Shown here piece by piece: positions 1 to 64,000 of a stretch of 64,000 nt of DNA. The position numbers were made by a program, and so were the translations under genes. The DNA lies in IMG/VR virus record IMGVR_UViG_3300026478_000449. The stretch is one strand, 5' to 3'. A model generated the notes under the pieces. It saw nothing but the letters and a program-made list of their open reading frames with translations, was not told the origin of the DNA and did not search any database. Each line of letters starts with the position of its first letter. Within the stretch, counting starts at the first letter, position 1. The stretch is from a virus.

Positions 1-1
1 C

Positions 2-1054
2 CTTACCGGTGTATCTGAAGGATTATTAAATCCCAAAGGACAACAAGCCAATTGGCAACACGCCACACGACTATTCATTGATAATTCTTTTAGATTATCA
101 CCCAAGACTAAATTTTTATACTATGTTAGATTTGATTTAAACAAACATACAATTAGGTCTCCTGGATGGTCAAATGAAAATTCTCAAGAAGTTGGGATGT
201 TGGTAAAGTCTTGCGATTTACCAAAATTTAATTTTGATTCTATTGTTAAAAATCAATATAATAGAAAAAAACTTGTATACAAAGGCATTAACTACGAGCC
301 AATTAATATATCCTTACACGACGACAGTGACGGAGTAGTTAATGCGTTATGGGCAATATACTATGGCTATTATATTGCTGATAGATTGAATCCTAATGCA
401 GCATATTCAGCTACACATCTTCGACCTGCAAACACTAATTTAGATCTATTCCGATACGGTTTAGATAACGATGTATCCGATCCATTTTTTAATTCAGTGA
501 GTATATACACAATGAGTCGACGACGATTCATCGGATATACACTAGTGAATCCAAGAATCAAATCTTGGCAACACGGTGCTATGGACTATTCTGCATCAGA
601 ATTTAATGAAAGTCAAATGACATTAGAATACGAAGCTGTAAAATATTCAGCAGGAACTGTGTCATACAATAATCCTAAAGGTTTTGCAAATCTTCATTAC
701 GATACAACACCAAGTCCTATCTCAGTTGCCGGCGGAGGCGTGGCCACACTAACAGGTGAAGGCGGTGTACTAGACGGACTAGAATCAGTGTTCGGTGCAG
801 TAGGTGACGGAACAGCATTTGATAGTTGGGGTGGATTTATGAGTACTGCTATCAAAGCAGTTAACACATACAAAAATGTTAAACAATTATCTACAGCACA
901 ATTAAAATCTGAAGCAATTAATATTCTAAGTAATCCTGGAAATATTTCATCAGCAGTATCCACAGTTGGAGGTGTTGTTGGCGCAATATTTCCAAAGAGT
1001 GCATCAACAGAAAATACAACTACTGCATCACAAAGAAATCTAACAGGAAATTAA
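2..1054 (+). CDS. hypothetical virion-associated protein, 5-prime end outside window
   Basis: Frame of ORF 197..1054 stays open back to position 2 (65 sense codons, no stop); Gly/Ser/Thr-rich; lies in late/structural block. Confidence 0.45.
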   Translation, partial: LTGVSEGLLNPKGQQANWQHATRLFIDNSFRLSPKTKFLYYVRFDLNKHTIRSPGWSNENSQEVGMLVKSCDLPKFNFDSIVKNQYNRKKLVYKGINYEPINISLHDDSDGVVNALWAIYYGYYIADRLNPNAAYSATHLRPANTNLDLFRYGLDNDVSDPFFNSVSIYTMSRRRFIGYTLVNPRIKSWQHGAMDYSASEFNESQMTLEYEAVKYSAGTVSYNNPKGFANLHYDTTPSPISVAGGGVATLTGEGGVLDGLESVFGAVGDGTAFDSWGGFMSTAIKAVNTYKNVKQLSTAQLKSEAINILSNPGNISSAVSTVGGVVGAIFPKSASTENTTTASQRNLTGN

Positions 1055-1055
1055 T

Positions 1056-1421
1056 ATGGCAACAAATTTACCCAGTCAAGTTGTAGAAGATAGTGCTGCC
1101 GGAACAAAACTATTTTTTGAAAGATATGGCGAAGCTCCGATGGAATTTTCGTCAATGGAAATTGACCTAGCACATTCATTTTTTCAATCTGCGGGATTTT
1201 CAAAAGATGCTGCCGATGTAGTTGCAATGACTTTGTTAAGGCAGGCCAAAATAGATTCGATTCCTGTGGGTCAATTATTAGATACTTTAAAAAATTTTAA
1301 TTATTTAGAATTAAATCAAATAGTAGGTGAAGTTTTAAACAACAATCGAGTACCAACTTCTATACTAGGATTTAGAACAACTGACGTCAAACCTATTCAG
1401 ATAAGAAACATAGCAGCATAA
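1056..1421 (+). CDS. hypothetical protein (121 aa)
   Basis: AGGAAA RBS; TAATATG stop-start overlap with upstream gene. Confidence 0.45.
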   Translation: MATNLPSQVVEDSAAGTKLFFERYGEAPMEFSSMEIDLAHSFFQSAGFSKDAADVVAMTLLRQAKIDSIPVGQLLDTLKNFNYLELNQIVGEVLNNNRVPTSILGFRTTDVKPIQIRNIAA

Positions 1422-1861
1422 TGGCAAAATTTGCACAGGGAAGATTTGAAATGAAAAATCCTGACAAGTATGTTGGGAAAAAAACTCCTTTGGCACGTAG
1501 TAGTTGGGAATTTGTTTTTATGCGAATGCTTGACGAACATCCTGGCGTACAAAATTGGGCCAGTGAAAGTATACAAATACCTTATAGAGATCCCTTAACA
1601 GGAAAAAGCACAATCTATGTCCCAGACTTCTTTATTGTCTATGTTGACAAGAATGGCAGTAAACACGCCGAAGTAGTAGAAGTTAAACCTAGCAATCATA
1701 CTATTTTAGAAAAAGTTGGCAAGAGCTTGTACAACCAAGAACAGTATGTTAAGAATATGGCCAAATGGGAAGCAGCAAATAAATGGTGCAAACAACAGGG
1801 TGTTAGATTTCGAGTAGTTAGTGAAAATGATATTTTTCACCAAGGCGGCAAACGGAAATAA
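1421..1861 (+). CDS. PD-(D/E)XK nuclease-like protein
   Basis: Segment VPDFFIVYVD...EVVEVKP resembles a PD-(D/E)xK catalytic core; start overlaps upstream stop (TAATGG). Confidence 0.35.
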   Translation: MAKFAQGRFEMKNPDKYVGKKTPLARSSWEFVFMRMLDEHPGVQNWASESIQIPYRDPLTGKSTIYVPDFFIVYVDKNGSKHAEVVEVKPSNHTILEKVGKSLYNQEQYVKNMAKWEAANKWCKQQGVRFRVVSENDIFHQGGKRK

Positions 1862-1868
1862 GTAAAGT

Positions 1869-2351
1869 ATGACCAAGAAACTTGAAGAACTCTTTAACTT
1901 AGATTCAGCTGAGGCTGTAAAGGCTGCTGAAGATACTACTCCTGTTCCAACCCACGAGCAGGTTAAAAGTTTAGATGATAGTTATGCTGAAGTAGCTAAA
2001 ATTACCAGCACGTTGCCGCAGATACAAGAATTAGAAAATCTAGACGAAAACGAGCTAGATAACCTAGCTAAAAAAGCAGAGCAGGCCTACGACGATCTTA
2101 TGGATTTAGGTATGAACGTAGAAGTACGTTATGCTAGTCGTATTTTTGAAGTAGCTAGTTCTATGATGGGCAACGCTATTACTGCTAAAACTAACAAAAT
2201 TGAAAAGAAATTAAAAGCTGTTGACCTACAACTTAAAAAATTAAAAATTGATAACGATGCGGGTAACGATCCAAACGATGTTATCAACGGCCAAGGGTAT
2301 GTGATCACAGACCGCAATGAGCTACTGAAAAAATTAGGCGGAAAAGCATAA
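1869..2351 (+). CDS. acidic coiled-coil protein (scaffold or small-terminase candidate)
   Basis: Heptad-like K/E/L-rich sequence, 160 aa, upstream of terminase. Confidence 0.3.
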   Translation: MTKKLEELFNLDSAEAVKAAEDTTPVPTHEQVKSLDDSYAEVAKITSTLPQIQELENLDENELDNLAKKAEQAYDDLMDLGMNVEVRYASRIFEVASSMMGNAITAKTNKIEKKLKAVDLQLKKLKIDNDAGNDPNDVINGQGYVITDRNELLKKLGGKA

Positions 2352-2359
2352 ATACTACT

Positions 2360-2908
2360 ATGAAAACTTTTAAAGAATATCTTGCCGAAAGCAAAAAGAG
2401 CTACCCTTTTAGATTAAAGGTAGCAGGCGAATTGCCTGAAAATTTTGTTAAAGAACTCAAAGATTGCATCGGAAAAGCAAATCCAGCAATCATTGAAAAA
2501 TCTAAAACACCTATTCAAGCAACTCCACTAGATTTTCCGGAACTAAGCAATGTTGAAGTTCACACATTTGAAGTAGTATGCGAATATCCAATTACTGCTC
2601 CTGAGCTTGCAGAACACGTAAAATACTTTGTTCCAGAATCTAATTTTAGAGTCAGAAACGGTGGTGATGCAGGCGAAGTAGAACACAATACAGCGGATAT
2701 GGAACCAAGTGGTGAATCAGTATTAGCAGAGCCTTACAACGATAAGGTAAAGCACAAAGACTACTTCGGCGATGATTTTAATAAAAGTTTCTTGAAAGAT
2801 TTAGCAAAGGCCGCCAAGGAACGCAAAAAAGACGGTGTGCAGACAGAATACAAGCTGCCTAAGGCCAAACAAGACAAAGCAGGCGTTAAGAGCGCCTTAG
2901 GGAGTTAA
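2360..2908 (+). CDS. hypothetical protein (182 aa)
   Basis: Compact ORF in co-directional late block. Confidence 0.4.
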   Translation: MKTFKEYLAESKKSYPFRLKVAGELPENFVKELKDCIGKANPAIIEKSKTPIQATPLDFPELSNVEVHTFEVVCEYPITAPELAEHVKYFVPESNFRVRNGGDAGEVEHNTADMEPSGESVLAEPYNDKVKHKDYFGDDFNKSFLKDLAKAAKERKKDGVQTEYKLPKAKQDKAGVKSALGS

Positions 2909-2909
2909 T

Positions 2910-3557
2910 ATGAATTTTAATGATTTAATGGCAAGAATGAGAGAGCTTGATCAACCAGCAGTTGAGGCAGCTCCAGTTGTAACAGACGAGTGTGGAGAAA
3001 TGCCTCCTAGCCCAATGGGCAATATGGGTAAACCAGATGCTCCTCCTCCAAGTATGAGCGTTAACTTAAATGCACAAGGTTTAGATAATATTGAAGAACT
3101 ATTATCTTTAATCAAGGCAGTTAACCCAGGTATGGATAAGCCTGCTGCTCCAATGGGCGGTATGCCACACATTGAAATTGAACCAATGGACAAGCCAGAA
3201 GGCGGTATGCCTAAGCTAGGCGGTCTAGGCGATCTAGACAAAGGCCCATTGAAAATGCTTCCTGATATGGATGCTGACAACGATGAAAAAGTAGGCGGCG
3301 AAGAAGGTCCTGAAGAAAAAGGCGAAGAAGATAAAGAAGACGAAGCATTTGGAAATTCAGTTCCAGGTTCTGAGCCAGAAGTTAAAGATGTTAGCGCAGC
3401 TATTCCGGACGGTAATGATTTAAACAAACCTAAACAAATGGTTAAACACAGCTATCGTCAAGGCGACAATCCAATGGCCATGGAAGGCGAAGAATTACGT
3501 GCTTCTATTAGAGCAGAATTACTGCGTAGATTAGAAGAAGCTAAAGGAGCGAAATAA
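2910..3557 (+). CDS. low-complexity Pro/Gly/Met/Asp-rich acidic protein
   Basis: Repeated GGMP / MDKP motifs, Glu/Asp-rich centre; TAATATG overlap with upstream gene. Confidence 0.4.
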   Translation: MNFNDLMARMRELDQPAVEAAPVVTDECGEMPPSPMGNMGKPDAPPPSMSVNLNAQGLDNIEELLSLIKAVNPGMDKPAAPMGGMPHIEIEPMDKPEGGMPKLGGLGDLDKGPLKMLPDMDADNDEKVGGEEGPEEKGEEDKEDEAFGNSVPGSEPEVKDVSAAIPDGNDLNKPKQMVKHSYRQGDNPMAMEGEELRASIRAELLRRLEEAKGAK

Positions 3558-4006
3558 TGGCAGATTTATACGGCGACGCATTAGGTGGCGGTTTAACAGG
3601 TAACGTCGACAGTAATGCAAGAAAATTATTAGGTGACGGCGCATCAGGCGTTGGACCATATACTAGTTTTGGTACTCCAAAATTACAAGCAATTAAAGTT
3701 GTTTCTGCAACAATTGACTTTACAACAACTCCCGCAGCAGCTAACAGTAATTTAGCTAAAGCAGTTTTTGCCCTACAGTCTTTATCTGAAATTTATTATG
3801 TTGGTAAACCAACAGCATCTGGTGCTAACCAATTTGTTGCATTAGTTAATATTAACAAAACAGATGCAGGAAATGGATATGCAGCATCGGGAAGCGCAGA
3901 CGGTTCTTACGAAAACCTAGAAGATGTCATCGGTGCAGCGTTAGGTGTTGCCGAAAACGACATCACAATTACAGACGTAGCGTTAACTGGTTTAACATTC
4001 GCTTAA
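3557..4006 (+). CDS. Gly/Ala-rich small structural-type protein
   Basis: ATAATGG start overlap; followed by strong intrinsic terminator, suggesting high expression. Confidence 0.45.
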   Translation: MADLYGDALGGGLTGNVDSNARKLLGDGASGVGPYTSFGTPKLQAIKVVSATIDFTTTPAAANSNLAKAVFALQSLSEIYYVGKPTASGANQFVALVNINKTDAGNGYAASGSADGSYENLEDVIGAALGVAENDITITDVALTGLTFA

Positions 4007-4022
4007 TTGTATAAACACTCAA

Positions 4023-4049
4023 ATAGGGCCTCCGGGCCCTATTTTTTTC
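4023..4049 (+). terminator. rho-independent terminator
   Basis: ATAGGGCC-TCCG-GGCCCTAT hairpin followed by T7 tract. Confidence 0.8.
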
Positions 4050-4062
4050 ATTAAATAATAGT

Positions 4063-5649
4063 ATGGCAAAATCATTAGACGGTAATTTAGTTAAGAAAGC
4101 TCACGCTCAAACCAGGTATACACTTGAGGAAGTAGAACATCTTGAAAAGTGTATGGATCCTGTAAACGGGCCGTTGTACTTTGCTAGAAACTTTATTAAA
4201 ATTCAACACCCGGTTAGAGGTAGCATACCTTTTGAACCTTATGAATATCAGGTTAGACTAATACAGGCCTATCACGAAAACAAGCAATGTATTGCAATGT
4301 TACCGCGTCAGATGGGTAAAACAACCTGTGCAGTTGCTTACCTGCTGTGGTACACAATGTTTGTTCCAGACTGCCAAGTTCTTATTGCCGCACACAAATA
4401 TGAAGGTGCTAAAGACATTATGGATCGTTACCGTTTTGGTTACGAAAACTTACCTGACTTTATTCGTGCTGGTGTTTATTCATACAATAGAAACACAATC
4501 GAATACGATAACGGAGCACGTATTCAAGCTACCACAACAACAGAAAACACCGGTCGTGGTAAGTCTTTATCATTAATATACTGTGACGAGTTTGCATTTG
4601 TTCAACCACCTGAAAAGGCCAAAGAGTTTTGGACTGCCCTATCTCCTACATTGGCTACAGGTGGTAAAGCACTGATTACATCAACACCAAACTCGGACGA
4701 AGATCAGTTTGCTCTTATCTGGACTGAAGCTAATAAACGTTTTGACGAGTACGGCAACGAGACAAAATTAGGACCTAACGGATTCTTTCCATTCTTTGCT
4801 CACTGGCGTGAAAACCCGTTACGCGACGATGCCTGGGCCTCTGTCGAACGTGCTAAAATTGGTGAAGAACGTTTCCGCCGAGAGTTTGAATGTGAGTTCT
4901 TGATCTTCGACGAAACACTAATCAATTCAGTTAAACTTGCAGCATTAGAGGGAATTGATCCAACTATGACCATGGGTCAAACACGTTGGTATAAAGATAT
5001 AGATTCTAGATGCACATATCTTGTTGCTCTAGATCCTAGTCTAGGTACAGGCGGTGACTACGGTGCTATACAGGTTTTTGAAATGCCCTCAATGACTCAG
5101 GTAGCGGAATGGCATCATAATACTACTCCAGTACAGCAACAGGTCAAACATATGCGTGAAATATTGAAATACATTCAATCACGCGGAGAAGAAAAAGGCG
5201 GTGTTCCGCAAATTTATTATTCTGTTGAAAATAATTCTCTAGGTGAAGCCGCTCTTATTGTTATTAACGACATAGGAGAAGAAAACTTTCCTGGTTTATT
5301 CTTAAGTGAGCCTATACGTAAAGGACACGTTCGTAAATTCCGTAAAGGATTTAATACTACACATCGCAGTAAAGTTACTGCTTGTTCTCAGTTTAAAAAT
5401 TTACTAGAAACTAATAAGATGACAATTACATCTAAACCGCTGATTTCTGAGTTAAAAACGTATGTTGCCAGCGGACTTGGTTTTAAGGCCAAAACAGGAG
5501 AACACGACGACCTAGTGAGCTCTACGTTACTGATCATACGTATGGCAGACGTACTAGCAGATTGGGATCCTACAGTTTACGAAAAAATGACTGAAAAAAT
5601 TACAGAGGAATCTATGCCGCTGCCTATCTTTGTAAGCAGCGGGTTTTGA
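4063..5649 (+). CDS. 17: terminase large subunit (T4 gp17-like)
   Basis: Aligns by eye with T4 gp17: YEYQ...LPRQMGKTT Walker A (T4 LSRQLGKTT), LIAAHK, YCDEFAF (T4 YIDECAF), EHDDLVSS (T4 YHDDLVMS). Confidence 0.85.
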   Translation: MAKSLDGNLVKKAHAQTRYTLEEVEHLEKCMDPVNGPLYFARNFIKIQHPVRGSIPFEPYEYQVRLIQAYHENKQCIAMLPRQMGKTTCAVAYLLWYTMFVPDCQVLIAAHKYEGAKDIMDRYRFGYENLPDFIRAGVYSYNRNTIEYDNGARIQATTTTENTGRGKSLSLIYCDEFAFVQPPEKAKEFWTALSPTLATGGKALITSTPNSDEDQFALIWTEANKRFDEYGNETKLGPNGFFPFFAHWRENPLRDDAWASVERAKIGEERFRREFECEFLIFDETLINSVKLAALEGIDPTMTMGQTRWYKDIDSRCTYLVALDPSLGTGGDYGAIQVFEMPSMTQVAEWHHNTTPVQQQVKHMREILKYIQSRGEEKGGVPQIYYSVENNSLGEAALIVINDIGEENFPGLFLSEPIRKGHVRKFRKGFNTTHRSKVTACSQFKNLLETNKMTITSKPLISELKTYVASGLGFKAKTGEHDDLVSSTLLIIRMADVLADWDPTVYEKMTEKITEESMPLPIFVSSGF

Positions 5650-5660
5650 TAAATATAACT

Positions 5661-7415
5661 ATGGACGCAAGAAACAATATCGCTACAGATTTATTCTATA
5701 AAATTAGAAGCCGTTTTAAGAACCTAAAATTAGGTGCTGAAACAGGCCAAATTACCATCAATCCTGAAGAAGCTAGATTCTTTGATTTTGATTATATGGA
5801 AGGTCAAACACCGATGGGTCACGTTAGTGTTAGCCTAGCAGAACCAAATTCTATGAAGGTATACTTCAGTCACGGAATTGCCGAAGGTATGGATGATCAT
5901 CAGAAAGGTAATTGGTATAAGTTTTTGCGAGAATTACGTGAATTTGCTAAACGCAGACTATTAGCATTTGACACAAGAGATATTGCTAAGGATAATTTAG
6001 ATCGTAGAGATTATGAATTTTTAGCTGCAAATGCGCAACCTAAGCAAACACAACCAAACACAATACAGAAACCAGTCGGAGAAAGCATTATGGCAGAAAG
6101 CTCAATGTACGGTAGCAGATTAATGAGTTACCAGAATTTAATGGATACTAAATTGATTATCAAACATAGTCAAGCAGTAATGGATGATCAACAACCTGGC
6201 GCACGAACAAGACACATTGCAGCACTTTTTGTAGAAAATCAAGACGGTGAAAGATTTAAATATCCTTTCATCCACCTAGCTGGTGCTCGTGCTATGCAAC
6301 GCCACGTGGCCAACGGTGGTGTACCCTATGACGACATTGGTAAAAGTATTATTCAAATGAGTGAAGAAATTGCTCAATTAAAGAGCTTTGGTGGTTATGT
6401 TGTTCGTAACGATCTAATGAATTCAGAAACAAATTCAGTGGTTGAACGTTCTACACAATACCTAAATAGCCTACGCGAGCAAATTAAGGCCCTAGCAAAA
6501 CAAAGTCACTACGAAGCATATAGAGAAAATTTCCAGGCATATGACAGCGAAGAAGTACCGCAGGATGTAGTTGAAGATTTCAAAGAAAAATTTACAGTAC
6601 GATCATTTAAAGAAGACATTGCATCAGTATTTCCGGTCTTATATAGACTAATGAAAGAAGGAAACACTATAGGCTACGACGACATAGTCGCTTTAACACA
6701 AGAAGATATGCAAGAAGACATCGAAGTTGAGCAGACACAAGATGATCCATTTGCCAAGTTTGAAAACTGGGTAATGGGTCTTGGAGAAGAGTCTGCTATA
6801 ACTTCTGAAGATCCAGAAGAACAACAATCAGCCTTACAAAAATTACAAGAATTAGTTGGACAAGAATTTCCTGCAGGTACAGATGGCACAAACGCAATTG
6901 AAAGTTTAAAAGGCCTAATTGAAGATCCAGAATTATACAAACGAATTAAGGCAACAGCGGCGGAAGATGCAAATGCAGACGTCCGCCCTCAAATCCAAGG
7001 TTGGTTAGAATTAAATGCACCAGAGGCACTAGAGTCATTAGACTTTGGCGATATGGGAGCAGCCGCAGCTGAAGAACCAGCAGCAGCAGAAGTTCCTGCA
7101 GAAGAACCGGCAGAAGTTCCAGCAGCAGCACCTGCAGAAGAACCACAAATGGCCAGCGATGATCCAGAAGAAAGACACGAGGGCAAGATGGGCGTTAAAG
7201 AATTAGCTGAATTCATTCATTCATTTTACGACCAAGAATCAGGTACATTCCCCAAAGGCCCAGAAGGTGTTTGCACAATGGTAGGCAAGAAGTTTGGTGA
7301 GCAGGCAGAGCAGGTTGCTCGCAAATTTGTTGAAAGAATGGCTCCTGAGCAGACTACAGAACAAAATCCTGAATTGGCTGAACTAGCAAGAGTCAGAGAA
7401 CTAGCAGGCCTGTAA
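5661..7415 (+). CDS. large virion protein with acidic Ala/Pro/Glu repeat tail (portal candidate by position only)
   Basis: 585 aa ORF immediately after the large terminase; C-terminal EEPAAAEVPAEEPAEVPAAAPAEEP repeats; no portal motif recognised; alternative start at 5646. Confidence 0.3.
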   Translation: MDARNNIATDLFYKIRSRFKNLKLGAETGQITINPEEARFFDFDYMEGQTPMGHVSVSLAEPNSMKVYFSHGIAEGMDDHQKGNWYKFLRELREFAKRRLLAFDTRDIAKDNLDRRDYEFLAANAQPKQTQPNTIQKPVGESIMAESSMYGSRLMSYQNLMDTKLIIKHSQAVMDDQQPGARTRHIAALFVENQDGERFKYPFIHLAGARAMQRHVANGGVPYDDIGKSIIQMSEEIAQLKSFGGYVVRNDLMNSETNSVVERSTQYLNSLREQIKALAKQSHYEAYRENFQAYDSEEVPQDVVEDFKEKFTVRSFKEDIASVFPVLYRLMKEGNTIGYDDIVALTQEDMQEDIEVEQTQDDPFAKFENWVMGLGEESAITSEDPEEQQSALQKLQELVGQEFPAGTDGTNAIESLKGLIEDPELYKRIKATAAEDANADVRPQIQGWLELNAPEALESLDFGDMGAAAAEEPAAAEVPAEEPAEVPAAAPAEEPQMASDDPEERHEGKMGVKELAEFIHSFYDQESGTFPKGPEGVCTMVGKKFGEQAEQVARKFVERMAPEQTTEQNPELAELARVRELAGL

Positions 7416-7429
7416 TAGAAGGATAATCA

Positions 7430-8845
7430 ATGAACGGTATTTTAGGAACTTGGACCTTACTTCCAAATATTAATCAGGCAATTTACACAAATGCCTACGA
7501 TACTCCTAGTGTCGTTATTATCAATTTGTGTAATAGAGGAAGCACCATAGCCAACGTAAGAGTTGCTATTAGCACAAGTGCAACCTCACCAGCCGCCGGT
7601 GAATTTATTGTTTATGACCAACCAATAGATCCAAAAACTACTTTAGAAAAACAAAGTATAATGGTATCACCTGGCAAAAGCGTGGTCGTTAGATCGTCAT
7701 CTAGTGATGTAAATGCTGTTATCTATGGAGTTACAAATAGAACCACTGCACCCCCAGGGATAGCAACAAACTACGGAACTGCACCTATGTGGGTAACGAA
7801 CCCTACATTGCCTACATTTTATGCAGCGGATTCTTCTACGTCTATTCAATTAAGTGCTACTGACAGCGAAGGAGAAGCAGTTACTTATGCAGTGACTTCT
7901 GGATCTTTGCCAACAGGAACTAGTTTATCGTCATCTGGATTAATCACAGGCACACCAACGGCCACAGGATATTCTTTTGGATTACCAGATACAAATAGTA
8001 CTGTTCAGATAACTGCAACTGATTCTAGAAGCAACGGAACTCCTCAAACTTTTAATATTGTTAAACGTTGGGCAGACGGTTCATCACAGGCGCTGGCAGC
8101 AACCAACGCACAAACAATTTATAATCTTAGTGCTACTTATCAAGGTGCTGGTGCATCTAATTGGTACTGGATTAAAGGCAACACCACAGATACTAGCCAG
8201 GCAAGAAGAATGTACTGTAGTATGAACGGTGCAGGCTATATGCTTTGGTATCATTACAGAGATCCTATGAGTGGTAGCTTAACCATTTCAGATCCAGGCA
8301 ACTCTGGTACAACCTATACATTAACCAGCACAACAGCTATGTTTATGTATGCATTACCGGCTGCGATTGTTAATAACGTAACGTACCTATATTTAAATTC
8401 AGATAATGATGCTAGCTATACAACTCCAGCATTTGCTAATTTTAAATATGCAGTTGGATTAAATTCTGAATTACGAGCATGGTTAAGAGCAACCAAAGAT
8501 CGAGGTAATTATTGGGGAGTTGATCTCAACCTTGTAAACAATATACGTACTCAAAATGATGTAAACTATCCAAACTATAGATTCGGTACACTAATTGGCG
8601 AAATGCAGTACGGACACAATAACGGTGGCTCAGACGAAGTAGACGGATACACATTTAGAAATAGTTATAATACCGGAGGATTTAAGTGGACATCTTCTAG
8701 CGATATTTGGAACTACGCTGGATGGGGACCAATCGATGCTTCAAGCCCAACTAGCGTAAACACAGGTTGGGGTTCTACAGGTCTTGACGAAGGTACATGG
8801 GGCGGTACTAACCGACAATATCACTTATATGCCTGGATAAAATAA
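7430..8845 (+). CDS. tail fibre/adhesin-like protein with Ig-like Ser/Thr-rich repeats
   Basis: Repeated ...SATDSEGEAVTYAVTSGSLPTG... / ...VQITATDS... segments, Trp/Tyr/Asn/Gly-rich C-terminus; strong terminator downstream. Confidence 0.4.
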   Translation: MNGILGTWTLLPNINQAIYTNAYDTPSVVIINLCNRGSTIANVRVAISTSATSPAAGEFIVYDQPIDPKTTLEKQSIMVSPGKSVVVRSSSSDVNAVIYGVTNRTTAPPGIATNYGTAPMWVTNPTLPTFYAADSSTSIQLSATDSEGEAVTYAVTSGSLPTGTSLSSSGLITGTPTATGYSFGLPDTNSTVQITATDSRSNGTPQTFNIVKRWADGSSQALAATNAQTIYNLSATYQGAGASNWYWIKGNTTDTSQARRMYCSMNGAGYMLWYHYRDPMSGSLTISDPGNSGTTYTLTSTTAMFMYALPAAIVNNVTYLYLNSDNDASYTTPAFANFKYAVGLNSELRAWLRATKDRGNYWGVDLNLVNNIRTQNDVNYPNYRFGTLIGEMQYGHNNGGSDEVDGYTFRNSYNTGGFKWTSSSDIWNYAGWGPIDASSPTSVNTGWGSTGLDEGTWGGTNRQYHLYAWIK

Positions 8846-8850
8846 TAATT

Positions 8851-8881
8851 CAAAAAAGGCTCTTAGGAGCCTTTTTTTTTG
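8851..8881 (+). terminator. rho-independent terminator
   Basis: AAGGCTC-TTAG-GAGCCTT hairpin then T10. Confidence 0.8.
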
Positions 8882-8975
8882 GATAAAATATTTGTCAACT
8901 TTTTTGTATGCTAGAACGTTAATATAATACACAGGGAAGGTTTTTCTGTGTTTAACCTAAAAAAAGGAAATTACT

Positions 8976-9149
8976 ATGAAACTAGTAGCAACTTTAGTAG
9001 CATCATTATTTGCAGTATCCGCTTTCGCTGCTGATGCACCTAAGAAAGAAGAAAAGAAAGCAGAAGCCAAACCAGCTGCATCTGCGCCAGCACCTGCTGC
9101 TAAGGAAGCTCCAAAAGCTCCTGCTAAGAAAGAAGAAGCTAAGAAGTAA
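8976..9149 (+). CDS. small secreted Lys/Ala/Pro-rich protein (57 aa)
   Basis: Not in ORF track (<60 aa). AAGGAAA RBS 6 nt upstream; signal-peptide-like MKLVATLVASLFAVSAFAA then AP/K/E-rich tail. Confidence 0.45.
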   Translation: MKLVATLVASLFAVSAFAADAPKKEEKKAEAKPAASAPAPAAKEAPKAPAKKEEAKK

Positions 9150-9214
9150 TTTTAATTGCCCCTTGTCAACGAAAGTTGGCACTGGGGCGTTATTATAATA
9201 TCAAGGAGGGTTTT

Positions 9215-9511
9215 ATGAAAAAACTCTTAATTGCAGGTTTAATTGGTTTATCTGCTTTTGGTGCGCAAGCAGGTCCATACCACGGACATCATGGTGGACA
9301 CCATATGCATCATAGGGGTAGTTGGAATTGGGTAGTTCCAGCTGTTGTTGGAGGTGCTGTAGTATATGCCGCAACTCGCCCTGTAGTTGTTCAACAACCG
9401 CCAACGGTTATTCAACAACCGCCCGTTTATACGCAACAACAAGTATGTGGTCCTTGGACTGAAATACGCAATCCAGACGGTAGCGTGACAATTACAAGGA
9501 CTTGTCAATAA
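9215..9511 (+). CDS. secreted His-rich protein
   Basis: AGGAGGG RBS; signal peptide MKKLLIAGLIGLSAFGAQA; HGHHGGHHMHH cluster; QQPP repeats; two Cys. Confidence 0.5.
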   Translation: MKKLLIAGLIGLSAFGAQAGPYHGHHGGHHMHHRGSWNWVVPAVVGGAVVYAATRPVVVQQPPTVIQQPPVYTQQQVCGPWTEIRNPDGSVTITRTCQ

Positions 9512-9529
9512 TGTTAATGAGGACTAGAA

Positions 9530-9928
9530 ATGAAAAGGTTAGCAGTGATTCTTACTGCGATGATTACAATTGGGATAAGCCAAGTAAGTATGGCTCAGAA
9601 AAACCTCTTTGGGAATCATACCATTACAGAATCGTCAGCGAAGACTGCGACCAAAAAAGGACCAGTCCTTGTAAAATCCCTAAGATTACCCAAGAATAAA
9701 ATTTTTACAGGTAATCCTCATAAAATTACTTTATTTGCAGACGATAAAGAATATGATATTATAGAAGTTGACGATATTATTACATCTTATCGTCGACGCG
9801 ATCTTCAAAGAATTCAAACAGACCCAACACCAGATGATCCGGACGGGTTAATTACTGAAGAAATACGGTGGAAACTATTTTTAGCAAGAACAGCGGCTAT
9901 GATTCGTTATCACCAAATCCACTCATAG
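9530..9928 (+). CDS. secreted hypothetical protein
   Basis: Signal peptide MKRLAVILTAMITIGISQVSMA; terminator follows. Confidence 0.45.
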   Translation: MKRLAVILTAMITIGISQVSMAQKNLFGNHTITESSAKTATKKGPVLVKSLRLPKNKIFTGNPHKITLFADDKEYDIIEVDDIITSYRRRDLQRIQTDPTPDDPDGLITEEIRWKLFLARTAAMIRYHQIHS

Positions 9929-9942
9929 AGTGGATTTTTTTT
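9916..9942 (+). terminator. rho-independent terminator
   Basis: AATCCACTC-ATA-GAGTGGATT 9-bp stem then T8. Confidence 0.75.
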
Positions 9943-9966
9943 GGTGAAATAAAATCTTAAAAACCC

Positions 9967-9995
9967 TTTGACTTTGCTAAATAAAAAGCGCATAA
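9967..9995 (+). promoter_or_regulatory. sigma70-type promoter upstream of gene 32
   Basis: TTGACT-N17-CATAAT about 60 nt upstream of the SSB start. Confidence 0.5.
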
Positions 9996-10053
9996 TAGTT
10001 GTTATGCGATAGGCATAAAGTCATTTACATTAAAGGCATAAGGAGGCTATAAA

Positions 10054-11064
10054 ATGGCAACATTAGCAGAAATTCGTGCAAAACTTCAAGAAGCACAAGG
10101 CAAGTCCACAGGACAATCAACAGGCGGCGGCGATAACGCAATTTACCCACACTGGAATATGCAGGAAGGTAAAGAAGCCGTAGTACGTTTTCTACCAGAC
10201 GGTAACCCAAACAACACTTTCTTTTGGGTAGAGCGTGCAATGATCAAACTCCCATTTGCAGGTATTAAAGGTGAAACAGATTCACGTCCAGTTCAAGTAC
10301 AGGTTCCCTGTGTTGAAATGTACAACGATGGTTCAGTTTGTCCTATTCTATCTGAAGTGCGTGGTTGGTTTAAAGACAAATCACTAGAAGAAATGGGTCG
10401 TAAATATTGGAAGAAGCGTTCATACATTTTCCAAGGCTTTGTAGTTGAAGATGCACTCAAAGAAGATAATACACCAGACAATCCGATTCGTAGATTCATT
10501 ATCGGTCCTCAGATTTTCCAAACTATTAAATCTGCTCTTATGGACCCTGAGTTGGAAGAATTGCCAACTGACTACCTCCGTGGTGTAGATTTCCGTATTG
10601 CTAAAACCAGCAAAGGCGGATTTGCTGACTACTCTACTTCAAAGTGGAGCCGTCGTGAACGTTCAATTTCTGATGCAGATAAGGCAGCGATTGAACAATT
10701 TGGTTTGTTTAATCTATCAGACTTCCTACCTAAGAAGCCGACAGACGTTGAACTCAAGGTTATGAAAGAAATGTTTGAAGCGTCAGTTGACGGTGAAGCA
10801 TATGATATGGACCGTTGGGGACAATACTTCAAACCAGCAGGTATGGGTCAAGCAACTGGTGATCCTAACAAAGCAGCCGCTCCGGCAGCTCGCGTTAGCG
10901 CACCTGCTCCTCAAACATCTAGTGAAGAAGATCTTCCTTGGGAAGATTCTGCTCCTGCAGAAGCACCTGCTCCAAAGGCAGCACCTGCTCCAGCAGCCGG
11001 CGGTGAAAACGCATCACGTGCTCAAGACATCTTGGCAATGATTCGTAATCGTCAAAAGCAATAA
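10054..11064 (+). CDS. 32: single-stranded DNA-binding protein (T4 gp32-like)
   Basis: EAVVRFLPDG matches T4 gp32 QAVIRFLPSK; Cys/His zinc-site region; Ala/Pro-rich acidic C-terminal tail; AAGGAGG RBS. Confidence 0.8.
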   Translation: MATLAEIRAKLQEAQGKSTGQSTGGGDNAIYPHWNMQEGKEAVVRFLPDGNPNNTFFWVERAMIKLPFAGIKGETDSRPVQVQVPCVEMYNDGSVCPILSEVRGWFKDKSLEEMGRKYWKKRSYIFQGFVVEDALKEDNTPDNPIRRFIIGPQIFQTIKSALMDPELEELPTDYLRGVDFRIAKTSKGGFADYSTSKWSRRERSISDADKAAIEQFGLFNLSDFLPKKPTDVELKVMKEMFEASVDGEAYDMDRWGQYFKPAGMGQATGDPNKAAAPAARVSAPAPQTSSEEDLPWEDSAPAEAPAPKAAPAPAAGGENASRAQDILAMIRNRQKQ

Positions 11065-11132
11065 TCAACACGGCTCGGGCCACTGTGACTTAGTCATACG
11101 CCCGGGCTCTCTTCACTATTTAGGAGATAATA

Positions 11133-11321
11133 ATGAAACTAGACAAACTAACAAAAGTAAATGAGTCAATTACTATCAATCGTTACGACAACGGTTGGAT
11201 GGTTGAAATTGGCGGCAGAAATAAAAAAGAAGATTGGGCAAATACCAAGACCCTTTGCAACACAGAAGAAGAAGTAATCACTCTAATTAAAGAGTGGAAT
11301 AAACTACCATTGGATCAATAA
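11133..11321 (+). CDS. hypothetical protein (62 aa)
   Basis: AGGAGA RBS. Confidence 0.4.
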   Translation: MKLDKLTKVNESITINRYDNGWMVEIGGRNKKEDWANTKTLCNTEEEVITLIKEWNKLPLDQ

Positions 11322-11323
11322 TT

Positions 11324-12400
11324 ATGGCAAAAGCATTTGATATTTCTAAATTTAGAAAGTCAATTACTAAGTCTATTGACGGTCTTAGTATTGGCTTTAA
11401 CGACCCTACTGATTGGGTCAGCACAGGCAATTTTGCCTTAAACTATTTGATCAGCGGCGATTTCCATAAAGGGGTTCCGTTGGGAAAAGTGACTGTATTT
11501 GCCGGTGAATCAGGTGCAGGTAAATCATATATCTGTTCCGGTAACCTTATCAAGGCAGCACAGGCACAGGGAATTTATCCTATCTTGATCGATACAGAAA
11601 ATGCTCTTGACGAAGATTGGCTCAAGGCATTAGGCGTCGATACTTCAGAAGATAAGTTGCTAAAACTTAATATGGCAATGATCGATGATGTAGCAAAGAC
11701 CATTACAGAATTTGTTGCTGAATATAAAACAATGCCAGAGGATACTCGTCCTAAAGTATTGTTTATCCTTGACTCTTTAGGTATGTTGCTTACTCCAACA
11801 GATGTTAATCAGTTTGAAGCAGGTGATTTGAAAGGCGATATGGGTCGTAAGCCTAAGGCATTGACAGCACTTGTTCGTAACTGTGTTAATATGTTTGGAT
11901 CACTTAACATTGGCCTGGTTGCAACTAATCACACATACGCTTCACAAGATATGTTTGATCCAGATGACAAGATTTCAGGTGGTCAGGGCTTTATCTACGC
12001 TAGCTCTATTGTAGTTGCTATGCGTAAGTTAAAGTTAAAAGAAGATGAAGATGGTAACAAGATTTCAGAAGTTAAGGGTATTCGTGCCGCTTGTAAGATT
12101 ATGAAAACTCGTTATGCTAAACCATTTGAAAGTGTACAAGTGAAGATTCCTTATGAAACAGGTATGAATCCATATAGTGGACTGGTAGATCTGGCAGAAG
12201 AAAAAGGTCTTCTAAAGAAAGAAGGTAACAGTCTTGTTTACACAACTAAAGATGGTGAAATCATCAAACAGTTCCGCAAAGCCTGGGAAAGAAATGAAAA
12301 TGGTGGCTTAGATGCTATTATGTCTGACATTTCAAAACATGGTGAAAATTCCGTTTCTGAGATAACTACTAATGTCGAACCTGAAACGGAGAGCGTATAA
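11324..12400 (+). CDS. uvsX: UvsX recombinase (RecA-like)
   Basis: Walker A GESGAGKS, ILDSLG, ATNHTY (T4 AINHTY), DPYSGLVDLA (T4 DPYSGLLDMA). Confidence 0.85.
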   Translation: MAKAFDISKFRKSITKSIDGLSIGFNDPTDWVSTGNFALNYLISGDFHKGVPLGKVTVFAGESGAGKSYICSGNLIKAAQAQGIYPILIDTENALDEDWLKALGVDTSEDKLLKLNMAMIDDVAKTITEFVAEYKTMPEDTRPKVLFILDSLGMLLTPTDVNQFEAGDLKGDMGRKPKALTALVRNCVNMFGSLNIGLVATNHTYASQDMFDPDDKISGGQGFIYASSIVVAMRKLKLKEDEDGNKISEVKGIRAACKIMKTRYAKPFESVQVKIPYETGMNPYSGLVDLAEEKGLLKKEGNSLVYTTKDGEIIKQFRKAWERNENGGLDAIMSDISKHGENSVSEITTNVEPETESV

Positions 12401-12645
12401 TGAAAGAAGACTTAATTGCAGATCTTTGGTCTGTTGTTGTTGAGGTAATTCCAGAAAAACAACGTGCCAATGTGGCAGCAGACTTTGTCAACACTTTAAT
12501 GGACTATGGTATTAAAGAATCAACTTTAGATAGTCTATTAGGGGTTGACCCTTACCTAGATAATGCTATAGAATATGTTATCGATGGTGAGGAGATTGAA
12601 AGTGATGAGGAAGAAAATTACGGTTACGATGACGACGAGGAATAA
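12400..12645 (+). CDS. acidic hypothetical protein (81 aa)
   Basis: ATAATG stop-start overlap with uvsX; C-terminal EESDEEENYGYDDDEE tail. Confidence 0.4.
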   Translation: MKEDLIADLWSVVVEVIPEKQRANVAADFVNTLMDYGIKESTLDSLLGVDPYLDNAIEYVIDGEEIESDEEENYGYDDDEE

Positions 12646-13101
12646 ATGAATTGGTATGATCGAGTTTCAAAGGATATTTCAAATATTCCAGATGCTGTGG
12701 CTTATTATGAAGCCCAATTAACTGAGGCAAAACAAGATGCCCGTATAGCGGGGAACATCGAGAAAGCGTCTGCGCAGATGCCCGGCATTGTTGAAAATCG
12801 ATTTAATCAACTTCAAGAAATTGAAGCAATTTTAGAATACCTAAACATTGAACTTCGTCGGCTTCGTAGTCAACATTTTCGTAAGTATCTTGAAAACTAT
12901 CAACGTAGCCTCTCCTCTAGAGATTGTGAAAAATTTGTAGAGGGCGAGGCCGACGTTGTAGACTTTGAAAAAATTATCAATGACTTTGCCCTACTTAGAA
13001 ATAAGTGGTTGGGTATTATCAAAGCATTAGATCAAAAACAATGGCATCTAAGCAACATTGTTAAACTACGTGTAGCTGGTTTAGAAGACGCTACTCTTTA
13101 A
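12646..13101 (+). CDS. hypothetical protein (UvsY-like mediator candidate by size/position)
   Basis: 151 aa helical protein directly after uvsX; no clear alignment to T4 UvsY. Confidence 0.25.
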   Translation: MNWYDRVSKDISNIPDAVAYYEAQLTEAKQDARIAGNIEKASAQMPGIVENRFNQLQEIEAILEYLNIELRRLRSQHFRKYLENYQRSLSSRDCEKFVEGEADVVDFEKIINDFALLRNKWLGIIKALDQKQWHLSNIVKLRVAGLEDATL

Positions 13102-13892
13102 AACCTCATACCAGGAAATACAGTTTTCTTAACCTGGTTATTATCGTGATCCATAGTTTTAAATAAATCAAATGGTAGATCTAATTGTTTGCATAGGTCT
13201 GCCATTGCTTTTGTGTCTTTAGGCAAACACATTCCTCCATACCCTCGCATTTCTGGTCCGCAGCTAAGATAATCAGGACTTGATGTTTTTCTTAATAAAA
13301 AAGTTTCTAATACTTTGTCGTAGTCTGAATTTAGTTTATCACAGACTTCGTACATAACGTTTGCAAATACTACTCGCAAAGCATTAAAAGTGTTTGAATA
13401 ATACTTTAATATCTCTGCTTCAGTGGGCGTCATTCTAACTGTATTCTTAGGAAGCCAAGAATGTGCTTCACAGACCTTGTGCCAGGACCTGTCTGTATAA
13501 CATCCTACTGCTAGTACATCGTGATTTCTTACAAAATCTTCTAGGGCAGATCGTTCTCTTAAAAATTCAGGAACAAAGCAAATATCTTTATCATTATATT
13601 TTTCAATTATAGATTGTGTGGTTCCTGGCACCGATGTTGATTTAAGAGCGATCACACCCTGATATTTTAAATTTTTTAAATTAGATATTGTTTGATGCAC
13701 AATTGACAAATCGCATTCGCCATTTTCACCCGACGGTGTTGGCACACAAACAAATACAATTTCAGTATCCAATACACTATCGATAGTTGTATTAAATTTA
13801 GGATCGTGTTTAGTTACATCGTGTCCTAACATCTTAAATCCTTCACCAACAGCACTACCTACTGCTCCCCAACCAATAATTCCTATTTTCAT
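13098..13892 (-). CDS. nucleotide-sugar dehydrogenase family protein (UDP-glucose/GDP-mannose dehydrogenase-like, short form)
   Basis: N-terminal Rossmann MKIGIIGWGAVGSAVG; catalytic-Cys motif GYGGMCLPKD matches the UGDH GGSCFxKD motif. Confidence 0.55.
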   Translation of the reverse strand: MKIGIIGWGAVGSAVGEGFKMLGHDVTKHDPKFNTTIDSVLDTEIVFVCVPTPSGENGECDLSIVHQTISNLKNLKYQGVIALKSTSVPGTTQSIIEKYNDKDICFVPEFLRERSALEDFVRNHDVLAVGCYTDRSWHKVCEAHSWLPKNTVRMTPTEAEILKYYSNTFNALRVVFANVMYEVCDKLNSDYDKVLETFLLRKTSSPDYLSCGPEMRGYGGMCLPKDTKAMADLCKQLDLPFDLFKTMDHDNNQVKKTVFPGMRF

Positions 13893-14746
13893 ATTAAGCT
13901 CTCAACAGTTTTCTTTAATCCGTCTTTCAATGATGTATATTCTGTAAATCCGGTTAATTTTTTCATCAGGGTAGTATCGGGGCAACGTCTTTTTGCACTA
14001 CCTTTTGGACCTGGAAGTATTTCTAATTTCTCCGGATCTACTCCCATTATGTCTAAAATAATTCTTGCTACTTCAGCAATTTCATTTTCTTCTTGTCTGC
14101 CTACGTTAACTATATAATTTTTATTATTTGTCACTAGTCTATGAGTTATTTCAACAGCATCGTCGATATAACAAAAACTTCTTGTATCATTGCCTTTGAT
14201 ATAATACTCACCTTTGGCAACACGTTCAACAAATTCGCTGATGAAATGATCTACCTGACCAGGACCGTAGATATTAAAGTATCTAATAATTAACCAATCT
14301 AATCCAGAATTAGCAACTAAGTTTTCTCCTAGTGCTTTTGGTAAACTATAGCTCCAGCGAGGATTGATCACATCTTCAAACATCACAGGAACTGATTCAT
14401 CAGTGGGAACTGGATATAGTCCTTTATCAATAGCACCATTAAAAATTTCACAAGTGCTTGTAAAAACAAATTTAGTATCTGTACCTTTATATCTATTAAT
14501 TAAATTAAATGTTGGTAAAGTATTATTAAATGCAACTTCAGTTGGTTTTTCGTAGAACAGTTTGGTTCCATTGGTCGCGGCCATATGAACAACGACATCA
14601 CAATTTGGAGAAGAATTTGTTATGTCTGGTAAACAAAGGTCTTGGCCTTCTCTTTTATCAAATACTACGGTTTCGTGTTTATCTTTAATTAAATTATAAT
14701 AATGGCTACCAATAAATCCTCTATGGCCTGTAAGTAATATTTTCAT
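13889..14746 (-). CDS. NAD-dependent sugar epimerase/dehydratase (extended SDR)
   Basis: MKILLTGHRGFIGS (GxxGxxG) and YSLPK (YxxxK). Confidence 0.6.
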   Translation of the reverse strand: MKILLTGHRGFIGSHYYNLIKDKHETVVFDKREGQDLCLPDITNSSPNCDVVVHMAATNGTKLFYEKPTEVAFNNTLPTFNLINRYKGTDTKFVFTSTCEIFNGAIDKGLYPVPTDESVPVMFEDVINPRWSYSLPKALGENLVANSGLDWLIIRYFNIYGPGQVDHFISEFVERVAKGEYYIKGNDTRSFCYIDDAVEITHRLVTNNKNYIVNVGRQEENEIAEVARIILDIMGVDPEKLEILPGPKGSAKRRCPDTTLMKKLTGFTEYTSLKDGLKKTVESLI

Positions 14747-14794
14747 AGAAATATTTATCGACTAAATATGAGCAGTTAATAGAATTGGACTACA

Positions 14795-15535
14795 ATGCGA
14801 TCTTTTAGAGTAGTGACTACACAACATAAACCTTACTATGACCTTATCGGTAAGGAATGTATTCAATCCTTTTTGAAATATTGGCCTAAAGAGGTTTCAA
14901 TCGAATTATGGGCAGAAAATTTTGAACCCGACATAACAGACCCTAGATTAATAATTAAAGATTTTAATAAAATAAATCCTAGATTTGAAAACTTTAAACA
15001 ATTAATGTTTTCGTCAACAACAAATGACAAAGTATTATCTAAGAAAACATTTTGGCTAAAAGGACACGTAGTTTTAACAGCTCTTGAAACTTTTGATTCC
15101 GATGTGTTTATATGGTTAGACAGTGATGTAATAACTCATAATTATGTTACCATTGAATATTTGAATTCTTTAATTCCAGAAGACACATTAGCTGTTGATG
15201 TTCCTGCAGGAGGAAAAGGTCGTGATAAAGAAGCAGAAACAGGATTTTTTGGATTAAATCTAAAAATGAAAGAATCAAAATCTGTTATCGATTACTATAG
15301 AGAATATCATACAACACTAAAAATGTTAGATACACCTAGATATATGGAAACATCCGTATGGTGGTCGGCTATAAAAAATTCAGGTGCAAAAGCTAATCAT
15401 TTAAAAACATCTAAGGATCATTTGATGCCGTTTATGTATACTGAATTAGCTCAATATATGCGTCATTGGGTAGCACAAAAAAATAAGGCTAATTATTCTA
15501 AAGGCAGCAGAGAAAAAACTCAGGAAGAACAATGA
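14795..15535 (+). CDS. DxD nucleotide-sugar transferase-like protein (paralog family A, copy 1)
   Basis: Shares N-terminal ...Y.LIGK.C...FLK.WP... and D.FIWLDSDV motif with 18369, 19978 and 20703(-). Confidence 0.45.
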   Translation: MRSFRVVTTQHKPYYDLIGKECIQSFLKYWPKEVSIELWAENFEPDITDPRLIIKDFNKINPRFENFKQLMFSSTTNDKVLSKKTFWLKGHVVLTALETFDSDVFIWLDSDVITHNYVTIEYLNSLIPEDTLAVDVPAGGKGRDKEAETGFFGLNLKMKESKSVIDYYREYHTTLKMLDTPRYMETSVWWSAIKNSGAKANHLKTSKDHLMPFMYTELAQYMRHWVAQKNKANYSKGSREKTQEEQ

Positions 15536-16110
15536 AATCAACAGCCCAAGCATATCAAGATTTATTCGTATATTCTTTATTCGGTAATAATGGAACATAC
15601 ATTGAAGTTGGTGCTCATAAACCAATAAAAAACAGTAACACTTATAATTTAGAAGTAACGTGCGGCTGGAAAGGATTTGGCATAGAATTCAATGATTCTT
15701 TAAAAGAGTTTTGGGAAAAATCTCCTGAAAGAAAAAATAAAATTTATTGGGAAGATGCATTGACATTTAATTACATCAATGCATTAACAGAAAATCTTTT
15801 ACCAACACACATAAATTATTTGTCTTGTGATATAGAACCTCCAGAAAATACATTTAATGCTCTTAAGAATATTGTTGGTCAAGGAATTACTTTTGATATA
15901 ATTACATTTGAACACGATTTATATAATTCAACAGTTGACTATAATTTAATTGCTACTGAGTTTTTATTAAACAACGGGTATAAAGTAGCAGTTACCGATG
16001 TATATTATAAAAAAGAAGAAAATTTATTCGAAACATGGTTTTTAAAAGACAACATAGAATTTAAAACTTGTTCGTTTAATGAATGGAAAGAAAGAACAAA
16101 TTTGTTATGA
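15532..16110 (+). CDS. FkbM-type methyltransferase-like protein
   Basis: GTYIEVGAHKP resembles the FkbM G.F.DVGAN.G block; weak. Confidence 0.3.
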   Translation: MKSTAQAYQDLFVYSLFGNNGTYIEVGAHKPIKNSNTYNLEVTCGWKGFGIEFNDSLKEFWEKSPERKNKIYWEDALTFNYINALTENLLPTHINYLSCDIEPPENTFNALKNIVGQGITFDIITFEHDLYNSTVDYNLIATEFLLNNGYKVAVTDVYYKKEENLFETWFLKDNIEFKTCSFNEWKERTNLL

Positions 16111-16868
16111 AAAAAATTGTTTTAATTACCGGAGGCTTTGATCCTCTACATTCTGGTCATATTGCTTATTTTAAAGCAGCAAAGGCATTGGGTGATATTT
16201 TAGTTGTAGGCGTAAATTCTGACGCTTGGCTAACACGCAAAAAAGGTGCTCCTTTTATGCCTTATATGGAACGTGCATCAATTGTACGGAATATAGTTGG
16301 TGTAGATTTTGTTATAGACTTTAATGACAGTGACGGTAGTGCTAAACACGCCATACAAATGGTGCGTCAAAGTTATCCTCAAGAACGTATTATTTTTGCC
16401 AACGGTGGAGATAGAACCAAAGAAAATATTCCCGAAATGGACATCAAAGACGACAACCTAGAATTTGTGTTTGGTGTTGGCGGAGAAGATAAAAAGAATT
16501 CTAGTTCTTGGATTTTACAGGAATGGAAAGCACCTAAGACTGAACGTCAATGGGGTTACTATCGTGTTCTGCACGAAGTTCCTGGAATGAAAGTTAAGGA
16601 ACTAACAGTTAATCCAGGTTGCAAATTATCAATGCAAAGACATAAGTATCGTTCAGAATATTGGATAGTGAGTGAAGGTAGAGCCGATGTTAACAAAATG
16701 ATGGACAGCGGTTACTCGTTGCCGACTGCTAGATTAGAATTGCACGACGAAGAAGATATTCCAGTCGGACAATGGCACCAATTAACAAACCCTTACGATG
16801 TGCCTTGTAGAATTGTAGAAATTCAATACGGTGAGCGTTGCGAAGAAGAGGACATAGAAAGAAAATGA
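16107..16868 (+). CDS. sugar-phosphate nucleotidyltransferase (HIGH-motif cytidylyltransferase fold) fused to MPI-type cupin
   Basis: ITGGFDPLHSGH (TagD/RfaE-II-like GxFDxxHxGH); C-terminal WGYYRVLH...PGCKLSMQRHKYRSEYWIV...GQWHQLTN cupin; track start 16083 also possible. Confidence 0.5.
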   Translation: MKKIVLITGGFDPLHSGHIAYFKAAKALGDILVVGVNSDAWLTRKKGAPFMPYMERASIVRNIVGVDFVIDFNDSDGSAKHAIQMVRQSYPQERIIFANGGDRTKENIPEMDIKDDNLEFVFGVGGEDKKNSSSWILQEWKAPKTERQWGYYRVLHEVPGMKVKELTVNPGCKLSMQRHKYRSEYWIVSEGRADVNKMMDSGYSLPTARLELHDEEDIPVGQWHQLTNPYDVPCRIVEIQYGERCEEEDIERK

Positions 16869-17545
16869 TTAGAATATTCATTGGGTACGATCCTCGTGAA
16901 GCCGTGGCGTTTCACGTGTGTTCGAACAGTATTATTAGACAGGCTAGTTGCCCTGTTAGTATTACTCCCCTGGCGTTGAATACATTCAATGAGTACAAAG
17001 AAACACACAGCGATGGTAGTAATCAATTTATCTACTCTAGATTCTTAACACCTGCCCTATCGGACTTTATGGGCTGGGCTATATTTGTCGACGGCGATAT
17101 GATTTTAAGAGATGATATTTTAAAATTATGGAATCTAAGAGACGAGTCAAAGGCAGTAATGGTAGTCAAACACGACTATAAAACTAAGATGACAGAAAAA
17201 TATCTAGGCAGTAAGAACGAAGACTATCCTAGAAAAAATTGGTCTAGTGTTATCTTATGGAATTGCAGCCATCCTAAAAATAGAATCTTAACACCTAACT
17301 TCATTGAAAAATCTACAGGTGCACAGCTACATAGATTTACTTGGTTAGAAGACAATGACATTGGCGAATTGCCTAAAGAATGGAACTGGCTGGATGTCGA
17401 ATATGATTATAACCCAGATGCAAAATTAGTTCATTATACGTTAGGTACACCTTGCTTCCACGAATTTGCACATCAAGGAAGTTTTTCAGGCGAATGGCAT
17501 CTTGAAAGAATTTATGCAGATTGGTGTCAACAAAGGAATCTATGA
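16865..17545 (+). CDS. GT8-like glycosyltransferase
   Basis: AIFVDGDMIL DxD block and WSSVILWN resemble the GT8 (glycogenin/LPS glycosyltransferase) signature; ATGA overlap start. Confidence 0.45.
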   Translation: MIRIFIGYDPREAVAFHVCSNSIIRQASCPVSITPLALNTFNEYKETHSDGSNQFIYSRFLTPALSDFMGWAIFVDGDMILRDDILKLWNLRDESKAVMVVKHDYKTKMTEKYLGSKNEDYPRKNWSSVILWNCSHPKNRILTPNFIEKSTGAQLHRFTWLEDNDIGELPKEWNWLDVEYDYNPDAKLVHYTLGTPCFHEFAHQGSFSGEWHLERIYADWCQQRNL

Positions 17546-18372
17546 ACAATTGGTTATTTTTAAGCAAAGACGGCCAGGACGAATATATTAATATGTTTGC
17601 TATCGGCACCGGAGGAAGAGTGGTGTCGACTGAAGATTTTATCTTTGAAGATTCCGAAGATCCTATTGTGATGAGAGGAATATTAAAAAAGAAAATAATT
17701 CAACAATGCTGGCGTGAACAACGAGATTTTTATTTTATTGACACTGGATATTTAGGAAATCAAAAAAGTCCTGTAAATCCAATGGGTTGGAAATACTATC
17801 ATAGAATTGTAAAAAACGATTTGCAATACGAAGGAGATATAATTCCTAGACCTAATGATAGATTTAAACAGTTAGCTATTCCGATTAGCGATTGGAAAAA
17901 AGGCGGAAGAAAAGTTTTAATTGCTGCACCCGATGAAAAACCTATGAGGTTCTACGGATTAGATCGAGAACAATGGTTGGAAGAAACTATAGAAACAATT
18001 AAGAAATATACCGATAGACCGATTGTTGTTAGGGATAGAGTTAAGAGTAGATTAGATCGTGTAATTCATAATACACTAAAAGAAGCACTCGATGACGATG
18101 TTCATTGCCTAGTTACTTTTAATAGTAATTCTGCAACTGAGTCAGTCCTACACGGAATACCAGCATTTATACTTGCTCCAAGCCATGCGGCTAGTCCAGT
18201 AACATTAAGAGACTTAAGCAAGATTGAAAATCCGTATTATGCAGACAAGGATAAAGTTTATGCTTGGGCTTGTCATCTAGCATATCTGCAATATCATAAC
18301 AACGAACTTAGAGATGGTTCTGCAAAAAAGATGTTAGAAGAAACATATGAGTTAATAAAGGAACATAGATGA
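17542..18372 (+). CDS. GT-B-like transferase (paralog family B, copy 1)
   Basis: Paralogous to 19049 and 21948; C-terminal NSNSATESVLHGIPAFIL resembles the GT-B sugar-donor-binding half. Confidence 0.4.
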   Translation: MNNWLFLSKDGQDEYINMFAIGTGGRVVSTEDFIFEDSEDPIVMRGILKKKIIQQCWREQRDFYFIDTGYLGNQKSPVNPMGWKYYHRIVKNDLQYEGDIIPRPNDRFKQLAIPISDWKKGGRKVLIAAPDEKPMRFYGLDREQWLEETIETIKKYTDRPIVVRDRVKSRLDRVIHNTLKEALDDDVHCLVTFNSNSATESVLHGIPAFILAPSHAASPVTLRDLSKIENPYYADKDKVYAWACHLAYLQYHNNELRDGSAKKMLEETYELIKEHR

Positions 18373-19052
18373 ACTTAAATTTTATTACCAGTCTTTCTAA
18401 AGAATATTGGGAAGGAACAGGAAAATTTTGTCTAAAGACTTGGAAAAATTTTCCAGGCACAGTGACAGTTTATATCGATCAACAAGAAGGTGACATAGCC
18501 TGGATCAATGAACTACCATCATCCTTTGTTAAAAAATTAGTTCGTGTTCCTAATCTAAATTTAGAAGATAGAGATTCTACAAAAATTAGAAAATTCTGGG
18601 GTAAAGCCTGCGCCCAGATATCTGCAATGAGAGAACGAGGTAAAGATGAAAGAATAGTTTGGATAGATGCTGACGTTGAACAAACAGCATCCACTTTACC
18701 AGAATCTATTTTTTCTTTTAGTTTTATGGAACCAATTGCAATGTTAAACTCCGGTGACGGCGAAGACTGTTGGGAATCCGGCATAGTTGTTTTTAATCAA
18801 ACTGCCGATAAGATCGATTTGGTTGTTAGAAAATATGAAAATATGTATCTAAATCAAGATAACTTGTTTAGTCTATGGAAACCTTACGATGCACAGGCAT
18901 TAGGTGCTGTGGCAATGGAAAGAGGATTTTTAAATTTATGCAAGAAAAAATGTCCTAATGCAGAAGCATTAGCTAATAGTCACTTTGCTCCATATTTTAA
19001 ACATTGGATTAATAAAGATAATAAAAAATTATTAATTGAAAAGAATAAATGA
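18369..19052 (+). CDS. DxD nucleotide-sugar transferase-like protein (family A, copy 2)
   Basis: RIVWIDADV; conserved N-terminus as copy 1. Confidence 0.45.
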   Translation: MNLNFITSLSKEYWEGTGKFCLKTWKNFPGTVTVYIDQQEGDIAWINELPSSFVKKLVRVPNLNLEDRDSTKIRKFWGKACAQISAMRERGKDERIVWIDADVEQTASTLPESIFSFSFMEPIAMLNSGDGEDCWESGIVVFNQTADKIDLVVRKYENMYLNQDNLFSLWKPYDAQALGAVAMERGFLNLCKKKCPNAEALANSHFAPYFKHWINKDNKKLLIEKNK

Positions 19053-19981
19053 CAACAGTAGCGGTATACCACGGTTCTGTACCAAACAAAAAGAGCCAAG
19101 AAAAAATTGATCTTTTAAGATACTTCTCTGAAGGTGCTAGAAGAACAGGATCAATAGTCTACGACTATCTTGATCACTCTTATCGACCATCGGATGTGGC
19201 CATTATACAAGGTTGGGTCGCTCCCGGTCGGCCAACTGGTAAGCATTTACTCTTAAGAAATACTGTTATTCAACAACAACTTAAAAATAAAAGACACGTA
19301 ATAGGTGTTGACAGCAATTTATTTCTTTATAAAAATAAAGAAAATCCTTTGCATTATCTCAGATACAGTTTTGATGGAATATTTCCTAATACAGGAATTT
19401 ATTGTGATACGGAAATTGATCCATTTCGATGGAAAAAAATTAGTCATAATTTAAAAATTCAACCTAAAGAGTGGAGAACTAACGGAGACCATATTTTGTT
19501 GTTGCTACAAAGAAACGGCGGATGGAGTATGGGAAATCTTGATGTACAAGACTGGGCTAACGATGTTATAGCTCAGGTAAGACAATATTCCGATCGACAC
19601 ATAATTATACGACCACATCCTGGAGATAAAGATGCTATAAATTATCTTAATCCTAGACTAGGTAGATGTAAAATTAAATTTTCTAAAAGAATCACTCTTA
19701 GCTATAATAAAAATTTAGAAGATGATTTAGTAGATTGTTGGGCAGCAATTAATTATAATTCAAGTCCTGCTGTAGGAGCAGCGATTGAAGGTGTTCCTAT
19801 TTTTGTAATGGATCCTGCCCGTAGTCAGTGCGCAGAAATTGCTAATACTGATTTATCTCAAATTGAAAATCCACAAATGCCCTATAGAGACAGATGGCTT
19901 GAACGATTAGCCATGTTTCATTGGAATTTTGACGAACTAAGATCCGGCGAATGCTGGAGCCATATGAAAAAATTTATATGA
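19049..19981 (+). CDS. GT-B-like transferase (family B, copy 2)
   Basis: HIIIRPHPGD and NYNSSPAVGAAIEGVPIFV; the RPHP motif is reminiscent of KpsC/KpsS-type capsule Kdo transferases (tentative). Confidence 0.4.
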   Translation: MTTVAVYHGSVPNKKSQEKIDLLRYFSEGARRTGSIVYDYLDHSYRPSDVAIIQGWVAPGRPTGKHLLLRNTVIQQQLKNKRHVIGVDSNLFLYKNKENPLHYLRYSFDGIFPNTGIYCDTEIDPFRWKKISHNLKIQPKEWRTNGDHILLLLQRNGGWSMGNLDVQDWANDVIAQVRQYSDRHIIIRPHPGDKDAINYLNPRLGRCKIKFSKRITLSYNKNLEDDLVDCWAAINYNSSPAVGAAIEGVPIFVMDPARSQCAEIANTDLSQIENPQMPYRDRWLERLAMFHWNFDELRSGECWSHMKKFI

Positions 19982-20727
19982 AAAAGATTTCTGTTATTAC
20001 AAGTTTTAACGAAAAATATTATGAGTTAATTGGCAAATATTGTGTTGCTACATTTTTAAAAAATTGGCCAACTGACATTAATTTAACCTGTTACGTGGAA
20101 GAAATGTCATTAACTCCCGATCCACGTATTATACAAATTCCTTTTACAGAACTTCCTGTTGAATATTTTGATTTGCAAAAAACAAAATTTAAACAAAGAG
20201 TAAAAACTTTTTCTAAAAAAGGTTATTCTGTAATTCACGCTATGGAAAACATAGATTGCGATCTATTAATATGGATTGATTCTGATGTATTAACACATAC
20301 AGCGGTTCCTAGAGAATTTTTAGAAAATTTATGTTCGTCTAAAGATCTAACTACGTTTATGGGTGTATGGCACGAAGCAAATGACAAAGAATATTTCAGT
20401 TGTGAATCAAGTTTTTTTGTTGTAAACAAAACTCATCAAAATTTTTCATTATTTTCAAAGAGATATCGTGAATATTATGATAATCGATTAACTGAGAATT
20501 TAAGAAGATTCTATGACGGTGAAGTCCTTGGAGCAACTATTAAAGATTTAGAAAAATTAGGAGGTATGAATGAAATTAATCCTAACTTTCACAAAACTCC
20601 GATGCCAAGAACCATACTAAAAGATTATTTTACTCATTTTAAGGCAGGACTAAAAGAAGATGATGACCTTGATACGAGTATTGAAGAATTAATTGGCAAT
20701 ATTCAAACTGTTCCAGTTTGCCAATAA
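19978..20727 (+). CDS. DxD nucleotide-sugar transferase-like protein (family A, copy 3)
   Basis: DLLIWIDSDV; ATGA start overlap; track start 19951. Confidence 0.45.
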   Translation: MKKISVITSFNEKYYELIGKYCVATFLKNWPTDINLTCYVEEMSLTPDPRIIQIPFTELPVEYFDLQKTKFKQRVKTFSKKGYSVIHAMENIDCDLLIWIDSDVLTHTAVPREFLENLCSSKDLTTFMGVWHEANDKEYFSCESSFFVVNKTHQNFSLFSKRYREYYDNRLTENLRRFYDGEVLGATIKDLEKLGGMNEINPNFHKTPMPRTILKDYFTHFKAGLKEDDDLDTSIEELIGNIQTVPVCQ

Positions 20728-21533
20728 CTTTCTTTTCTTCTAACCTTTAGATCTTGAGGCTTACTACGGCCTAGATCTTTTCTACCGCCTTTCAAATGGT
20801 CAAGATATGCTCCCCATTCACTGTTAATCAGCGGATGACCTTCTCCAGTGATAAGATGGCTGCTCCAATCTAATTCATTTAAGGTTGAATTTCGTCGTAC
20901 GACATCAAATACAAAACTATCATGCCATTCTTCTAAGGTAAAAATTCCTAATTCTGCACAATCGTACATCCATTGAAATTTTTCTAAGAATTTTTGAACA
21001 GCAGGTGAACGCAAATTCATTGCGTAAAGGCCACATTCACTAAATTTTCCTTTTCTTCCAAGAAAACACAAATCTTTGTCTGCCGGAATTAGACGTTGAA
21101 TTGTTTCCATGGTAATTGGACTATGACAAATGGTATCTGCGTCCATCCAAACTAAAATATCTGCGTCAGTTTCCTTAGCACAGTGAAAAATTGCATAGAC
21201 TTTGTGGGCAAATCTAACAGCATCCCATTTAAAACCTTTGCCAGCATCTTTTCTTCGACTTCGAATAGGATCTGCTGATACATCGCCGTTAGCCTTGGGA
21301 ACATTTTTCCACTTTTCTTTAAATTTCATAAGCTCTTCAACTTCTTCAAGGCGTTTTAATGTCACGTGATTGTGATTTCGTATTGCAGGATTACAAAGTT
21401 CTGGATAAATGTGAAGGGTGACCTCTTCTGGCCACTTTTCACAAAAACTATCTATCATTTTTTGGCCGTATTTTGCACGACCCGCATCATTAAAAGTTGT
21501 TACCACTGCATATTTCATTTTCTTTTTTCCCAA
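20703..21533 (-). CDS. DxD nucleotide-sugar transferase-like protein (family A, copy 4)
   Basis: DILVWMDADT; N-terminal MKYAVVTTFNDAGRAKYGQKMIDSFCEKWP matches the family. Confidence 0.45.
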   Translation of the reverse strand: MGKKKMKYAVVTTFNDAGRAKYGQKMIDSFCEKWPEEVTLHIYPELCNPAIRNHNHVTLKRLEEVEELMKFKEKWKNVPKANGDVSADPIRSRRKDAGKGFKWDAVRFAHKVYAIFHCAKETDADILVWMDADTICHSPITMETIQRLIPADKDLCFLGRKGKFSECGLYAMNLRSPAVQKFLEKFQWMYDCAELGIFTLEEWHDSFVFDVVRRNSTLNELDWSSHLITGEGHPLINSEWGAYLDHLKGGRKDLGRSKPQDLKVRRKESYWQTGTV

Positions 21534-21913
21534 ACGTGAAATTTTTTATCAACCGAGGTGCATACCCAGCCTGTATTGTATAGAGCCTTCATTGTTTTTT
21601 TGTCTACTATAGAATTTCCTTCGACTATTACAACAGATTTAAATCTTGTCCAAAAATTATTCAATTTTTCCAGCCTATCTATTTTATCTAGGTTAAAGTA
21701 TATGGCCTTTATTTCATATAATGTTTCAATATAGTCAAAATTTTCTCTATAAATTAATTTTTTTGATTTTAAAGATCTATCTTCTGCTTCTATTATAAAA
21801 GTTGTGTTATGTAAAGACACTATGTCCTGCAACATTCCAAAACCGTCACCAATTACCAAAGCATTTTCTGCTCTGCCAATAATTTTTTTGATCTTTTTTT
21901 CAAACGAGGCCAT
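21515..21913 (-). CDS. hypothetical protein (132 aa)
   Basis: Translationally coupled upstream of 20703..21533. Confidence 0.35.
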   Translation of the reverse strand: MASFEKKIKKIIGRAENALVIGDGFGMLQDIVSLHNTTFIIEAEDRSLKSKKLIYRENFDYIETLYEIKAIYFNLDKIDRLEKLNNFWTRFKSVVIVEGNSIVDKKTMKALYNTGWVCTSVDKKFHVWEKRK

Positions 21914-21947
21914 AAATTAATTAAATACTCTGATATTTATTACTCCT

Positions 21948-22772
21948 ATGCGCTTCAAACTTTATCGTGAATACGGTGCCTTAAACAGCGCACCAATTTT
22001 TAATGCAGTCGAACAAGGACTGCGTTCACTTGGCCACGAAATTGTTAATAAAGACGAAGACATACCGGTAATTTGGTCAGTTTTATGGTCAGGCAGGATG
22101 AAAAACAATCAAGCCATATATCATAATGCTATAAAAAATAAAAAATCTGTTTTAATTATAGAAGTTGGAAATTTAAAAAGGAACGAGACCTGGAGAATTT
22201 CTTTAAACCATATAAACGGATTAGGCGTTTTTAATAATCTTACAAATTTAGACTCCTCGAGACCAGGAAAATTAGGTATAGAATTAAAATCTCCTCCTAA
22301 CAAAACAAGAGGAGAGATACTAGTGGCTTGCCAACATCAAGAAAGTCTTCAATGGGAAGGTATGCCAACTATGGCAGAATGGTGTAAGGATACGATTTCT
22401 AAAATTAGACGGCACTCACAGCGCAGGATTATAGTTAGACCACATCCAAGGTCTCCATTTCCGTTTAGTGTGCCTAATGTAATATTAGAGAGGCCTAGAC
22501 ATATTCCAAACACCTATGATAATTTTGATATTTTTTACAACTATCATTGCGTGATTAATTATAATGCAGGACCGTCTGTTCAAGCTCCTATAAATGGGAT
22601 TCCCGTGCTCTGTGATTCTTCTAGCCTAGCTGGCGAATTAAGCATTAAATGGGAAAATCTTGAAAATCCCACATTGCCAGATAGAGAAGAATGGTTTCTC
22701 AAACTCTGCCATACCGAATGGACTGTTGACGAAATAAGTCAAGGTATTCCTTTGGCAAGATTGTTCGGTTGA
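21948..22772 (+). CDS. GT-B-like transferase (family B, copy 3)
   Basis: RIIVRPHPRSP and NYNAGPSVQAPINGIPVL. Confidence 0.4.
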   Translation: MRFKLYREYGALNSAPIFNAVEQGLRSLGHEIVNKDEDIPVIWSVLWSGRMKNNQAIYHNAIKNKKSVLIIEVGNLKRNETWRISLNHINGLGVFNNLTNLDSSRPGKLGIELKSPPNKTRGEILVACQHQESLQWEGMPTMAEWCKDTISKIRRHSQRRIIVRPHPRSPFPFSVPNVILERPRHIPNTYDNFDIFYNYHCVINYNAGPSVQAPINGIPVLCDSSSLAGELSIKWENLENPTLPDREEWFLKLCHTEWTVDEISQGIPLARLFG

Positions 22773-22803
22773 CTTTCATATCTGCCTGTTATATAATAAT
22801 TAA

Positions 22804-23991
22804 ATGTTAAGCTCTGTGTATGCCGAAGACATTTTTCTTCGTTTTTATACTCTTGTTCAATCTGGTCAACTACACGTTCAGCACCAGGACTTCTCGCCTA
22901 TTCTTAGTTTTCACGAGAAAATTTCCAATGACAGCGAACTAACAAAAAATCAAGCTAACTACATTTTAAAAATATTAGAAAAATACAAAAATGTATCGGC
23001 ATTATTGGGTTTTGATTACAAAGACGCATTGTTAACAGCGCAATGGCAAAGACCTTTTAGAGTACTAGATCTTACAAAAAAAATCTATGTAGAAAACAAA
23101 GATGGATCTTTAGAAATTTGTCTAAAATTTCCATATCAATTGAAAAAAGAGTTTGACGATGAAATAAATGTTAACTTGCCTAATTCAACTAGAGTCAGTC
23201 ATTGGGATCAAGAAGACAAAGTTCGACGTTTAAAATTTTACGAATACAACTTGATCAGTCTATATGAATTTGCTAATAAACACAACTTTGTAATTGACGA
23301 CAGTTTTATGAGTGTGTTGTCAGATGTTGAAGAAATATGGCAAAATTCAGACAACATTATTCCCTGTTCGGAAATAATTAATTCAAAAGTTGAATTAGTA
23401 AATGCTGATCCAGAAACCGAAGAATGGTGGTCAAATACTCGCACCGAATCATTAAACAATGATTTATTACTGGCTAAGAGTATGGGATTTCCATTGAAAA
23501 AAAATCCGGTAAGTTTAGTAGAAAAAATAGCATCTTCGTCTGAAAATTTATTCTGGATTAAAAATGTTCAAGATTTCTTTAACATTAGCACTACCGTTAA
23601 AGGCAGAGTCTGTATAATTTTAGATAGAACATCTGACACACTAAAATGGTTACAAGAATTTGTAAAAGCAGCTGATCAAAATAGTGTTCCTAGAGAAGAA
23701 ATTAAGGTATGTTTTAGAGATACTAAAGATTCAAAGACCGGTCTTAATGACTGGATTAAACTAGCAGGTGTTGGCGGCAAAGTGGATACTGGAAAATTTT
23801 TAATATTTGAATCTAAGCCAGCTAAATGGTTGTTTAAAGATAACCTTGATGTTAAAATGTTAGTAACAAATAACATTTATCCGCCAACAAGTGTTATTAC
23901 AAAAGATTGGTTTGATTCTCATCCTTGTGTAATTTATCTAGGTGCAGCAAAACCAAGCACTCATAAAGGAAGAAAGATTGTCGAATTGTAA
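22804..23991 (+). CDS. hypothetical protein (395 aa)
   Basis: Long ORF between the glycan island and uvsW. Confidence 0.4.
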   Translation: MLSSVYAEDIFLRFYTLVQSGQLHVQHQDFSPILSFHEKISNDSELTKNQANYILKILEKYKNVSALLGFDYKDALLTAQWQRPFRVLDLTKKIYVENKDGSLEICLKFPYQLKKEFDDEINVNLPNSTRVSHWDQEDKVRRLKFYEYNLISLYEFANKHNFVIDDSFMSVLSDVEEIWQNSDNIIPCSEIINSKVELVNADPETEEWWSNTRTESLNNDLLLAKSMGFPLKKNPVSLVEKIASSSENLFWIKNVQDFFNISTTVKGRVCIILDRTSDTLKWLQEFVKAADQNSVPREEIKVCFRDTKDSKTGLNDWIKLAGVGGKVDTGKFLIFESKPAKWLFKDNLDVKMLVTNNIYPPTSVITKDWFDSHPCVIYLGAAKPSTHKGRKIVEL

Positions 23992-25432
23992 ACTTACAAT
24001 TAGAGATGAAGTTAACATTAAAGTCGATGGACTTAGTGTTGAAACACGAAGAAAAATTGTCAACAAATTAAAATTTGACCTTCCCTATGCAAGGCATATG
24101 CCAGCCTACAAACTAGGTCGCTGGGACGGAACTAAAACATATTTTAGCATTGGTGGCAACGGTTATCTTGCACACTTAGATGTTATTCTTCCTATAATAG
24201 ATGAAGCAGGATACGACATTGAAGTTGAAGATTTAAGATCTTCTCATGATTTTAAATTCGATCCAGTAACTGAAAACTATTGGGCAGACAAAGGAAAAAC
24301 TTGGCCTAAAGGTCATCCTGCCGAAGGACAGCCAATTGTTTTACGTGATTATCAATATGACGTTGTTAATAAATTTTTAGAAAATCCACAAGCTCTACAG
24401 GAGGTAGCAACAGGTGCCGGCAAGACAATTACTACTGCGACGTTATCGCATCTTTGTGAACCGTATGGCCGTACGATGGTTATTGTTCCGAACAAATCGC
24501 TTGTTGTCCAAACTGAAGAAGACTACAAAAATTTAGGATTAGATGTAGGAGTTTATTTTGGTGATAGAAAAGAACTTAACAGAACGCACACTATCTGTAC
24601 TTGGCAAAGTCTTAACGTCTTGGATAAAAAGAGTTATGACGAAGAGAGTCTTTCGTTAGCAGAGTTTTGTGAAGGAGTAGTAGCAATCATTGTTGACGAA
24701 GTCCATCAGGCTAAGGCAGATGTATTAACAAAACTTCTTACACAAAACTTTAGAAATTGTGCCATTCGTTGGGGATTAACTGGAACTGTCCCTAAGGAAA
24801 ATTGGGAATTTCAAGGTATCCTTGCTAGCATTGGTCCAGTTATTAATAACGTATCTGCACACGATCTACAACAAAAAGGAGTGTTGGCAAATCTTAATAT
24901 TAATATTGTTCAAACTAACGATGTTGAGGTGTTTAGAAGTTATCAAGAAGAGTATACTTGGTTAGTAACTGATCCAAAAAGATTAACTTGGATAGCAAAT
25001 AAAATTAAAGAATTAAGTCAATCAGGCAACACCCTAGTCCTCATCAATCGCATTGATACTGGAAATAAACTAATGGAGCAATTGCCAGATGCGGTGTTTA
25101 TCAACGGTAGCGTTAAGTTAGATGATCGAAAGGAAGAATACGATGAAGTACGGACTAGCAATGAAAAGATTATTGTGGCGACTTATGGTGTGGCCGCTGT
25201 GGGTATTAATATCCCTAGGATTTTTAATTTGGTTCTTTTGGAACCCGGAAAGAGCTTTGTTAGGGTTATACAATCTATTGGGCGAGGTATTAGAAAAGCA
25301 GAAGACAAAGACCACGTTGAAATCTGGGATATAACTAGTACCTGCAAATATGCAAAACGACATTTAACAGAACGTAAAAAATACTATAAGGAGGCGAAAT
25401 ACCCCTTTACAATTATTAAGGTGAATACATGA
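23942..25432 (+). CDS. uvsW: UvsW-like SF2 DNA helicase
   Basis: RDYQ, Walker A ATGAGKT, DEVHQA (T4 UvsW DECHLA), TWQS, IGRGIR; ATG start overlaps upstream gene by 50 nt. Confidence 0.75.
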   Translation: MQQNQALIKEERLSNCKLTIRDEVNIKVDGLSVETRRKIVNKLKFDLPYARHMPAYKLGRWDGTKTYFSIGGNGYLAHLDVILPIIDEAGYDIEVEDLRSSHDFKFDPVTENYWADKGKTWPKGHPAEGQPIVLRDYQYDVVNKFLENPQALQEVATGAGKTITTATLSHLCEPYGRTMVIVPNKSLVVQTEEDYKNLGLDVGVYFGDRKELNRTHTICTWQSLNVLDKKSYDEESLSLAEFCEGVVAIIVDEVHQAKADVLTKLLTQNFRNCAIRWGLTGTVPKENWEFQGILASIGPVINNVSAHDLQQKGVLANLNINIVQTNDVEVFRSYQEEYTWLVTDPKRLTWIANKIKELSQSGNTLVLINRIDTGNKLMEQLPDAVFINGSVKLDDRKEEYDEVRTSNEKIIVATYGVAAVGINIPRIFNLVLLEPGKSFVRVIQSIGRGIRKAEDKDHVEIWDITSTCKYAKRHLTERKKYYKEAKYPFTIIKVNT

Positions 25433-25935
25433 AAATTTTAACATTAAACAATCAGGCATTTGATTTAAATGACCTGCCCGACGAAGTAGATGAAGACACT
25501 AGGTTTAGTGTATTAGATAACAGTAATCCGCAAGAACCTGATTTCTTTTTTATGCCGTTGATATTCTTAGAATCATTTAACAGTCCTGCTATTTTATTGA
25601 ATATAGGAGGACACGAAATTCAAATGCCGTTGGATTGGTGTATGGTAGTAGGAGATAAAGATTGCGGTATGGATCCCGAAGTTCTTCCGTTAACAAGTAT
25701 TAATGAACGAGGATTTGACGCATTAGTATTCAATCCTATTAAAGGGTTTAGAGCAGAATTTATGCCAATTGAAATTGTTAATATCTTTCAAGATGTTCGA
25801 TGGTATTTTCCAAAAATGAAAAACGGACAGTTATTAACAGTTCCGTTAACTGACGGTGTTAATCCTCCTTGTGTATATTTTGTAAAAGAAGTTAGCCGTC
25901 AAAGTGAAGTGTTACAACTACATAAGTTATTATGA
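25429..25935 (+). CDS. hypothetical protein (168 aa)
   Basis: ATGA overlap with uvsW. Confidence 0.4.
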   Translation: MKILTLNNQAFDLNDLPDEVDEDTRFSVLDNSNPQEPDFFFMPLIFLESFNSPAILLNIGGHEIQMPLDWCMVVGDKDCGMDPEVLPLTSINERGFDALVFNPIKGFRAEFMPIEIVNIFQDVRWYFPKMKNGQLLTVPLTDGVNPPCVYFVKEVSRQSEVLQLHKLL

Positions 25936-26150
25936 TGTGGGACGACGAGGCGTTTAAGCGGAGATGTATTGGCTGGGTTGATAAGTTTGTTATAATCCCT
26001 CGCAAGTGTCACTACACAAGTAAATATTTGTGGTTGAAACGTGCTTATCTTGGCACAGCAATGATAACAGGTCCGGGTGAACCTGTATTTGAATATAGAT
26101 GGTGTGATAAAGATCAATATCTATTTCTTAAAATTAAAGGTATCGTATGA
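25932..26150 (+). CDS. hypothetical protein (72 aa)
   Basis: Coupled small ORF. Confidence 0.3.
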   Translation: MMWDDEAFKRRCIGWVDKFVIIPRKCHYTSKYLWLKRAYLGTAMITGPGEPVFEYRWCDKDQYLFLKIKGIV

Positions 26151-26500
26151 AAGCTGGAAAAGTTTGGGGTGTTACAGAATTATTAGAAGCCAACGGTGTA
26201 TTAGAGTTTCATCGCATTGAAGCCAAAGCAGGCGGAGTCTGTTCTAAACATAAACACAAATATAAGTGGAACGGATTCTTTGTTGAAAAAGGAAAGATGA
26301 TTATTCGTGTATGGAAGAATAATTATGATCTAGTAGATGAAACGCTATTAGAGGCTGGACAATATACTAAAGTTGCTCCTGGCGAATATCATCAGTTTGA
26401 AGCAATTGAAGACTGTGTTGCTTTTGAATTATATTGGGCAGAATTTGATCACGACGACATTGAAAGAGAAACTGTGGGGTACAATAATGGGATCGCTTAA
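26147..26500 (+). CDS. cupin-fold protein
   Basis: HRIEAKAGGVCSKHKH...GEYHQFEA two-His cupin-like blocks. Confidence 0.4.
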   Translation: MKAGKVWGVTELLEANGVLEFHRIEAKAGGVCSKHKHKYKWNGFFVEKGKMIIRVWKNNYDLVDETLLEAGQYTKVAPGEYHQFEAIEDCVAFELYWAEFDHDDIERETVGYNNGIA

Positions 26501-26783
26501 ACCAGGAGCAGAATATATCTATGAGCGCCAAGGCGGCACAGTTTATGCACGTGAGTTTGGTTCAGACCCGTCAACAAGAGTTGCCATAGGTTGGGATTAT
26601 GAGCAGGAAACTAATCCGGCAAGGGTCAGAGGATTAGATCAAAAAACAGGAAAAGCCGAACTCGACGATCATAATGAATGGATTAAGATCAGGTTAGCCG
26701 GAAAAAAGAATCCTACTTTACAAGAGGCTATTGATCGTGTTAAAATAATATATCATTTGAGTAAAGACGATGGGCAAAAATAA
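26487..26783 (+). CDS. hypothetical protein
   Basis: Internal ATG of track ORF 26373..26783 chosen to limit overlap with upstream gene. Confidence 0.3.
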   Translation: MGSLKPGAEYIYERQGGTVYAREFGSDPSTRVAIGWDYEQETNPARVRGLDQKTGKAELDDHNEWIKIRLAGKKNPTLQEAIDRVKIIYHLSKDDGQK

Positions 26784-27249
26784 ACACGTAGACCTTTTTA
26801 AAGATATGATTCCTGCTGTGGATATGGGCTTAAAAGAGCTTTGGGATGCCGCCACTGAAGAAGGTCGTAAAGAGATCAAAGGCGACCTGTGGAATCTTAA
26901 TCGCTATATTAGTAATGTAAAAAGTAACAATTCAGAGTTACAAGAACATTACCTAATGACAGTGAATGAATTTTACAATAAGAATTGGGCAGACATTAGT
27001 AAGCATCCAAAACTGCAATGGCTTACTCTCGCAATGTGCAGCCATGAAAGTAAGAAAACACAATTCCACGAGTGGTTACCGTTAAAACGTGAAAAGAATA
27101 AGAAAGAAGAATTTTTAGCAGAACTATTTCCTAATATGAAGAGAGCAGACATTGAAACACTTGCAGCCATTACCTCAGACAAAGAAATCAAACAATATTG
27201 CGAGTCTCTTGGTTGGGATAAAAAAGAAGTCAATGGAATTAAATTATAA
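26770..27249 (+). CDS. hypothetical protein (159 aa)
   Basis: Compact ORF. Confidence 0.4.
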   Translation: MGKNKHVDLFKDMIPAVDMGLKELWDAATEEGRKEIKGDLWNLNRYISNVKSNNSELQEHYLMTVNEFYNKNWADISKHPKLQWLTLAMCSHESKKTQFHEWLPLKREKNKKEEFLAELFPNMKRADIETLAAITSDKEIKQYCESLGWDKKEVNGIKL

Positions 27250-27916
27250 ATGTGAATATTGCGGTAAGTTATTTGCCAAAGAAAAAACTTTGGTAGTTCA
27301 TATTTGCGAACAAAAACGTCGACATCTTAGCAAAAATGAGAAGCACGTTCAGATGGGTCTAATGACCTATCAAAAATTCTACGAGATCGCACAAAAAGGG
27401 AAAAGTCAAAAATCATTTGACGAATTTGCATCTAGCCCGTACTACACCGCTTTTATCAAGTTTGGTAGTTTTATGGTTAATACTGCACCAATACATCCAG
27501 ACAAATTTATTGAATTTGTAATCAAGAGCGGCGTGAAACTTGATCACTGGTGTAGAGACGAACTCTACGAAACATATGTAAAAGAATTAATTAAAATAGA
27601 ACCAGCAGACGGAGCCATACAGCGTACAATACAGACTATGATGGACTGGGGTGAGAAAAACAATTCGTCTTGGGAACATTATTTTGCCTACGTGAATCTT
27701 AATCGTGCAACTCACGATATTAAAGAAGGATTGATTAGTCCTTGGGTAATTTTAAATACTAAAGAAGGCAAAACAATGCTTCAAAAAATGAACGACGAAC
27801 AATTAGAAATCGTTGGACAATATATCGATCCTCAGTTTTGGATGCGTAGATTTAAGTCATTGCCAGCAGACACAGAACTAGTAAAAGATGTTATTAAAGA
27901 GGCAAAAATATTATGA
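27233..27916 (+). CDS. zinc-finger-containing hypothetical protein
   Basis: YKCEYCGKLFAKEKTLVVHIC C2H2/C2HC-like finger at N-terminus; start trimmed to the MELNYK ATG. Confidence 0.4.
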   Translation: MELNYKCEYCGKLFAKEKTLVVHICEQKRRHLSKNEKHVQMGLMTYQKFYEIAQKGKSQKSFDEFASSPYYTAFIKFGSFMVNTAPIHPDKFIEFVIKSGVKLDHWCRDELYETYVKELIKIEPADGAIQRTIQTMMDWGEKNNSSWEHYFAYVNLNRATHDIKEGLISPWVILNTKEGKTMLQKMNDEQLEIVGQYIDPQFWMRRFKSLPADTELVKDVIKEAKIL

Positions 27917-28101
27917 AAGACAATGAAGAATATATTTCAAGAGATGATCTTGATATTGAAGTTATGAGCACCTCTGATGAAGAGCCCTGCGTTTATGTTA
28001 AATTTTCAAATTTTGCAGACGCTGAAGATGCAGAAGAATATGCAGATTTTTTAGCAGAAACATTACCTCTATTGTTATTTGAAACTACTAGGATGCAATA
28101 A
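27913..28101 (+). CDS. small highly acidic protein (62 aa)
   Basis: About 30 percent Asp/Glu. Confidence 0.35.
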   Translation: MKDNEEYISRDDLDIEVMSTSDEEPCVYVKFSNFADAEDAEEYADFLAETLPLLLFETTRMQ

Positions 28102-28102
28102 T

Positions 28103-28681
28103 ATGCCTGATATCGATATTGACTTTGTTGATAGAGACAATGCCTTAAAACACTTTAAACACGTTAAGGCAAGTCGTATTGACGACGGAAAATTAGTCAA
28201 GCACAATACGGGCGTGTATATGCACGAAGTACCTATGAGTTCCCTCGAAGCAGTATGTGCGGTACCTTACGACAAAGCAGAAGAACAGGGTTATTTTAAA
28301 ATTGACTTTTTGAATGTAGGTTTATACAAAGGTGTTCGAGACGAAGAACATCTTGTACAATTAATGAACACGGAGCCACTATGGGATCTTCTAGAGCAAG
28401 ACGATTTCGTCAACTTACTCTTTCACGTAAACGGGCATGGTTCTATATTAAGGCAAATGAAGCCGACGAGTGTGGAACAACTGGCGGCCATTCTAGCAAT
28501 GATACGCCCAGCGAAACGTTATCTGATTGGCAAAGATTGGACTACGGTGATGACGGAAGTTTGGACGAAACCGGAGAATGACGAATACTATTTTAAAAAA
28601 TCACACGCTACAGCGTATGCGGTAGCTATTGTGGTTCAGATGAATTTAATCTGCGAAGGTATTAGTTACGGATTTAGTTAA
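28103..28681 (+). CDS. stand-alone minimal DnaE (Pol III alpha)-type palm-domain protein
   Basis: MPDIDIDFV (E. coli DnaE MPDFDVDFC with D401/D403), GYFKIDFLNVGL (GLVKFDFLGL with D555), QLAAILAMIRPA ([13 protein letters not shown]), FKKSHATAYAV (FNKSHSAAYAL), all in DnaE order; TAATATG overlap start. Confidence 0.6.
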   Translation: MPDIDIDFVDRDNALKHFKHVKASRIDDGKLVKHNTGVYMHEVPMSSLEAVCAVPYDKAEEQGYFKIDFLNVGLYKGVRDEEHLVQLMNTEPLWDLLEQDDFVNLLFHVNGHGSILRQMKPTSVEQLAAILAMIRPAKRYLIGKDWTTVMTEVWTKPENDEYYFKKSHATAYAVAIVVQMNLICEGISYGFS

Positions 28682-29049
28682 GAACTTTTTCTGACCAAAG
28701 TAATAGATTTTCTTTTAATTCTTTTAACAATGATATCATTTAAACTGGTACAGGGTCCAAGAATTATTTTAACATCTTTTGTACTAAAGTTTTTAATGAC
28801 ATATTTGAATACAGCAATTTCTTTAAGTAAGAAAATGTTAATAGGAATCTGCCTATTAGATTCCCACCACCAGGCTTCGCCCAGTTCTAGAAATCGTTGT
28901 TTTTCTGTTTCTGTACGTATTGCAGAGTAGTCGTAAAAGCTAGTTACTTGTGCATCCTGGTTGATAATGATTCCTACGTACTCTTGATTAACGTGGGTTA
29001 TAACGCTGATGAACGGAAAGTTTTCTTGTAAGTTAGTTGTTATTCTCAT
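28678..29049 (-). CDS. hypothetical protein (123 aa)
   Basis: Lone minus-strand ORF; Trp-rich WWWESNRQ segment. Confidence 0.35.
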   Translation of the reverse strand: MRITTNLQENFPFISVITHVNQEYVGIIINQDAQVTSFYDYSAIRTETEKQRFLELGEAWWWESNRQIPINIFLLKEIAVFKYVIKNFSTKDVKIILGPCTSLNDIIVKRIKRKSITLVRKSS

Positions 29050-29077
29050 TCGATAAATATGCTAAAGGTCCGTAAAA

Positions 29078-30157
29078 ATGCAATTTAATCCAGTTTATTT
29101 ATACACAAATAAGTTAGACGTATTTACAAGTCCCTCGGACGCTTGGTCATCAGAGAGGTATCGTAAAGTGTACAATCGCAATTTAAAAATATATCGTGGT
29201 GTTGATAATCGCATTGACATCCAAGTTCGTAATCCCGATCAAAAAGCCAGTAACATAACTGGTTCTACTTTGGTATTTAATCTAATTTCTAAAGTGACAA
29301 AAGATTTAGTATTACAGAAAGATTTTGACACAATGGATTTATCTACAGGAAAAGTAACAGTAATTTTAACTGACAACGAATTGTTAAACGTTGATAACGG
29401 ATTCTACGAATATAGTATTGTTAAAGAAATTAGAGAAACAGTTGATTCAACAGATTACCGAGTAACTTCTAAGATGCCATTGTATGTTGACAGTCAATAC
29501 GGACCAACTGGGGTTTTAGAAATCCTAGGTGATGTTTATGGAACTGTAGAAAGCAGTAAGATAATCAATACCTTTAATTACGTCAATCCATTTACACAAG
29601 GAGATACTACTCCTGCTTGGTTTGAAAGCGAAATTATAGATGCAAGACCGAAAATAAAAACAGGAAATGCCCTACACACATTTCAATTTTACTCTACTAA
29701 CTACGACGGATCAGTAATCATACAAGGAAGTCTAGACGATCAAGGAGCATCGCCTAGGCACGATAAATGGGTCAATATCGATTCTGTAGATCTAACTGTT
29801 GAAAGCTATAAAAACATAATTGGTAATTGGAGTTGGTTTAGAATTAAACATATTCCTTCGAGGTCATCTAACACAGCTCAATTTGTTATTAGCCAAACAA
29901 TGTTATTGAATTATCAGGCATCTGTTTACAGCCCAGGTCAAGGATACCAAATTGGAGACACAATTACTATACCAGGAAATCAATTAGGCGGTGAACTAGG
30001 TACTAATGATCTAGTTATTACAGTCACAGGCGTAAGTCCCGGTGGTGCAATTGTATCTATAGATTGGACAGGTCTTTCTTATAACGGCGTCAAAACTTTT
30101 GTTCTTTCTGGCACAACTTCCGGCATTGGAAGTCTTGACAAAGTTCTCTATAGATAA
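29078..30157 (+). CDS. hypothetical protein (359 aa)
   Basis: Long ORF, Gly/Ser/Thr-rich C-terminus. Confidence 0.4.
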   Translation: MQFNPVYLYTNKLDVFTSPSDAWSSERYRKVYNRNLKIYRGVDNRIDIQVRNPDQKASNITGSTLVFNLISKVTKDLVLQKDFDTMDLSTGKVTVILTDNELLNVDNGFYEYSIVKEIRETVDSTDYRVTSKMPLYVDSQYGPTGVLEILGDVYGTVESSKIINTFNYVNPFTQGDTTPAWFESEIIDARPKIKTGNALHTFQFYSTNYDGSVIIQGSLDDQGASPRHDKWVNIDSVDLTVESYKNIIGNWSWFRIKHIPSRSSNTAQFVISQTMLLNYQASVYSPGQGYQIGDTITIPGNQLGGELGTNDLVITVTGVSPGGAIVSIDWTGLSYNGVKTFVLSGTTSGIGSLDKVLYR

Positions 30158-30169
30158 TATACTATATCT

Positions 30170-31219
30170 ATGACACTAGTCGTAGATAAATTTCGAACGT
30201 TACTTCCTCCGCGAGCCAAACACTCGCCGTCTGGTTGGACATCGTTTAACGCCCCTTGTTGCCAGCATCGTGGCCATAGTCCCGATACTCGCAAACGTGG
30301 TGGTATTAGGTTTGACGGAAATAGTGTAGTTTATAATTGCTTTAACTGCAAGTTTTCTACAGGCTGGCAACCAGGGGCACCCTTTGGTGAAAAAATGAAA
30401 ACACTGGCGCGATGGATGGGCGCCAGTGAAGACCTTATAAAAGATCTAGTGTTTGAAGCTCTTAAAACAGAAGGTCCCGATTATCACGAATATCATTCAG
30501 AAGATAACACCCCAATAAATTTTACAGATAAAGCATTACCAGAAGGTGCGATGCCTTTGGCAGAATGGGGGAATTTAATAGAAGGCGAAGTTGAAGAACA
30601 GATTGGTGAAGACTATTCAAACGTATTAAGATATCTAATCAGCAGAGGATATAACAATCCATTTGAATATGATTTTTATTGGAGCCCGGCTCCTGGATAT
30701 ATTGATAGAGTTATTGTTCCTTTTAGATGGGAAGGAAGAATAGTAGGAAATACAGCTAGAAAAGTTAGAGACGGAAAACCAAAATATCTTTCAGATCAAC
30801 ATCCACATTTTGTATTCAACTTTGACCGTCAAAAAGAAAATCAGAAGTATATATTTGTCTGCGAAGGTCCATTTGATGCATTGGCAATAGACGGTGTTGC
30901 TCTTCTTACTAACGATATAGCTGAACAACAATCTAGGATAATTAATAGTCTAGGTGCTGAAGTTATTGTAATTCCGGATCAAGATCAAGCAGGACTAGTA
31001 TTATTTGACAGAGCTGCCGAATTAAATTGGTCAGTGGCTATGCCTAACTGGGACGACGATGTAAAAGACGTTGCAGATGCTGTAAAATCCTACGGAAAAT
31101 TATTTGTTATTGTTGATGCAATAAAGACAGCACAAAAAGGATCGATTAAAATTAATATGGCTAAGAAGCAACAAGAACACAAATTGGAGAGACTCGAATA
31201 TGCTAAAGAAAATACTTAA
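30170..31219 (+). CDS. 61: DNA primase (T4 gp61-like, zinc ribbon + TOPRIM)
   Basis: CCQHRGHSPDT...YNCFNCKF zinc ribbon; FVCEGPFDALAIDG TOPRIM; VIPDQD. Confidence 0.7.
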   Translation: MTLVVDKFRTLLPPRAKHSPSGWTSFNAPCCQHRGHSPDTRKRGGIRFDGNSVVYNCFNCKFSTGWQPGAPFGEKMKTLARWMGASEDLIKDLVFEALKTEGPDYHEYHSEDNTPINFTDKALPEGAMPLAEWGNLIEGEVEEQIGEDYSNVLRYLISRGYNNPFEYDFYWSPAPGYIDRVIVPFRWEGRIVGNTARKVRDGKPKYLSDQHPHFVFNFDRQKENQKYIFVCEGPFDALAIDGVALLTNDIAEQQSRIINSLGAEVIVIPDQDQAGLVLFDRAAELNWSVAMPNWDDDVKDVADAVKSYGKLFVIVDAIKTAQKGSIKINMAKKQQEHKLERLEYAKENT

Positions 31220-31310
31220 TATCATTTTATATCCCTACAGAAAATATCAAGAACATCAAAGATTTAAAACGGATCGCTGAATTAAGAAAACGGGATCCTT
31301 TCATTTACAA

Positions 31311-32255
31311 ATGATAAGCTGGGGAATAAACGCACTTAATCACGGCTCTAGTCTTGCCGTGTTTAAAGACGGAAAATTTATTTCAAATACCTTTGATAAG
31401 ACTGACACGTTAGATACTAAGACTATTACAACTGCTCTACATCACGGAGCACCTTCGGATATATTTTGGTACGAAAGGCCTTGGATTAAAAAAGCAAGAC
31501 AGGCCTATGCAGGTCAATGGCATAGAGTCTTTGATTTTCAAGCAATACCTAGTGCCTATATTAGAAGTATACGTGCTAATTATGCAAAGATGCATTATAC
31601 TCCGCATCACGCAAGTCACGCTGCCGCTGGTTACTATACCAGTCCATTTAACCATTGTGCCATTGTTGTGCTTGATGCGATTGGCGAATGGGAATGCGCT
31701 ACAATATGGGAAGGTAAACACGGCGAAATGAAAAAAGTATGGAGTAAGACATATCCTAACAGTTTAGGATTATTTTATTCCGCTTTCACTGAGTTAATAG
31801 GGCATACTCCTATTCAAGATGAATTTCTTTTACAAAAAGATGCAGAACTAGGCGATCCTAACAAATATTATTTTGATGTAAAAGAATATATGGGCAGCGT
31901 TATTAATGCGCATCAAAATATGCATCAAGGCATTTGGAATTGGCCGTATGAAATTACCAATGAAGACAAGGTACACATTGCCGCTGCCGTTCAGGAAGTG
32001 TTTGAAGAACAAATTGATATGGTAATGAAAATTGCCAAAGATTTAACAGGAGCCGATTGTCTAGTATATATGGGTGGCTGTGCTATGAATAGTCGAGCAA
32101 ACAAAAAGGTAGTAGAACCAAAATTTAATTACATTTGGTCATTGCCGCAACCTGGCGATCCTAGTAGCAGTATTGGCGCTGTACTGTATCACACTAAGCA
32201 AAGAGTTTGGGATGCAAACCTTGGGGTTGTAAAACATATCGAGATTCGTGTATAA
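31311..32255 (+). CDS. Kae1/NodU-type (carbamoyltransferase-like) ASKHA-domain protein
   Basis: N-terminal ISWGINALNHGSSLAVFKDG and HYTPHHASHAAAGYYTSPF resemble the carbamoyltransferase HHxxHAxSAxxxSxF metal-site block; only the Kae1-like domain is present. Confidence 0.4.
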   Translation: MISWGINALNHGSSLAVFKDGKFISNTFDKTDTLDTKTITTALHHGAPSDIFWYERPWIKKARQAYAGQWHRVFDFQAIPSAYIRSIRANYAKMHYTPHHASHAAAGYYTSPFNHCAIVVLDAIGEWECATIWEGKHGEMKKVWSKTYPNSLGLFYSAFTELIGHTPIQDEFLLQKDAELGDPNKYYFDVKEYMGSVINAHQNMHQGIWNWPYEITNEDKVHIAAAVQEVFEEQIDMVMKIAKDLTGADCLVYMGGCAMNSRANKKVVEPKFNYIWSLPQPGDPSSSIGAVLYHTKQRVWDANLGVVKHIEIRV

Positions 32256-32880
32256 TAGTATTATGTTGAGTACAGAAAAAAAATTTACTAGCGGAAATCA
32301 ATGGATCATCGATTCGGAATATCCTAACTATAAAAATTTGTATAAATTTTTATTGCCTAGTAACGAGCAAGAATATAGTTCCGAGACATCGGCGCATTTT
32401 GCAAAACAATATCCATTGTGGAGAGATCCTAATCTTTCTGACGAATACTATTCACATAAAAAATTCAATAACGATAATTCTTCAATACCTTGGCAGCAAG
32501 AACTCGACAACATTACAAAATGGACTCAGGCAAAATTAATAGAGCATCATATCATTAAACAAATCACGCCTGTAATATCTTGGTGGATGGACTATGAGCC
32601 AGGTGGCTGGCAGGCGATGCATACGCATAGTGTAAATTGTATTACACAGGTAATTTATATGGATGAGCCCAATATTAATGAAAGTACTGCGGCAAAGGAT
32701 TATACGCCTGGATCAATGTATGCGTTAATGACAGATGGAAAACCAGTATATATTCCATTTGTTGGATTTCCTGGTAGAAGTATTTTAATGACAGGAGATG
32801 TATTTCACGGAGTATATCCTGTTAAGACCACACCAAGAAGATCAATTATTATAGATTACATTTACAACAAAAATGATTAA
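32248..32880 (+). CDS. divergent 2OG-Fe(II) oxygenase-like protein
   Basis: MHTHSVNCITQVIYM ... GDVFHGVYP loosely follows the TIGR02466-type pattern of the other copies. Confidence 0.3.
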   Translation: MYNSIMLSTEKKFTSGNQWIIDSEYPNYKNLYKFLLPSNEQEYSSETSAHFAKQYPLWRDPNLSDEYYSHKKFNNDNSSIPWQQELDNITKWTQAKLIEHHIIKQITPVISWWMDYEPGGWQAMHTHSVNCITQVIYMDEPNINESTAAKDYTPGSMYALMTDGKPVYIPFVGFPGRSILMTGDVFHGVYPVKTTPRRSIIIDYIYNKND

Positions 32881-34312
32881 AGACTACGGATACGAACTAC
32901 AAAAATTATATCTTGAGCTAATGCTAGCAGACGCAGAAGTGTTTGTACGTTGCCAAGGTATTTTTGATCACACACTTTTTGACAGAAAATTACAAGATGC
33001 AGCAGAGTTTATTAATCTCTATGCAAAAGAATATTCTGTTATGCCTGACTACGAAATGGTTAATGCATCGTGTAGATCAGATCTTAAAAAGCCAGAAGAT
33101 ATCAAAGAAGGTCACAACGATTGGCTAATGGACGAGTTTGAAAACTTTACTCGCCATAAGGCATTAGAACGTGCAATTATTAATTCTGCAGATTTACTTG
33201 AAAAGAAAGACTACGGTCAAGTAGAATCTATGATTAAAGAAGCAGTACAAATTTCTTTAACTAAAGATCTAGGCACTGATTATTTTGAAGATCCTAGACA
33301 GCGATTAATGCGTATCAAAGACAAGAATGGTCAAATTAGCACAGGCTGGCCTACTCTTGATCGTAGACTATTTGGAGGAATGAATCGTGGAGAACTTAAC
33401 ATTTTTGCTGGTGGATCAGGTGCAGGTAAATCCCTCTTTCTTGCTAACCTTGGCGTGAATTGGTGTCTACAAGGACTTAATGTTTTATATCTAACATTAG
33501 AACTTTCAGAAGACCTAGTAGCTATGCGTATTGATGCAATGACTACTGGTATTTCAACAAAAGAGATTTTTAAAGATCTAGAAAACGTTGAAATGAAAGT
33601 TCGTGTTATTGGTAAGAAGGCTGGTAAACTACAAATCAAATATATGCCTAGTGGCAAGACTGCCAATGACCTTAGAGCATATATGAAAGAGTTTGAAATC
33701 AAAACAGGTGCTAAGATTGATGTATTACTAGTAGATTACTTAGACTTGTTAATGCCAGCAAGTCGTAAGATTTCAGCAGAAAACTTGTTTATTAAAGACA
33801 AGTATGTTTCTGAAGAATTACGCAACCTAGCAATGGAAAAACAATGTATTCTAGTTACTGCGGCACAGTTGAACCGTGGTGCTGTTGAAGAAGTTGAATT
33901 TGACCACAGTCATATTTCAGGCGGTCTTTCTAAGATTCAAACAGCAGATAACGTGTTTGGTATCTTTACGTCACGTGCTATGCGTGAGCGTGGACGTTAT
34001 CAAATACAATTAATGAAAACTCGTTCTAGTTCAGGTGTAGGACAAAAGGTAGATCTAGAGTTTAATCTAGAAACGCTTAAGATTAGCGATTTGCCCGAAG
34101 ATGAACAAGAGTCGCATAACGGAGCAAATAGAGGCACAAGCAGTATCATTGACAGCATTAAACGTAAAACAGAAATTAATAAAGTAGATCCAGAAACAGG
34201 CGAAATAGATCCAACCCAAGGCGCTAGCATAGGCAAAGTTCGAGCAAATGTAGGTTCGTCAAAACTACGTGAAATCTTGAACAGTATGGGTGGTGATGAT
34301 GAAGACATCTAA
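32873..34312 (+). CDS. 41: replicative DNA helicase (T4 gp41 / DnaB family)
   Basis: FAGGSGAGKSLFLANL Walker A, LELSE, VLLVDYL, AAQLNR blocks typical of DnaB/gp41. Confidence 0.8.
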   Translation: MIKDYGYELQKLYLELMLADAEVFVRCQGIFDHTLFDRKLQDAAEFINLYAKEYSVMPDYEMVNASCRSDLKKPEDIKEGHNDWLMDEFENFTRHKALERAIINSADLLEKKDYGQVESMIKEAVQISLTKDLGTDYFEDPRQRLMRIKDKNGQISTGWPTLDRRLFGGMNRGELNIFAGGSGAGKSLFLANLGVNWCLQGLNVLYLTLELSEDLVAMRIDAMTTGISTKEIFKDLENVEMKVRVIGKKAGKLQIKYMPSGKTANDLRAYMKEFEIKTGAKIDVLLVDYLDLLMPASRKISAENLFIKDKYVSEELRNLAMEKQCILVTAAQLNRGAVEEVEFDHSHISGGLSKIQTADNVFGIFTSRAMRERGRYQIQLMKTRSSSGVGQKVDLEFNLETLKISDLPEDEQESHNGANRGTSSIIDSIKRKTEINKVDPETGEIDPTQGASIGKVRANVGSSKLREILNSMGGDDEDI

Positions 34313-34535
34313 GGTAGAGCTGTTAAAGTGGTTACCACACGAGGGCGAATATATTGAAATCGATTGGCCTAAAGTACACCGTACGATTGGTGTAGATCAT
34401 ACTAAATGGTTGTTAAATCAAAATCATACTAATTGTCAGGTTGTGCTTGAAAGAAACGATATGTATTGTCGTTTAATAGCAGAATTCTACGATGAACGCA
34501 CCTTAGCTACTTACTATCTAATGTGGGCTAAATAA
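34290..34535 (+). CDS. hypothetical protein (81 aa)
   Basis: Overlaps gp41 3-prime end. Confidence 0.3.
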   Translation: MVMMKTSKVELLKWLPHEGEYIEIDWPKVHRTIGVDHTKWLLNQNHTNCQVVLERNDMYCRLIAEFYDERTLATYYLMWAK

Positions 34536-34539
34536 TGAT

Positions 34540-34920
34540 ATGCGAGCCAAAGAATTTATTAACGAAGCTAGAGAAGGCAGTATCCAAGACGATGTTGCTG
34601 ATGCACTACCATCAACCTTTTCTATTCCATCATTACAGAACCAAGATCCGTACAAACAATACAGATTTGGTATGGCCCTAGCTAGAGCAGGTGGAAGTAA
34701 GCCTGCAGATCGAGACCAGTTTTCCCCTAACACTCCTTGGGGCGAAAACGCTATTGTTGTAGCATATGACAACGAAAGCGAAAAAATGGTCAAGCAGGCA
34801 GCAAAAGAAGTTCACGCAGGTGCCGTTAAACTAATTAGCACTCCAAAATCAACCGAAGCTAAAGATGTTAATATAACAAGTTCTGTAGCAAAGCCAAAAC
34901 GTAACAAATACGGAGTTTAA
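34540..34920 (+). CDS. hypothetical protein (126 aa)
   Basis: Compact ORF. Confidence 0.35.
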   Translation: MRAKEFINEAREGSIQDDVADALPSTFSIPSLQNQDPYKQYRFGMALARAGGSKPADRDQFSPNTPWGENAIVVAYDNESEKMVKQAAKEVHAGAVKLISTPKSTEAKDVNITSSVAKPKRNKYGV

Positions 34921-34921
34921 T

Positions 34922-35635
34922 ATGCGTTTACGTGAATTAGATGAATCTTCAGATTTTGTTACCGTAAACTCAAAACTAAACCCTAAAATTTGGGCAAGTG
35001 ACAAACTCAATCCAGAAGTTAGAAATAAATTAATTGAAATTGCACACGCCTTTGAAGAATTTGTAGGCATTGATCTAGAAGTAGAAGATTACACAATCAC
35101 CGGATCTAATGCTAATTATACTTGGACACAGTATTCAGATCTAGATTTACACATTATCATCCCAGGCACAGCAACAGACGAACAACGTGAATTATTTTCC
35201 GCTAAAAAGGCACTTTGGGCAGAACAACACGACATCACTATCAAAGGCTTGCCCGTAGAATGCTACGTACAAGGCGCAGATGAACCACATCACTCAACAG
35301 GCGTTTTTTCTCTGTTAGATGATAAGTGGCTCGTAGAGCCCAAGAAGGTAAAACCTCAAGTAGACGATGCTGCAATTGAAGCCAAAAAAGATGCAATACT
35401 GCGTCAGATCGAACACGCATTATTGAGCAAGGATATCGATAAGTTACGCACAGTAAAAGATAAAGTTACACAGATGCGCAAGAGCGGATTGGAACGTGCG
35501 GGCGAGTGGTCAGTAGAAAATCTTGTATTCAAAATACTTCGTAACCTTGGACTTATCGACGAGCTCACTGACAAAATTAGAGAATTGGAAGATCAAGAAC
35601 TTTCTCTAGAACAGGCTATACAACCGCTTGACTAA
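34922..35635 (+). CDS. nucleotidyltransferase-domain protein (Pol-beta superfamily)
   Basis: TGSNANYTWTQYSDLDLHII = hG[GS]-x10-DhDh minimal NTase motif. Confidence 0.45.
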   Translation: MRLRELDESSDFVTVNSKLNPKIWASDKLNPEVRNKLIEIAHAFEEFVGIDLEVEDYTITGSNANYTWTQYSDLDLHIIIPGTATDEQRELFSAKKALWAEQHDITIKGLPVECYVQGADEPHHSTGVFSLLDDKWLVEPKKVKPQVDDAAIEAKKDAILRQIEHALLSKDIDKLRTVKDKVTQMRKSGLERAGEWSVENLVFKILRNLGLIDELTDKIRELEDQELSLEQAIQPLD

Positions 35636-35684
35636 TGACATTTTTTGTCTTATAATATAAATACGCATATTATGGGGCACAAAA

Positions 35685-36122
35685 ATGTTACACATCATCC
35701 AAGACTTATCAGATAATCTACTTAATTTAATCAAAGACGATCCTGTTCGTCCTGAAATTCCCGTTGAACAAAGAGTTAATCAAAACTCAAAAATCTTTGT
35801 TCTTCGCGACGAAACCACACAAGAACCTCTGGCAGTGACCTGCGTAAAGTTCTTAGAAAAAATTCCTAGTTCTGTGAACGATCTAGCCGAAGCTGCAATT
35901 AACACAAATACCGCAGTATTCTATACTATTTGGTCATATGCTGCTGGTGCAGGCCGTACTCTAATCGAACAGGCTCAAGAGCACATTAAAAAGGAACACC
36001 CTGAAGTGGAAACCTATGTTACTCTAAGTCCTAAGACAGAAATGGCCAAGAGATTTCACTTGAAAAACGGTGCTGAGATTCATAGAGAAAACGAAGATAG
36101 TGTAAACTACCTATACCACTAA
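35685..36122 (+). CDS. hypothetical protein (145 aa)
   Basis: Last plus-strand gene before the strand switch. Confidence 0.35.
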   Translation: MLHIIQDLSDNLLNLIKDDPVRPEIPVEQRVNQNSKIFVLRDETTQEPLAVTCVKFLEKIPSSVNDLAEAAINTNTAVFYTIWSYAAGAGRTLIEQAQEHIKKEHPEVETYVTLSPKTEMAKRFHLKNGAEIHRENEDSVNYLYH

Positions 36123-37114
36123 CCAGCGTGGTATCCTCTAGACTGCATAACTTTTTCTACCCCAGACCGCTTTTTCCAAGGCAGGTTCCATTTTGAAGTC
36201 TGTATTTCTTTGATAAAGAATTCTACGGCCTGGGGATTCAATTCACCTTCGACAAGATCCTGGTCAGACAGCCAATCTGGACCAATCAGCTCTGTATGAA
36301 ATCCTGAGGTAAGATCCAAGGGTTGACCTTTGACCAAGGTGTCTAGAATCTTTTTAACTAGGACATCGTGATTGCACAGGCACATATGATTGTATCTACA
36401 GTCTCCGCCCTGGAAATATCCCGAGTGTCCTTGGTCCAGCATTTCATCTAGTTTTTTCTTATCCTTGTATTCGCCCCATTGAATAAAAGATAAATTTCCC
36501 TGAGCAAACAACAGATGTTCATATTGATCGCAGCCAACTAGGTCCATATCAAAGCCCGGAATAACTAGAGCACGATTTAGACCTCTTCTGGCAATTTCGT
36601 AGGCAATGAGTCCTAGGCGCGATCGCATTGCTAGACTATCAATGTGTGGTCTTTGTATGTGCTTGATAAACAGTTCAATGGCCTTGGCCTGTTCTGAAGA
36701 TATGTGTTGATCAAGATCCATGATATTCCAGTTACTGATCGTAGGTTCATCTTCAAAGTACCAAAATCTTGCTGGACTGGTTAGAATAAAGATCACAATG
36801 TCATTGGGATCTATTAAATGAACAACTTTTAGGAATTCATTTAGGGCCCAGTCCTGTGCAGAACCTACCAATGAATTATTGCGTAACTGTATTACTTCAC
36901 CTAGCTCAGTGGCCAAGGCGTGACTCAGTTGACGTGTCCATACGCGAATAGGATCGCGATCGGGCCACAGCGCAGACCAGCTATCACCAAATATCCATAG
37001 TCTGCGAGGATCTTTTTTAGCTTCTGGGTGTGTATGATTCAACTTCTGCCTTCCATTGATCCAGCGTTCGCTGCTCTTGTTGAACAGCAAAATCTTGGGC
37101 CAATCTCCAGGCAA
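36119..37114 (-). CDS. SGNH/GDSL hydrolase-like protein
   Basis: LWIFGDSWSALW matches GDSL block I. Confidence 0.4.
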   Translation of the reverse strand: MPGDWPKILLFNKSSERWINGRQKLNHTHPEAKKDPRRLWIFGDSWSALWPDRDPIRVWTRQLSHALATELGEVIQLRNNSLVGSAQDWALNEFLKVVHLIDPNDIVIFILTSPARFWYFEDEPTISNWNIMDLDQHISSEQAKAIELFIKHIQRPHIDSLAMRSRLGLIAYEIARRGLNRALVIPGFDMDLVGCDQYEHLLFAQGNLSFIQWGEYKDKKKLDEMLDQGHSGYFQGGDCRYNHMCLCNHDVLVKKILDTLVKGQPLDLTSGFHTELIGPDWLSDQDLVEGELNPQAVEFFIKEIQTSKWNLPWKKRSGVEKVMQSRGYHAG

Positions 37115-37232
37115 GGTCTTCGTTGGTGATTAGACGGCCGTCGATCTGCTGTCTTTCTATTCTAATGCGTGTTTTTAAATTTCGGGCCATTACTCTATAT
37201 GCTATCACGGGTCGTCTCCTGTAATAGTATAT

Positions 37233-37820
37233 TTATACCCTTGTGGTTGTGTAATTGAAGATCACACAGATACGCTGTTGATGTTCTTGAGGACGTCCAG
37301 TCCAGCGCCAGTGTGTGCCGTCAAAGTCGTACCAAGTACCACCACGGGGTTCTAGACGATGCACAATGTTCTCCAAATTCTGGGGTAATTCCCAGTCCTG
37401 CATCCAAGAACGTTCACGAAGAATGTCTGTGGTGCCGTCGGAATCCATGGGGAAATAAATGCCAGTTTGATGTGGGCCTGTGATGTCAATGTGCGGTTGG
37501 CTATTGCCACGATCTCCGGGTAGAGAATTAACTACTCTTATTTTAAAAATTCTACTTAGGTTTTTGCCCTGATGATCCAAGGCTCGGAATAGGATCATTT
37601 GACAGATGTCCATTAGTTCTTCGTTGATCACGGTGTCGTTGTCATAGACCACATTGGTATATTGGTGCCAGTCGTATCTGCGAATATCTCGGGCCATTTC
37701 TGGAGGAAAAAATCCCCAATTAGTCAATGGGTTGCCGATGCGTTCAGCTAGCCAGCCCCGGACCTGACCCTCAAAAAGGTCATCAATTTGAGTCAGTTTA
37801 GGCAACAGTTCTTCAGTCAT
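37233..37820 (-). CDS. hypothetical protein (195 aa)
   Basis: Compact ORF. Confidence 0.35.
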   Translation of the reverse strand: MTEELLPKLTQIDDLFEGQVRGWLAERIGNPLTNWGFFPPEMARDIRRYDWHQYTNVVYDNDTVINEELMDICQMILFRALDHQGKNLSRIFKIRVVNSLPGDRGNSQPHIDITGPHQTGIYFPMDSDGTTDILRERSWMQDWELPQNLENIVHRLEPRGGTWYDFDGTHWRWTGRPQEHQQRICVIFNYTTTRV

Positions 37821-37876
37821 AGTATCTCCTTGTCACATACTTATCCCATAAACTGGTCAGTGAATTAAATATTGAT

Positions 37877-38500
37877 ATGCAGACCCTAGGCTTATTTTCC
37901 GAACCCGTGACTCGCCAACAGATTTGGCCCGGAACCTGGCAACAGCAGCTTGATCAGATTCCCTGTGAATATCAGACCAATCACTGTTACTCCCTGTCCC
38001 AGAGAGTTTTGGACACAGTTCCAGATCTACACCAAATAATTGAACAAAGGGTTCAACAGTGGGCTGAACAGGTTCTGGGCATCACGGATACACTCTACAT
38101 CACAGAAAGTTGGATCAATGTCTATAATACCGGCGACTCCATACATCAGCACAGCCACCCTAATTCCATAGTGTCGGGAACTTGGTATTGGTCAACACCC
38201 GAAACAGAGATTAGATTTCACAAACAGGGCTTAAACTCATCTACACACTGGACTATGAAACTGGATCAAAGGCCCACAGCCTGGTCACAGACAGAAGTCA
38301 TACTGCCCGTAGAACAAGGTGATCTACTCCTATGGCCCAGTTATCTACAGCACTCAACCACAGCACACACCAGCGAAGAACCAAGAAAAACTCTGAGCTT
38401 TAATGCAATGCCTAGATCTTGGGGAAGTAATTTCTATAGAGTCGGCGAAGCCGCAGCGCAAATTCCTGAGCGCGAAGCGCAGCAGCGCAAGATTTTTTAG
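37877..38500 (+). CDS. 2OG-Fe(II) oxygenase (cyanophage TIGR02466-like family)
   Basis: HQHSHPNSIVSGTWYW ... LLLWPSYLQHST; paralog of 57478, 61205(-) and 32248. Confidence 0.5.
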   Translation: MQTLGLFSEPVTRQQIWPGTWQQQLDQIPCEYQTNHCYSLSQRVLDTVPDLHQIIEQRVQQWAEQVLGITDTLYITESWINVYNTGDSIHQHSHPNSIVSGTWYWSTPETEIRFHKQGLNSSTHWTMKLDQRPTAWSQTEVILPVEQGDLLLWPSYLQHSTTAHTSEEPRKTLSFNAMPRSWGSNFYRVGEAAAQIPEREAQQRKIF

Positions 38501-38532
38501 AAGAATTATCTGCGCATATATCCGCAGAAGCC

Positions 38533-38796
38533 CTATCTACAAGAGAATTTAGTCAGTAAATCTTGATCAAAGTCTTCGAACAGAGTGCGCATTATACGCG
38601 AGTGTTCAGGATACTGTAGAAGCCATTGTGTGGCCAATTTTGGCACTCCAAAAAGCAGCCAGTAGTCTGTGGGAATAGCAGAGTTATAGGCATCAGTGTG
38701 AGCATAACTACGAGGCCAATAGTGTACTGAGTCGCGCCAAGAATTAAGTAAGGTAATCTGCGACTGGCGAAATGGCTCTAGGTACACAAGTAGCAT
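38533..38796 (-). CDS. hypothetical protein (87 aa)
   Basis: Track ORF. Confidence 0.3.
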   Translation of the reverse strand: MLLVYLEPFRQSQITLLNSWRDSVHYWPRSYAHTDAYNSAIPTDYWLLFGVPKLATQWLLQYPEHSRIMRTLFEDFDQDLLTKFSCR

Positions 38797-38858
38797 TACA
38801 CTAGTATTTACATCAAACCCTTATATCTATGTGAGATCCCAAGGGCAGTTTGCGTCGT

Positions 38859-39059
38859 TTAAGCCACTGATGTTGATGAGTTATGAATCTGTGCATTGGC
38901 GAGACTGAACTTGTGTATAACAGGATCTATGACAAACTCTAGAGTCTGCTTATGAGCTAGAATGGGATCCGGTTTAAATGACAGATCTAGAGTGGATACA
39001 TACTGCGCCGTAAACTCAAAGGTTCGGCGCCAATCGGGGTGGGGACTAAATGTCTGCAT
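38859..39059 (-). CDS. hypothetical protein (66 aa)
   Basis: Track ORF. Confidence 0.25.
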   Translation of the reverse strand: MQTFSPHPDWRRTFEFTAQYVSTLDLSFKPDPILAHKQTLEFVIDPVIHKFSLANAQIHNSSTSVA

Positions 39060-39062
39060 ACA

Positions 39063-39248
39063 CTATATATCATCTAGAACACGAAACACTGAAGTAAACC
39101 GTAGTAAAAACTCAGTTAATATAGGACTGGAATCAATCCATACACGAGTACGATTTAAGTGGATTTCGTGACGGAGACTGTGTTGCTCTATAAAAGCAAA
39201 GAATTCTCTAAGCTGGGGATCAGAGTTTAGGAGTGCGTACTGTGGCAT
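39063..39248 (-). CDS. hypothetical protein (61 aa)
   Basis: Track ORF. Confidence 0.25.
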   Translation of the reverse strand: MPQYALLNSDPQLREFFAFIEQHSLRHEIHLNRTRVWIDSSPILTEFLLRFTSVFRVLDDI

Positions 39249-39727
39249 ATAACTAGATTGTTAGTAACAGAGCCAAGAGTAAAGTACTGACTAAGCTGAC
39301 TTAGCCACCATTCTAGGGGTTCTTGTATAAGATGAAGATTTTGTCCGTTAGGGAATGAACTACGTGCAGGCACTGACGATATGTTAACATAGGCTACTTT
39401 TAGAGTCAAAGACTGTAGATGTGCCAAGACTGAGTGAATACACTGAGGTTCTATGTGCTCTAAGACATCTACGCAGACTACGAGATCTCTAGGTTGTGGC
39501 AGAGTAGAATAAGCTGGGATTCCGGGATCATAGTTATCCACAGGGACTAGATCGCCGATTTTTTTACTGAGCAGAGCTTGTCCACAGCCGTAGTCCAAGA
39601 TGTGCGCACAGGAGTATTGATGATAAAGCTCTAAGATATGTTCAGAGTAACGATGACCAACATCGCCCCAGGGTCTGCGCAGATGTTCTTGAACCAGCAT
39701 CTGTTGATATTTGGGTGTATAAAGCAT
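39227..39727 (-). CDS. SAM-dependent methyltransferase (class I)
   Basis: ILDYGCGQALLSKKIG motif I; possible TTGACC-N17-TAGTAT promoter at about 39740-39770. Confidence 0.45.
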   Translation of the reverse strand: MLYTPKYQQMLVQEHLRRPWGDVGHRYSEHILELYHQYSCAHILDYGCGQALLSKKIGDLVPVDNYDPGIPAYSTLPQPRDLVVCVDVLEHIEPQCIHSVLAHLQSLTLKVAYVNISSVPARSSFPNGQNLHLIQEPLEWWLSQLSQYFTLGSVTNNLVICHSTHS

Positions 39728-39889
39728 AGACTAGTATATACTAAGAAAAGGGTTTTAGAGGTCAAAAATTTGGCCGCGCAAAAAATTTGGGTGGAGTACT
39801 TTTCATTTCAGGGTGGTGATTTTAGACCCCATACCGCTAGTAAAACTACTACTATAGTATACACACTATACCGGCCACCCCCCACCACC

Positions 39890-40090
39890 TCAGCACCGGT
39901 CGGTCATCTCCGGTGTCCTCAGTTCAGGTCTAACCTGACCTCCACAGCGTCGAAGAGCCTCGCCAGGTTGATTGGGAATCTGATCAAACTTCTGATGATA
40001 GGGCCGTGACCAAGCTGCGTCTCTACGATCGTAGGCTGTACAGGCAGCTAGATTAGCTAGAGCTAAGGCTACGAATAAGCGCACGAACAT
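39890..40090 (-). CDS. small lipoprotein-like protein
   Basis: LALANLAAC lipobox-like N-terminus; local GC rise. Confidence 0.3.
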   Translation of the reverse strand: MFVRLFVALALANLAACTAYDRRDAAWSRPYHQKFDQIPNQPGEALRRCGGQVRPELRTPEMTDRC

Positions 40091-40280
40091 CTTCAGTGAT
40101 CTCCATATGTTGATCCATCACAGCAGCGATCATTAGATCGTGTATGACTACAGCATCCTTTTGATATGCGGGGGGCAGGTTCCGTATAAGCCGCTCAACA
40201 TCTGCTTGCGATTCACAGCTCCAGATCATGTCTGCGATCTGATGTTGTTGACGATTAAGTCCGTGTAGTTCTATAGTCAT
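40053..40280 (-). CDS. hypothetical protein (75 aa)
   Basis: Coupled to upstream gene. Confidence 0.35.
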   Translation of the reverse strand: MTIELHGLNRQQHQIADMIWSCESQADVERLIRNLPPAYQKDAVVIHDLMIAAVMDQHMEITEDVRALIRSLSSS

Positions 40281-40459
40281 TGCTGAGCCCTCTGGATCAT
40301 AAGTGTACCTGCATACATTGCACCTAGTCCAGTTACTGCAACAGCTAGGGCCTGTAGCAGCTCTGTGTTGGTGATGCTATTCTCTACACCACCTGTGCCC
40401 AACATAGTGATCACAAGTCCTACTATGACGACAAACATTCCCTGACCTTCTGTAACCAT
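40277..40459 (-). CDS. small membrane protein (60 aa)
   Basis: AGGAG RBS; hydrophobic VVIVGLVITMLGTGG; downstream of promoter 40491-40522. Confidence 0.4.
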   Translation of the reverse strand: MVTEGQGMFVVIVGLVITMLGTGGVENSITNTELLQALAVAVTGLGAMYAGTLMIQRAQQ

Positions 40460-40490
40460 TTTCAGCTCCTAGTTGTTTAGTGTATGTGTA

Positions 40491-40522
40491 TATTATACGA
40501 TCGAACTGGCCGTTTGTCAACC
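40491..40522 (-). promoter_or_regulatory. consensus sigma70 early promoter
   Basis: Minus strand reads GGTTGACA-N17-TATAAT. Confidence 0.7.
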
Positions 40523-40525
40523 AAT

Positions 40526-40762
40526 TTAGGCCACTTCTTTGAACACACGATAGCCACGGCCCTGAAGCACACGGATCGCGGCCTGTACTTCTTGATAGTT
40601 CTTTTCTTCCCAATCCAACATCTCTTTGGCGCCTTTGATGGTGTCTTCATCGCAGGTGTTACCTGTGGCAAAGTGACGGTAGAAGTAGTAGCGGCCTTCG
40701 TCACCCTCGACTGCCTGGATAGAGCCGATGTTCTTGTAGAGTTGAACTTCGTTGTGTTTCAT
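40526..40762 (-). CDS. hypothetical protein (78 aa)
   Basis: GGGAG RBS; own promoter. Confidence 0.45.
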   Translation of the reverse strand: MKHNEVQLYKNIGSIQAVEGDEGRYYFYRHFATGNTCDEDTIKGAKEMLDWEEKNYQEVQAAIRVLQGRGYRVFKEVA

Positions 40763-40790
40763 TTGCGCTCCCTATTTGTTAATATGCGTG

Positions 40791-40822
40791 TATTATACGA
40801 TCTTTTGGAAGACCTGTCAACC
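40791..40822 (-). promoter_or_regulatory. consensus sigma70 early promoter
   Basis: GGTTGACA-N17-TATAAT; flank duplicated at 41038-41072. Confidence 0.7.
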
Positions 40823-40832
40823 TCTAGGGTCT

Positions 40833-41006
40833 TTAGGCGGCAGCAAACAGCGCACGGAATTGTGACATCACGTTGTAGAAACTACGCAGTTCAGCGATAG
40901 TGAACTCGCCAGTGTTGTTTTCGATATAGATCAGGGTTTCCAGCACGGGCAGTTGGCCCAGGCGTTCTTGGATTCCTGCGATTACTCTAAGGTCTTGATT
41001 GATCAT
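40833..41006 (-). CDS. hypothetical protein (57 aa)
   Basis: Track ORF start 41039 lies inside the promoter -10; internal ATG at 41006 has an AGGAG RBS. Confidence 0.45.
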   Translation of the reverse strand: MINQDLRVIAGIQERLGQLPVLETLIYIENNTGEFTIAELRSFYNVMSQFRALFAAA

Positions 41007-41037
41007 CTTTCGCTCCTTGTTTGTTTGTGTATGTGTC

Positions 41038-41069
41038 AATTATACTGTCTTTTGGAAGACCTGTCAACC
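41038..41069 (-). promoter_or_regulatory. consensus sigma70 early promoter
   Basis: GGTTGACA-N17-TATAAT. Confidence 0.7.
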
Positions 41070-41324
41070 TCTAGGGTTATTGCGCACAAACTGCCACATC
41101 TTAAACGCTTCCCCACGCAGACCCATTAGAATCCCTTCGTAGTCTGCATAGGAGCAGCAGGCCCAAAGACTCTGAGGACGATAGGTGTAGCTGCCTGAGC
41201 CATCGCCCCAATCATACTCGCGTTCTGTGTTGTGCTGTGTGACGATCCTTTTCGCAGTTGCAGCCAGCTTGTAATACTTCTGCATATGACCCGAACGCTG
41301 ATCGTAGACTACCCAACCTGACAC
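41064..41324 (-). CDS. hypothetical protein (86 aa)
   Basis: GGAGG RBS. Confidence 0.45.
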   Translation of the reverse strand: MSGWVVYDQRSGHMQKYYKLAATAKRIVTQHNTEREYDWGDGSGSYTYRPQSLWACCSYADYEGILMGLRGEAFKMWQFVRNNPRG

Positions 41325-41465
41325 ATCAACCTCCGAAGACTATGGTTCCCGCAGCAGCGGCCGTGATTAAGATGGCCTGAGCAATGCCAAAGTGGAACAG
41401 AGCCCAGGTAACTGCAATCCATCCGATGAGTTTGATCATTGTTCGCTCCTTTGTTTCAGTGTTTA

Positions 41466-41497
41466 TAGTATAGGATCTTTAGCCCAAACTGTCAACC
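41466..41497 (-). promoter_or_regulatory. sigma70 early promoter
   Basis: GGTTGACA-N17-TATACT. Confidence 0.6.
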
Positions 41498-41716
41498 AAA
41501 ATAGTGGAATAACCCTGCGGCGCATACGGATATGCCCGCTAGGTTAACGATCATCTGTGGCTTATTTGCCACACGGTAGCTCCAAGCAAAATAGCACAGG
41601 CCACCGCAGAGTCCCAAGACGATCTGCAGAGGATGCAGAGTGTGGAAGAAGTTCATAACCACATACATTCCTAAGAGGAATGCAGTACCGGACCATTGGA
41701 GTAAGTTGTTTATCAT
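41492..41716 (-). CDS. small membrane protein (74 aa)
   Basis: Two hydrophobic segments; ATG only 6 nt after the promoter -10 (leaderless?). Confidence 0.4.
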   Translation of the reverse strand: MINNLLQWSGTAFLLGMYVVMNFFHTLHPLQIVLGLCGGLCYFAWSYRVANKPQMIVNLAGISVCAAGLFHYFG

Positions 41717-41721
41717 ATGTG

Positions 41722-41753
41722 TATTTTAACAGCCTTTTACCAATCTGTCAACC
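41722..41753 (-). promoter_or_regulatory. sigma70 early promoter
   Basis: GGTTGACA-N17-TAAAAT. Confidence 0.6.
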
Positions 41754-41756
41754 ATA

Positions 41757-42068
41757 TTAGCCCAGGTGTTTGCAGGCACCTCTAAATGTAAATCCTGGAC
41801 AGGTACAGGTTTTCTCTGCGTCGTTGACTGTGTAAGTTTTGCCGTTTGAGCCTTGGACTGTGCGTGTGTCATTTGATGCCTTTACTTTGAATGGGTTTGG
41901 TGTTACGGTTTGGAACTTCCGGCCTCGCTTGTCGAAGCCTTTGATTCCTGACTTGAAATAGAATGGCGTAGTTTCCCCTTGCTTGATATAGGCAACCAGC
42001 GTTGTGCCATCGAGTAGGTAAGTGTGGGCAGGAAACTGCCCCCCAGTGGTTTCCTGTAGGGCTTCCAT
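41757..42068 (-). CDS. SWIM zinc-finger protein
   Basis: C-terminal CTCPGFTFRGACKH = CxCxnCxH. Confidence 0.45.
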   Translation of the reverse strand: MEALQETTGGQFPAHTYLLDGTTLVAYIKQGETTPFYFKSGIKGFDKRGRKFQTVTPNPFKVKASNDTRTVQGSNGKTYTVNDAEKTCTCPGFTFRGACKHLG

Positions 42069-42250
42069 TACGCTGCCTCTTCAGTGTTCTCTTGTATAAA
42101 GTCCAGCACGTCATCCGCTGAGTTTTCAATTTGTGTGTGGATGTAGTAGCATTCGTCGCTGGCGCCCATTGCTGACTGTACCAATGCGTCTGCTTCCTGC
42201 AGTAGTTCCACAGCCCTGAGCAGTTGCTGGTTTTGCTTGTTTGTTAACAT
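42068..42250 (-). CDS. small acidic protein (60 aa)
   Basis: AGGAG RBS; promoter upstream. Confidence 0.4.
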   Translation of the reverse strand: MLTNKQNQQLLRAVELLQEADALVQSAMGASDECYYIHTQIENSADDVLDFIQENTEEAA

Positions 42251-42274
42251 CTTCGCTCCTTGTTAGTATGTGTA

Positions 42275-42306
42275 TATTGTATGCCCAAACAGCCAATCTG
42301 TCAACC
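42275..42306 (-). promoter_or_regulatory. consensus sigma70 early promoter
   Basis: GGTTGACA-N17-TACAAT. Confidence 0.7.
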
Positions 42307-42322
42307 AATTTGTAATAACCCT

Positions 42323-42715
42323 TTAGCTTGTAGGGCTATCCTTGATCATATACTCATTGCCTTCCACTACGGTACAGCGAACATTGCGCAGTGACTCAGC
42401 CATACGATTGATGAGTTCTTCACGTGAAGTGCCTTGGCCTAGGAACCGATCGTTGTCCTTGCGGAAAGCATAGAGCATTTCACCGTGCTTTTCCACCTTG
42501 ATTTCGATGTGATCTAACTCAGGTTCATCATGCTCAGGTTCAGGGATAGTGAGGCCATTGGCACGAGCCACACGAATCAAATCCTGATTCTTCACGCCCA
42601 ACTCCTTGAGGATCATGGAGAAAGCAGTGAGATGAATGCGGGTCGCAGCCCTGTTACCTAGGAACCAACCCAGGGCAAAGAATATAGCTAGTGTGATCCA
42701 ATCAATAAGTTCCAT
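42323..42715 (-). CDS. membrane-anchored hypothetical protein (130 aa)
   Basis: N-terminal TM helix MELIDWITLAIFFALGWFLG; GGAGA RBS. Confidence 0.45.
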   Translation of the reverse strand: MELIDWITLAIFFALGWFLGNRAATRIHLTAFSMILKELGVKNQDLIRVARANGLTIPEPEHDEPELDHIEIKVEKHGEMLYAFRKDNDRFLGQGTSREELINRMAESLRNVRCTVVEGNEYMIKDSPTS

Positions 42716-42733
42716 CGCGCTCTCCTATTGTTT

Positions 42734-42765
42734 AATTATATATTCAAAAACGCCAGTTGTCAACC
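42734..42765 (-). promoter_or_regulatory. consensus sigma70 early promoter
   Basis: GGTTGACA-N17-TATAAT. Confidence 0.7.
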
Positions 42766-42799
42766 AAAAAAAACCCTACTGTACGTGTATACAGTAGGG
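42766..42799 (-). terminator. rho-independent terminator
   Basis: 10-bp stem CCCTACTGTA/TACAGTAGGG; minus strand continues with T8. Confidence 0.75.
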
Positions 42800-42833
42800 T
42801 GTTAAGACCGCCGATACCGGGAGCGAATCGGGT

Positions 42834-43145
42834 TTATTCGGCGATAGCTTCTGTCTTCGCGACAGTAGTCTTACTTACCTTGGCAGCTGTGGCCAAAGGG
42901 TTCTTCTTGACAATGTAAGCAACAGCAGCTTCTACAGCAGCATTGCCCTTGCCAAAGCCAGTTTCGACCATATAGGCACCAATCTCAGCCTTGGTCATTT
43001 CACGTGGAAGATCCACGAGGTTGATGTCAGTGTGACCATTCTTGGCAAGGATCTTGATGCGCATCACGTCATTAGCGAAACGAACCTTGGTCTTACCTGC
43101 TTGAGTGGAAACACCAGCAACCGCAAACTTCTTATCTGTAGCCAT
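42834..43145 (-). CDS. small basic Lys/Ala-rich protein (103 aa)
   Basis: GAGG RBS; followed by conserved CCGATTCGCTCCCGG element and terminator. Confidence 0.45.
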   Translation of the reverse strand: MATDKKFAVAGVSTQAGKTKVRFANDVMRIKILAKNGHTDINLVDLPREMTKAEIGAYMVETGFGKGNAAVEAAVAYIVKKNPLATAAKVSKTTVAKTEAIAE

Positions 43146-43198
43146 TTAAATTACCTCTTTCTGTGTGTGTTAAAAAATATACCTTTTTGGTATGTTAT

Positions 43199-43230
43199 AA
43201 ATGTAGCATCAAGTGCCACTTCTGTCAACC
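43199..43230 (-). promoter_or_regulatory. sigma70 promoter (good -35, weak -10)
   Basis: GGTTGACA with a poor -10 (ACATTT/TACATT). Confidence 0.4.
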
Positions 43231-43415
43231 ATTCGGTTGTCCAATTTAGACACTCGAATGGTCACAGACTCTTTCTCGTCTAGGGCGGCGATAAACTCGT
43301 CGTCATAGACCAGATCCTGAAAGGCCAAATCGAGCATTTCCTCGACCCGGACCTCGTCCGCTGTGCCTGAACCTCCACAGATGACTTCTAATCGATAGTT
43401 AAAGGTTCTCGACAT
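43209..43415 (-). CDS. hypothetical protein (68 aa)
   Basis: Track ORF; overlaps promoter region, doubtful. Confidence 0.2.
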   Translation of the reverse strand: MSRTFNYRLEVICGGSGTADEVRVEEMLDLAFQDLVYDDEFIAALDEKESVTIRVSKLDNRMVDRSGT

Positions 43416-43713
43416 TTTCCCAAAATTCCTTGCGTAACATAAACATCGTGTAGGCTTCCTTGCTCAGATACAGCGATGATTTCTCTGCATCCCAGGCCCA
43501 AACCGGCTGATGTCCATCGAAGTAAGTGGGCCGGGCGCAGAACAATTCTCCTGAAGGACCAAACTGTTGCCACAGCCAGTTGCGAGCTCGAACCCATTGT
43601 GCAATTCGAGTCTGCTTCTGGCCATGTGGCTGATAGCCTGTGAACTCGACTCTATGACTGAAGCGATCGTGCCCGTCATAGCGTCGGTCCATTTTGACCA
43701 CAGTCATTGTCAT
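43399..43713 (-). CDS. hypothetical protein (104 aa)
   Basis: ATGA coupling to upstream gene. Confidence 0.35.
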   Translation of the reverse strand: MTMTVVKMDRRYDGHDRFSHRVEFTGYQPHGQKQTRIAQWVRARNWLWQQFGPSGELFCARPTYFDGHQPVWAWDAEKSSLYLSKEAYTMFMLRKEFWENVENL

Positions 43714-44333
43714 AGAGACTTCAACTCCAGGTTCTTGTCAACACCATCTTTGATCCACTCTGTGAGTTCTTCTTCTTCCTCTTCCTGGAACTCACGGATA
43801 GCCTCAGCGATGCAGAACGCTTCGTCTAGTTCTGGGTAATCCCGTTCGATCTCATCAGCAGTCATGCCTTCGAGGCTAAAGTCCTCGCAGTTGCCGTCCT
43901 CATATACACCAGCAAAAGCCATACCTGATTCATAGAACTGTGCAGAAACTCGGAAGCCTAGTTGCTCTAACTTCTGATAAGCATTCACGGGTGGAGACCA
44001 TGCTGAATCAAAGGTAGTGAACAGCGTCTTACCATCAGGGTGAATATCAGTCTGTCCATCGCCACCTACATCCCATTTGGTTCCCCACTCGCCGACGCAG
44101 TAGTCATACCAGTTGCTGTAGCCAAACTTTTCAACATTGGACTTCATCTGTGCTTCCAATGCGGCCTGCTTGTCTCCGTCCCCGTAGGAACCAGCCATGG
44201 TTTCTGTGAGTTCTTTGGGCACAGGAATGAACTCCTGCAGGAACTCTCCACGATCCAGTGCTTCTTTGGCACGAGTAATCATTGCTGGATCATCGTGCTC
44301 AAGGGTCAATGTGTTGTTGCACCAATTTGGCAT
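43710..44333 (-). CDS. hypothetical protein (207 aa)
   Basis: Track start 44390 lies inside the promoter -35; ATG at 44333 has an AGGAG RBS; MPNWCNNTL N-terminus; acidic EEEEEE segment. Confidence 0.45.
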   Translation of the reverse strand: MPNWCNNTLTLEHDDPAMITRAKEALDRGEFLQEFIPVPKELTETMAGSYGDGDKQAALEAQMKSNVEKFGYSNWYDYCVGEWGTKWDVGGDGQTDIHPDGKTLFTTFDSAWSPPVNAYQKLEQLGFRVSAQFYESGMAFAGVYEDGNCEDFSLEGMTADEIERDYPELDEAFCIAEAIREFQEEEEEELTEWIKDGVDKNLELKSL

Positions 44334-44360
44334 ATCACGCTCCTTCTGTTTCAGTATTAG

Positions 44361-44392
44361 TATTATACAACCGATCTTCGATGTTGTCAACC
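44361..44392 (-). promoter_or_regulatory. consensus sigma70 early promoter
   Basis: GGTTGACA-N17-TATAAT. Confidence 0.7.
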
Positions 44393-44528
44393 AAATTCTG
44401 TTCCAAAGTGTCAGCGGAGCGACTCAGAATCTGGGCCATAGTGCGTTCCACCTTAATCCTCTCTGGAAGGCTCATGGGTGTTTCCAAGGCCTTGACGGCT
44501 CGTTGAATGTATTGAAATTCCGTAGGGG

Positions 44529-44777
44529 TCATCGCCAATCCTTCTTGTTACCATCACGCTCGTTGTCGTTGTAGCCGGCCATGTATTCAGCCACTGAAGC
44601 CTCGTCGTTGACCGAGACTCGGGCGCCGGAATCGCCTCCCACTCCACCGTAGTGAGGATCACGTGCCCTACCGTAGTAGGAGTCTGCGGATCCACGATCA
44701 TACAAGCAACCATGGGTTCCACGCACGAACTGCCAACCCTTTAGGGCATTTACAACACGCTGTTTTTCTGTTATCAT
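44529..44777 (-). CDS. hypothetical protein (82 aa)
   Basis: AGGAG RBS. Confidence 0.4.
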   Translation of the reverse strand: MITEKQRVVNALKGWQFVRGTHGCLYDRGSADSYYGRARDPHYGGVGGDSGARVSVNDEASVAEYMAGYNDNERDGNKKDWR

Positions 44778-44799
44778 CGTTCGCTCCTTATCATAGTTC

Positions 44800-44831
44800 T
44801 ATTGTATGATCAAGCAGCCAATTTGTCAACC
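44800..44831 (-). promoter_or_regulatory. consensus sigma70 early promoter
   Basis: GGTTGACA-N17-TACAAT. Confidence 0.7.
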
Positions 44832-44950
44832 AATTTCAACTCAGGTTTTCCTACAACACGGCCGCCGTTGATTGTGGCGTACATTTCCGCTACAGCCCGA
44901 ACGTAGAACTTCTGGGAGTTGCCATTGGGGTAAATCACGGTGTATTCCAT
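44810..44950 (-). CDS. small protein (46 aa) not in ORF track
   Basis: AGGAG RBS then ATG; MEYTVIYPNGNSQKFYVRAVAEMYATINGGRVVGKPELKLVDKLAA; own promoter. Confidence 0.35.
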   Translation of the reverse strand: MEYTVIYPNGNSQKFYVRAVAEMYATINGGRVVGKPELKLVDKLAA

Positions 44951-44971
44951 TCGCTCTCCTAACTATGTGTC

Positions 44972-45003
44972 AATTATAGCAAGGATCAGCCAAAGTGTCA
45001 ACC
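44972..45003 (-). promoter_or_regulatory. consensus sigma70 early promoter
   Basis: GGTTGACA-N17-TATAAT. Confidence 0.7.
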
Positions 45004-45264
45004 AGTTTTTTTAGCGATATGTGGATAACCTTTGAGTTTGGCGGGTTTCTTCTTGACCTTAAACTCTTTCTCAACATAGTATTTGAGCAGCTCTGTTTGG
45101 ATCATTTTGACCAAATCCGAACCGTTAGATTCCGGGCAGATGAACCGAACCGGACAGTGACCCCAACTCATATGCTCTAGGAATTGGTTGTAGTAGCGTC
45201 TGTGCATCTTGTTCCTTGGATCAAAGGCTACAAGGGGGCGGGCGTAGTATTCTAATTTGCTCAC
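44998..45264 (-). CDS. hypothetical protein (88 aa, GTG start)
   Basis: GTGA coupling to upstream small ORF. Confidence 0.3.
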   Translation of the reverse strand: MSKLEYYARPLVAFDPRNKMHRRYYNQFLEHMSWGHCPVRFICPESNGSDLVKMIQTELLKYYVEKEFKVKKKPAKLKGYPHIAKKTG

Positions 45265-45437
45265 GAATTTACAGTCTCAAACGGATCGTAGGAATCGTCT
45301 GTGGTTAGCCCGTTACCGGCGATCCAATCATAGACCATCTCTGTGGGGCACTCCAACATGAGAGCAATCATCTTAGGCGAATGACCTTCGATATACAGTT
45401 GCTCGATATCATAGGCAAGATCTGCGACTTTACTCAT
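45261..45437 (-). CDS. small protein (58 aa) not in ORF track
   Basis: ATGA coupling; MSKVADLAYDIEQLYIEGHSPKMIALMLE... Confidence 0.3.
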   Translation of the reverse strand: MSKVADLAYDIEQLYIEGHSPKMIALMLECPTEMVYDWIAGNGLTTDDSYDPFETVNS

Positions 45438-45565
45438 TTAGCATTCTCCATAACTCCAGTTACAACCGTGTGGGTGGTATCAACAGCATTACCAACGATG
45501 GTCTTAGTAACAGCAGGGTACAGGACAGCCAATGTTAAAAATACTCCTAACAAGAATTTAAGCAT
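45434..45565 (-). CDS. small hydrophobic peptide (43 aa) not in ORF track
   Basis: AGGAG RBS; MLKFLLGVFLTLAVLYPAVTK...; first gene after promoter 45597-45628. Confidence 0.35.
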   Translation of the reverse strand: MLKFLLGVFLTLAVLYPAVTKTIVGNAVDTTHTVVTGVMENAK

Positions 45566-45596
45566 TTTATCACTCCTTACTTTGTTACGATATCTA

Positions 45597-45628
45597 TATT
45601 ATACAACCAATCTACCTATCTGTCAAGA
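45597..45628 (-). promoter_or_regulatory. sigma70 early promoter
   Basis: TCTTGACA-N17-TATAAT. Confidence 0.65.
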
Positions 45629-45706
45629 CCTAGATTCACGCACACACGTAGCAGCGGGGCCACTTAGGAAGTTGTGGCTTTTTAGCCACAACCCCCGGCA
45701 CTCCGG

Positions 45707-46912
45707 TTAGCCCGTTTCCTTTTCGTAGATAACAGTCTGACCAAAGGGTGCTTGAGCAGATGTGTTACCTTTAACGATAAAGATTGTGTCGCAGTAGTCC
45801 TCAGGACCCCAACTACCGCAGGGATAGCCGTCTGTGAACATAATGAACTTCTTAGGGCGAATGTCATTCTCTTCCATAAAGGTAAAGTTGACATCGAAGT
45901 CTGTGCCACCGCCACCTTGAGGTTCATACTCAACCAAGTCTTCAGCGTTGTCGTGGCTGATGCTTTGGTGATTGTAGATCTCTGTGTCAAAACACCACAG
46001 GTTGATCTTGAAGTCCTCGTATTGATCCATAATGCCTTTGATCTCAGAAAGGAATACAGTTGCATCCTCTTCACCGATCGAACCCGACATATCGATTGCA
46101 ATAGCCACGTCAATGGTAGTTGCTTCTTTCATACCAGGAAGCACCGCACCTGAGTGTTGGCTCTTACGATTGTAGCGAGCGAATGAGTAGTCATTACGCA
46201 CAATAGATTGGATCTCTTGCTGAACCAATTGGCGCCAGTCCATTTTAGGCTCAGTCATAGTCTTGATCATACGCATAATGCCCGCAGGAGTCTTACCTGC
46301 ACCAGCGGCCGCGGCACTTTGGATCATAGCCTCTTTGATCTCTTGACGCAGTTTCTCAGCTTCTTCCTTACTGAGCGTAGGCTTCTCTTTGCCGTCTTTG
46401 GTCTTGTCGCCAGGGCTACCAGCACCTTCTTCTTCTTTAATGTGCTCGTCCAAAAGGTCACCCAATTGCTTCAGCAGTTGATCCATAGGGATCTTCTCTG
46501 CTTGTTCATACAATTGATCGTAGATTTCTTCCCAAGCCATACCACGATACTTGGGATCGTAGCAGATCTTAACCTCGGTGATCTTCTCACCGATGCGTTC
46601 GTCTACAAGGATTTGGTTTACGGCATAGTCCTGTGCGATGTTAGACAGCATACGATCACGTGAACCTACGCGACCAAAGTGATCAAAAACGCAGTGGCAG
46701 ATCTCGTGTGCCAGCAGGAACTCTAACTTCTTAACAGACAGTTTGTTAATGAAGTCCTTGTTATACATAAAGTCACGGCCGTTAGTTGCCGCGGTAGGGC
46801 ACCAGTCTGAAGCGTCCATCAAACGCATACGGGTGGCCATATTGCCGAAGAAGGGTGCTTTCAAAAGCAGGCCTACTCGTGCAGTAGTTAGTTTCTCAAC
46901 GATTGGATCCAT
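45707..46912 (-). CDS. metallopeptidase-like + vWA domain protein (DUF2201/CobT-like partner of a MoxR ATPase)
   Basis: HEICHCVFDHF (HExxH) N-terminal; DMSGSIG MIDAS motif; directly downstream of the AAA+ MoxR/CobS-like gene. Confidence 0.55.
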   Translation of the reverse strand: MDPIVEKLTTARVGLLLKAPFFGNMATRMRLMDASDWCPTAATNGRDFMYNKDFINKLSVKKLEFLLAHEICHCVFDHFGRVGSRDRMLSNIAQDYAVNQILVDERIGEKITEVKICYDPKYRGMAWEEIYDQLYEQAEKIPMDQLLKQLGDLLDEHIKEEEGAGSPGDKTKDGKEKPTLSKEEAEKLRQEIKEAMIQSAAAAGAGKTPAGIMRMIKTMTEPKMDWRQLVQQEIQSIVRNDYSFARYNRKSQHSGAVLPGMKEATTIDVAIAIDMSGSIGEEDATVFLSEIKGIMDQYEDFKINLWCFDTEIYNHQSISHDNAEDLVEYEPQGGGGTDFDVNFTFMEENDIRPKKFIMFTDGYPCGSWGPEDYCDTIFIVKGNTSAQAPFGQTVIYEKETG

Positions 46913-46936
46913 AAGTCGCTCTCCTTAGTATGTATA

Positions 46937-46968
46937 TATTATAGCACCGGAAATCCAATGCGTCAACC
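46937..46968 (-). promoter_or_regulatory. sigma70 early promoter
   Basis: GGTTGACG-N17-TATAAT. Confidence 0.6.
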
Positions 46969-47018
46969 GTAAAAAAAGGGTGTTGTATTTCTACAACACC
47001 CCCGCAATGGGCGAGGTC

Positions 47019-48104
47019 TTAATTCTCCATTGCTGAAAGAACATACTTGCCGAAACGCTTGTGGAACTCGTCGAACGACTTCATCTTAGTAGCGTCCAGG
47101 GGCAGGTCGTAGTTAGTAAGAGCAGTCTTTGCACCCATAACAACCAACTCTGTTGGGAAGTTAGCCATCATATAGGCAAAGAAGTTATCTGCCATACCGT
47201 CCCAGTCCTTGACCTTCTTCTCAGCACGGTCTTTCAACTCGTAGCAGAGTGAAACAGTCAACGAATACATCGCAGACACTTCTTTGATCTGCAGGTCCTT
47301 GACCTTGCCATCCAAAATGTCTTCTGCCTTAGGCAGTTTGCCTGCGATCTTACGGTGAGCCATAAACTTATTGCTCAGACCGTCACCAACGGCACCCGCA
47401 ATCAGGGTAGCCAAAGTCTCGTTGTCAACATCGTCGTCGCTGAGCAGGTCAGAAACGAACATCCAAGAACGAGGAGTAGCAAATGACTTGCTAGGGCTCT
47501 TAGGATCGAAGTCATACAGGTCTTGCTTGGCAAAGCCTACATAACCTACGACATCTGGATGCACCTTGTTCAAGGTAGCCCAGTCTTGCCAGTCATCAAA
47601 GTCCACTTTCATTTCCAAGTGAACGAAACGGTTAGCCAGCGGAGCAGGCATACGGTAGGTAACACCACGGTCACCTTCACGGTTACCAGCGGCGACTACG
47701 TCAACACCCTTAGGCAGTTCGTAGGTACCAACACGACGGTTCAGAATCAACTGATAGGCCGCGGCCTGAACAGCAGGAGGAGCAGAGTTCAATTCATCCA
47801 AGAAGATGATTGCCTTGCTATCTGGGTCCACAGGCAGTTCTGCAGGAGGAGCCCAAGTCATTTTGCCTTGATCGGCATTGTAATAAGGAATACCCTTGAT
47901 GTCGGTGGGCTCCCAAAGTGCTAGGCGGACGTCGATGACCTCACGACCTGCGTCTTCACCGATCTGCTTGACGAGATCGGATTTACCAATGCCTGGAGGA
48001 CCCCACAGGAACACTGGACGGCGAACATTGACCGCCTTACGAATTGCCTTCTTGGCGTTTTTAGGACCAACTTGGCGAACGGAAACATCTACTTGCTTTG
48101 ACAT
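47019..48104 (-). CDS. MoxR/CobS-like AAA+ ATPase
   Basis: GPPGIGKS Walker A, IIFLDELN Walker B, AAGN sensor; about 360 aa. Confidence 0.6.
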   Translation of the reverse strand: MSKQVDVSVRQVGPKNAKKAIRKAVNVRRPVFLWGPPGIGKSDLVKQIGEDAGREVIDVRLALWEPTDIKGIPYYNADQGKMTWAPPAELPVDPDSKAIIFLDELNSAPPAVQAAAYQLILNRRVGTYELPKGVDVVAAGNREGDRGVTYRMPAPLANRFVHLEMKVDFDDWQDWATLNKVHPDVVGYVGFAKQDLYDFDPKSPSKSFATPRSWMFVSDLLSDDDVDNETLATLIAGAVGDGLSNKFMAHRKIAGKLPKAEDILDGKVKDLQIKEVSAMYSLTVSLCYELKDRAEKKVKDWDGMADNFFAYMMANFPTELVVMGAKTALTNYDLPLDATKMKSFDEFHKRFGKYVLSAMEN

Positions 48105-48152
48105 AAGACCTCGCTTAAAAAACAGTTAAAACAATTACTCTCTCAGTATCAT

Positions 48153-48184
48153 TATTGTAGCACCAGGTGCCCAACCTGTCAACT
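48153..48184 (-). promoter_or_regulatory. sigma70 early promoter
   Basis: AGTTGACA-N17-TACAAT. Confidence 0.65.
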
Positions 48185-48820
48185 GATGATTTTCACATAA
48201 TTTAGGGCTGTTGTTTTATCGCCACGATGCTGTTTGATCTTGGCCTTCACCCGCAGTTCACCTTCTACAGCACGTGAGAACCAAAAGTCCACAAATGACT
48301 CACCTGCACGGGCGTAGATCTTGAACTTGTTGTATTCAGGATTGTAACGCGAACGTATTACAGTCAGAGAGATCACAACAGTATCCCCTACAGCGCCCGG
48401 GAGTTGCTCACTTTGGAACAGTTCTCGTTTCATCTCCGTCCGGGATTGCTCCATGCGAGCTGACTGGGGCAAGCAGCTGACAATGGCGAAGTCCAACATA
48501 TCACGGCCCGTGAACTCGTCCTTTTGGGCAATCTTGAGAGCAGTCTGCTCGAAGTCTGTGATCTTCCCAGTCAGCAGCTTCATGGTGAAGGTGTTGATCT
48601 GTGCGCGATATTGCTGTCCCTGAGCGATCTCTTCTGCTGTAGGCTGCACATTGTCGCGGAGCCATTGCTTGACCAAGACCTTGTTTGGTTGCTTGATCAC
48701 GGTGTTGTAGTCTATCCCGTGGGTGGCAGTAGCAGCATAGACTGGCTCTTTGCAGTAGCCGCCATTTTGAACATCAGCCCTAACAGCCAGGCCCCATACT
48801 TGATCTGCTGTGAATTGCAT
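48179..48820 (-). CDS. hypothetical protein (213 aa)
   Basis: GGAG RBS. Confidence 0.4.
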   Translation of the reverse strand: MQFTADQVWGLAVRADVQNGGYCKEPVYAATATHGIDYNTVIKQPNKVLVKQWLRDNVQPTAEEIAQGQQYRAQINTFTMKLLTGKITDFEQTALKIAQKDEFTGRDMLDFAIVSCLPQSARMEQSRTEMKRELFQSEQLPGAVGDTVVISLTVIRSRYNPEYNKFKIYARAGESFVDFWFSRAVEGELRVKAKIKQHRGDKTTALNYVKIIS

Positions 48821-48846
48821 TCTTCGCTCCGTTGTCTAACTGTCTC

Positions 48847-48878
48847 TATTATATAGCTGATCGCCCAAGTTGTCAACC
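48847..48878 (-). promoter_or_regulatory. consensus sigma70 early promoter
   Basis: GGTTGACA-N17-TATAAT. Confidence 0.7.
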
Positions 48879-48922
48879 GGTTTGGAGAGTGCCGGCCGGT
48901 GTGGCATTTTTGCAACATCCAG

Positions 48923-48951
48923 CCAAAAGAAAAGCCGCTGTAGTAGCGGCT
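48923..48951 (-). terminator. rho-independent terminator
   Basis: AGCCGCT-GTAGT-AGCGGCT hairpin; minus strand continues TTTTCTTTTGG. Confidence 0.65.
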
Positions 48952-49001
48952 CAAAGAAAGTCCCCGGGAGCGAATCGGATCGTTTACTTTAGGAGCGACT
49001 C

Positions 49002-49274
49002 TTAAAGAGTGATACCCATTGCGCGAGCTTTGTAGCCAAGTGCTACGATCTCACGGCTTGGTTGGCCCAACTCGTATTCGGTAACAGTCACACCGTTGCC
49101 AGCAACACGAGTGTTGGCATAAACAGCGTAACCATGCTGACGAATGCGGCTTGCTTCAGCAGCCAAGTTACCTACGCCGAAACGCTTAGTTGCTTCGGAT
49201 TGGGTAAGTTTTGCACCATTGTAAAGTGCGTTGAAGACCTTGAAAGTCTTGGTGTCTTTAGAAATGCGTTTCAT
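49002..49274 (-). CDS. small basic protein, possible HTH DNA-binding (90 aa)
   Basis: AAGGAAA RBS; followed by conserved CCGATTCGCTCCCGG element and terminator. Confidence 0.4.
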   Translation of the reverse strand: MKRISKDTKTFKVFNALYNGAKLTQSEATKRFGVGNLAAEASRIRQHGYAVYANTRVAGNGVTVTEYELGQPSREIVALGYKARAMGITL

Positions 49275-49327
49275 TTTGTTTCCTTTTAAGTTAATATAGC
49301 TGATTACTTGTTCTTCAGCGTTCTTAA

Positions 49328-49356
49328 ATATTAGCAGAACGCTCTGGAAGAATCAA
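49328..49356 (-). promoter_or_regulatory. weaker sigma70-like promoter
   Basis: TTGATT-N17-TAATAT. Confidence 0.35.
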
Positions 49357-49358
49357 CC

Positions 49359-49556
49359 TCAATCTTTCCTTTTTACGGATACATTCGCTCGAAAGAAAGT
49401 TCCTAGGATCACAACAGCAGCCCAAGTAGCCAAACCAAATTCAATAGCCAGGCTAGGGAACAGCGTGTTCAGTGACCAGATCACAAGCCACGGTCCAATC
49501 GCCAACAATACAACGATCAGCAAGAATGCCAATGCGATCTTAATTACGGTACTCAT
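49359..49556 (-). CDS. small two-TM membrane protein (65 aa)
   Basis: Two hydrophobic helices. Confidence 0.35.
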   Translation of the reverse strand: MSTVIKIALAFLLIVVLLAIGPWLVIWSLNTLFPSLAIEFGLATWAAVVILGTFFRANVSVKRKD

Positions 49557-49783
49557 AGTAATTCTCCTATCTCTTCTGCTAGTTTAACAGACTCGATTTC
49601 CTTTTGCAAGAGCTTTTCTGCTCGTTTTCCATTTACTGAAGTGCCACCCTGATATACTTTGTAGAAGTGGTCAGCACAGTAGCTCTTTCCAGTTAGATTG
49701 GGCTTACCGCAGTAGTGAACAGAACCCTTGCGGGGGTCCTGTTCGGGCCCAATCCACTGACAGGTCAGCGGACGGTAATCCAT
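49553..49783 (-). CDS. Cys/His-containing hypothetical protein (76 aa)
   Basis: HYCGKPNLTGKSYCADH. Confidence 0.35.
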   Translation of the reverse strand: MDYRPLTCQWIGPEQDPRKGSVHYCGKPNLTGKSYCADHFYKVYQGGTSVNGKRAEKLLQKEIESVKLAEEIGELL

Positions 49784-50889
49784 TATGCAATTCCTTTCAT
49801 AACAGTGACCTTGGCCATATTCTGCCAGTTAGATGGGAAGCTCTTGCGCAGGTCTGCGACTTTGAGCACAGTACGCAGGCTCAGTTCACGCATAGTAGCG
49901 CGATTGTCGTCGATGAAGCTGACAACCTCATCTTTGGCAATGTCCTCCAGCTCGTAGCTATCCAACATACCATCCTTGACAATCTGCTTGATACGCAGTA
50001 CCTTCTCGCGATCTGTGTCCATACGCAGATCAATATAGTGACAGCGTGACTCTAGGGCCGCCAAGTGCTCCTGCAGTTTCTTAGAGCGAACGTTCTCAAA
50101 CTTCAAGTTAGTGATAAAGATAGCACCACCCTTGAACTCGAAACGATCTGGCACTCCTTCTGAACGAAGCAGACGGCTGTCAGTGTTCCACGAAATGGTA
50201 CGCTTCTTGCTAGAGTCCAAAGCGGCCTTAAGAATGTTAAGTGCAATGTCGTCCAAAAGAATTGAGTCACAGTCGTCGAACACAAGAATGTTCTTAGCGT
50301 CTGAGTATTTGTAGAGCTTAGTGTACAGACCAATGGCTGACATTGCGCCCTTGACGATCTCATATTTGGGCTTACGCTGACCCATCATATCAAACAGATC
50401 GTCTTTGGCAAGTACTTCTTCAACGCCAAAGGATTTGCCCACACCTGGAGGGCCTGTGACGATCATAGCACGTACATCACCATTCTTGACAGCTTTAGTC
50501 ATATCTTTGAGGATGTCAAAGCGCAGACGAGTGCGTTCGATGATGTCCTCGTCGGACTCGTGTGCTACAGCAGTATCGGGCACCTTGATCTGAGTGAAAT
50601 CGGTGACCTCTGCGCCTTTGGCACTCTTTGACTTTAAAGCAGTCAGCATTGATACCCCTTGTGGAATTTGTGTTGCTTGAACAGTACCTGCGACAGCATA
50701 GTCGCCCTGACGGCACTTGATTCGGATATTGCGCTCAGGGAAGCCCTCTACACTAGTACCATCAACAGTAACATAGCCGTCGCCGTTCTTAGACACTTTG
50801 TAATCTTCTACAAGATTAAAAGTAAGTCCTGCAACGTTAACAGGTTGACCCTTGATGTTGTACCAGCCTTCAGTGAATGTAATCTGCAT
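49783..50889 (-). CDS. AAA-family ATPase
   Basis: IVTGPPGVGKS Walker A; ILVFDDCD Walker B. Confidence 0.5.
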   Translation of the reverse strand: MQITFTEGWYNIKGQPVNVAGLTFNLVEDYKVSKNGDGYVTVDGTSVEGFPERNIRIKCRQGDYAVAGTVQATQIPQGVSMLTALKSKSAKGAEVTDFTQIKVPDTAVAHESDEDIIERTRLRFDILKDMTKAVKNGDVRAMIVTGPPGVGKSFGVEEVLAKDDLFDMMGQRKPKYEIVKGAMSAIGLYTKLYKYSDAKNILVFDDCDSILLDDIALNILKAALDSSKKRTISWNTDSRLLRSEGVPDRFEFKGGAIFITNLKFENVRSKKLQEHLAALESRCHYIDLRMDTDREKVLRIKQIVKDGMLDSYELEDIAKDEVVSFIDDNRATMRELSLRTVLKVADLRKSFPSNWQNMAKVTVMKGIA

Positions 50890-50918
50890 CTTCGCTCCGT
50901 TTTGTTTAACTATGACTC

Positions 50919-50950
50919 TATTGTACCATCAAACAGCCAACCTGTCAACC
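50919..50950 (-). promoter_or_regulatory. consensus sigma70 early promoter
   Basis: GGTTGACA-N17-TACAAT. Confidence 0.7.
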
Positions 50951-50964
50951 CCTAAAAATAACCC

Positions 50965-51405
50965 TTAGTCTTCTAGGGTTTCTGCTTCCATCAACACAGC
51001 AGCGAGCAAGCGGTAGGGGCGTCCGTATTCGGAAACATACCACTGATCGTCCGAACGGAAGATATACTCGTATTCCTCGTACTGGTGATCCTTGACGTAG
51101 GCTTCGTAGTTAGCGAAAACAGCAGCTTCAGTATCGCTCTCACCACGATCTCGACCGTAGGCACAGGTCCAGTTGTTGCGGTGATCTTCGTTGGTATAGC
51201 GAGCATCGAAGTCGTGAGGCTCACCGATCTCAGGACGCAGCGAGCTGATCGATCCCAAGAGCATGAGTGCCAGGACCTTGGCACGATCTGTATAATGTTC
51301 GCTGAGAATTTGACCGTTGTGATCAATGTAGCCGTCCCAGTGGCAGTAGATCTGCATTACGCGGCCGTCGGGTTGCTCCATTGCAATAGTGCTTCGTGTA
51401 GCCAT
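50965..51405 (-). CDS. hypothetical protein (146 aa)
   Basis: Own promoter. Confidence 0.4.
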   Translation of the reverse strand: MATRSTIAMEQPDGRVMQIYCHWDGYIDHNGQILSEHYTDRAKVLALMLLGSISSLRPEIGEPHDFDARYTNEDHRNNWTCAYGRDRGESDTEAAVFANYEAYVKDHQYEEYEYIFRSDDQWYVSEYGRPYRLLAAVLMEAETLED

Positions 51406-51433
51406 TGTTCGCTCCTGTGTGTTGCTAAGCCTA

Positions 51434-51465
51434 TATTATAACAGGGCCCGTAGGCCCTGTCAACC
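51434..51465 (-). promoter_or_regulatory. consensus sigma70 early promoter with palindromic spacer
   Basis: GGTTGACA-N17-TATAAT; spacer contains CAGGGCC-CGTA-GGCCCTG. Confidence 0.7.
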
Positions 51466-51467
51466 CC

Positions 51468-51821
51468 TTAAATTGCTTCAAATGCCTTAAGGGCTTCTTG
51501 TGCGCTCTCGTCCAAATAGACAGCGTCCATAGCCCGTTGCTTCTCAGCGGCTACCAACTTGCGATATGCTTCCAGCTCTGCTTTCTTTGCTTCCATAGCA
51601 GGCCACTCCACGTCCGTAGGGTTGAGGTAAGGACCCGTGTAGTCTACCTTGTCTGCTTTAAGGGTAATCTCGCCTGAGCGGATGCCCTCAAAGACCATAC
51701 CCCACGTAGGCTGTTCTGGACGGCCACTTGCGCCGTAAAGTTCTACAGCCTTAGCCTGCACCTTCTCTTGTGCTACTTCGTTAAGACGACGGACAAAATA
51801 CTCACGTGCTTGCGCTTCCAT
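51468..51821 (-). CDS. hypothetical protein (117 aa)
   Basis: Track start 51884 overlaps the -35; ATG at 51821 has an AGGAG RBS. Confidence 0.4.
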   Translation of the reverse strand: MEAQAREYFVRRLNEVAQEKVQAKAVELYGASGRPEQPTWGMVFEGIRSGEITLKADKVDYTGPYLNPTDVEWPAMEAKKAELEAYRKLVAAEKQRAMDAVYLDESAQEALKAFEAI

Positions 51822-51854
51822 AGTTTCGCTCCTTAGTTGCGTTGTTGAAGTGTT

Positions 51855-51886
51855 TATTATACTGTCAAAAGCAGGGGCTGTCAACC
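51855..51886 (-). promoter_or_regulatory. consensus sigma70 early promoter with palindrome over -35
   Basis: GGTTGACA-N17-TATAAT; CAGGGG-CTGTCAA-CCCCTG inverted repeat. Confidence 0.7.
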
Positions 51887-51896
51887 CCTGTTGTTT

Positions 51897-52241
51897 TTAT
51901 GCAAACAAATTAAACTTTGCATCCCACGCACTAATAAACGCAGCGCCTACGTCTAAGCTAACGTAATTGTCGCCTTGCATCCCTTGCTCGCTATAGTCTA
52001 TGTCTAAGTTGTTAAGACCCTGCAGCGCGAGGAAGTTGCGCAAGTCTGTCATAAATCCCTCGTCTGTGTAAATGAGACCGTCTGTGTCTACATCCCAAAA
52101 CTTAGTGTTAAAGTATACACGCAGCTCGCCGAAGTCTTTTTCGTCGTTTACATATGCAAGTCGCATATCTGTAACGTGTACAGGCTTTGCAACGTTAGAC
52201 CAGTAGCCGTCGCCGCTAGTGCTAAAAATTGTCTGTTTCAT
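51897..52241 (-). CDS. hypothetical protein (114 aa)
   Basis: AGGAG RBS. Confidence 0.4.
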   Translation of the reverse strand: MKQTIFSTSGDGYWSNVAKPVHVTDMRLAYVNDEKDFGELRVYFNTKFWDVDTDGLIYTDEGFMTDLRNFLALQGLNNLDIDYSEQGMQGDNYVSLDVGAAFISAWDAKFNLFA

Positions 52242-52269
52242 TTCGCGCTCCTTTGTGTTACTAAGTCTC

Positions 52270-52301
52270 TATTGTATGCTCACGCAGCCAATTTGTCAAC
52301 C
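52270..52301 (-). promoter_or_regulatory. consensus sigma70 early promoter
   Basis: GGTTGACA-N17-TACAAT. Confidence 0.7.
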
Positions 52302-52648
52302 TCTACACGCAATAACCCTTCAATTAGCTCGGGTAATCGTTTCTTAGCTTCTTCCTCTGCTTGCCAGATCAGATCAGCAGCACAACCGTCCCTGAGAACC
52401 TCGCGAGCATCTTCGTAGAGGTAGCCACCGCAGATCGACGATCCCAGTTCCATGTCATTGAACATGACACGAGCCCTGAGCATAAACCAATCCAAATCGC
52501 CCCGGTTAACCTTGCGCTCTAAGTCCTCTACATCACAGCAGGTATCATCAAAGAGATCGCGGATAGTGCAATCTTCCCAGGTCTTGTCCACGATCACAGT
52601 GACCCCATTGTGCTGTTCGCGCAGCAGTTCGTCCCAGTAACGCATCAT
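52280..52648 (-). CDS. hypothetical protein (122 aa)
   Basis: ATGA coupling to upstream small ORF. Confidence 0.4.
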   Translation of the reverse strand: MMRYWDELLREQHNGVTVIVDKTWEDCTIRDLFDDTCCDVEDLERKVNRGDLDWFMLRARVMFNDMELGSSICGGYLYEDAREVLRDGCAADLIWQAEEEAKKRLPELIEGLLRVEVDKLAA

Positions 52649-52821
52649 GCAGTCTCCTTGATAGAATCAGCAACCAATTTGTGGCAGGTGTTCAGGGTCA
52701 GCATCATCACGTGTGCAGCCAGCGCAGCATCCTGGCCTGTGAACTGATTGATTATATCGTGCAGCTCGTTGAGATCTGCGGGAGTGTGCCAAATATTGCT
52801 ATGTGGAATCGGGTTAGTCAT
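52645..52821 (-). CDS. small protein (58 aa) not in ORF track
   Basis: AGGAG RBS; MTNPIPHSNIWHTPADLNELHDIINQFTGQ...; first gene after promoter 52850-52881. Confidence 0.35.
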   Translation of the reverse strand: MTNPIPHSNIWHTPADLNELHDIINQFTGQDAALAAHVMMLTLNTCHKLVADSIKETA

Positions 52822-52849
52822 CATTCGCTCCTTAACGTTACAATACCTG

Positions 52850-52881
52850 TATTATACTGCCGAACACCCAAGGTGTCAATC
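52850..52881 (-). promoter_or_regulatory. sigma70 early promoter
   Basis: GATTGACA-N17-TATAAT. Confidence 0.65.
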
Positions 52882-53208
52882 ACCTCGAATGTCCGTGTTC
52901 AGTGTAGGGTTAACAGCTCTACGGATTTCTACTTCCCTACGGTGTGCAGCCGCTTTGCCGCGGATGACCTCATGTACAAGTACTTCAATCTCGTTCTTGT
53001 TCGCGAGCTTGCGCAGTTCTTGACACAAGAGCCAGTTCTTCGACTCTGTTTTGGCACGATAGAAGTGTTTCGCGGCACGTGCCAACACTGACTTATTAAT
53101 AGTTGACTCTGTCTTGGCAGTGACGCCAATGTAGTTTTGACCATTAACACGCAGTTCGTAGATGATGTGATTGCGATCTACACGCTTCTTTCGTTGTACA
53201 GTGGTCAT
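52876..53208 (-). CDS. stand-alone GIY-YIG nuclease-domain protein (110 aa)
   Basis: HIIYELRVNGQNYIGVT (GIY...YIG), downstream Arg and Glu; start trimmed to the ATG with an AAGGAG RBS (track start 53265 lies inside the promoter). Confidence 0.5.
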   Translation of the reverse strand: MTTVQRKKRVDRNHIIYELRVNGQNYIGVTAKTESTINKSVLARAAKHFYRAKTESKNWLLCQELRKLANKNEIEVLVHEVIRGKAAAHRREVEIRRAVNPTLNTDIRGD

Positions 53209-53231
53209 TGCTCGCTCCTTCAACATATGTA

Positions 53232-53263
53232 TATTGTACGATCGAACTGCCAAAATGTCAACC
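53232..53263 (-). promoter_or_regulatory. consensus sigma70 early promoter
   Basis: GGTTGACA-N17-TACAAT. Confidence 0.7.
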
Positions 53264-53293
53264 AATTTGTTAAAGACCCTAGAGGGCCTAGGG

Positions 53294-53422
53294 TTATTTG
53301 ACGTGATCCTCGATTAGCTGCGCGAGTGCAGCAATTGCGTCTTGCTGAGCTTCGTCGTCGAGATCCGTGTAGTGCTGTATACGTGCTAAAGCAGCGTAGA
53401 AGACGTGCTGTAGTTCTGTCAT
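53294..53422 (-). CDS. small protein (42 aa) not in ORF track
   Basis: AAGGAC RBS; MTELQHVFYAALARIQHYTDLDDEAQQDAIAALAQLIEDHVK. Confidence 0.3.
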   Translation of the reverse strand: MTELQHVFYAALARIQHYTDLDDEAQQDAIAALAQLIEDHVK

Positions 53423-53443
53423 TGCTGTCCTTGTTTAAATGCA

Positions 53444-53473
53444 TATTATACAAGCAAACAGCATTTTGGACAA
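53444..53473 (-). promoter_or_regulatory. sigma70-like promoter (weak -35)
   Basis: TTGTCC-N17-TATAAT. Confidence 0.4.
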
Positions 53474-53505
53474 GAAAAAACCCTATAGTTTACTAGGCTA
53501 TAGGG
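53472..53505 (-). terminator. rho-independent terminator downstream of the tRNA pair
   Basis: CCCTATAG/CTATAGGG 8-bp stem; minus strand continues TTTTTTCTT. Confidence 0.7.
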
Positions 53506-53555
53506 TTTCTCCCGTGCTGCTGCACTCTGCGCCAGTGACTAGATGGCTCGCAGCT

Positions 53556-53633
<78 letters not shown>

Positions 53634-53637
53634 TAAC

Positions 53638-53714
53638 TGGCCACGCATAAGGGATTCGAACCCCTGACCCACAGCTTAGAAGGCTGTTGCTCTATCCAAC
53701 TGAGCTAATGCGTG
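53638..53714 (-). tRNA. tRNA-Arg (anticodon TCT)
   Basis: Hand-folded cloverleaf: acceptor CACGCAT/ATGCGTG, D-loop AGTTGGATA, anticodon loop CTTCTAA, T-loop TTCGAAT, encoded CCA. Confidence 0.8.
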
Positions 53715-53893
53715 AATTAATTATTGATTGGGTAAGGTGTCAGTGTCGGGGTCGCGAGCATCAGGATTCCAGCCAGGTTCCCCGTATTTAGGCACCAGCG
53801 CAGCACGTTGACGAGCCTGTGCTAGTGCTAGTTCTTCTGGAGTCATAGCCACTTCCCCGTCCGCTTCCACCGGTTGAACAATCTTTATCCTAG

Positions 53894-54232
53894 TCATAGT
53901 TCACCTCTATTCTTAGCTTCACGTAGATCTTCTTCCACATCCTCGGCCATACGCTGCTGCATGTCATGAGTCTTGACCATCTTGTACAAGGGATCAAGTC
54001 TACGTATAAAAACATCAGGACTAGCTGCTGCTGCACGATCTAGATCCCAACGTGAGGGATAGTGGCGCAGCAGACTTCTTGCTGAATCTCGGATCTTTTT
54101 GGGTACTCTGGGAGTTTGTGCAGAATCTAATAGTGATTCTAGAAAACGCTGTGTTTGCTCTACAGCGCGATAACGTTCATCAGGTAGGGTCATAGAGTCT
54201 CTGCTTTTAGATAATAGTCTTTTCTTTTGCAT
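53894..54232 (-). CDS. basic hypothetical protein (112 aa)
   Basis: Start 18 nt downstream of a GGCCCCGCTG motif copy; no sigma70 box. Confidence 0.4.
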   Translation of the reverse strand: MQKKRLLSKSRDSMTLPDERYRAVEQTQRFLESLLDSAQTPRVPKKIRDSARSLLRHYPSRWDLDRAAAASPDVFIRRLDPLYKMVKTHDMQQRMAEDVEEDLREAKNRGEL

Positions 54233-54262
54233 ACATGTACGTGTGTATAGCAGCGGGGCCTA

Positions 54263-54517
54263 TTAGTATCCAGCTCTACGACGCTCAAATAAGCCTTGGC
54301 AGTATACGCAGCGTGTACAACCTGGGACCATTTGCTGTCTAGCCTGTGGAATAGCTTCACCGCAGTCTTCACATTCCTCTAGACTAGGCTGTGATCTTTG
54401 ACGAGCCAACTCTGCTTGTACAGAATCTATAGCGTTCTGATTAATGTGTAGACTATGAATCTGAGCCATTTCGGCTTCTTCTTCATTGTTATATTCAAAT
54501 ACTTCTCTTTGTGTCAT
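54263..54517 (-). CDS. TraR/DksA-family C4 zinc-finger protein
   Basis: CEDCGEAIPQARQQMVPGCTRCVYCQ resembles TraR CEECGEPIPEARRKAIPWARLCIACQ; start trimmed to the ATG 7 nt after the promoter -10 (leaderless). Confidence 0.5.
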   Translation of the reverse strand: MTQREVFEYNNEEEAEMAQIHSLHINQNAIDSVQAELARQRSQPSLEECEDCGEAIPQARQQMVPGCTRCVYCQGLFERRRAGY

Positions 54518-54523
54518 ATGCGA

Positions 54524-54555
54524 TATTATATAGTCATTACGTGAGTATGTCAACC
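54524..54555 (-). promoter_or_regulatory. consensus sigma70 early promoter
   Basis: GGTTGACA-N17-TATAAT. Confidence 0.7.
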
Positions 54556-54559
54556 ACAA

Positions 54560-55013
54560 TCTACAGCAGCGGGGCCACTTTGCGCCTACCGTAGACTGGT
54601 TTAAGAGCACTAGTTCACGGTGGATTCACGGTGGATTCTCCCTGAGAAATGGTGGATTCTGAATCGTTTGAGCAGAGTCTAGGCTAGAATCTTTTAGTGT
54701 AGACTCTACCGTGGTGAATTGGTTATGAGGCATAGTTCAAATACCACACAATTTCACACTTTATCACACTTTTCTGCACTTTTTCCTTGCGCACACCCTA
54801 CGCAGCGGGGCCTGTACGCGAGTCTAGGCTCAGTAAATCACACTTTTTGCTACTTACTGACCCAGCTGCAAAACCCCAGTAAAATCAACGTCTACAGCTC
54901 AGTAAGAATCTTTGATTCTTATCCTTCAGTAAGAATGTATATATAGTTCCCTCGGCCTTTAGGCCTATACTACATATATGTACACGTTGATTCTACAGCG
55001 GGGCCATTATAGG
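54560..55013. repeat. iteron-rich non-coding region (candidate origin/regulatory hub)
   Basis: 3x GAATCCACC(GT) at 11-bp and 21-bp spacing, 3x AAAGTGTGA tandem, 5x CAGTAAR, 2x AGTCTAGGCT, 8-bp palindrome TAAGAATC/GATTCTTA, three GGCCCCGCTG copies; no credible ORF. Confidence 0.5.
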
Positions 55014-55253
55014 TCATAGTCTATCTTGTTCTTTGAGTTTAGCAGCCACAGCCAGTCTAAAACTCGTCAAGTTCTTAGAGTCTGCCCATATTAGACTAGC
55101 TATAATTGAACTTAGAAAACCCACTGCCCAAAGATGTGCTCTAAGTTTATCTGTATAGGGATTTACTCTAGCCAGTTCTGTTCTTACCCATTTAGAAATT
55201 TCTTCTGGATTACGCATATACACGCTCCTGCGTAGTTGTTTGTTGTTATACAA
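55014..55253 (-). CDS. hypothetical protein (79 aa)
   Basis: Track ORF. Confidence 0.35.
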   Translation of the reverse strand: MYNNKQLRRSVYMRNPEEISKWVRTELARVNPYTDKLRAHLWAVGFLSSIIASLIWADSKNLTSFRLAVAAKLKEQDRL

Positions 55254-55333
55254 GTATTTAATGTGTTATGATCCAAAACAGCCAGTAGACCAAGACTAAG
55301 ACTATACTTGCTAGTAATGCTTGTAGTTTCGTA

Positions 55334-55615
55334 TCATTCTTCTGCATATAAATCCTCAATGTCCACGGTGTCTTCTACTATACACCAAGTTGCTTCTAAG
55401 ATAAGACCCGCTTTATTTTTGCACCTTTCCACTTCCCAGTTATCCCATATCTCTACACGCTCTACACGCTCAATAAAGCCCAGTCTATGATTACGTGCTC
55501 TTTGTGCTATACGAGCACCCGCAAGAGACCTGTAGTACTTTAAGCGTCTTTGGGTGTCTTTATGCACCAGATACCAAACCTGTTGTTTCATACCTGTATC
55601 CTTATCTGCACACAC
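55334..55615 (-). CDS. hypothetical protein (93 aa)
   Basis: Track ORF; start uncertain. Confidence 0.35.
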   Translation of the reverse strand: MCADKDTGMKQQVWYLVHKDTQRRLKYYRSLAGARIAQRARNHRLGFIERVERVEIWDNWEVERCKNKAGLILEATWCIVEDTVDIEDLYAEE

Positions 55616-55643
55616 ACTCTATGTGGATCTTCTGTAAGGCCCT

Positions 55644-55994
55644 GTGGGCAAAGCTGTGAGCATGCCTCTAGGCCTAGAGTTAAAATTAACAGCAATTTCC
55701 TCATTTGATATTTATGGCGCTACCGCTGCCGCTTCGCGGCTTATAGAATTATGCTCGGCCATTTTGGATAAGTACAGGATGGCGATTCAGATCACAGATC
55801 ATTGTTATAGATATCATCACTTTCGACATGGGTTAGATCCTGAACAGATTTGGCGTGATGTACAAGCGTGGGGTGGCTTTCTCAGTATACAACCTGGGGG
55901 CGACATAGACTTTTTTGTGCCTGATCGTAATCGTGTGTTCTTTGAAATCAAATACCCAGAATTATCTAGAAGTCATAGTCGCAGCTGGGTTTAA
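55644..55994 (+). CDS. hypothetical protein (116 aa)
   Basis: Track ORF. Confidence 0.35.
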   Translation: MGKAVSMPLGLELKLTAISSFDIYGATAAASRLIELCSAILDKYRMAIQITDHCYRYHHFRHGLDPEQIWRDVQAWGGFLSIQPGGDIDFFVPDRNRVFFEIKYPELSRSHSRSWV

Positions 55995-56006
55995 TTAAAT
56001 ACTAGT

Positions 56007-56849
56007 ATGGCTCTTACCAAAAATCAACATCGTGTGCTCACAGACTCCTTGATACGCTCAGGAGTTACACCCACTAGGGCCAATGCTAGAGCCATTCGAG
56101 AAGTTGCGCTTAAATTTACCAGTAAGGAAATACGCACAGCTAACCCGCCTAGCTCGGATCTGCTAGGACAGACCATTGTCAGCATCACCATAGACCGTGA
56201 AGAGTATAAGAATAGAATTGATTGGTCACGTGCTTGGTTTGATCATTATCAACAGAACATTCGCAAGGGCAGATCAGTTCTGGGCACTCAGTTTCCCCTT
56301 GAACTATTAACCACAGACAACATTGTCACAGCTGAAAATCTTAGCCTAACCTGGGCTTTGACTACCTCAGGCTTGGTCAGCGATGAAACTGCTCAAACGC
56401 CTAGGGCACAGCTGATCACTACAGAAGTGGTACAAACTTCGGCCGCAGCTCAGCAAATAGAAAGTCTTAGAGTAGACACAGCCACGGGCAATCTCATATA
56501 TCGCTGGTCGGATGGGCGTGAACAGGTAGCTGGCTATGTCGCAGGCCCTGCACCTGAGATCAGCATAGGCTCTGTTACAACTAGACCCTCGGGCTCGGGC
56601 AGCTCAGTGACCATTGAAGGCACTGGCCCTGACTATGTCTTAAACTTTGAGCTTGAAACAGGGCCCTATCAAGAGGGTGCTGTTTTAGAAACTCAAGAAT
56701 ACACAGACCCCCAATGGCTACACATAACTACCCTGGGTACCCTTAGCCTAACAGAAGCAGTAACAGAACCCCTTCAGGCCACTACCAAGGCCTATGTGGA
56801 TAACCTGGCCCTTAGACAAACAGCATTCACAATCGTATTTGGCAGCTAG
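56007..56849 (+). CDS. hypothetical protein (280 aa)
   Basis: Thr/Ser-rich, possibly structural. Confidence 0.4.
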   Translation: MALTKNQHRVLTDSLIRSGVTPTRANARAIREVALKFTSKEIRTANPPSSDLLGQTIVSITIDREEYKNRIDWSRAWFDHYQQNIRKGRSVLGTQFPLELLTTDNIVTAENLSLTWALTTSGLVSDETAQTPRAQLITTEVVQTSAAAQQIESLRVDTATGNLIYRWSDGREQVAGYVAGPAPEISIGSVTTRPSGSGSSVTIEGTGPDYVLNFELETGPYQEGAVLETQEYTDPQWLHITTLGTLSLTEAVTEPLQATTKAYVDNLALRQTAFTIVFGS

Positions 56850-56869
56850 GCCCCAGCAGTAAATACTGC

Positions 56870-57481
56870 ATGGAAATAGTCTACGACAAAAACTACATAC
56901 GGGTCATTGACGCTGCCCTTGACCCAGAATTCTGCGATGAAATGGTCAAGGCCTTTGAACTCTGCGCTCGATTCCATAAGGAACGTCCGGGCGAGTGGGC
57001 CAAATTAATTGAATTAGATCTACACTCTACACGCCACCCTCAGGCTCGTAATCCCTGGGATCTTTATAAGAAAAGCAGCCACTGGGCCTATGATTGGACT
57101 GAGACCTGCGATCAACTCTCAGCTAGGGTCATACCCTTGGTCAGTGACTATAAGCGTGATTGGGACACTCTAAACATCTTGCCCTATGACTTTGCCCTAG
57201 AGGGTTTTAGAATCAAATGCTATAGACCCAATGGTCGTCATGAGTTTAAACTACACGCTGATAATACTACCCTAGAAACTTCATCTAGATTTTTGGCCTG
57301 TTTGTTTTATCTCAACGATTCGGACGCTGGCACAGAGTTTCCTTTGGAAAACATGACCGTGGCTGCTCGTCGAGGTCGGCTCTGTATATTCACACCCACT
57401 TGGCATTTTCCTCATGCAGGGCTTATGCCCCAAGACGGACAAACCAAATACATTCTTTCAACTTACTTGGTATTCAAATGA
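56870..57481 (+). CDS. prolyl-4-hydroxylase-like 2OG-Fe(II) oxygenase
   Basis: HADNTT (HxD) ... TWHFPHAG distal His. Confidence 0.45.
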   Translation: MEIVYDKNYIRVIDAALDPEFCDEMVKAFELCARFHKERPGEWAKLIELDLHSTRHPQARNPWDLYKKSSHWAYDWTETCDQLSARVIPLVSDYKRDWDTLNILPYDFALEGFRIKCYRPNGRHEFKLHADNTTLETSSRFLACLFYLNDSDAGTEFPLENMTVAARRGRLCIFTPTWHFPHAGLMPQDGQTKYILSTYLVFK

Positions 57482-58059
57482 AATCACAAAAACTACACTT
57501 ATTTTATGCTCCTGTTTATGTACGTGAACTAGAGGGCGAAGAACTAGATCGAGTACAGGCACAGATCAAACAAGCATTAGACCAGTTGGAAGTCAAGGAT
57601 AATCCCTGGGACGACGAAGTTAGTTCCAGCTTTAAATTTGACGGCTCCAACGATATTGTGGACCTGGGCATGAACCACCTAACTGACTCTATATTTGAAA
57701 GTCTACGTGATTGGTGTAATTTTATCAAATATCCAGTTAGACCCTTTAGGCTCACAGACAGCTGGGTCAATATCTACGAGCCCAAAAACTTCATGTACGA
57801 TCATGTACATCCGGAACGAGCTATTTCGGGCTGCTACTATTATCAAGCAGATGGTGATGAGGGTAATTTAACCTTTAAAAGCCCTAACCCTGTAGATCAT
57901 CTTAGACTATGGCCCGCAGATCTACTGCCACAACGTCAGAGCCATCATATACAGCCAAAAACAGGAACTTTGATCATGTTTCCTAGTTGGTTAACACACA
58001 AGGTAGGAGTTAACCGCACAGATAAACAGCGAGTCAGCATAGCATTTAATCTAGCCTAA
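57478..58059 (+). CDS. 2OG-Fe(II) oxygenase (TIGR02466-like)
   Basis: HVHPERAISGCYYYQ ... LIMFPSWLTHKV; ATGA overlap start. Confidence 0.5.
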   Translation: MKSQKLHLFYAPVYVRELEGEELDRVQAQIKQALDQLEVKDNPWDDEVSSSFKFDGSNDIVDLGMNHLTDSIFESLRDWCNFIKYPVRPFRLTDSWVNIYEPKNFMYDHVHPERAISGCYYYQADGDEGNLTFKSPNPVDHLRLWPADLLPQRQSHHIQPKTGTLIMFPSWLTHKVGVNRTDKQRVSIAFNLA

Positions 58060-58074
58060 GAACTAAATATTTTT

Positions 58075-58464
58075 ATGAATAGACTAATTGCTCTAGTATG
58101 TGTTTTCATGCTTTCTGGCTGCTCAAGCCTAGTAGGCATGATTCCTAGTTTTTCGGATCCTAATCAAAGTTCTAGAATAATCGATGTTCGTGCAGACATT
58201 GATCGTTTGGACTGCTCTCAAGAGCAGTTACCACAGGTACTAAAGATACAACAGGATCTACGTTGGTTTGAATTATACAGCCAATCCGCTGGTCGTAGAC
58301 ATCAGGATGTTATTAACATTATCAAACCCTTACAGGAAACCGTAGGAGACATGGTTACTCGAGCACAGACACAACAGGGTTCTAAGGTCTATTGTGAAAT
58401 TAAAAAGAAACTAATGGCAGCACAAGCAGAGCGTGCCGCAGCTAGTATCCTTGGGAGATTCTAA
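58075..58464 (+). CDS. lipoprotein
   Basis: MNRLIALVCVFMLSGCSS lipobox. Confidence 0.45.
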   Translation: MNRLIALVCVFMLSGCSSLVGMIPSFSDPNQSSRIIDVRADIDRLDCSQEQLPQVLKIQQDLRWFELYSQSAGRRHQDVINIIKPLQETVGDMVTRAQTQQGSKVYCEIKKKLMAAQAERAAASILGRF

Positions 58465-58697
58465 TGTTTGAACACCTACAACATCTAGCAGCCAATGGCC
58501 CAAGTTGGGCAGCACAAAGAGCTCAAATGGCCTTGGAAATTGCTGGCCAATATCAACAGGGTGGTATATCAGCGGATGAATATCGAGAACTAATGTTAGA
58601 CCTAGTTCGAGCAGATAGACTTGATGCAGAAGCCACTGACCTAGATACTAAAACACTTTTAGTCAACGCGATCTACGCAGTTGCTCAGGTAGCTTAA
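58464..58697 (+). CDS. hypothetical protein (77 aa)
   Basis: ATGA coupling. Confidence 0.35.
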   Translation: MFEHLQHLAANGPSWAAQRAQMALEIAGQYQQGGISADEYRELMLDLVRADRLDAEATDLDTKTLLVNAIYAVAQVA

Positions 58698-58698
58698 T

Positions 58699-59187
58699 AT
58701 GAAAATAAAAGATATTATTACAGAAAATATATTCACCACAGATTATCATAAGGTCATGCAGGCCGTGGCTGAACTTTACAAAGAACACTATGATATTAAT
58801 ATTTGGGAAAATGGCGATGCTCACGATGAAGCTGCCAAAGTTCTTTTGAAAGTACATCCAACAGAAGAAGAGCTTGAAATGATTATCAGCACAGCTCAAT
58901 TACCTGAGCGTTTTATGGATTTAGATTTTCCAATCAACGATGATGTTATGTTTGGAGGTGGCACAGACGATGAAGCAGTTGCAGAAGAACCTGCATCGCG
59001 TGCCTTATGTACATCGGGAAAGCCCGATAGTGCCCTTGGAGCCAGCCAGCTTGCTTCATGCAAGAGTCAAGGGTACAGATCAAGAGAAGGCGGCAAATCA
59101 CACAAGGTAGGCAGCGAACGTGTTAAAGTTAGAGGCAAAAAGATCAAAGGCAAAAAATACGGAGGCCCTTTACCTGATTGGAGTTAA
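58699..59187 (+). CDS. hypothetical protein with basic C-terminal tail
   Basis: KVRGKKIKGKKYGG tail. Confidence 0.35.
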   Translation: MKIKDIITENIFTTDYHKVMQAVAELYKEHYDINIWENGDAHDEAAKVLLKVHPTEEELEMIISTAQLPERFMDLDFPINDDVMFGGGTDDEAVAEEPASRALCTSGKPDSALGASQLASCKSQGYRSREGGKSHKVGSERVKVRGKKIKGKKYGGPLPDWS

Positions 59188-59190
59188 ACA

Positions 59191-59748
59191 ATGACTCAAT
59201 ACCGCCCTGGAGATTTATTGATATCTCCGCCAGCAATGGCAGACCCAAGATTTAAACAAACCGTAATATTATTGACCCAGGATACAAATCAGGGTAGTCA
59301 GGGCTTGTGCATTAACAGACCGTCCGGTCATACCGTTAATGAAATAATAAAACCAATTGAAATATCTCTGGAACAAGACATTCCTTTATATTGGGGTGGG
59401 CCAGTTGGAGTTAACACGGTATGGATGTTGCATGACCCAAGCTGGACAGCAGACAATACCTTAAGAATTGGAACACATTGGTCAATGACCAGTTCAATGA
59501 ATATGTTTCACAAGATCATCGATGGCGATAGACCAAAATGGTTTAGAGTTATGATTGGTCTAAGCAGTTGGGCACCAGGACAACTTGAAATGGAAATGGA
59601 CGGTGAAGGTCCGTGGACCATTGATTCTAGCTGGATAGTTGCCCGTGCTCCAGGCCCAGAAGATCTATTTACAATACCACCAAGAGACCTATGGAGTCAC
59701 TGCTGTGAACTTGCAGGAACACAGGCAGTGAATACTTGGTTAGTCTAA
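59191..59748 (+). CDS. YqgE/AlgH-family (UPF0301) protein
   Basis: LLISPPAMADPRFKQTVILLTQDTNQGSQGLCINRP parallels E. coli YqgE [36 protein letters not shown]. Confidence 0.5.
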   Translation: MTQYRPGDLLISPPAMADPRFKQTVILLTQDTNQGSQGLCINRPSGHTVNEIIKPIEISLEQDIPLYWGGPVGVNTVWMLHDPSWTADNTLRIGTHWSMTSSMNMFHKIIDGDRPKWFRVMIGLSSWAPGQLEMEMDGEGPWTIDSSWIVARAPGPEDLFTIPPRDLWSHCCELAGTQAVNTWLV

Positions 59749-60282
59749 TCTAAGATTCTTAATAGAAGCATTAAGATCGATTGCAGCCTTTAATGCTTGT
59801 TCTACAAGTTGATTAAAAGTAATATCGCGTTCGTGAGCAATCTTCATGTAATTTAAAAGTTCTTCGTCTGAGAACTCTACTTGAACCTGTACACGAGTAT
59901 CATATTCTTGATCGTTGCAGATAGCATAGGCCTTTTCAAGAAAGTCTTCATCTACATCAATGTCAACATACTTAACGGGTGTACCGTCATCTTTTTCCCA
60001 AGCCATATCAAGGATTTCTCGATCCTCAACTTCTGCATCAAAGGCAGGTTTGAACGCAAGATTGATCATACGATAAGCACGTTCACGTTTATAGTCAAAT
60101 GCTTCTACTTCATAGACAACCTGTGTTTTGGTATCAAACACAATGGTAATTGTGTGTCCTTCAATATCGCCATTCCAAGAATCTAAGCGATAAGCATCAC
60201 GCCCAAAACATTGCCAACCGTATTCACTACCTTCAGTAATACGATAGTTACAAGTTTCCATAAATTGCTTTAGAGTAATCAT
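59740..60282 (-). CDS. hypothetical protein (180 aa)
   Basis: Track ORF. Confidence 0.4.
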   Translation of the reverse strand: MITLKQFMETCNYRITEGSEYGWQCFGRDAYRLDSWNGDIEGHTITIVFDTKTQVVYEVEAFDYKRERAYRMINLAFKPAFDAEVEDREILDMAWEKDDGTPVKYVDIDVDEDFLEKAYAICNDQEYDTRVQVQVEFSDEELLNYMKIAHERDITFNQLVEQALKAAIDLNASIKNLRLD

Positions 60283-60518
60283 TTATTCACCTTAATGTCG
60301 TTTGTGTCATTTAATGTTGGTGCAATTTTCTCTACTTCTTCTTGAGTCATAAATCTTTGAGGCTCGCCTGCCCACCACGGCATCCAATGCCAACCCCAAG
60401 ACTTCCAGTACTTGGCTATAAGGTTATTAGCAATTAAGATTGCTCCTAGTATAACTAAAAATCCTATAGCCGTCAAAATTGATCCAGCCAAAAAAACTGC
60501 TGCTTGATCCATGTCCAT
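60279..60518 (-). CDS. small membrane protein, Trp-rich (79 aa)
   Basis: AAGGA RBS; TM helix; WKSWGWHWMPWW. Confidence 0.4.
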   Translation of the reverse strand: MDMDQAAVFLAGSILTAIGFLVILGAILIANNLIAKYWKSWGWHWMPWWAGEPQRFMTQEEVEKIAPTLNDTNDIKVNK

Positions 60519-60538
60519 CTTTGTGTCCTTTCTAACTA

Positions 60539-60570
60539 CATTATACGTGAATTATTATTAGTTGTCAATC
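60539..60570 (-). promoter_or_regulatory. sigma70 promoter
   Basis: GATTGACA-N17-TATAAT. Confidence 0.6.
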
Positions 60571-61208
60571 TTTCCTTGTACAATTAACACTTCCAAAGGG
60601 AATGAAAATGATTGTACAGATAGGCCTGTCAGCCCATTTAGTTTTAATTGTTCTTCTAATTCGGTTTTGGTAAAAGCGGCTCTTAAAGAGTTTCTAAAAT
60701 CTTCTTTAAATTTCTCGCCATCTAAAAAAGAAAATGTGTTTATGTAATACTCAATTGTATCTTCGCTGTCGGGTCGAGCTAGATCCAATACAAAAACATT
60801 CGATCCTGGTTTCGAAATGTTTTTTACAACGTTCCAAAAATCATTTGGGTTGTGAAAATGATGTAGAGTATTTGTAGATATAATCCAGTCATACTTTTTA
60901 TCAATATCGCTAAACATTTTGTTGTATAATGTAATTTGTCTATTATCTGCAACAACAAATTCTCTAGCAAGATCTATCATAGCAGGGGAACCGTCATAAC
61001 AATCAATATGAATGTTTCTAAATTCTCTAGATAATGCAAAAGAATAGTCTGCAGGACCACATCCTAAATCAGCAACATCACCTTGTACTTTGTGAGTGGC
61101 TATCTGACTAATGAAAAACTCTCTTAACCCTTCTCTATGTGCAGAATAAAATTCCATACACTGATCAGGATCGAGCATTAATATATCCGGTTCAATAGTT
61201 CTTATCAT
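60558..61208 (-). CDS. SAM-dependent methyltransferase
   Basis: VADLGCGPADYSFAL motif I. Confidence 0.45.
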   Translation of the reverse strand: MIRTIEPDILMLDPDQCMEFYSAHREGLREFFISQIATHKVQGDVADLGCGPADYSFALSREFRNIHIDCYDGSPAMIDLAREFVVADNRQITLYNKMFSDIDKKYDWIISTNTLHHFHNPNDFWNVVKNISKPGSNVFVLDLARPDSEDTIEYYINTFSFLDGEKFKEDFRNSLRAAFTKTELEEQLKLNGLTGLSVQSFSFPLEVLIVQGKIDN

Positions 61209-61828
61209 ACAGCGAATATGTTTGTACCAATAATAATTCTATCTTCTGTAGATTGATTGGGCATAGTCTTGTGTCTTAGATATGAAGGAAAGATAACAAG
61301 GTCTCCTTCTTCAACAGGCACTTCGTAATCAAACAACTGGTGATATGAACTTCTATTGTTAAATGAATATGGTTGATGTTTAAGTATTACTTCATTTGGG
61401 TGTTCAAAAACAAGATTGCCCGAATCTTTATTTTTCTTAAGATAAAAACTTGATGTTAACGGAACTGGACTATGATTGTGCGTATCGATAAATGACCCTG
61501 GAGCATATCGATTGGCCCACATCTCAACAATAGCAGGTTTTCCTGAATAATTTAAATGTTGCCAATATGCATTAACATGTTCTGTTAAAAATTCTAATAA
61601 CCCTTGTAGTTCGGGCATTGATTGTAAATTGCGTACAACATTATAAGAGCATAATCCACCGTTCCTCATTGAACCTTGATTGTCTTTAATTGTTTCAGCA
61701 AAGACAGGCTCAAGAAGGGGGATAACATTGTTTTGTAATTCAACAATGTTATCTTTATATTTTGTTCTATATATTGAAATAGCAAATATATCTTCAATCA
61801 TTATCTGTTCGAGCCCTACTATAATCAA
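61205..61828 (-). CDS. 2OG-Fe(II) oxygenase (TIGR02466-like)
   Basis: HNHSPVPLTSSFYL ... LVIFPSYLRHKT. Confidence 0.5.
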   Translation of the reverse strand: MIIVGLEQIMIEDIFAISIYRTKYKDNIVELQNNVIPLLEPVFAETIKDNQGSMRNGGLCSYNVVRNLQSMPELQGLLEFLTEHVNAYWQHLNYSGKPAIVEMWANRYAPGSFIDTHNHSPVPLTSSFYLKKNKDSGNLVFEHPNEVILKHQPYSFNNRSSYHQLFDYEVPVEEGDLVIFPSYLRHKTMPNQSTEDRIIIGTNIFAV

Positions 61829-62189
61829 ACCATCCTAATACTTCTGCAATAGGACGTTTTTGTTCAGCAATGGTCTTTTTAATATGTTCAGCCATTAAAC
61901 GTTTTACATATGGATATATTGGGCTTTCTGAAACTTTAAAATCCCAAGCACGAGTATCGAAACCTCCTGCATAATAGATTCTTCGATAGTCCTGTTCCAT
62001 AGATGTTTTCATTTCTGGAGTAGCAAAGATACCAAACGGTTCTAAAGCCATATTCATAGCCATAGTATGTGTCATAGCAATGCCGTTCCAATAACATATA
62101 TATTCGTCAGAATTTCTAATATACAATAGAACCGGTTTTGGATCTAGTACACTCCAACTTAGTTCAGAACGCATTTTCGTAATCTCCAT
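61794..62189 (-). CDS. hypothetical protein (131 aa)
   Basis: Track ORF. Confidence 0.35.
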   Translation of the reverse strand: MEITKMRSELSWSVLDPKPVLLYIRNSDEYICYWNGIAMTHTMAMNMALEPFGIFATPEMKTSMEQDYRRIYYAGGFDTRAWDFKVSESPIYPYVKRLMAEHIKKTIAEQKRPIAEVLGWFDYSRARTDND

Positions 62190-62883
62190 CTACTTGGAAT
62201 TCTTGTTTTGCTACAGGATTATTTCGAACAGAATCAAGCAAACCGTCTACAGGACGATAACCATAAGTCCAATATTTTGCAAGACGTTTAGCAGCATCTG
62301 GTTGCAATGGCATGTTCATTCTTAGATTTTTCTCACGAATATCTCGAGCAGTAGTTTTACCCATTAACCACTCTTGACCTCCTGTGCCAATTTGACAAAC
62401 ACTAATATCAAAATTATCAATAACTTCTTGTAAGTTTTTAAAATACCTACGCTTAATGATCTGTAAAGTCCAATACTTACTATCTTTACTATGATAGCTT
62501 AACGTGGTGGCATTTTCACTTTCAAATTTTGTAGAATAACGACCGTAGCTTTTAATCTCATCGATAATTTGTTGTGCCTGTTCAGGAGATGAACAGAACA
62601 CATCAATATCAGCATCTCCTACAGGAAGACCTTGATACCAGCGTAGACATGCACCACCGGCGATCCATGGCCCGTTTTTCATGTCTGGACAAATGATAGA
62701 CACAGGTTCTTGATCGTCATTGTGACAACACGGAACCCTAATAATCTTTACAGGCTGATTGTAGTTTTTATGTTGCGGCTTGTAATAAGACGCATCGTTT
62801 CTCCAATCATCAAAAATATCACTTAGAATCGATCCCATTGTCTTCTTTCTTTTTTTCGATAGGTGGAGGAAAGTAAGGTTCAA
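62164..62883 (-). CDS. nucleotidyltransferase-domain protein
   Basis: AGGACLRWYQGLPVGDADIDVF (GG-x10-DxD). Confidence 0.4.
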   Translation of the reverse strand: MNLTFLHLSKKRKKTMGSILSDIFDDWRNDASYYKPQHKNYNQPVKIIRVPCCHNDDQEPVSIICPDMKNGPWIAGGACLRWYQGLPVGDADIDVFCSSPEQAQQIIDEIKSYGRYSTKFESENATTLSYHSKDSKYWTLQIIKRRYFKNLQEVIDNFDISVCQIGTGGQEWLMGKTTARDIREKNLRMNMPLQPDAAKRLAKYWTYGYRPVDGLLDSVRNNPVAKQEFQVDGDYENAF

Positions 62884-62952
62884 TTACATAATGGTTGGCT
62901 CCCCACCAGCCAAAAGCTGATAGGAATCCCCACATCACGATTTCAATAACCA

Positions 62953-63471
62953 TCACGCAGCCTTTTGTTCTGGAACTGGAACTGGTTCACCGCCGTCTGG
63001 ATCGGGCGGGGTTGTGTCGTTGTCGTCGTAGAGTTGACCTTTAAAGAATTCAAGTTGATCAATCATTTGTTGACAACCTGCCTTATTCATGGTAATCTCG
63101 CTGTAGCCCATTTGGAAACTAACACGGTTGTTGTCAGTTAGGCCCAGGCGATAAAAAATCTTAGCAGGTTCTTCTTTTTTGGGTTCTGGTTTAGGTTCTG
63201 TAGGCTCTACCAGTTTAGGAAAGTCTACAACATTGCCTTTATCTTTTTTGCCAAACAAATTGAACATTTTCTTATCCCAATTTATATCTAAATTAAACCA
63301 ACGCCCCCAGGGTGGAAACACAAAGGGAGCAACTAGAACAGATAACCATGCTATCTGTATTTGCGGTGATAGGTCTGCTTCGATAAAAAATATATCTAGC
63401 ATACCTATCACTAGGTAGAGGGCACTACACCAAAATAGGTAGTAGCCCCCTGAGCGTCCGAAAATCTTCAT
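62953..63471 (-). CDS. membrane protein, possible NfeD-like partner of the SPFH protein
   Basis: Two N-terminal TM helices; immediately downstream of the SPFH gene. Confidence 0.3.
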   Translation of the reverse strand: MKIFGRSGGYYLFWCSALYLVIGMLDIFFIEADLSPQIQIAWLSVLVAPFVFPPWGRWFNLDINWDKKMFNLFGKKDKGNVVDFPKLVEPTEPKPEPKKEEPAKIFYRLGLTDNNRVSFQMGYSEITMNKAGCQQMIDQLEFFKGQLYDDNDTTPPDPDGGEPVPVPEQKAA

Positions 63472-64000
63472 TACTTGTTAATCATCAAGCCAGTCATGTT
63501 GCTTGGCACAATGATAGTCTGCACCTTACCATTCTTAATACCTTCGGAGATATTAAGTGCGGCCTGTGCGTTCATGAATGCGATCGAACTGGCTGAGTTA
63601 TTAGCCAAAGCAGCCATACGTTCTGCTTCTTTCTTAGCAGTCTGCACTTCTACTTCTTTTTGCTTGTATTCGTTCTTAGCACGAACAAGAGCATTGGCTG
63701 ATTCTACAACACTGTCTGCTGGAACGATATTACGAATCAACACCTGTCCAACCATCAAACTGCCGTCCAACTTTTCATCAGCAAGCGACTTTTGGATCTG
63801 TTCTTTAATAGCGATTTCCATCTGTGTGCGGTTGTCCGCCATGTCCAATGCTTCATACTTACGTGCTTCTTTGTAGATAGCATTACGAGTAGCTTGAACG
63901 ATGTAGTTATACATCAGGTAGATGTCGCCATTGTGTCGTGCATGGAATGCCTGACTCTTTTGTGAATAAAGCTCTGCGACCTGTGCTTGATTAATGTTAT
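63471..64000 (-). CDS. SPFH/band-7 (prohibitin/HflK-C-like) protein, 5-prime end outside window
   Basis: VLIRNI...AERMAALANNSA...; reading frame stays open beyond 64000. Confidence 0.5.
   Translation of the reverse strand, partial: NINQAQVAELYSQKSQAFHARHNGDIYLMYNYIVQATRNAIYKEARKYEALDMADNRTQMEIAIKEQIQKSLADEKLDGSLMVGQVLIRNIVPADSVVESANALVRAKNEYKQKEVEVQTAKKEAERMAALANNSASSIAFMNAQAALNISEGIKNGKVQTIIVPSNMTGLMINK

Follow-up and report, generated by a model that had tools for sequence, protein, structure and literature searches.

A variable island of sugar-transferring enzymes between uvsX and a uvsW-like helicase gene in freshwater jumbo phages

What might a phage build with a 9.7-kb island in which 8 of 13 products are sugar-transferring enzymes, and to what acceptor would the product be attached? 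The question was raised by a 64,000-nucleotide stretch of virus record IMGVR_UViG_3300026478_000449 (the window), in which thirteen ORFs fill positions 13098-22772, as an earlier note had described from the sequence alone. These genes were also called on many independent metagenome contigs. The island was said to lie between uvsX and uvsW, and this location held, but without direct abutment. On the left, the UvsX/RecA-like recombinase gene (11324..12400, plus strand; PF00154; 70-85% identity in relatives) is followed by two small genes encoding 81 and 151 aa. On the right, a conserved 395-aa protein gene (g14, 22804..23991, plus strand) stands beside the UvsW-like SF2 helicase gene (23942..25432, plus strand; ResIII, DEAD, and Helicase_C domains). 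The g14 product had no matches in family and domain searches and has a 33% identical ortholog in the related phage L007; the annotation of the PA5oct-like phage Ettore shows no 395-aa counterpart in the UvsX-helicase interval, and membership of g14 in the island is uncertain. A sigma-70-type early promoter sequence (GTTGACT-N17-TATAAT, 22768..22797, plus strand) lies ahead of g14 and the helicase gene, which it is predicted to drive, and sits exactly at the island's right border. The window holds 18 strong matches to such promoters, compared with 0.17 expected by chance; this one, just outside the island, is the only match on the plus strand, and none of the 18 falls within the island. Four of the 13 island genes (g01, g02, g11, and g12) are on the minus strand, contrary to the claim that the island is co-directional with gp32, uvsX, and uvsW, and these genes together with the lack of internal early promoters undercut the argument for early or middle expression. 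The divergently oriented genes g02 and g03 are separated by 48 bp (14747..14794) that carry GATAAATAT on the minus strand, a motif present in three divergent intergenic regions of the window.

Comparison with Ettore, which is free of the island and has the same order of TerL...SSB-UvsX-small ORFs-helicase...DnaB, bears out the claim of insertion and supports the view that the island entered a backbone collinear with PA5oct-like phages. The same site in the related phages L005, L007, L012, and L013 holds orthologs of the core genes plus different accessory genes, among them DegT, a CAP59-type glycosyltransferase (GT), two GT25 genes, and methyltransferases. Six genes (g05, g06, g07, g08, g09, and g11) make up the conserved core. 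The site, from uvsX/uvsY-like to uvsW, is fixed across freshwater jumbo phages of a widespread clade that is a distant relative of the PA5oct-like phages, and different versions of the island occupy it in related phages.

The candidate sugar-activating enzymes were classified by profile and structure-database searches. The g01 product (13098..13892, minus strand; 264 aa, with a 262-aa counterpart in L007) is a mini version of the UDP-glucose/GDP-mannose dehydrogenase family that matches PF03721 and PF00984 only (2e-19 for the N-terminal and 5e-20 for the central domain; 2e-24 to UGDH in the PDB). Both the NAD-binding domain and the central catalytic domain are in place, with PEFLRE, KxxxN, and the catalytic Cys of GGMCLPKD preserved; the entire C-terminal UDP-binding domain is missing, with the TIGR03026 match spanning profile positions 65-301 of 413 and the UGDH alignment stopping near residue 309 of 444. 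The earlier assignment to this family from GYGGMCLPKD was thus right as to family and motif, but the protein is short and lacks the UDP-binding domain. An extended short-chain dehydrogenase/reductase of the NDP-sugar epimerase/dehydratase type, also as proposed, is encoded by g02 (13889..14746, minus strand; PF01370 Epimerase, 1.2e-31), with GxxGxxG and YxxxK visible in the sequence; its top NCBIfam matches (dTDP-glucose 4,6-dehydratase, LegB 4,6-dehydratase, and heptose 6-epimerase) were all under their trusted cut-offs. The proposed fusion of a HIGH-motif nucleotidyltransferase to a type II phosphomannose-isomerase cupin was confirmed for g05 (16083..16868, plus strand; PF01467 CTP_transf_like, 1e-12; PF01050 MannoseP_isomer, 2e-22; TIGR02199, 1.4e-21; TIGR01479, 2.2e-19; phrog_7878, 2e-28). 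The ATG at 16107 probably marks its actual start, it is kept in all related islands, its PDB matches are ECT, HldC, and TagD, and its nucleotidyltransferase domain is closest to heptose-1-P adenylyltransferase and glycerol-3-P cytidylyltransferase. The FkbM-like methyltransferase proposed for g04 (15532..16110, plus strand; 192 aa) was not confirmed: no significant Pfam, NCBIfam, PHROG, or PDB match was obtained even with a 35-sequence profile, Methyltransf_21 matched 2 of the 35 family members non-significantly (E 0.048), and none of the 357 members of the family has a Pfam domain. The 132-aa g12 product (21515..21913, minus strand) has a Rossmann-like N-terminus and no match in domain, NCBIfam, or PHROG searches; it was found only in close strains and is absent from L005 and L007.

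The transferases comprise one GT8-like enzyme and two paralog families, each without a Pfam model, for which sugar-transferase folds were found, as the earlier note had supposed. The GT8-like transferase g06 (16865..17545, plus strand; DGD motif) matched PF01501 at 2.5e-6 (27.7 bits against a cut-off of 24.3) and phrog_28018 at 4.9e-39, with orthologs of 43-70% identity in relatives. The four DxD paralogs are related to one another at blastp values of 5e-4 to 2e-28 and 20-30% identity: g03 (14795..15535, plus strand; D109-x-D111 and H224 invariant), g08 (18369..19052, plus strand; orthologs of 50-57% identity in L005, L007, and L011), g10 (19978..20727, plus strand; 2e-28 to g03; orthologs of 36-46% in L005, L011, and L012), and g11 (20703..21518, minus strand; orthologs of 44-63% in all relatives; a weak Glycos_transf_2 match, 1e-3). 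In a high-confidence structure model the family adopts the GT-A fold of retaining transferases, and its invariant DxD...H set would bind metal. Fold comparison also brought up TcdA, lymphostatin, glycogenin, and UGGT. These protein-modifying toxins and self-glucosylating enzymes, together with the solubility of all island products, suit another cytoplasmic target, such as a host protein or a free or small-molecule glycoconjugate. Host functions would then be taken over or poisoned, or CMP-Kdo or ADP-heptose sequestered; sequestration of LPS precursors was discussed as an idea by Pyle et al. We regard this as the least probable reading, for a conserved multi-step core with swappable accessories looks like a structured, diversifying glycan rather than a single inactivating modification.

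The second family consists of g09 (19049..19981, plus strand), which has a KpsC/WbbB/KrkA fold with R188-P-H190-P191 and N-S238-S, and its paralogs g07 (17542..18372, plus strand; 1e-17 to g09; orthologs of 38-59% identity in relatives) and g13 (21948..22772, plus strand; 8e-19 to g09; orthologs of 35-44% in L005, L011, L012, and L013). The three are related at 2e-10 to 8e-19, and g09 and g13 carry RPHP, in line with the two motif-bearing members of the earlier note; g07 lacks the HP motif and aligns with a gap at RPHP. R188, H190, P191, and S238 are near-invariant in the family, and Capsule_synth (KpsC/KpsS) matched 4 of 60 members weakly (best 3e-5). Using the RxHP/NSS/QxxxD definitions for beta-Kdo transferases (PMC12887879), the resemblance to Kdo transferases that the earlier note had pointed out was upheld in part: the closest fold is that of KpsC, WbbB, and KrkA, which are retaining β-Kdo transferases, and the CMP-binding RxHP and NSS are kept, whereas the QxxxD nucleophile is mostly missing (g09 has Q154 but no Asp at Q+4). 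The family is therefore a relative and not a member of these transferases, and its donor and mechanism are uncertain. Both expansions are real but ancient rather than recent, because each paralog has its own ortholog (39-70% identity) in related phages.

The folds, motifs, paralogy, insertion, and differences among phages were demonstrated in this analysis; the sugars, the order of steps, and the acceptor are inferences. The g01, g02, and g05 products would make or alter activated sugars, with the g05 isomerase part acting as a mannose-type ketose/aldose isomerase, and the five retaining-type GT-A enzymes (g06 and the four DxD paralogs) and three KpsC-like transferases may then add sugars singly in the cytoplasm. 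Donors could supply hexoses and an ulosonic acid activated with CMP (host CMP-Kdo, for example), possibly together with a sugar of the heptose or mannose type and one of the uronic or pentose type. The outcome would be a branched, acidic oligosaccharide on an acceptor other than an undecaprenyl-linked exported polymer. We conclude that assembly of a complex acidic glycan is the most likely role of the island, with the virus particle as its probable carrier and the phage DNA probably left bare of it.

That the chain forms a phage-made glycan coat on one or more structural proteins of the virion is a tentative assignment, to which we give somewhat less than an even chance. It is favoured by gene neighborhoods elsewhere: Caulobacter phage CcrColossus has a homolog in a GT cluster directly after its tail genes and before its lysis genes, and a podovirus of 42.7 kb has members of both families beside a gene annotated as TibC, a protein heptosyltransferase, and next to its genes for TerL, portal, and capsid. 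The giant algal virus TetV-1, with four paralogs of the same fold, is a further point in its favor. There is also a precedent for phages that glycosylate their virions with GTs of their own (Freeman et al. 2023, cited in PMC12619734). The island itself lies in the replication/recombination module and not among structural genes, and a related cluster in Pelagibacter phage Mosig is likewise among replication genes.

The main rival to the virion as acceptor is the host envelope, where, during infection, soluble enzymes on the cytoplasmic side of the inner membrane would modify lipid A-core, the phosphatidylglycerol-Kdo capsule linker, or another glycolipid, changing the cell surface so as, for example, to block superinfection or keep progeny from adsorbing to infected cells and debris. 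The LPS- and capsule-building folds (KpsC, WbbB, KrkA, LgtC, and WbbM), the nearness of the g05 nucleotidyltransferase domain to heptose-1-P adenylyltransferase, and the LOS-type GT25 transferases added in relatives all fit this alternative, as does the 52% identity of the g05 N-domain to cyanophage genes, e.g. of S-SSM7; cyanophage LPS-like gene clusters are usually read as envelope remodeling. No transmembrane segments were present in the 13 proteins, as noted before (maximum 19-residue Kyte-Doolittle mean, 1.19), and family and domain searches found no Wzx/Wzy-type, export, or ligase genes in the island. Bacterial LPS-core GT8/GT9 enzymes and KpsC/KpsS are themselves peripheral enzymes without transmembrane segments, so the soluble proteins are compatible with a lipid acceptor, which weakens the earlier argument from missing transmembrane segments. 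We nevertheless consider the envelope rather unlikely. For a lytic phage eight transferases would be costly, the product must still be exported (with export and ligase genes absent) and must dilute the existing surface, the same families adjoin capsid genes in the podovirus, and TetV-1 carries its four paralogs although its algal host lacks LPS.

Location near uvsX within the replication/recombination module also invites the reading that the oligosaccharide is built on a hydroxylated or hydroxymethylated phage base, as in T4, RB69/DLP3, and the metavirome BGCs of Pyle et al. In that work, phage GT-A (GT8/A64R-like) and LPS-type GTs were shown to extend 5hmC glycans, with decoration by Kdo, HexA (uronic acid), and heptose, the last through a cytidylyltransferase-dependent pathway; fold alone therefore cannot separate protein from DNA acceptors. 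Multi-sugar glycans on DNA are known from poly-arabinosylated 5hoC, and the window encodes four 2OG-Fe(II) oxygenases and one SAM methyltransferase. Palindrome counts nevertheless argue against global hypermodification of C or T. CATG occurs 15 times in positions 1-36,000 (the sum of three segments, island included) compared with 96.6 expected, an approximately six-fold avoidance, and 5 times within the island compared with 27.2; AAGCTT is absent (8.5 expected). L007 instead avoids TGCA twelve-fold (6 observed, 72.9 expected), Mosig has no GATC (50.6 expected) or ACGT (22.5 expected), and other phages with the GT family of the island avoid GATC, ACGT, or GTAC. Such avoidance is the footprint of type II restriction on unprotected DNA and, being lineage-specific, implies that the DNA can be cut by restriction enzymes, which disfavors the proposed analogy with T4 DNA glucosylation. 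Within the 64-kb window of this >200-kb genome, searches along the lines proposed in the earlier note turned up no base-hydroxymethylating gene, and none for a ThyA-like hydroxymethylase, TET/JBP, C5-methyltransferase, dCTPase, or dNMP kinase; the known DNA-glycosylation systems compared each include one of these five types. Eight GTs also exceed the needs of any known DNA glycan, and we judge DNA an improbable acceptor.

In the preferred model, the six-gene core would build the conserved part of the glycan and the swappable accessory genes would diversify its outer part in the manner of an O-antigen locus.

The island at 13098-22772 consists of 13 ORFs (g01-g13) lying end to end, many of them overlapping by 4 nt, and the same 13 genes were called on independent metagenome contigs from several samples. 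Its GC content (0.30-0.375) is somewhat below that of the left flank and similar to that of the right flank. The flanking gp32 and uvsX genes share ∼68% DNA identity over parts of their length with those of PA5oct-like, Rak2-like, and Atu_ph07 jumbo phages; no near-identical DNA was found among GenBank phages. Gene order in the PA5oct-like phage Ettore matches that of the window (TerL, large protein, virion protein, SSB, UvsX, small ORFs, helicase, primase, and DnaB), with the helicase directly following the small ORFs and no island between them. The island, perhaps together with the next gene (g14, 22804-23991), was therefore inserted into a conserved backbone, as the earlier note had proposed. 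Related metagenomic phages on contigs of 265-270 kb, with uvsX 70-85% identical, carry an island at the same place. Conserved among these islands is a core of g05, g06, g07, g08, g09, and g11, often with g13 and g10, and the accessories are variable (a DegT aminotransferase, a CAP59-type transferase, two GT25 enzymes, other SDRs, and methyltransferases). Judged from gene content, this is the pattern expected of a glycan whose inner part is conserved and whose outer decorations vary. After uvsX, all relatives also encode a 151-aa protein (12646-13101, + strand; 55-83% identical) that has no Pfam match and whose sequence pattern resembles that of the recombination mediator UvsY. A closer-alignment scan of the genome collection returned only four loci, all on contigs binned into Bacteroidota or Saccharibacteria MAGs; because each carries gp32, uvsX, and uvsW, we read them as phage contigs and rejected them as bacterial homologs.

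Nine island genes lie on the + strand and four (g01, g02, g11, and g12) on the − strand, so that the co-directionality with gp32, uvsX, and uvsW claimed earlier does not hold: the island is three to four transcription units, not a single co-directional one. The early or middle expression deduced from co-directionality is undercut by these four opposing genes and by the lack of a strong sigma-70-type promoter inside the island. The sequence GTTGAC-N16-19-TAYAAT occurs 18 times in the window (0.17 expected by chance), with 17 copies on the − strand at 40.5-54.6 kb (40492-54554), before small ORFs with GGAG ribosome-binding sites, and the remaining copy on the + strand at 22768-22797, exactly between g13 and g14. 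None of the 18 is inside the island, which therefore has no host-type early promoter of its own. The − strand of 40492-54554 looks like a host-RNAP-dependent early region. This stretch has a higher GC content (0.44-0.51); within it, on the − strand, are adjacent genes for a MoxR-like AAA+ ATPase (AAA_5/AAA_3; 45707-46912) and a DUF2201 metallopeptidase/VWA-like protein (47019-48104), and at its edge, also on the − strand, are adjacent tRNA-Met(CAT) and tRNA-Arg(TCT) genes (53556-53714). The promoters suggest a host with canonical sigma-70 and Shine-Dalgarno (SD) usage rather than a member of the Bacteroidota, and such a host would fit the PA5oct kinship better than do the Bacteroidota MAG bins of related contigs; as evidence for the host, the bins are weak and conflict with the promoters. 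A generic promoter and terminator scan over the island gave 68 matches with 63 expected, which is not above chance. The motif GATAAATAT showed no enrichment across the window (4 copies versus 3.2 expected), although three of the copies are in divergent intergenic regions; it stands at inconsistent distances from start codons, and we make no claim for it as a promoter. The motif (G/A)ATAAATAT, which resembles the T4 late promoter TATAAATA, has four copies in the window, at 14751-14759 (−), 21933-21941 (−), 29052-29060 (+), and 5648-5656 (+). Each of the three short divergent intergenic regions that were checked contains one copy, and the remaining copy immediately precedes the likely start of the portal-like gene; here too the distances to start codons are inconsistent.

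Several island genes encode enzymes of sugar-nucleotide metabolism. The earlier identification of g01 as a UDP-glucose dehydrogenase (UGDH)-family enzyme with a catalytic Cys stands as regards family and motif, but the protein has only the NAD-binding and central domains of the UDP-glucose/GDP-mannose dehydrogenase family and ends after the latter, without the ∼120-residue C-terminal UDP-binding domain. It scores 158 bits against a TIGR03026 cut-off of 189.8, its catalytic residues are kept (GGMCLPKD, PEFLRE, and KYYSN align with UGDH 3vtf), and the short form recurs as a 262-aa counterpart, 30% identical, in a related contig (L007). We considered the 132-aa product of g12 as the missing UDP-binding domain and found no support for this, the similarity being a local one of 29 residues (E 0.04). 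The extended-SDR, fusion, and GT8-like assignments made earlier for g02, g05, and g06 all agree with Pfam. The g02 protein falls below the cut-offs of the dTDP-glucose dehydratase, LegB, heptose epimerase, and UDP-xylose synthase-type models. The g05 product, in which the GGFDPLHSGH motif is present, exceeds the thresholds of both PF01467 (48.7 bits; cut-off 21) and PF01050 (79.8 bits; cut-off 23.6) and is, on these domain matches, recognizable as a true fusion protein that joins a HIGH-motif nucleotidyltransferase to a type II phosphomannose-isomerase (PMI) cupin. The best match of its nucleotidyltransferase part is heptose-1-phosphate adenylyltransferase RfaE domain II (1.4e-21), with further matches to phrog_7878 and, in the PDB, to ECT, HldC, and TagD; every equivalog model scores under its cut-off. 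The g06 product reaches 27.7 bits against the Pfam GT8 cut-off of 24.3 in a partial match (profile positions 67-143), and a DGD motif is present in its sequence. The FkbM-like methyltransferase proposed for g04 fared less well, as the resemblance is at the level of motifs (YIEVGA and DIEPPE): neither the single sequence nor a 35-member profile gave a significant match in any library tried, including Methyltransf_21 and solved class I methyltransferases, and the two of the 35 members that came closest to Methyltransf_21 reached only E 0.048, below significance. In a strain contig (6829-6929, corresponding to 16040-16140 of the window), a 2-nt deletion (GGAAAG to GGAG) puts g04 and g05 into one reading frame, with a predicted product of 444 aa; this would be either an assembly error or a natural fusion tying g04 functionally to the nucleotidyltransferase-isomerase. 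The 395-aa g14 product had no match in Pfam, NCBIfam, PHROGs, PDB, or phage genomes, and no support was found for a TibC/GT9-like role, which we had considered.

The remaining transferases belong to two families, a DxD family (g03, g08, g10, and g11) and a KpsC-like family (g07, g09, and g13). All-against-all blastp and alignments bear out the paralogy within both, described earlier as two paralog expansions; the expansions, though, are old, since each paralog has its own ortholog in related phages (35-70% identical, versus 20-30% between paralogs within the window). Sequence-profile searches of the PDB gave no significant match for either family. The 204 database relatives of the DxD family are all metagenomic, none being named or having a Pfam domain. 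Its AlphaFold model (pLDDT 95.9) is a GT-A Rossmann-like fold with a DxD motif and a C-terminal His, the features that define the retaining GT-A clan, in support of the sugar-transferase fold suggested before. Across 78 members, K89, W107, D109, D111, N155, and H224 are invariant; D109, D111, and H224 are read as a putative Mn-binding set as in GT8 enzymes. The family thus resembles GT8 (LgtC, glycogenin, GlyE, and WaaJ/WaaO) and PBCV-1 A64R in its DxD and C-terminal His, which recall their Mn-binding triad. Unlike them, it reaches no Pfam model, gives weak GT2 or GT8 matches in a minority of members (GT2 in 15 of 78), and carries a conserved N-terminal block of its own; metagenomic phage contigs are its only known source.

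The KpsC-like family is far larger (4,590 relatives in a word-indexed search; 4,226 clusters at 50% identity in an exhaustive search), again with no Pfam model. The structure model of g09 (pLDDT 96.1) has the modified GT-B-like, two-Rossmann fold common to KpsC (GT107), WbbB (GT99), and KrkA (GT140). Two motifs are shared by these enzymes according to the KrkA paper (PMC12887879): (K/R)xHP, which binds CMP, and QxxxD, in which an absolutely conserved Asp acts as covalent nucleophile. In KpsC, WbbB, and KrkA, D-to-C variants trap an adduct. Sequence similarity to them is negligible: an enlarged family profile brought up WbbB in the PDB at E 0.45, with R-x-H-P and N-S-S aligned to its RAHP…NSS, and 4 of 60 diverse members gave weak Capsule_synth (KpsC/KpsS) matches. 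The (K/R)xHP motif, the Ser-Ser phosphate-binding motif, and the Gln of QxxxD are nevertheless well kept (R188 in 81, H190 in 76, P191 in 74, S238 in 78, and Q154 in 74 of 82 sequences). The nucleophilic Asp, in contrast, is found at Q+4 in only 9 members, the position being Ser (36) or Gly (32) in 68 of the 82, g09 included; the local sequences are QRNGG in g09, QHQES in g13, and PDEKP in g07, which also lacks the HP of (K/R)xHP. The lead to KpsC/KpsS Kdo transferases is therefore upheld for fold and nucleotide site and not for the nucleophile, and because QxxxD is a defining feature we do not file the family as GT99, GT107, or GT140. Most plausibly, its members would use a CMP-activated ulosonic acid by a different mechanism. 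The phage proteins differ further in being single-module (∼280-310 aa), phage-encoded, and present as three ancient paralogs. BFVD matches to the g09 model include four paralogs of this fold in the giant algal virus Tetraselmis virus 1 (TetV-1), two annotated as capsule polysaccharide biosynthesis proteins, a parallel to the three in this phage.

Phage transferases of these folds also act on DNA, so that the fold cannot decide the acceptor, and independent evidence was sought. In the work of Pyle et al., phage GT8/A64R-like and LPS-type transferases extend glycans on 5hmC, and Kdo, uronic acid, and heptose are found on DNA; poly-arabinosyl-5hoC likewise exists in phage DNA. The island resembles such systems (T4 alpha/beta-GT, RB69/DLP3 arabinosyl-5hoC, and the MT/5mYOX/GT BGCs of Pyle et al.) in its soluble transferases related to LPS enzymes, accompanied in some of them by sugar activation of their own, and in its position near replication genes. 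The published DNA-glycosylation systems consulted, however, include a ThyA-like enzyme or a C5-MT/TET pair, usually alongside a dCTPase or dNMP kinase, and the transferases of the island far outnumber those required for any DNA glycan known. No ThyA-like hydroxymethylase, hydroxylase, C5-MT and TET-like pair, dCTPase, or dNMP kinase was detected among the ORFs of the 64-kb window of this >200-kb genome, so that the search for dCMP hydroxymethylase or other base-modification genes advised in the earlier note came back empty for that stretch. The four 2OG-Fe(II) oxygenase genes present (37877-38500, 56870-57481, 57400-58059, and 61205-61828), one adjoined by a class I SAM methyltransferase gene (60558-61208), are of the Oxy_5/Oxy_3 type, a Pfam class that is not TET/JBP. 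Just upstream of the DnaB-like helicase, a 314-aa protein (31311-32255, + strand; next ORF 32248-32880) has only the N-terminal domain of the NodU/CmcH-type carbamoyltransferases (6e-26) and might carbamoylate a sugar or a base; in a cyanophage, a PMI gene adjoins a carbamoyltransferase gene.

Strong avoidance of restriction sites further distinguishes this phage from the DNA-glycosylating ones, whose DNA should be broadly resistant to type II enzymes and hence show little of it; the evidence is indirect. CATG occurs 69 times in the whole window (189 expected; z −8.7), 15 times in three segments summed over 1-36 kb (96.6 expected; O/E 0.16), and 5 times in the island (27.2 expected), and AAGCTT is absent from the window (8.5 expected). 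The relative L007 shows no avoidance of CATG and has 6 copies of TGCA (72.9 expected; O/E 0.08). Pelagibacter phage Mosig lacks GATC (50.6 expected) and ACGT (22.5 expected), and podovirus MW202713 has 9 copies of GTAC (43 expected). Where type II restriction selects on cuttable DNA, short palindromes in which all four bases occur come to be avoided, each lineage avoiding its own. Avoidance that differs by lineage in this way argues against global hypermodification of C or T, motif-restricted modification aside. The T4-like DNA hypermodification named first among the likely targets in the earlier note is thus opposed both by site avoidance and by the lack of a base-hydroxylating partner in the 64-kb window, and DNA ranks third among the acceptors that we considered, as an improbable one; other cytoplasmic targets rank fourth and are slightly less probable still, part of the probability being assigned to none of the four. 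The CATG O/E ratio is uneven, rising from ∼0.16 in 1-36 kb to 0.42 in the 36-56 kb segment and 0.86 in the last one (56-64 kb). This suggests recent acquisition of the right end of the window from a lineage free of CATG restriction; a JGI strain contig, too, departs from the window sequence at around 58-61 kb.

The absence of transmembrane segments and of Wzx/Wzy-type genes reported earlier was borne out: the highest 19-residue Kyte-Doolittle mean among the 13 products is 1.19, and Pfam searches of the region together with the transmembrane scan of these products found no flippase, polymerase, chain-length regulator, ABC exporter, or initiating phosphoglycosyl transferase such as a Wzx/Wzy- or ABC-dependent export locus would have. 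A glycolipid of the host envelope ranks second as acceptor and is unlikely. On balance we favor, tentatively, the proteins of the virion, a reading supported by the gene neighborhoods of homologs in two other phages. In CcrColossus, a homolog is found together with sialyltransferase-like, NDP-sugar transferase, and GT9 genes between the tail genes, which come directly before, and the lysis genes. In podovirus MW202713, members of both families adjoin the TerL, portal, and capsid genes and are accompanied by a methyltransferase, a DegT-type enzyme, and a transferase annotated as TibC. In Mosig, however, the related cluster is among replication genes. A candidate acceptor of the glycan is the Ser/Thr-rich 471-aa protein with Ig-like repeat signatures encoded at 7430-8845 (+ strand), whose positional counterpart in Ettore carries a virion-structural-protein annotation. 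Three small ORFs located between the structural genes and gp32 (8976-9149, 9176-9511, and 9530-9928) have signal-peptide-like N-termini, and the phage may secrete their products or direct them to the periplasm; among these is a 57-aa peptide rich in Ala, Pro, and Lys, whose L007 counterpart has a weak 'ArabinogalactanP' match.

The island is a well-defined case, with a fixed site, a six-gene core, variable accessories, and two large Pfam-less transferase families with very confident models. New are an insertion site that is fixed yet hypervariable and has a defined core, the two large Pfam-less families putatively assigned by structure, a family of KpsC fold in which the canonical nucleophile is lacking, a truncated UGDH, a nucleotidyltransferase-PMI fusion, and evidence from sequence composition that counts against DNA as the target. 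The KpsC-fold family is, on its structure model, a candidate new glycosyltransferase family for CMP-activated sugars, and restriction-site avoidance offers a cheap test that separates DNA-modifying glycosyl clusters from other kinds in metagenomes. A more speculative and rather unlikely proposal is that this widespread clade of freshwater jumbo phages builds an LPS-core-like, ulosonic-acid-containing virion glycan by means of two unclassified transferase families, one of them KpsC-fold without the QxxxD nucleophile and hence of another mechanism, and that the uvsX-uvsW island, through its conserved core and swappable accessories, is a 'serotype locus' that selection diversifies much as it does bacterial O-antigen loci. 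If the product does coat the virion, abundant freshwater jumbo phages would join mycobacteriophages and giant viruses as carriers of complex virion glycosylation, which would matter for adsorption, for the stability of the particle, and for recognition.

Cyanophages, pelagiphages, Caulobacter phages, and 'moraphages' carry glyco-gene clusters, and such clusters are common in large aquatic phages; we found no report in the literature of a tested function for phage sugar gene clusters. The island resembles the LPS-like or polysaccharide clusters of S-SSM7, P-TIM68, and Mosig, the N-terminal domain of g05 being 52% identical to stand-alone genes of T4-like cyanophages and Mosig having a cluster of KpsC-like, glycosyltransferase, methyltransferase, and sulfotransferase genes; it also resembles that of the freshwater moraphages, large phages for which four core glycosyltransferase orthogroups have been described. 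It differs from all of these in the fusion protein, the two Pfam-less paralog families, and the fixed hypervariable site, and may differ from the moraphages also in host, in that their predicted hosts are Bacteroidota, whereas the promoters here point to a sigma-70/SD-using host. With mycobacteriophage virion glycosylation (Freeman et al. 2023, as cited in PMC12619734) and the glycosylation of giant-virus capsids and fibrils, the island has in common soluble viral glycosyltransferases and sugar-nucleotide enzymes of the cytoplasm. In other phages, homologs of the island families adjoin structural genes, and TetV-1 has them in multiple copies. The mycobacteriophage systems use few glycosyltransferases; the island differs from them in having eight transferases, drawn from different families, and in its site within the replication module.

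Follow-up and report, generated by a model that had tools for sequence, protein, structure and literature searches.

A 192-residue phage protein is very probably the C-terminal subunit of a split, minimal DnaE-like nucleotidyltransferase

The small gene at positions 28103–28681 of the window (the whole stretch of 64,000 nucleotides of uncultured-phage DNA analyzed here) very probably encodes the C-terminal subunit of a minimal C-family (DnaE-like) nucleotidyltransferase that is made of two polypeptides and is typical of RaK2/PA5oct/Atu_ph07-type ('group 2.2') jumbo phages. We refer to this subunit as the C-unit and to its presumed partner as the N-unit. A first-pass annotation of the window had taken the ORF for a novel enzyme that stands alone. 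Its novelty falls away, since the passages on the split enzyme in Iyer et al. 2021 (Viruses 13:63, PMC7824862) already describe a split minimal Pol III alpha in group 2.2 jumbo phages, alongside a family-B polymerase. Nor does the enzyme appear to stand alone: the NTP-binding half is a separate protein of ~167 aa that is encoded tens to hundreds of kb away in relatives and is fused to the C-unit in one lineage.

Results

The C-unit gene and its neighborhood

We read the C-unit gene on the plus strand from an ATG at 28103 to a TAA stop at 28679–28681, which yields a protein of 192 aa. The mechanical ORF list starts the ORF at a TTG at 28079; public gene calls and homologs begin at MPD... or a few residues before it. 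Upstream lies an acidic ORF of 62 aa, whose TAA stop (28099–28101) is followed by a single T (28102) and then by the ATG. Because the upstream stop ends one nucleotide before the ATG, the two reading frames are closely juxtaposed without overlapping, and the TAATATG overlap start described in the first-pass annotation has to be corrected. The gene and the features around it are:

23942–25432, plus strand: UvsW-type DEAD-box helicase, conserved upstream context
27233–27916, plus strand: 227-aa protein with an N-terminal C2H2-like zinc finger (weak Pfam matches; phrog_11058, E 2.6e-60)
28090–28093, plus strand: AGGA, Shine-Dalgarno-like, 9 nt 5' of the ATG, read from the sequence and presumed to function as such
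28103–28681, plus strand: C-unit gene, 192 aa, putative metal- and template-binding unit of the split minimal DnaE-like polymerase
28678–29049, minus strand: convergent ORF of 123 aa, phrog_11637, function unknown, whose stop shares TTAA 28678–28681 with the C-unit gene
30170–31219, plus strand: DNA primase of the gp61/Toprim type, conserved downstream context of the C-unit
32873–34312, plus strand: DnaB/gp41-type replicative helicase, conserved downstream context

The gene order UvsW-type helicase, small ORFs, zinc-finger protein (phrog_11058), C-unit, convergent ORF, structural protein, primase, DnaB is common to Phosso, Atu_ph07, PA5oct, RaK2 and Paride. The phrog_11637 neighbor and its tail-to-tail overlap with the C-unit gene are both kept in Phosso, Atu_ph07, PA5oct and RaK2, and also beside a fused 375-aa gene on the contig L255 (see below). 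This ORF is conserved context of the C-unit, and any role in the enzyme is putative at most. The TTAA shared by the two convergent stops is a palindrome and leaves no room for a terminator between the genes. The phrog_11058 protein is encoded close upstream of the C-unit, with one small ORF between them, and Paride, PA5oct and RaK2 have a CDS of similar size at the corresponding place, a likeness of size and position.

As the first-pass annotation had it, the gene sits among replication genes of the T4 type. A PHROG scan of the window recovered a gp32-like SSB, UvsX, UvsY, UvsW-type helicase, primase and DnaB-type helicase, together with tail tube, head closure, large terminase and endonuclease V. 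The scan took in most ORFs, as concatenated chains, while the stretches 13098–22772 and 56007–63914 were covered by HMM and tblastn searches only. When 20 kb of the window was compared with phage genomes by megablast, no match was obtained.

G+C content is ~0.31–0.42 over 1–36 kb of the window and 0.44–0.49 over 36–54 kb, where the genes lie mostly on the minus strand. The 36000–54000 block contains an AAA ATPase (phrog_1297) beside a 401-aa phrog_1314 protein, as well as two tRNA genes and a DksA-like zinc-finger protein. The block may have been acquired as an island, or the assembly may be chimeric. Two independent contigs, L003 and L004, confirm continuity of the window only up to ~38.8 kb. 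Between UvsY and the helicase module, a low-GC block (13098–22772, 0.31–0.36) holds about ten ORFs that by eye resemble nucleotide-sugar enzymes and glycosyltransferases (Rossmann-type N-termini, a cytidylyltransferase-like ORF). Primase and DnaB are separated by an insertion (31311–32880, plus strand) that consists of a carbamoyltransferase (PF02543 on a matching contig; phrog_1601) and a 210-aa ORF, and genes of the 2OG-Fe(II) oxygenase type follow further on, at 37877–38500. The carbamoyltransferase and the oxygenase-type genes hint at nucleotide or DNA modification. Two further features of the window are:

34922–35635, plus strand: 237-aa Pol-beta-type nucleotidyltransferase (Pfam NTP_transf_2, E 1.4e-4; phrog_36119, function unknown)
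53556–53714, minus strand: adjacent tRNA-Met (CAT) and tRNA-Arg (TCT), found with ARAGORN, inside the high-GC block

The nucleotidyltransferase at 34922–35635 lies just downstream of DnaB, has its complete signature on a single chain (TGSNANY...SDLDLH) and bears no relation to the split DnaE.

Motif content of the C-unit compared with E. coli DnaE

We fetched the E. coli dnaE sequence as the reference for residue equivalences. All four DnaE motifs that had been reported in the ORF were found, collinear with E. coli DnaE and at positions aligned to its residues 399–766:

ORF residues 1–8: MPDIDIDF, equivalent to E. coli DnaE 399–406
ORF residues 63–74: GYFKIDFLNVGL, equivalent to E. coli DnaE 550–559
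ORF residues 96–137: LLEQDDF...MIRPA, equivalent to E. coli DnaE 599–641
ORF residues 164–174: FKKSHATAYAV, equivalent to E. coli DnaE 756–766

In this alignment D3 and D5 correspond to D401 and D403 of DnaE, K66 and D68 to K553 and D555, R135-P136 to the RPG motif, and F164–H168 to FNKSH. The compressed spacing noted earlier is also real, with 65 residues from D3 to D68 compared with 154 from D401 to D555, and 27 residues from RPA to FKKSH compared with 115 in DnaE. The 192 residues cover just DnaE ~399–418, ~545–641 and ~753–776. Both carboxylate strands (DxD and K-x-D) are retained, as are the FNKSH helix and the beginning of the fingers as far as RPG, with the thumb cut down to a segment of ~45 residues. 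Relative to DnaE, the PHP domain is missing, with everything N-terminal of ~286, and so is most of the thumb, through the loss of 89 residues that separate the carboxylate strands; also gone are 88 residues from RPG to FNKSH and all residues past ~776 (the rest of the fingers, the clamp-binding region, the OB fold and the tau-binding region). The 88 residues lost from the fingers include RRAMGKK (709–715), a segment that presumably contacts the incoming nucleotide in DnaE structures. The first-pass annotation had listed the PHP, thumb, fingers, beta-clamp-binding and OB regions as absent. This is accurate for the PHP, beta-clamp-binding and OB regions and mostly so for the thumb, but the fingers are kept in part: motifs 3 and 4 map to the DnaE fingers region, the ORF's only Pfam match is to the fingers model PF17657 (E 0.025), and it is the middle with RRAMGKK that is missing.

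The ORF had further been credited with all catalytic palm motifs. The three carboxylates and the K553 equivalent are indeed present, but the nucleotide-binding motif GRGS(G/S)xxS (GRGSGAGS, residues 361–368 of DnaE) was detected by regular-expression and HMM searches neither in the ORF nor anywhere in the 64-kb window. The Pol-beta-like nucleotidyltransferase fold holds the G-S loop together with both carboxylate-bearing strands in one compact domain. Thus, a split between them would leave neither part with a complete active site.

Family assignment, fold and conservation

The ORF matched PHROG 11778 ('DNA polymerase') with an E value of 1.5e-67, residues 3–185 aligning to positions 8–193 of the 197 in the profile, and PHROG 405 (full-length DnaE) with an E value of 2e-8. 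With the single sequence as query, the sole Pfam match was DNA_pol3_finger (PF17657; score 14.4 against a cut-off of 22), TIGR00594 scored 18.4 against a cut-off of 434, and phmmer against the PDB gave collinear matches on Pol III alpha at E 0.3–0.6. A profile of 120 homologs matched nine PDB sequences, all of them Pol III alpha, in four collinear segments (best E 8.9e-5), and the NCBIfam matches were to Pol III alpha models only. An AlphaFold2 model made from the 120-homolog alignment was compact and confident, with a mean pLDDT of 91.5. In a Foldseek search of the PDB with this model, the best 14 matches were without exception C-family polymerases; most of them were Pol III alpha chains, and one entry was PolC. 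By structural comparison, the whole protein superposes on the polymerase core and shares its core fold. The likeness of the ORF to DnaE is far beyond chance, and the derivation from a C-family palm proposed in the first-pass annotation is borne out by profile and structure searches, in which the best matches were all to C-family polymerases.

Thirteen positions are invariant in the 120 homologs, which reach down to 35% identity: D3, D5, D7, H34, G37, K66, D68, R135, P136, W146, W154, H168 and N181. Among them is the complete Asp triad (D3, D5 and D68), whose conservation in homologs had been suggested as a check. Against the closest homologs with unsaturated dS, dN/dS was 0.11–0.17, and the C-unit gene is under purifying selection. 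We conclude that the ORF derives from the C-family (DnaE/PolC) polymerase core, is intact and under selection, and retains the Asp triad.

Searching phage genomes by tblastn returned 96 records with a C-unit, all from jumbo myoviruses of the RaK2 / 121Q / PA5oct / Atu_ph07 / Phosso / XacN1 type; these records are mostly 285–490 kb long, a few being partial. Identity of the window's C-unit to the copies in cultured phages is at most 54%. The family comprises at least 7980 proteins, of 189–218 aa among 240 listed, and an exhaustive HMMER search of 1.84 billion representatives gave 614 clusters at 50% identity, 378 of them at E ≤ 1e-10. Metagenome contigs from JGI and ENA, up to 208 kb long, carry a protein identical to the window's.

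The N-unit is encoded by a separate gene in related phages

Paride, a relative of PA5oct, has a second small CDS annotated as 'DNA polymerase', Paride_0087 (169 aa), which is located ~43 kb from the C-unit homolog and three genes upstream of the clamp loader. The C-terminal end of Paride_0087 reads ...WGVGRGSSVASYVLFLIGVHKVDSLKYNLDIKEFLK. It aligns to residues 323–392 of E. coli DnaE (E 2e-7), a stretch that includes the GRGSGAGS loop at 361–368, and an HMM built from five N-units matches DnaE 319–392. Pfam PF07733 matches the N-unit with an E value of 3.9e-12, the match ending at profile position 94. The N-unit, at ~167 aa, consists of helices and a triphosphate-binding loop (GVGRGSSVxS) and is equivalent to DnaE ~319–392. 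Its alignment stops six residues short of DnaE MPDFDVDF, and the window ORF begins exactly at MPDIDIDF, with no extra sequence at the junction on the side of either unit. The N-unit family numbers at least 7996 proteins; among 120 listed, the length is 166–171 aa and all carry PF07733. In every genome examined, the N-unit gene was a short way upstream of the clamp loader.

The two units occur together. N-units were found in 110 phage records, ~14 of which are ordinary full-length DnaE phages, compared with 96 for the C-unit, and the genus counts among jumbo phages are nearly equal (N-unit/C-unit: Escherichia 34/34, Pseudomonas 11/11, Klebsiella 10/11, Erwinia 8/8, Xanthomonas 4/4, Yersinia 4/4). 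A separate, distant N-unit is present in Paride, PA5oct, RaK2, Atu_ph07, a Vibrio phage and two IMG/VR contigs of the window's clade. The distance between the units is ~43 kb in Paride, 34 kb in RaK2 and 182 kb in Atu_ph07. It is ~180 kb on both IMG/VR contigs, 3300024503_000015 (270 kb) and 3300042350_002797 (365 kb), whose C-units are 71% and 68% identical to that of the window, respectively. The earlier conclusion that the ORF is not a fragment of a split gene, drawn for the window, is contradicted by its relatives, in which the other half is a separate distant gene. Its caveat that partner exons of a pseudogene might lie elsewhere was half right: there is a partner at another place, but it is a conserved gene of its own and not a set of pseudogene pieces.

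Within the window, no N-unit was found by tblastn with the Paride or IMG/VR N-units or by searching six-frame ORFs of at least 50 aa with the five-N-unit HMM. Neither phmmer and tblastn searches with E. coli DnaE against six-frame ORFs nor the PHROG scan revealed DnaE likeness elsewhere in the window, and Pfam searches of ten neighbors gave no DnaE signal in the upstream zinc-finger protein, the 62-aa acidic ORF or the convergent ORF. The earlier observation that the flanking ORFs are without DnaE similarity thus extends to the whole window. Two weak collinear DnaE matches at 52164–52423 (minus strand) were rejected as unrelated small ORFs. The PolB and clamp loader of Paride had no match in the window, in searches where Paride DnaB, primase and C-unit were matched as positive controls. 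PolB is encoded in relatives as RaK2 gp100 and as Paride_0110/0112; in Paride (L009:37883–43109) the family-B polymerase is annotated as two 'DNA polymerase' CDSs (803 and 379 aa) that flank a homing-endonuclease CDS. The 207,869-bp contig that carries the identical C-unit is shared by none of the 120 listed N-units. The N-unit gene of the window's own phage would have to lie outside the 64-kb window.

A natural fusion of the two units

One protein, P0429 (375 aa; L255:1066–2193), combines N-unit and C-unit in a single chain in the order of DnaE. It is the sole exception in size among the best 150 of the 614 clusters. Its junction reads ...VIGVGRGSSSASLLLFLLKIHLIDPIKYKLNIKEFIK-DNKEGIYNIA-DFDIDTKNRE..., that is, N-unit, an 11-residue linker and C-unit. 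A single PF07733 match (residues 97–207) spans this junction, as does a single TIGR00594 match. The gene occupies the C-unit locus and is followed by a convergent ORF homologous to the phrog_11637 neighbor. Although it comes from one ENA metagenome contig of 2.4 kb, the fused sequence indicates that the N- and C-units are functionally linked. The passages on the split enzyme in Iyer et al. 2021 do not mention a fused variant.

Proposed mechanism and alternative explanations

We propose that the C-unit represents a condensed DnaE from residue 399 on, made up of the D3/D5 strand, a short substitute for the thumb, the K66/D68 strand and reduced helical fingers with RP(A/G) and FKKSH. N-unit and C-unit would associate non-covalently, and the Pol-beta-like palm with its two-metal active site would be complete only in the heterodimer, to which the N-unit would bring the GRGS loop and the C-unit the Asp triad. 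The heterodimer may extend DNA 3' ends during replication or repair, working alongside the family-B replicase, as suggested in the passages on the enzyme in Iyer et al. A role in primer extension or repair is a plausible guess. Because the RRAMGKK fingers segment, most of the thumb and the clamp-binding region are absent, templated and processive synthesis is not assured. Our literature search on the split enzyme found no biochemical or structural work, and results for 'DnaE-like' proteins were actinophage primase/polymerases. A serious possibility, which we advance tentatively from the sequences, is that the two-chain enzyme of ~360 residues is a fully active template-directed DNA polymerase. 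It would then be by far the smallest of the C family and might have a dedicated replisome role beside the family-B replicase, such as the extension of primase products before hand-off, or gap or repair synthesis.

A heterodimer of N- and C-units could also be real without being a templated DNA polymerase, acting instead as a non-templated or RNA-directed nucleotidyltransferase, as a synthase of signalling nucleotides or as a mostly structural component of the replisome. Such a function would fit the loss of the RRAMGKK segment, most of the thumb and the clamp and OB modules, and also the family-B replicase that these phages already have, as seen in relatives and in the passages from Iyer et al. 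We nonetheless judge it unlikely, since the DNA-facing fingers motifs RP(A/G) and FKKSH are kept, the whole protein superposes on the polymerase core, and the genes of the two units lie by primase/DnaB (C-unit) and by the clamp loader (N-unit).

It is more doubtful still that the 192-aa protein alone forms an active Pol-beta-like palm, as first proposed. In favor of this reading, the ORF has the three catalytic Asp and the K553 equivalent, none of which varies among the 120 homologs, and all listed homologs but one are shorter than ~235 aa. However, the GS/NTP-binding loop, the first strand and the helices of the fold are missing from the ORF and are carried by a separate protein, which strictly co-occurs with the C-unit and whose end coincides exactly with the junction. 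In addition, a natural fusion of N- and C-units exists, and the split would fall within the minimal nucleotidyltransferase fold.

Cyanobacterial DnaE is encoded by two distant genes, dnaE-n and dnaE-c, and a natural split intein yields the full-length replicase. This precedent would suggest that the phage halves are likewise joined covalently, through a split intein (protein trans-splicing) or splicing at the RNA level, and the Paride family-B polymerase, with its homing-endonuclease CDS between two polymerase CDSs, could be read in the same way. Yet the N-unit ends with ...EFL(R/K), ~6 residues before DnaE MPD, and the C-unit starts at DxDxD or at most ~12 residues before it, which leaves no space for an N-intein of ~100 aa or a C-intein of ~35 aa. 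Moreover, Met is followed by Pro and not by the Cys, Ser or Thr required for splicing, and in the natural fusion the two units are joined by an ordinary linker of 11 residues. With these points against it, covalent joining is highly improbable. No intein fragments were found at the N-/C-unit split site, so that trans-splicing is not expected and assembly would have to be non-covalent.

Finally, the first-pass alternative of a decaying remnant or pseudogene fragment of a full-length dnaE, to which the very short length and the loss of most DnaE domains might point, can be dismissed almost entirely given the dN/dS of 0.11–0.17 against the closest homologs, the 614 clusters at 50% identity with about 8000 or more proteins of a constant ~192 aa, the catalytic residues invariant in 120 homologs, the synteny kept from Pseudomonas to Agrobacterium phages and the compact, confident model.

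Comparison with known systems

The split Pol III alpha of group 2.2 jumbo phages, as presented in the passages of Iyer et al. (Viruses 13:63), is of the same family and size as the window ORF, with the same DxDxD start and neighbors, and probably from the same type of genome (T4-like SSB, UvsX/Y/W, primase and DnaB); in relatives of the window's phage, too, the NTP-binding N-unit is encoded at a distance. Nothing substantial differs in that comparison, the window copy being from an uncultured phage. Full-length DnaE and PolC (E. coli Pol III alpha, Taq DnaE 2hpi/3e0d, G. kaustophilus PolC 3f2b) have the same Pol-beta-like palm, with D401/D403/D555 and K553 and the order RPG and FNKSH. In contrast, they are 1000–1400 aa in size, compared with 192 aa for the C-unit and about 360 with its partner. 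Unlike in DnaE/PolC, the palm of the jumbo-phage enzyme is split over two polypeptides, and the C-unit is without their PHP domain, clamp-binding motif, OB fold and tau-binding region. The cyanobacterial split DnaE resembles the phage enzyme in having two distant genes, but its split site is different. Minimal NTP_transf_2 / MNT enzymes, such as the window ORF at 34922–35635, share the superfamily fold, two-metal chemistry and small size. However, they hold GS loop and DxD in one chain (PF01909), whereas the C-unit is without the GS half, and their kinship to DnaE is at the superfamily level only.

Discussion

Conceptually, the window gene brings nothing new: a 2021 publication presented both the family and its split architecture, and annotations in PHROGs, GenBank and JGI already carry the label. 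It is an additional member, from an uncultured phage, of a computationally described family, and that family is very widespread: its metagenomic copies number in the thousands, and it forms at least 614 clusters at 50% identity. What changes is the reading of the gene. From its sequence alone the ORF passes for a complete mini-polymerase, but its active site would be completed only by a second gene. The passages of Iyer et al. 2021 (Viruses 13:63) raise the idea that the enzyme might preserve a near-ancestral state of the bacterial replicase core. P0429 offers a ready single-chain construct for testing activity, and the two-chain enzyme, if active, would define the minimal core of a C-family polymerase.
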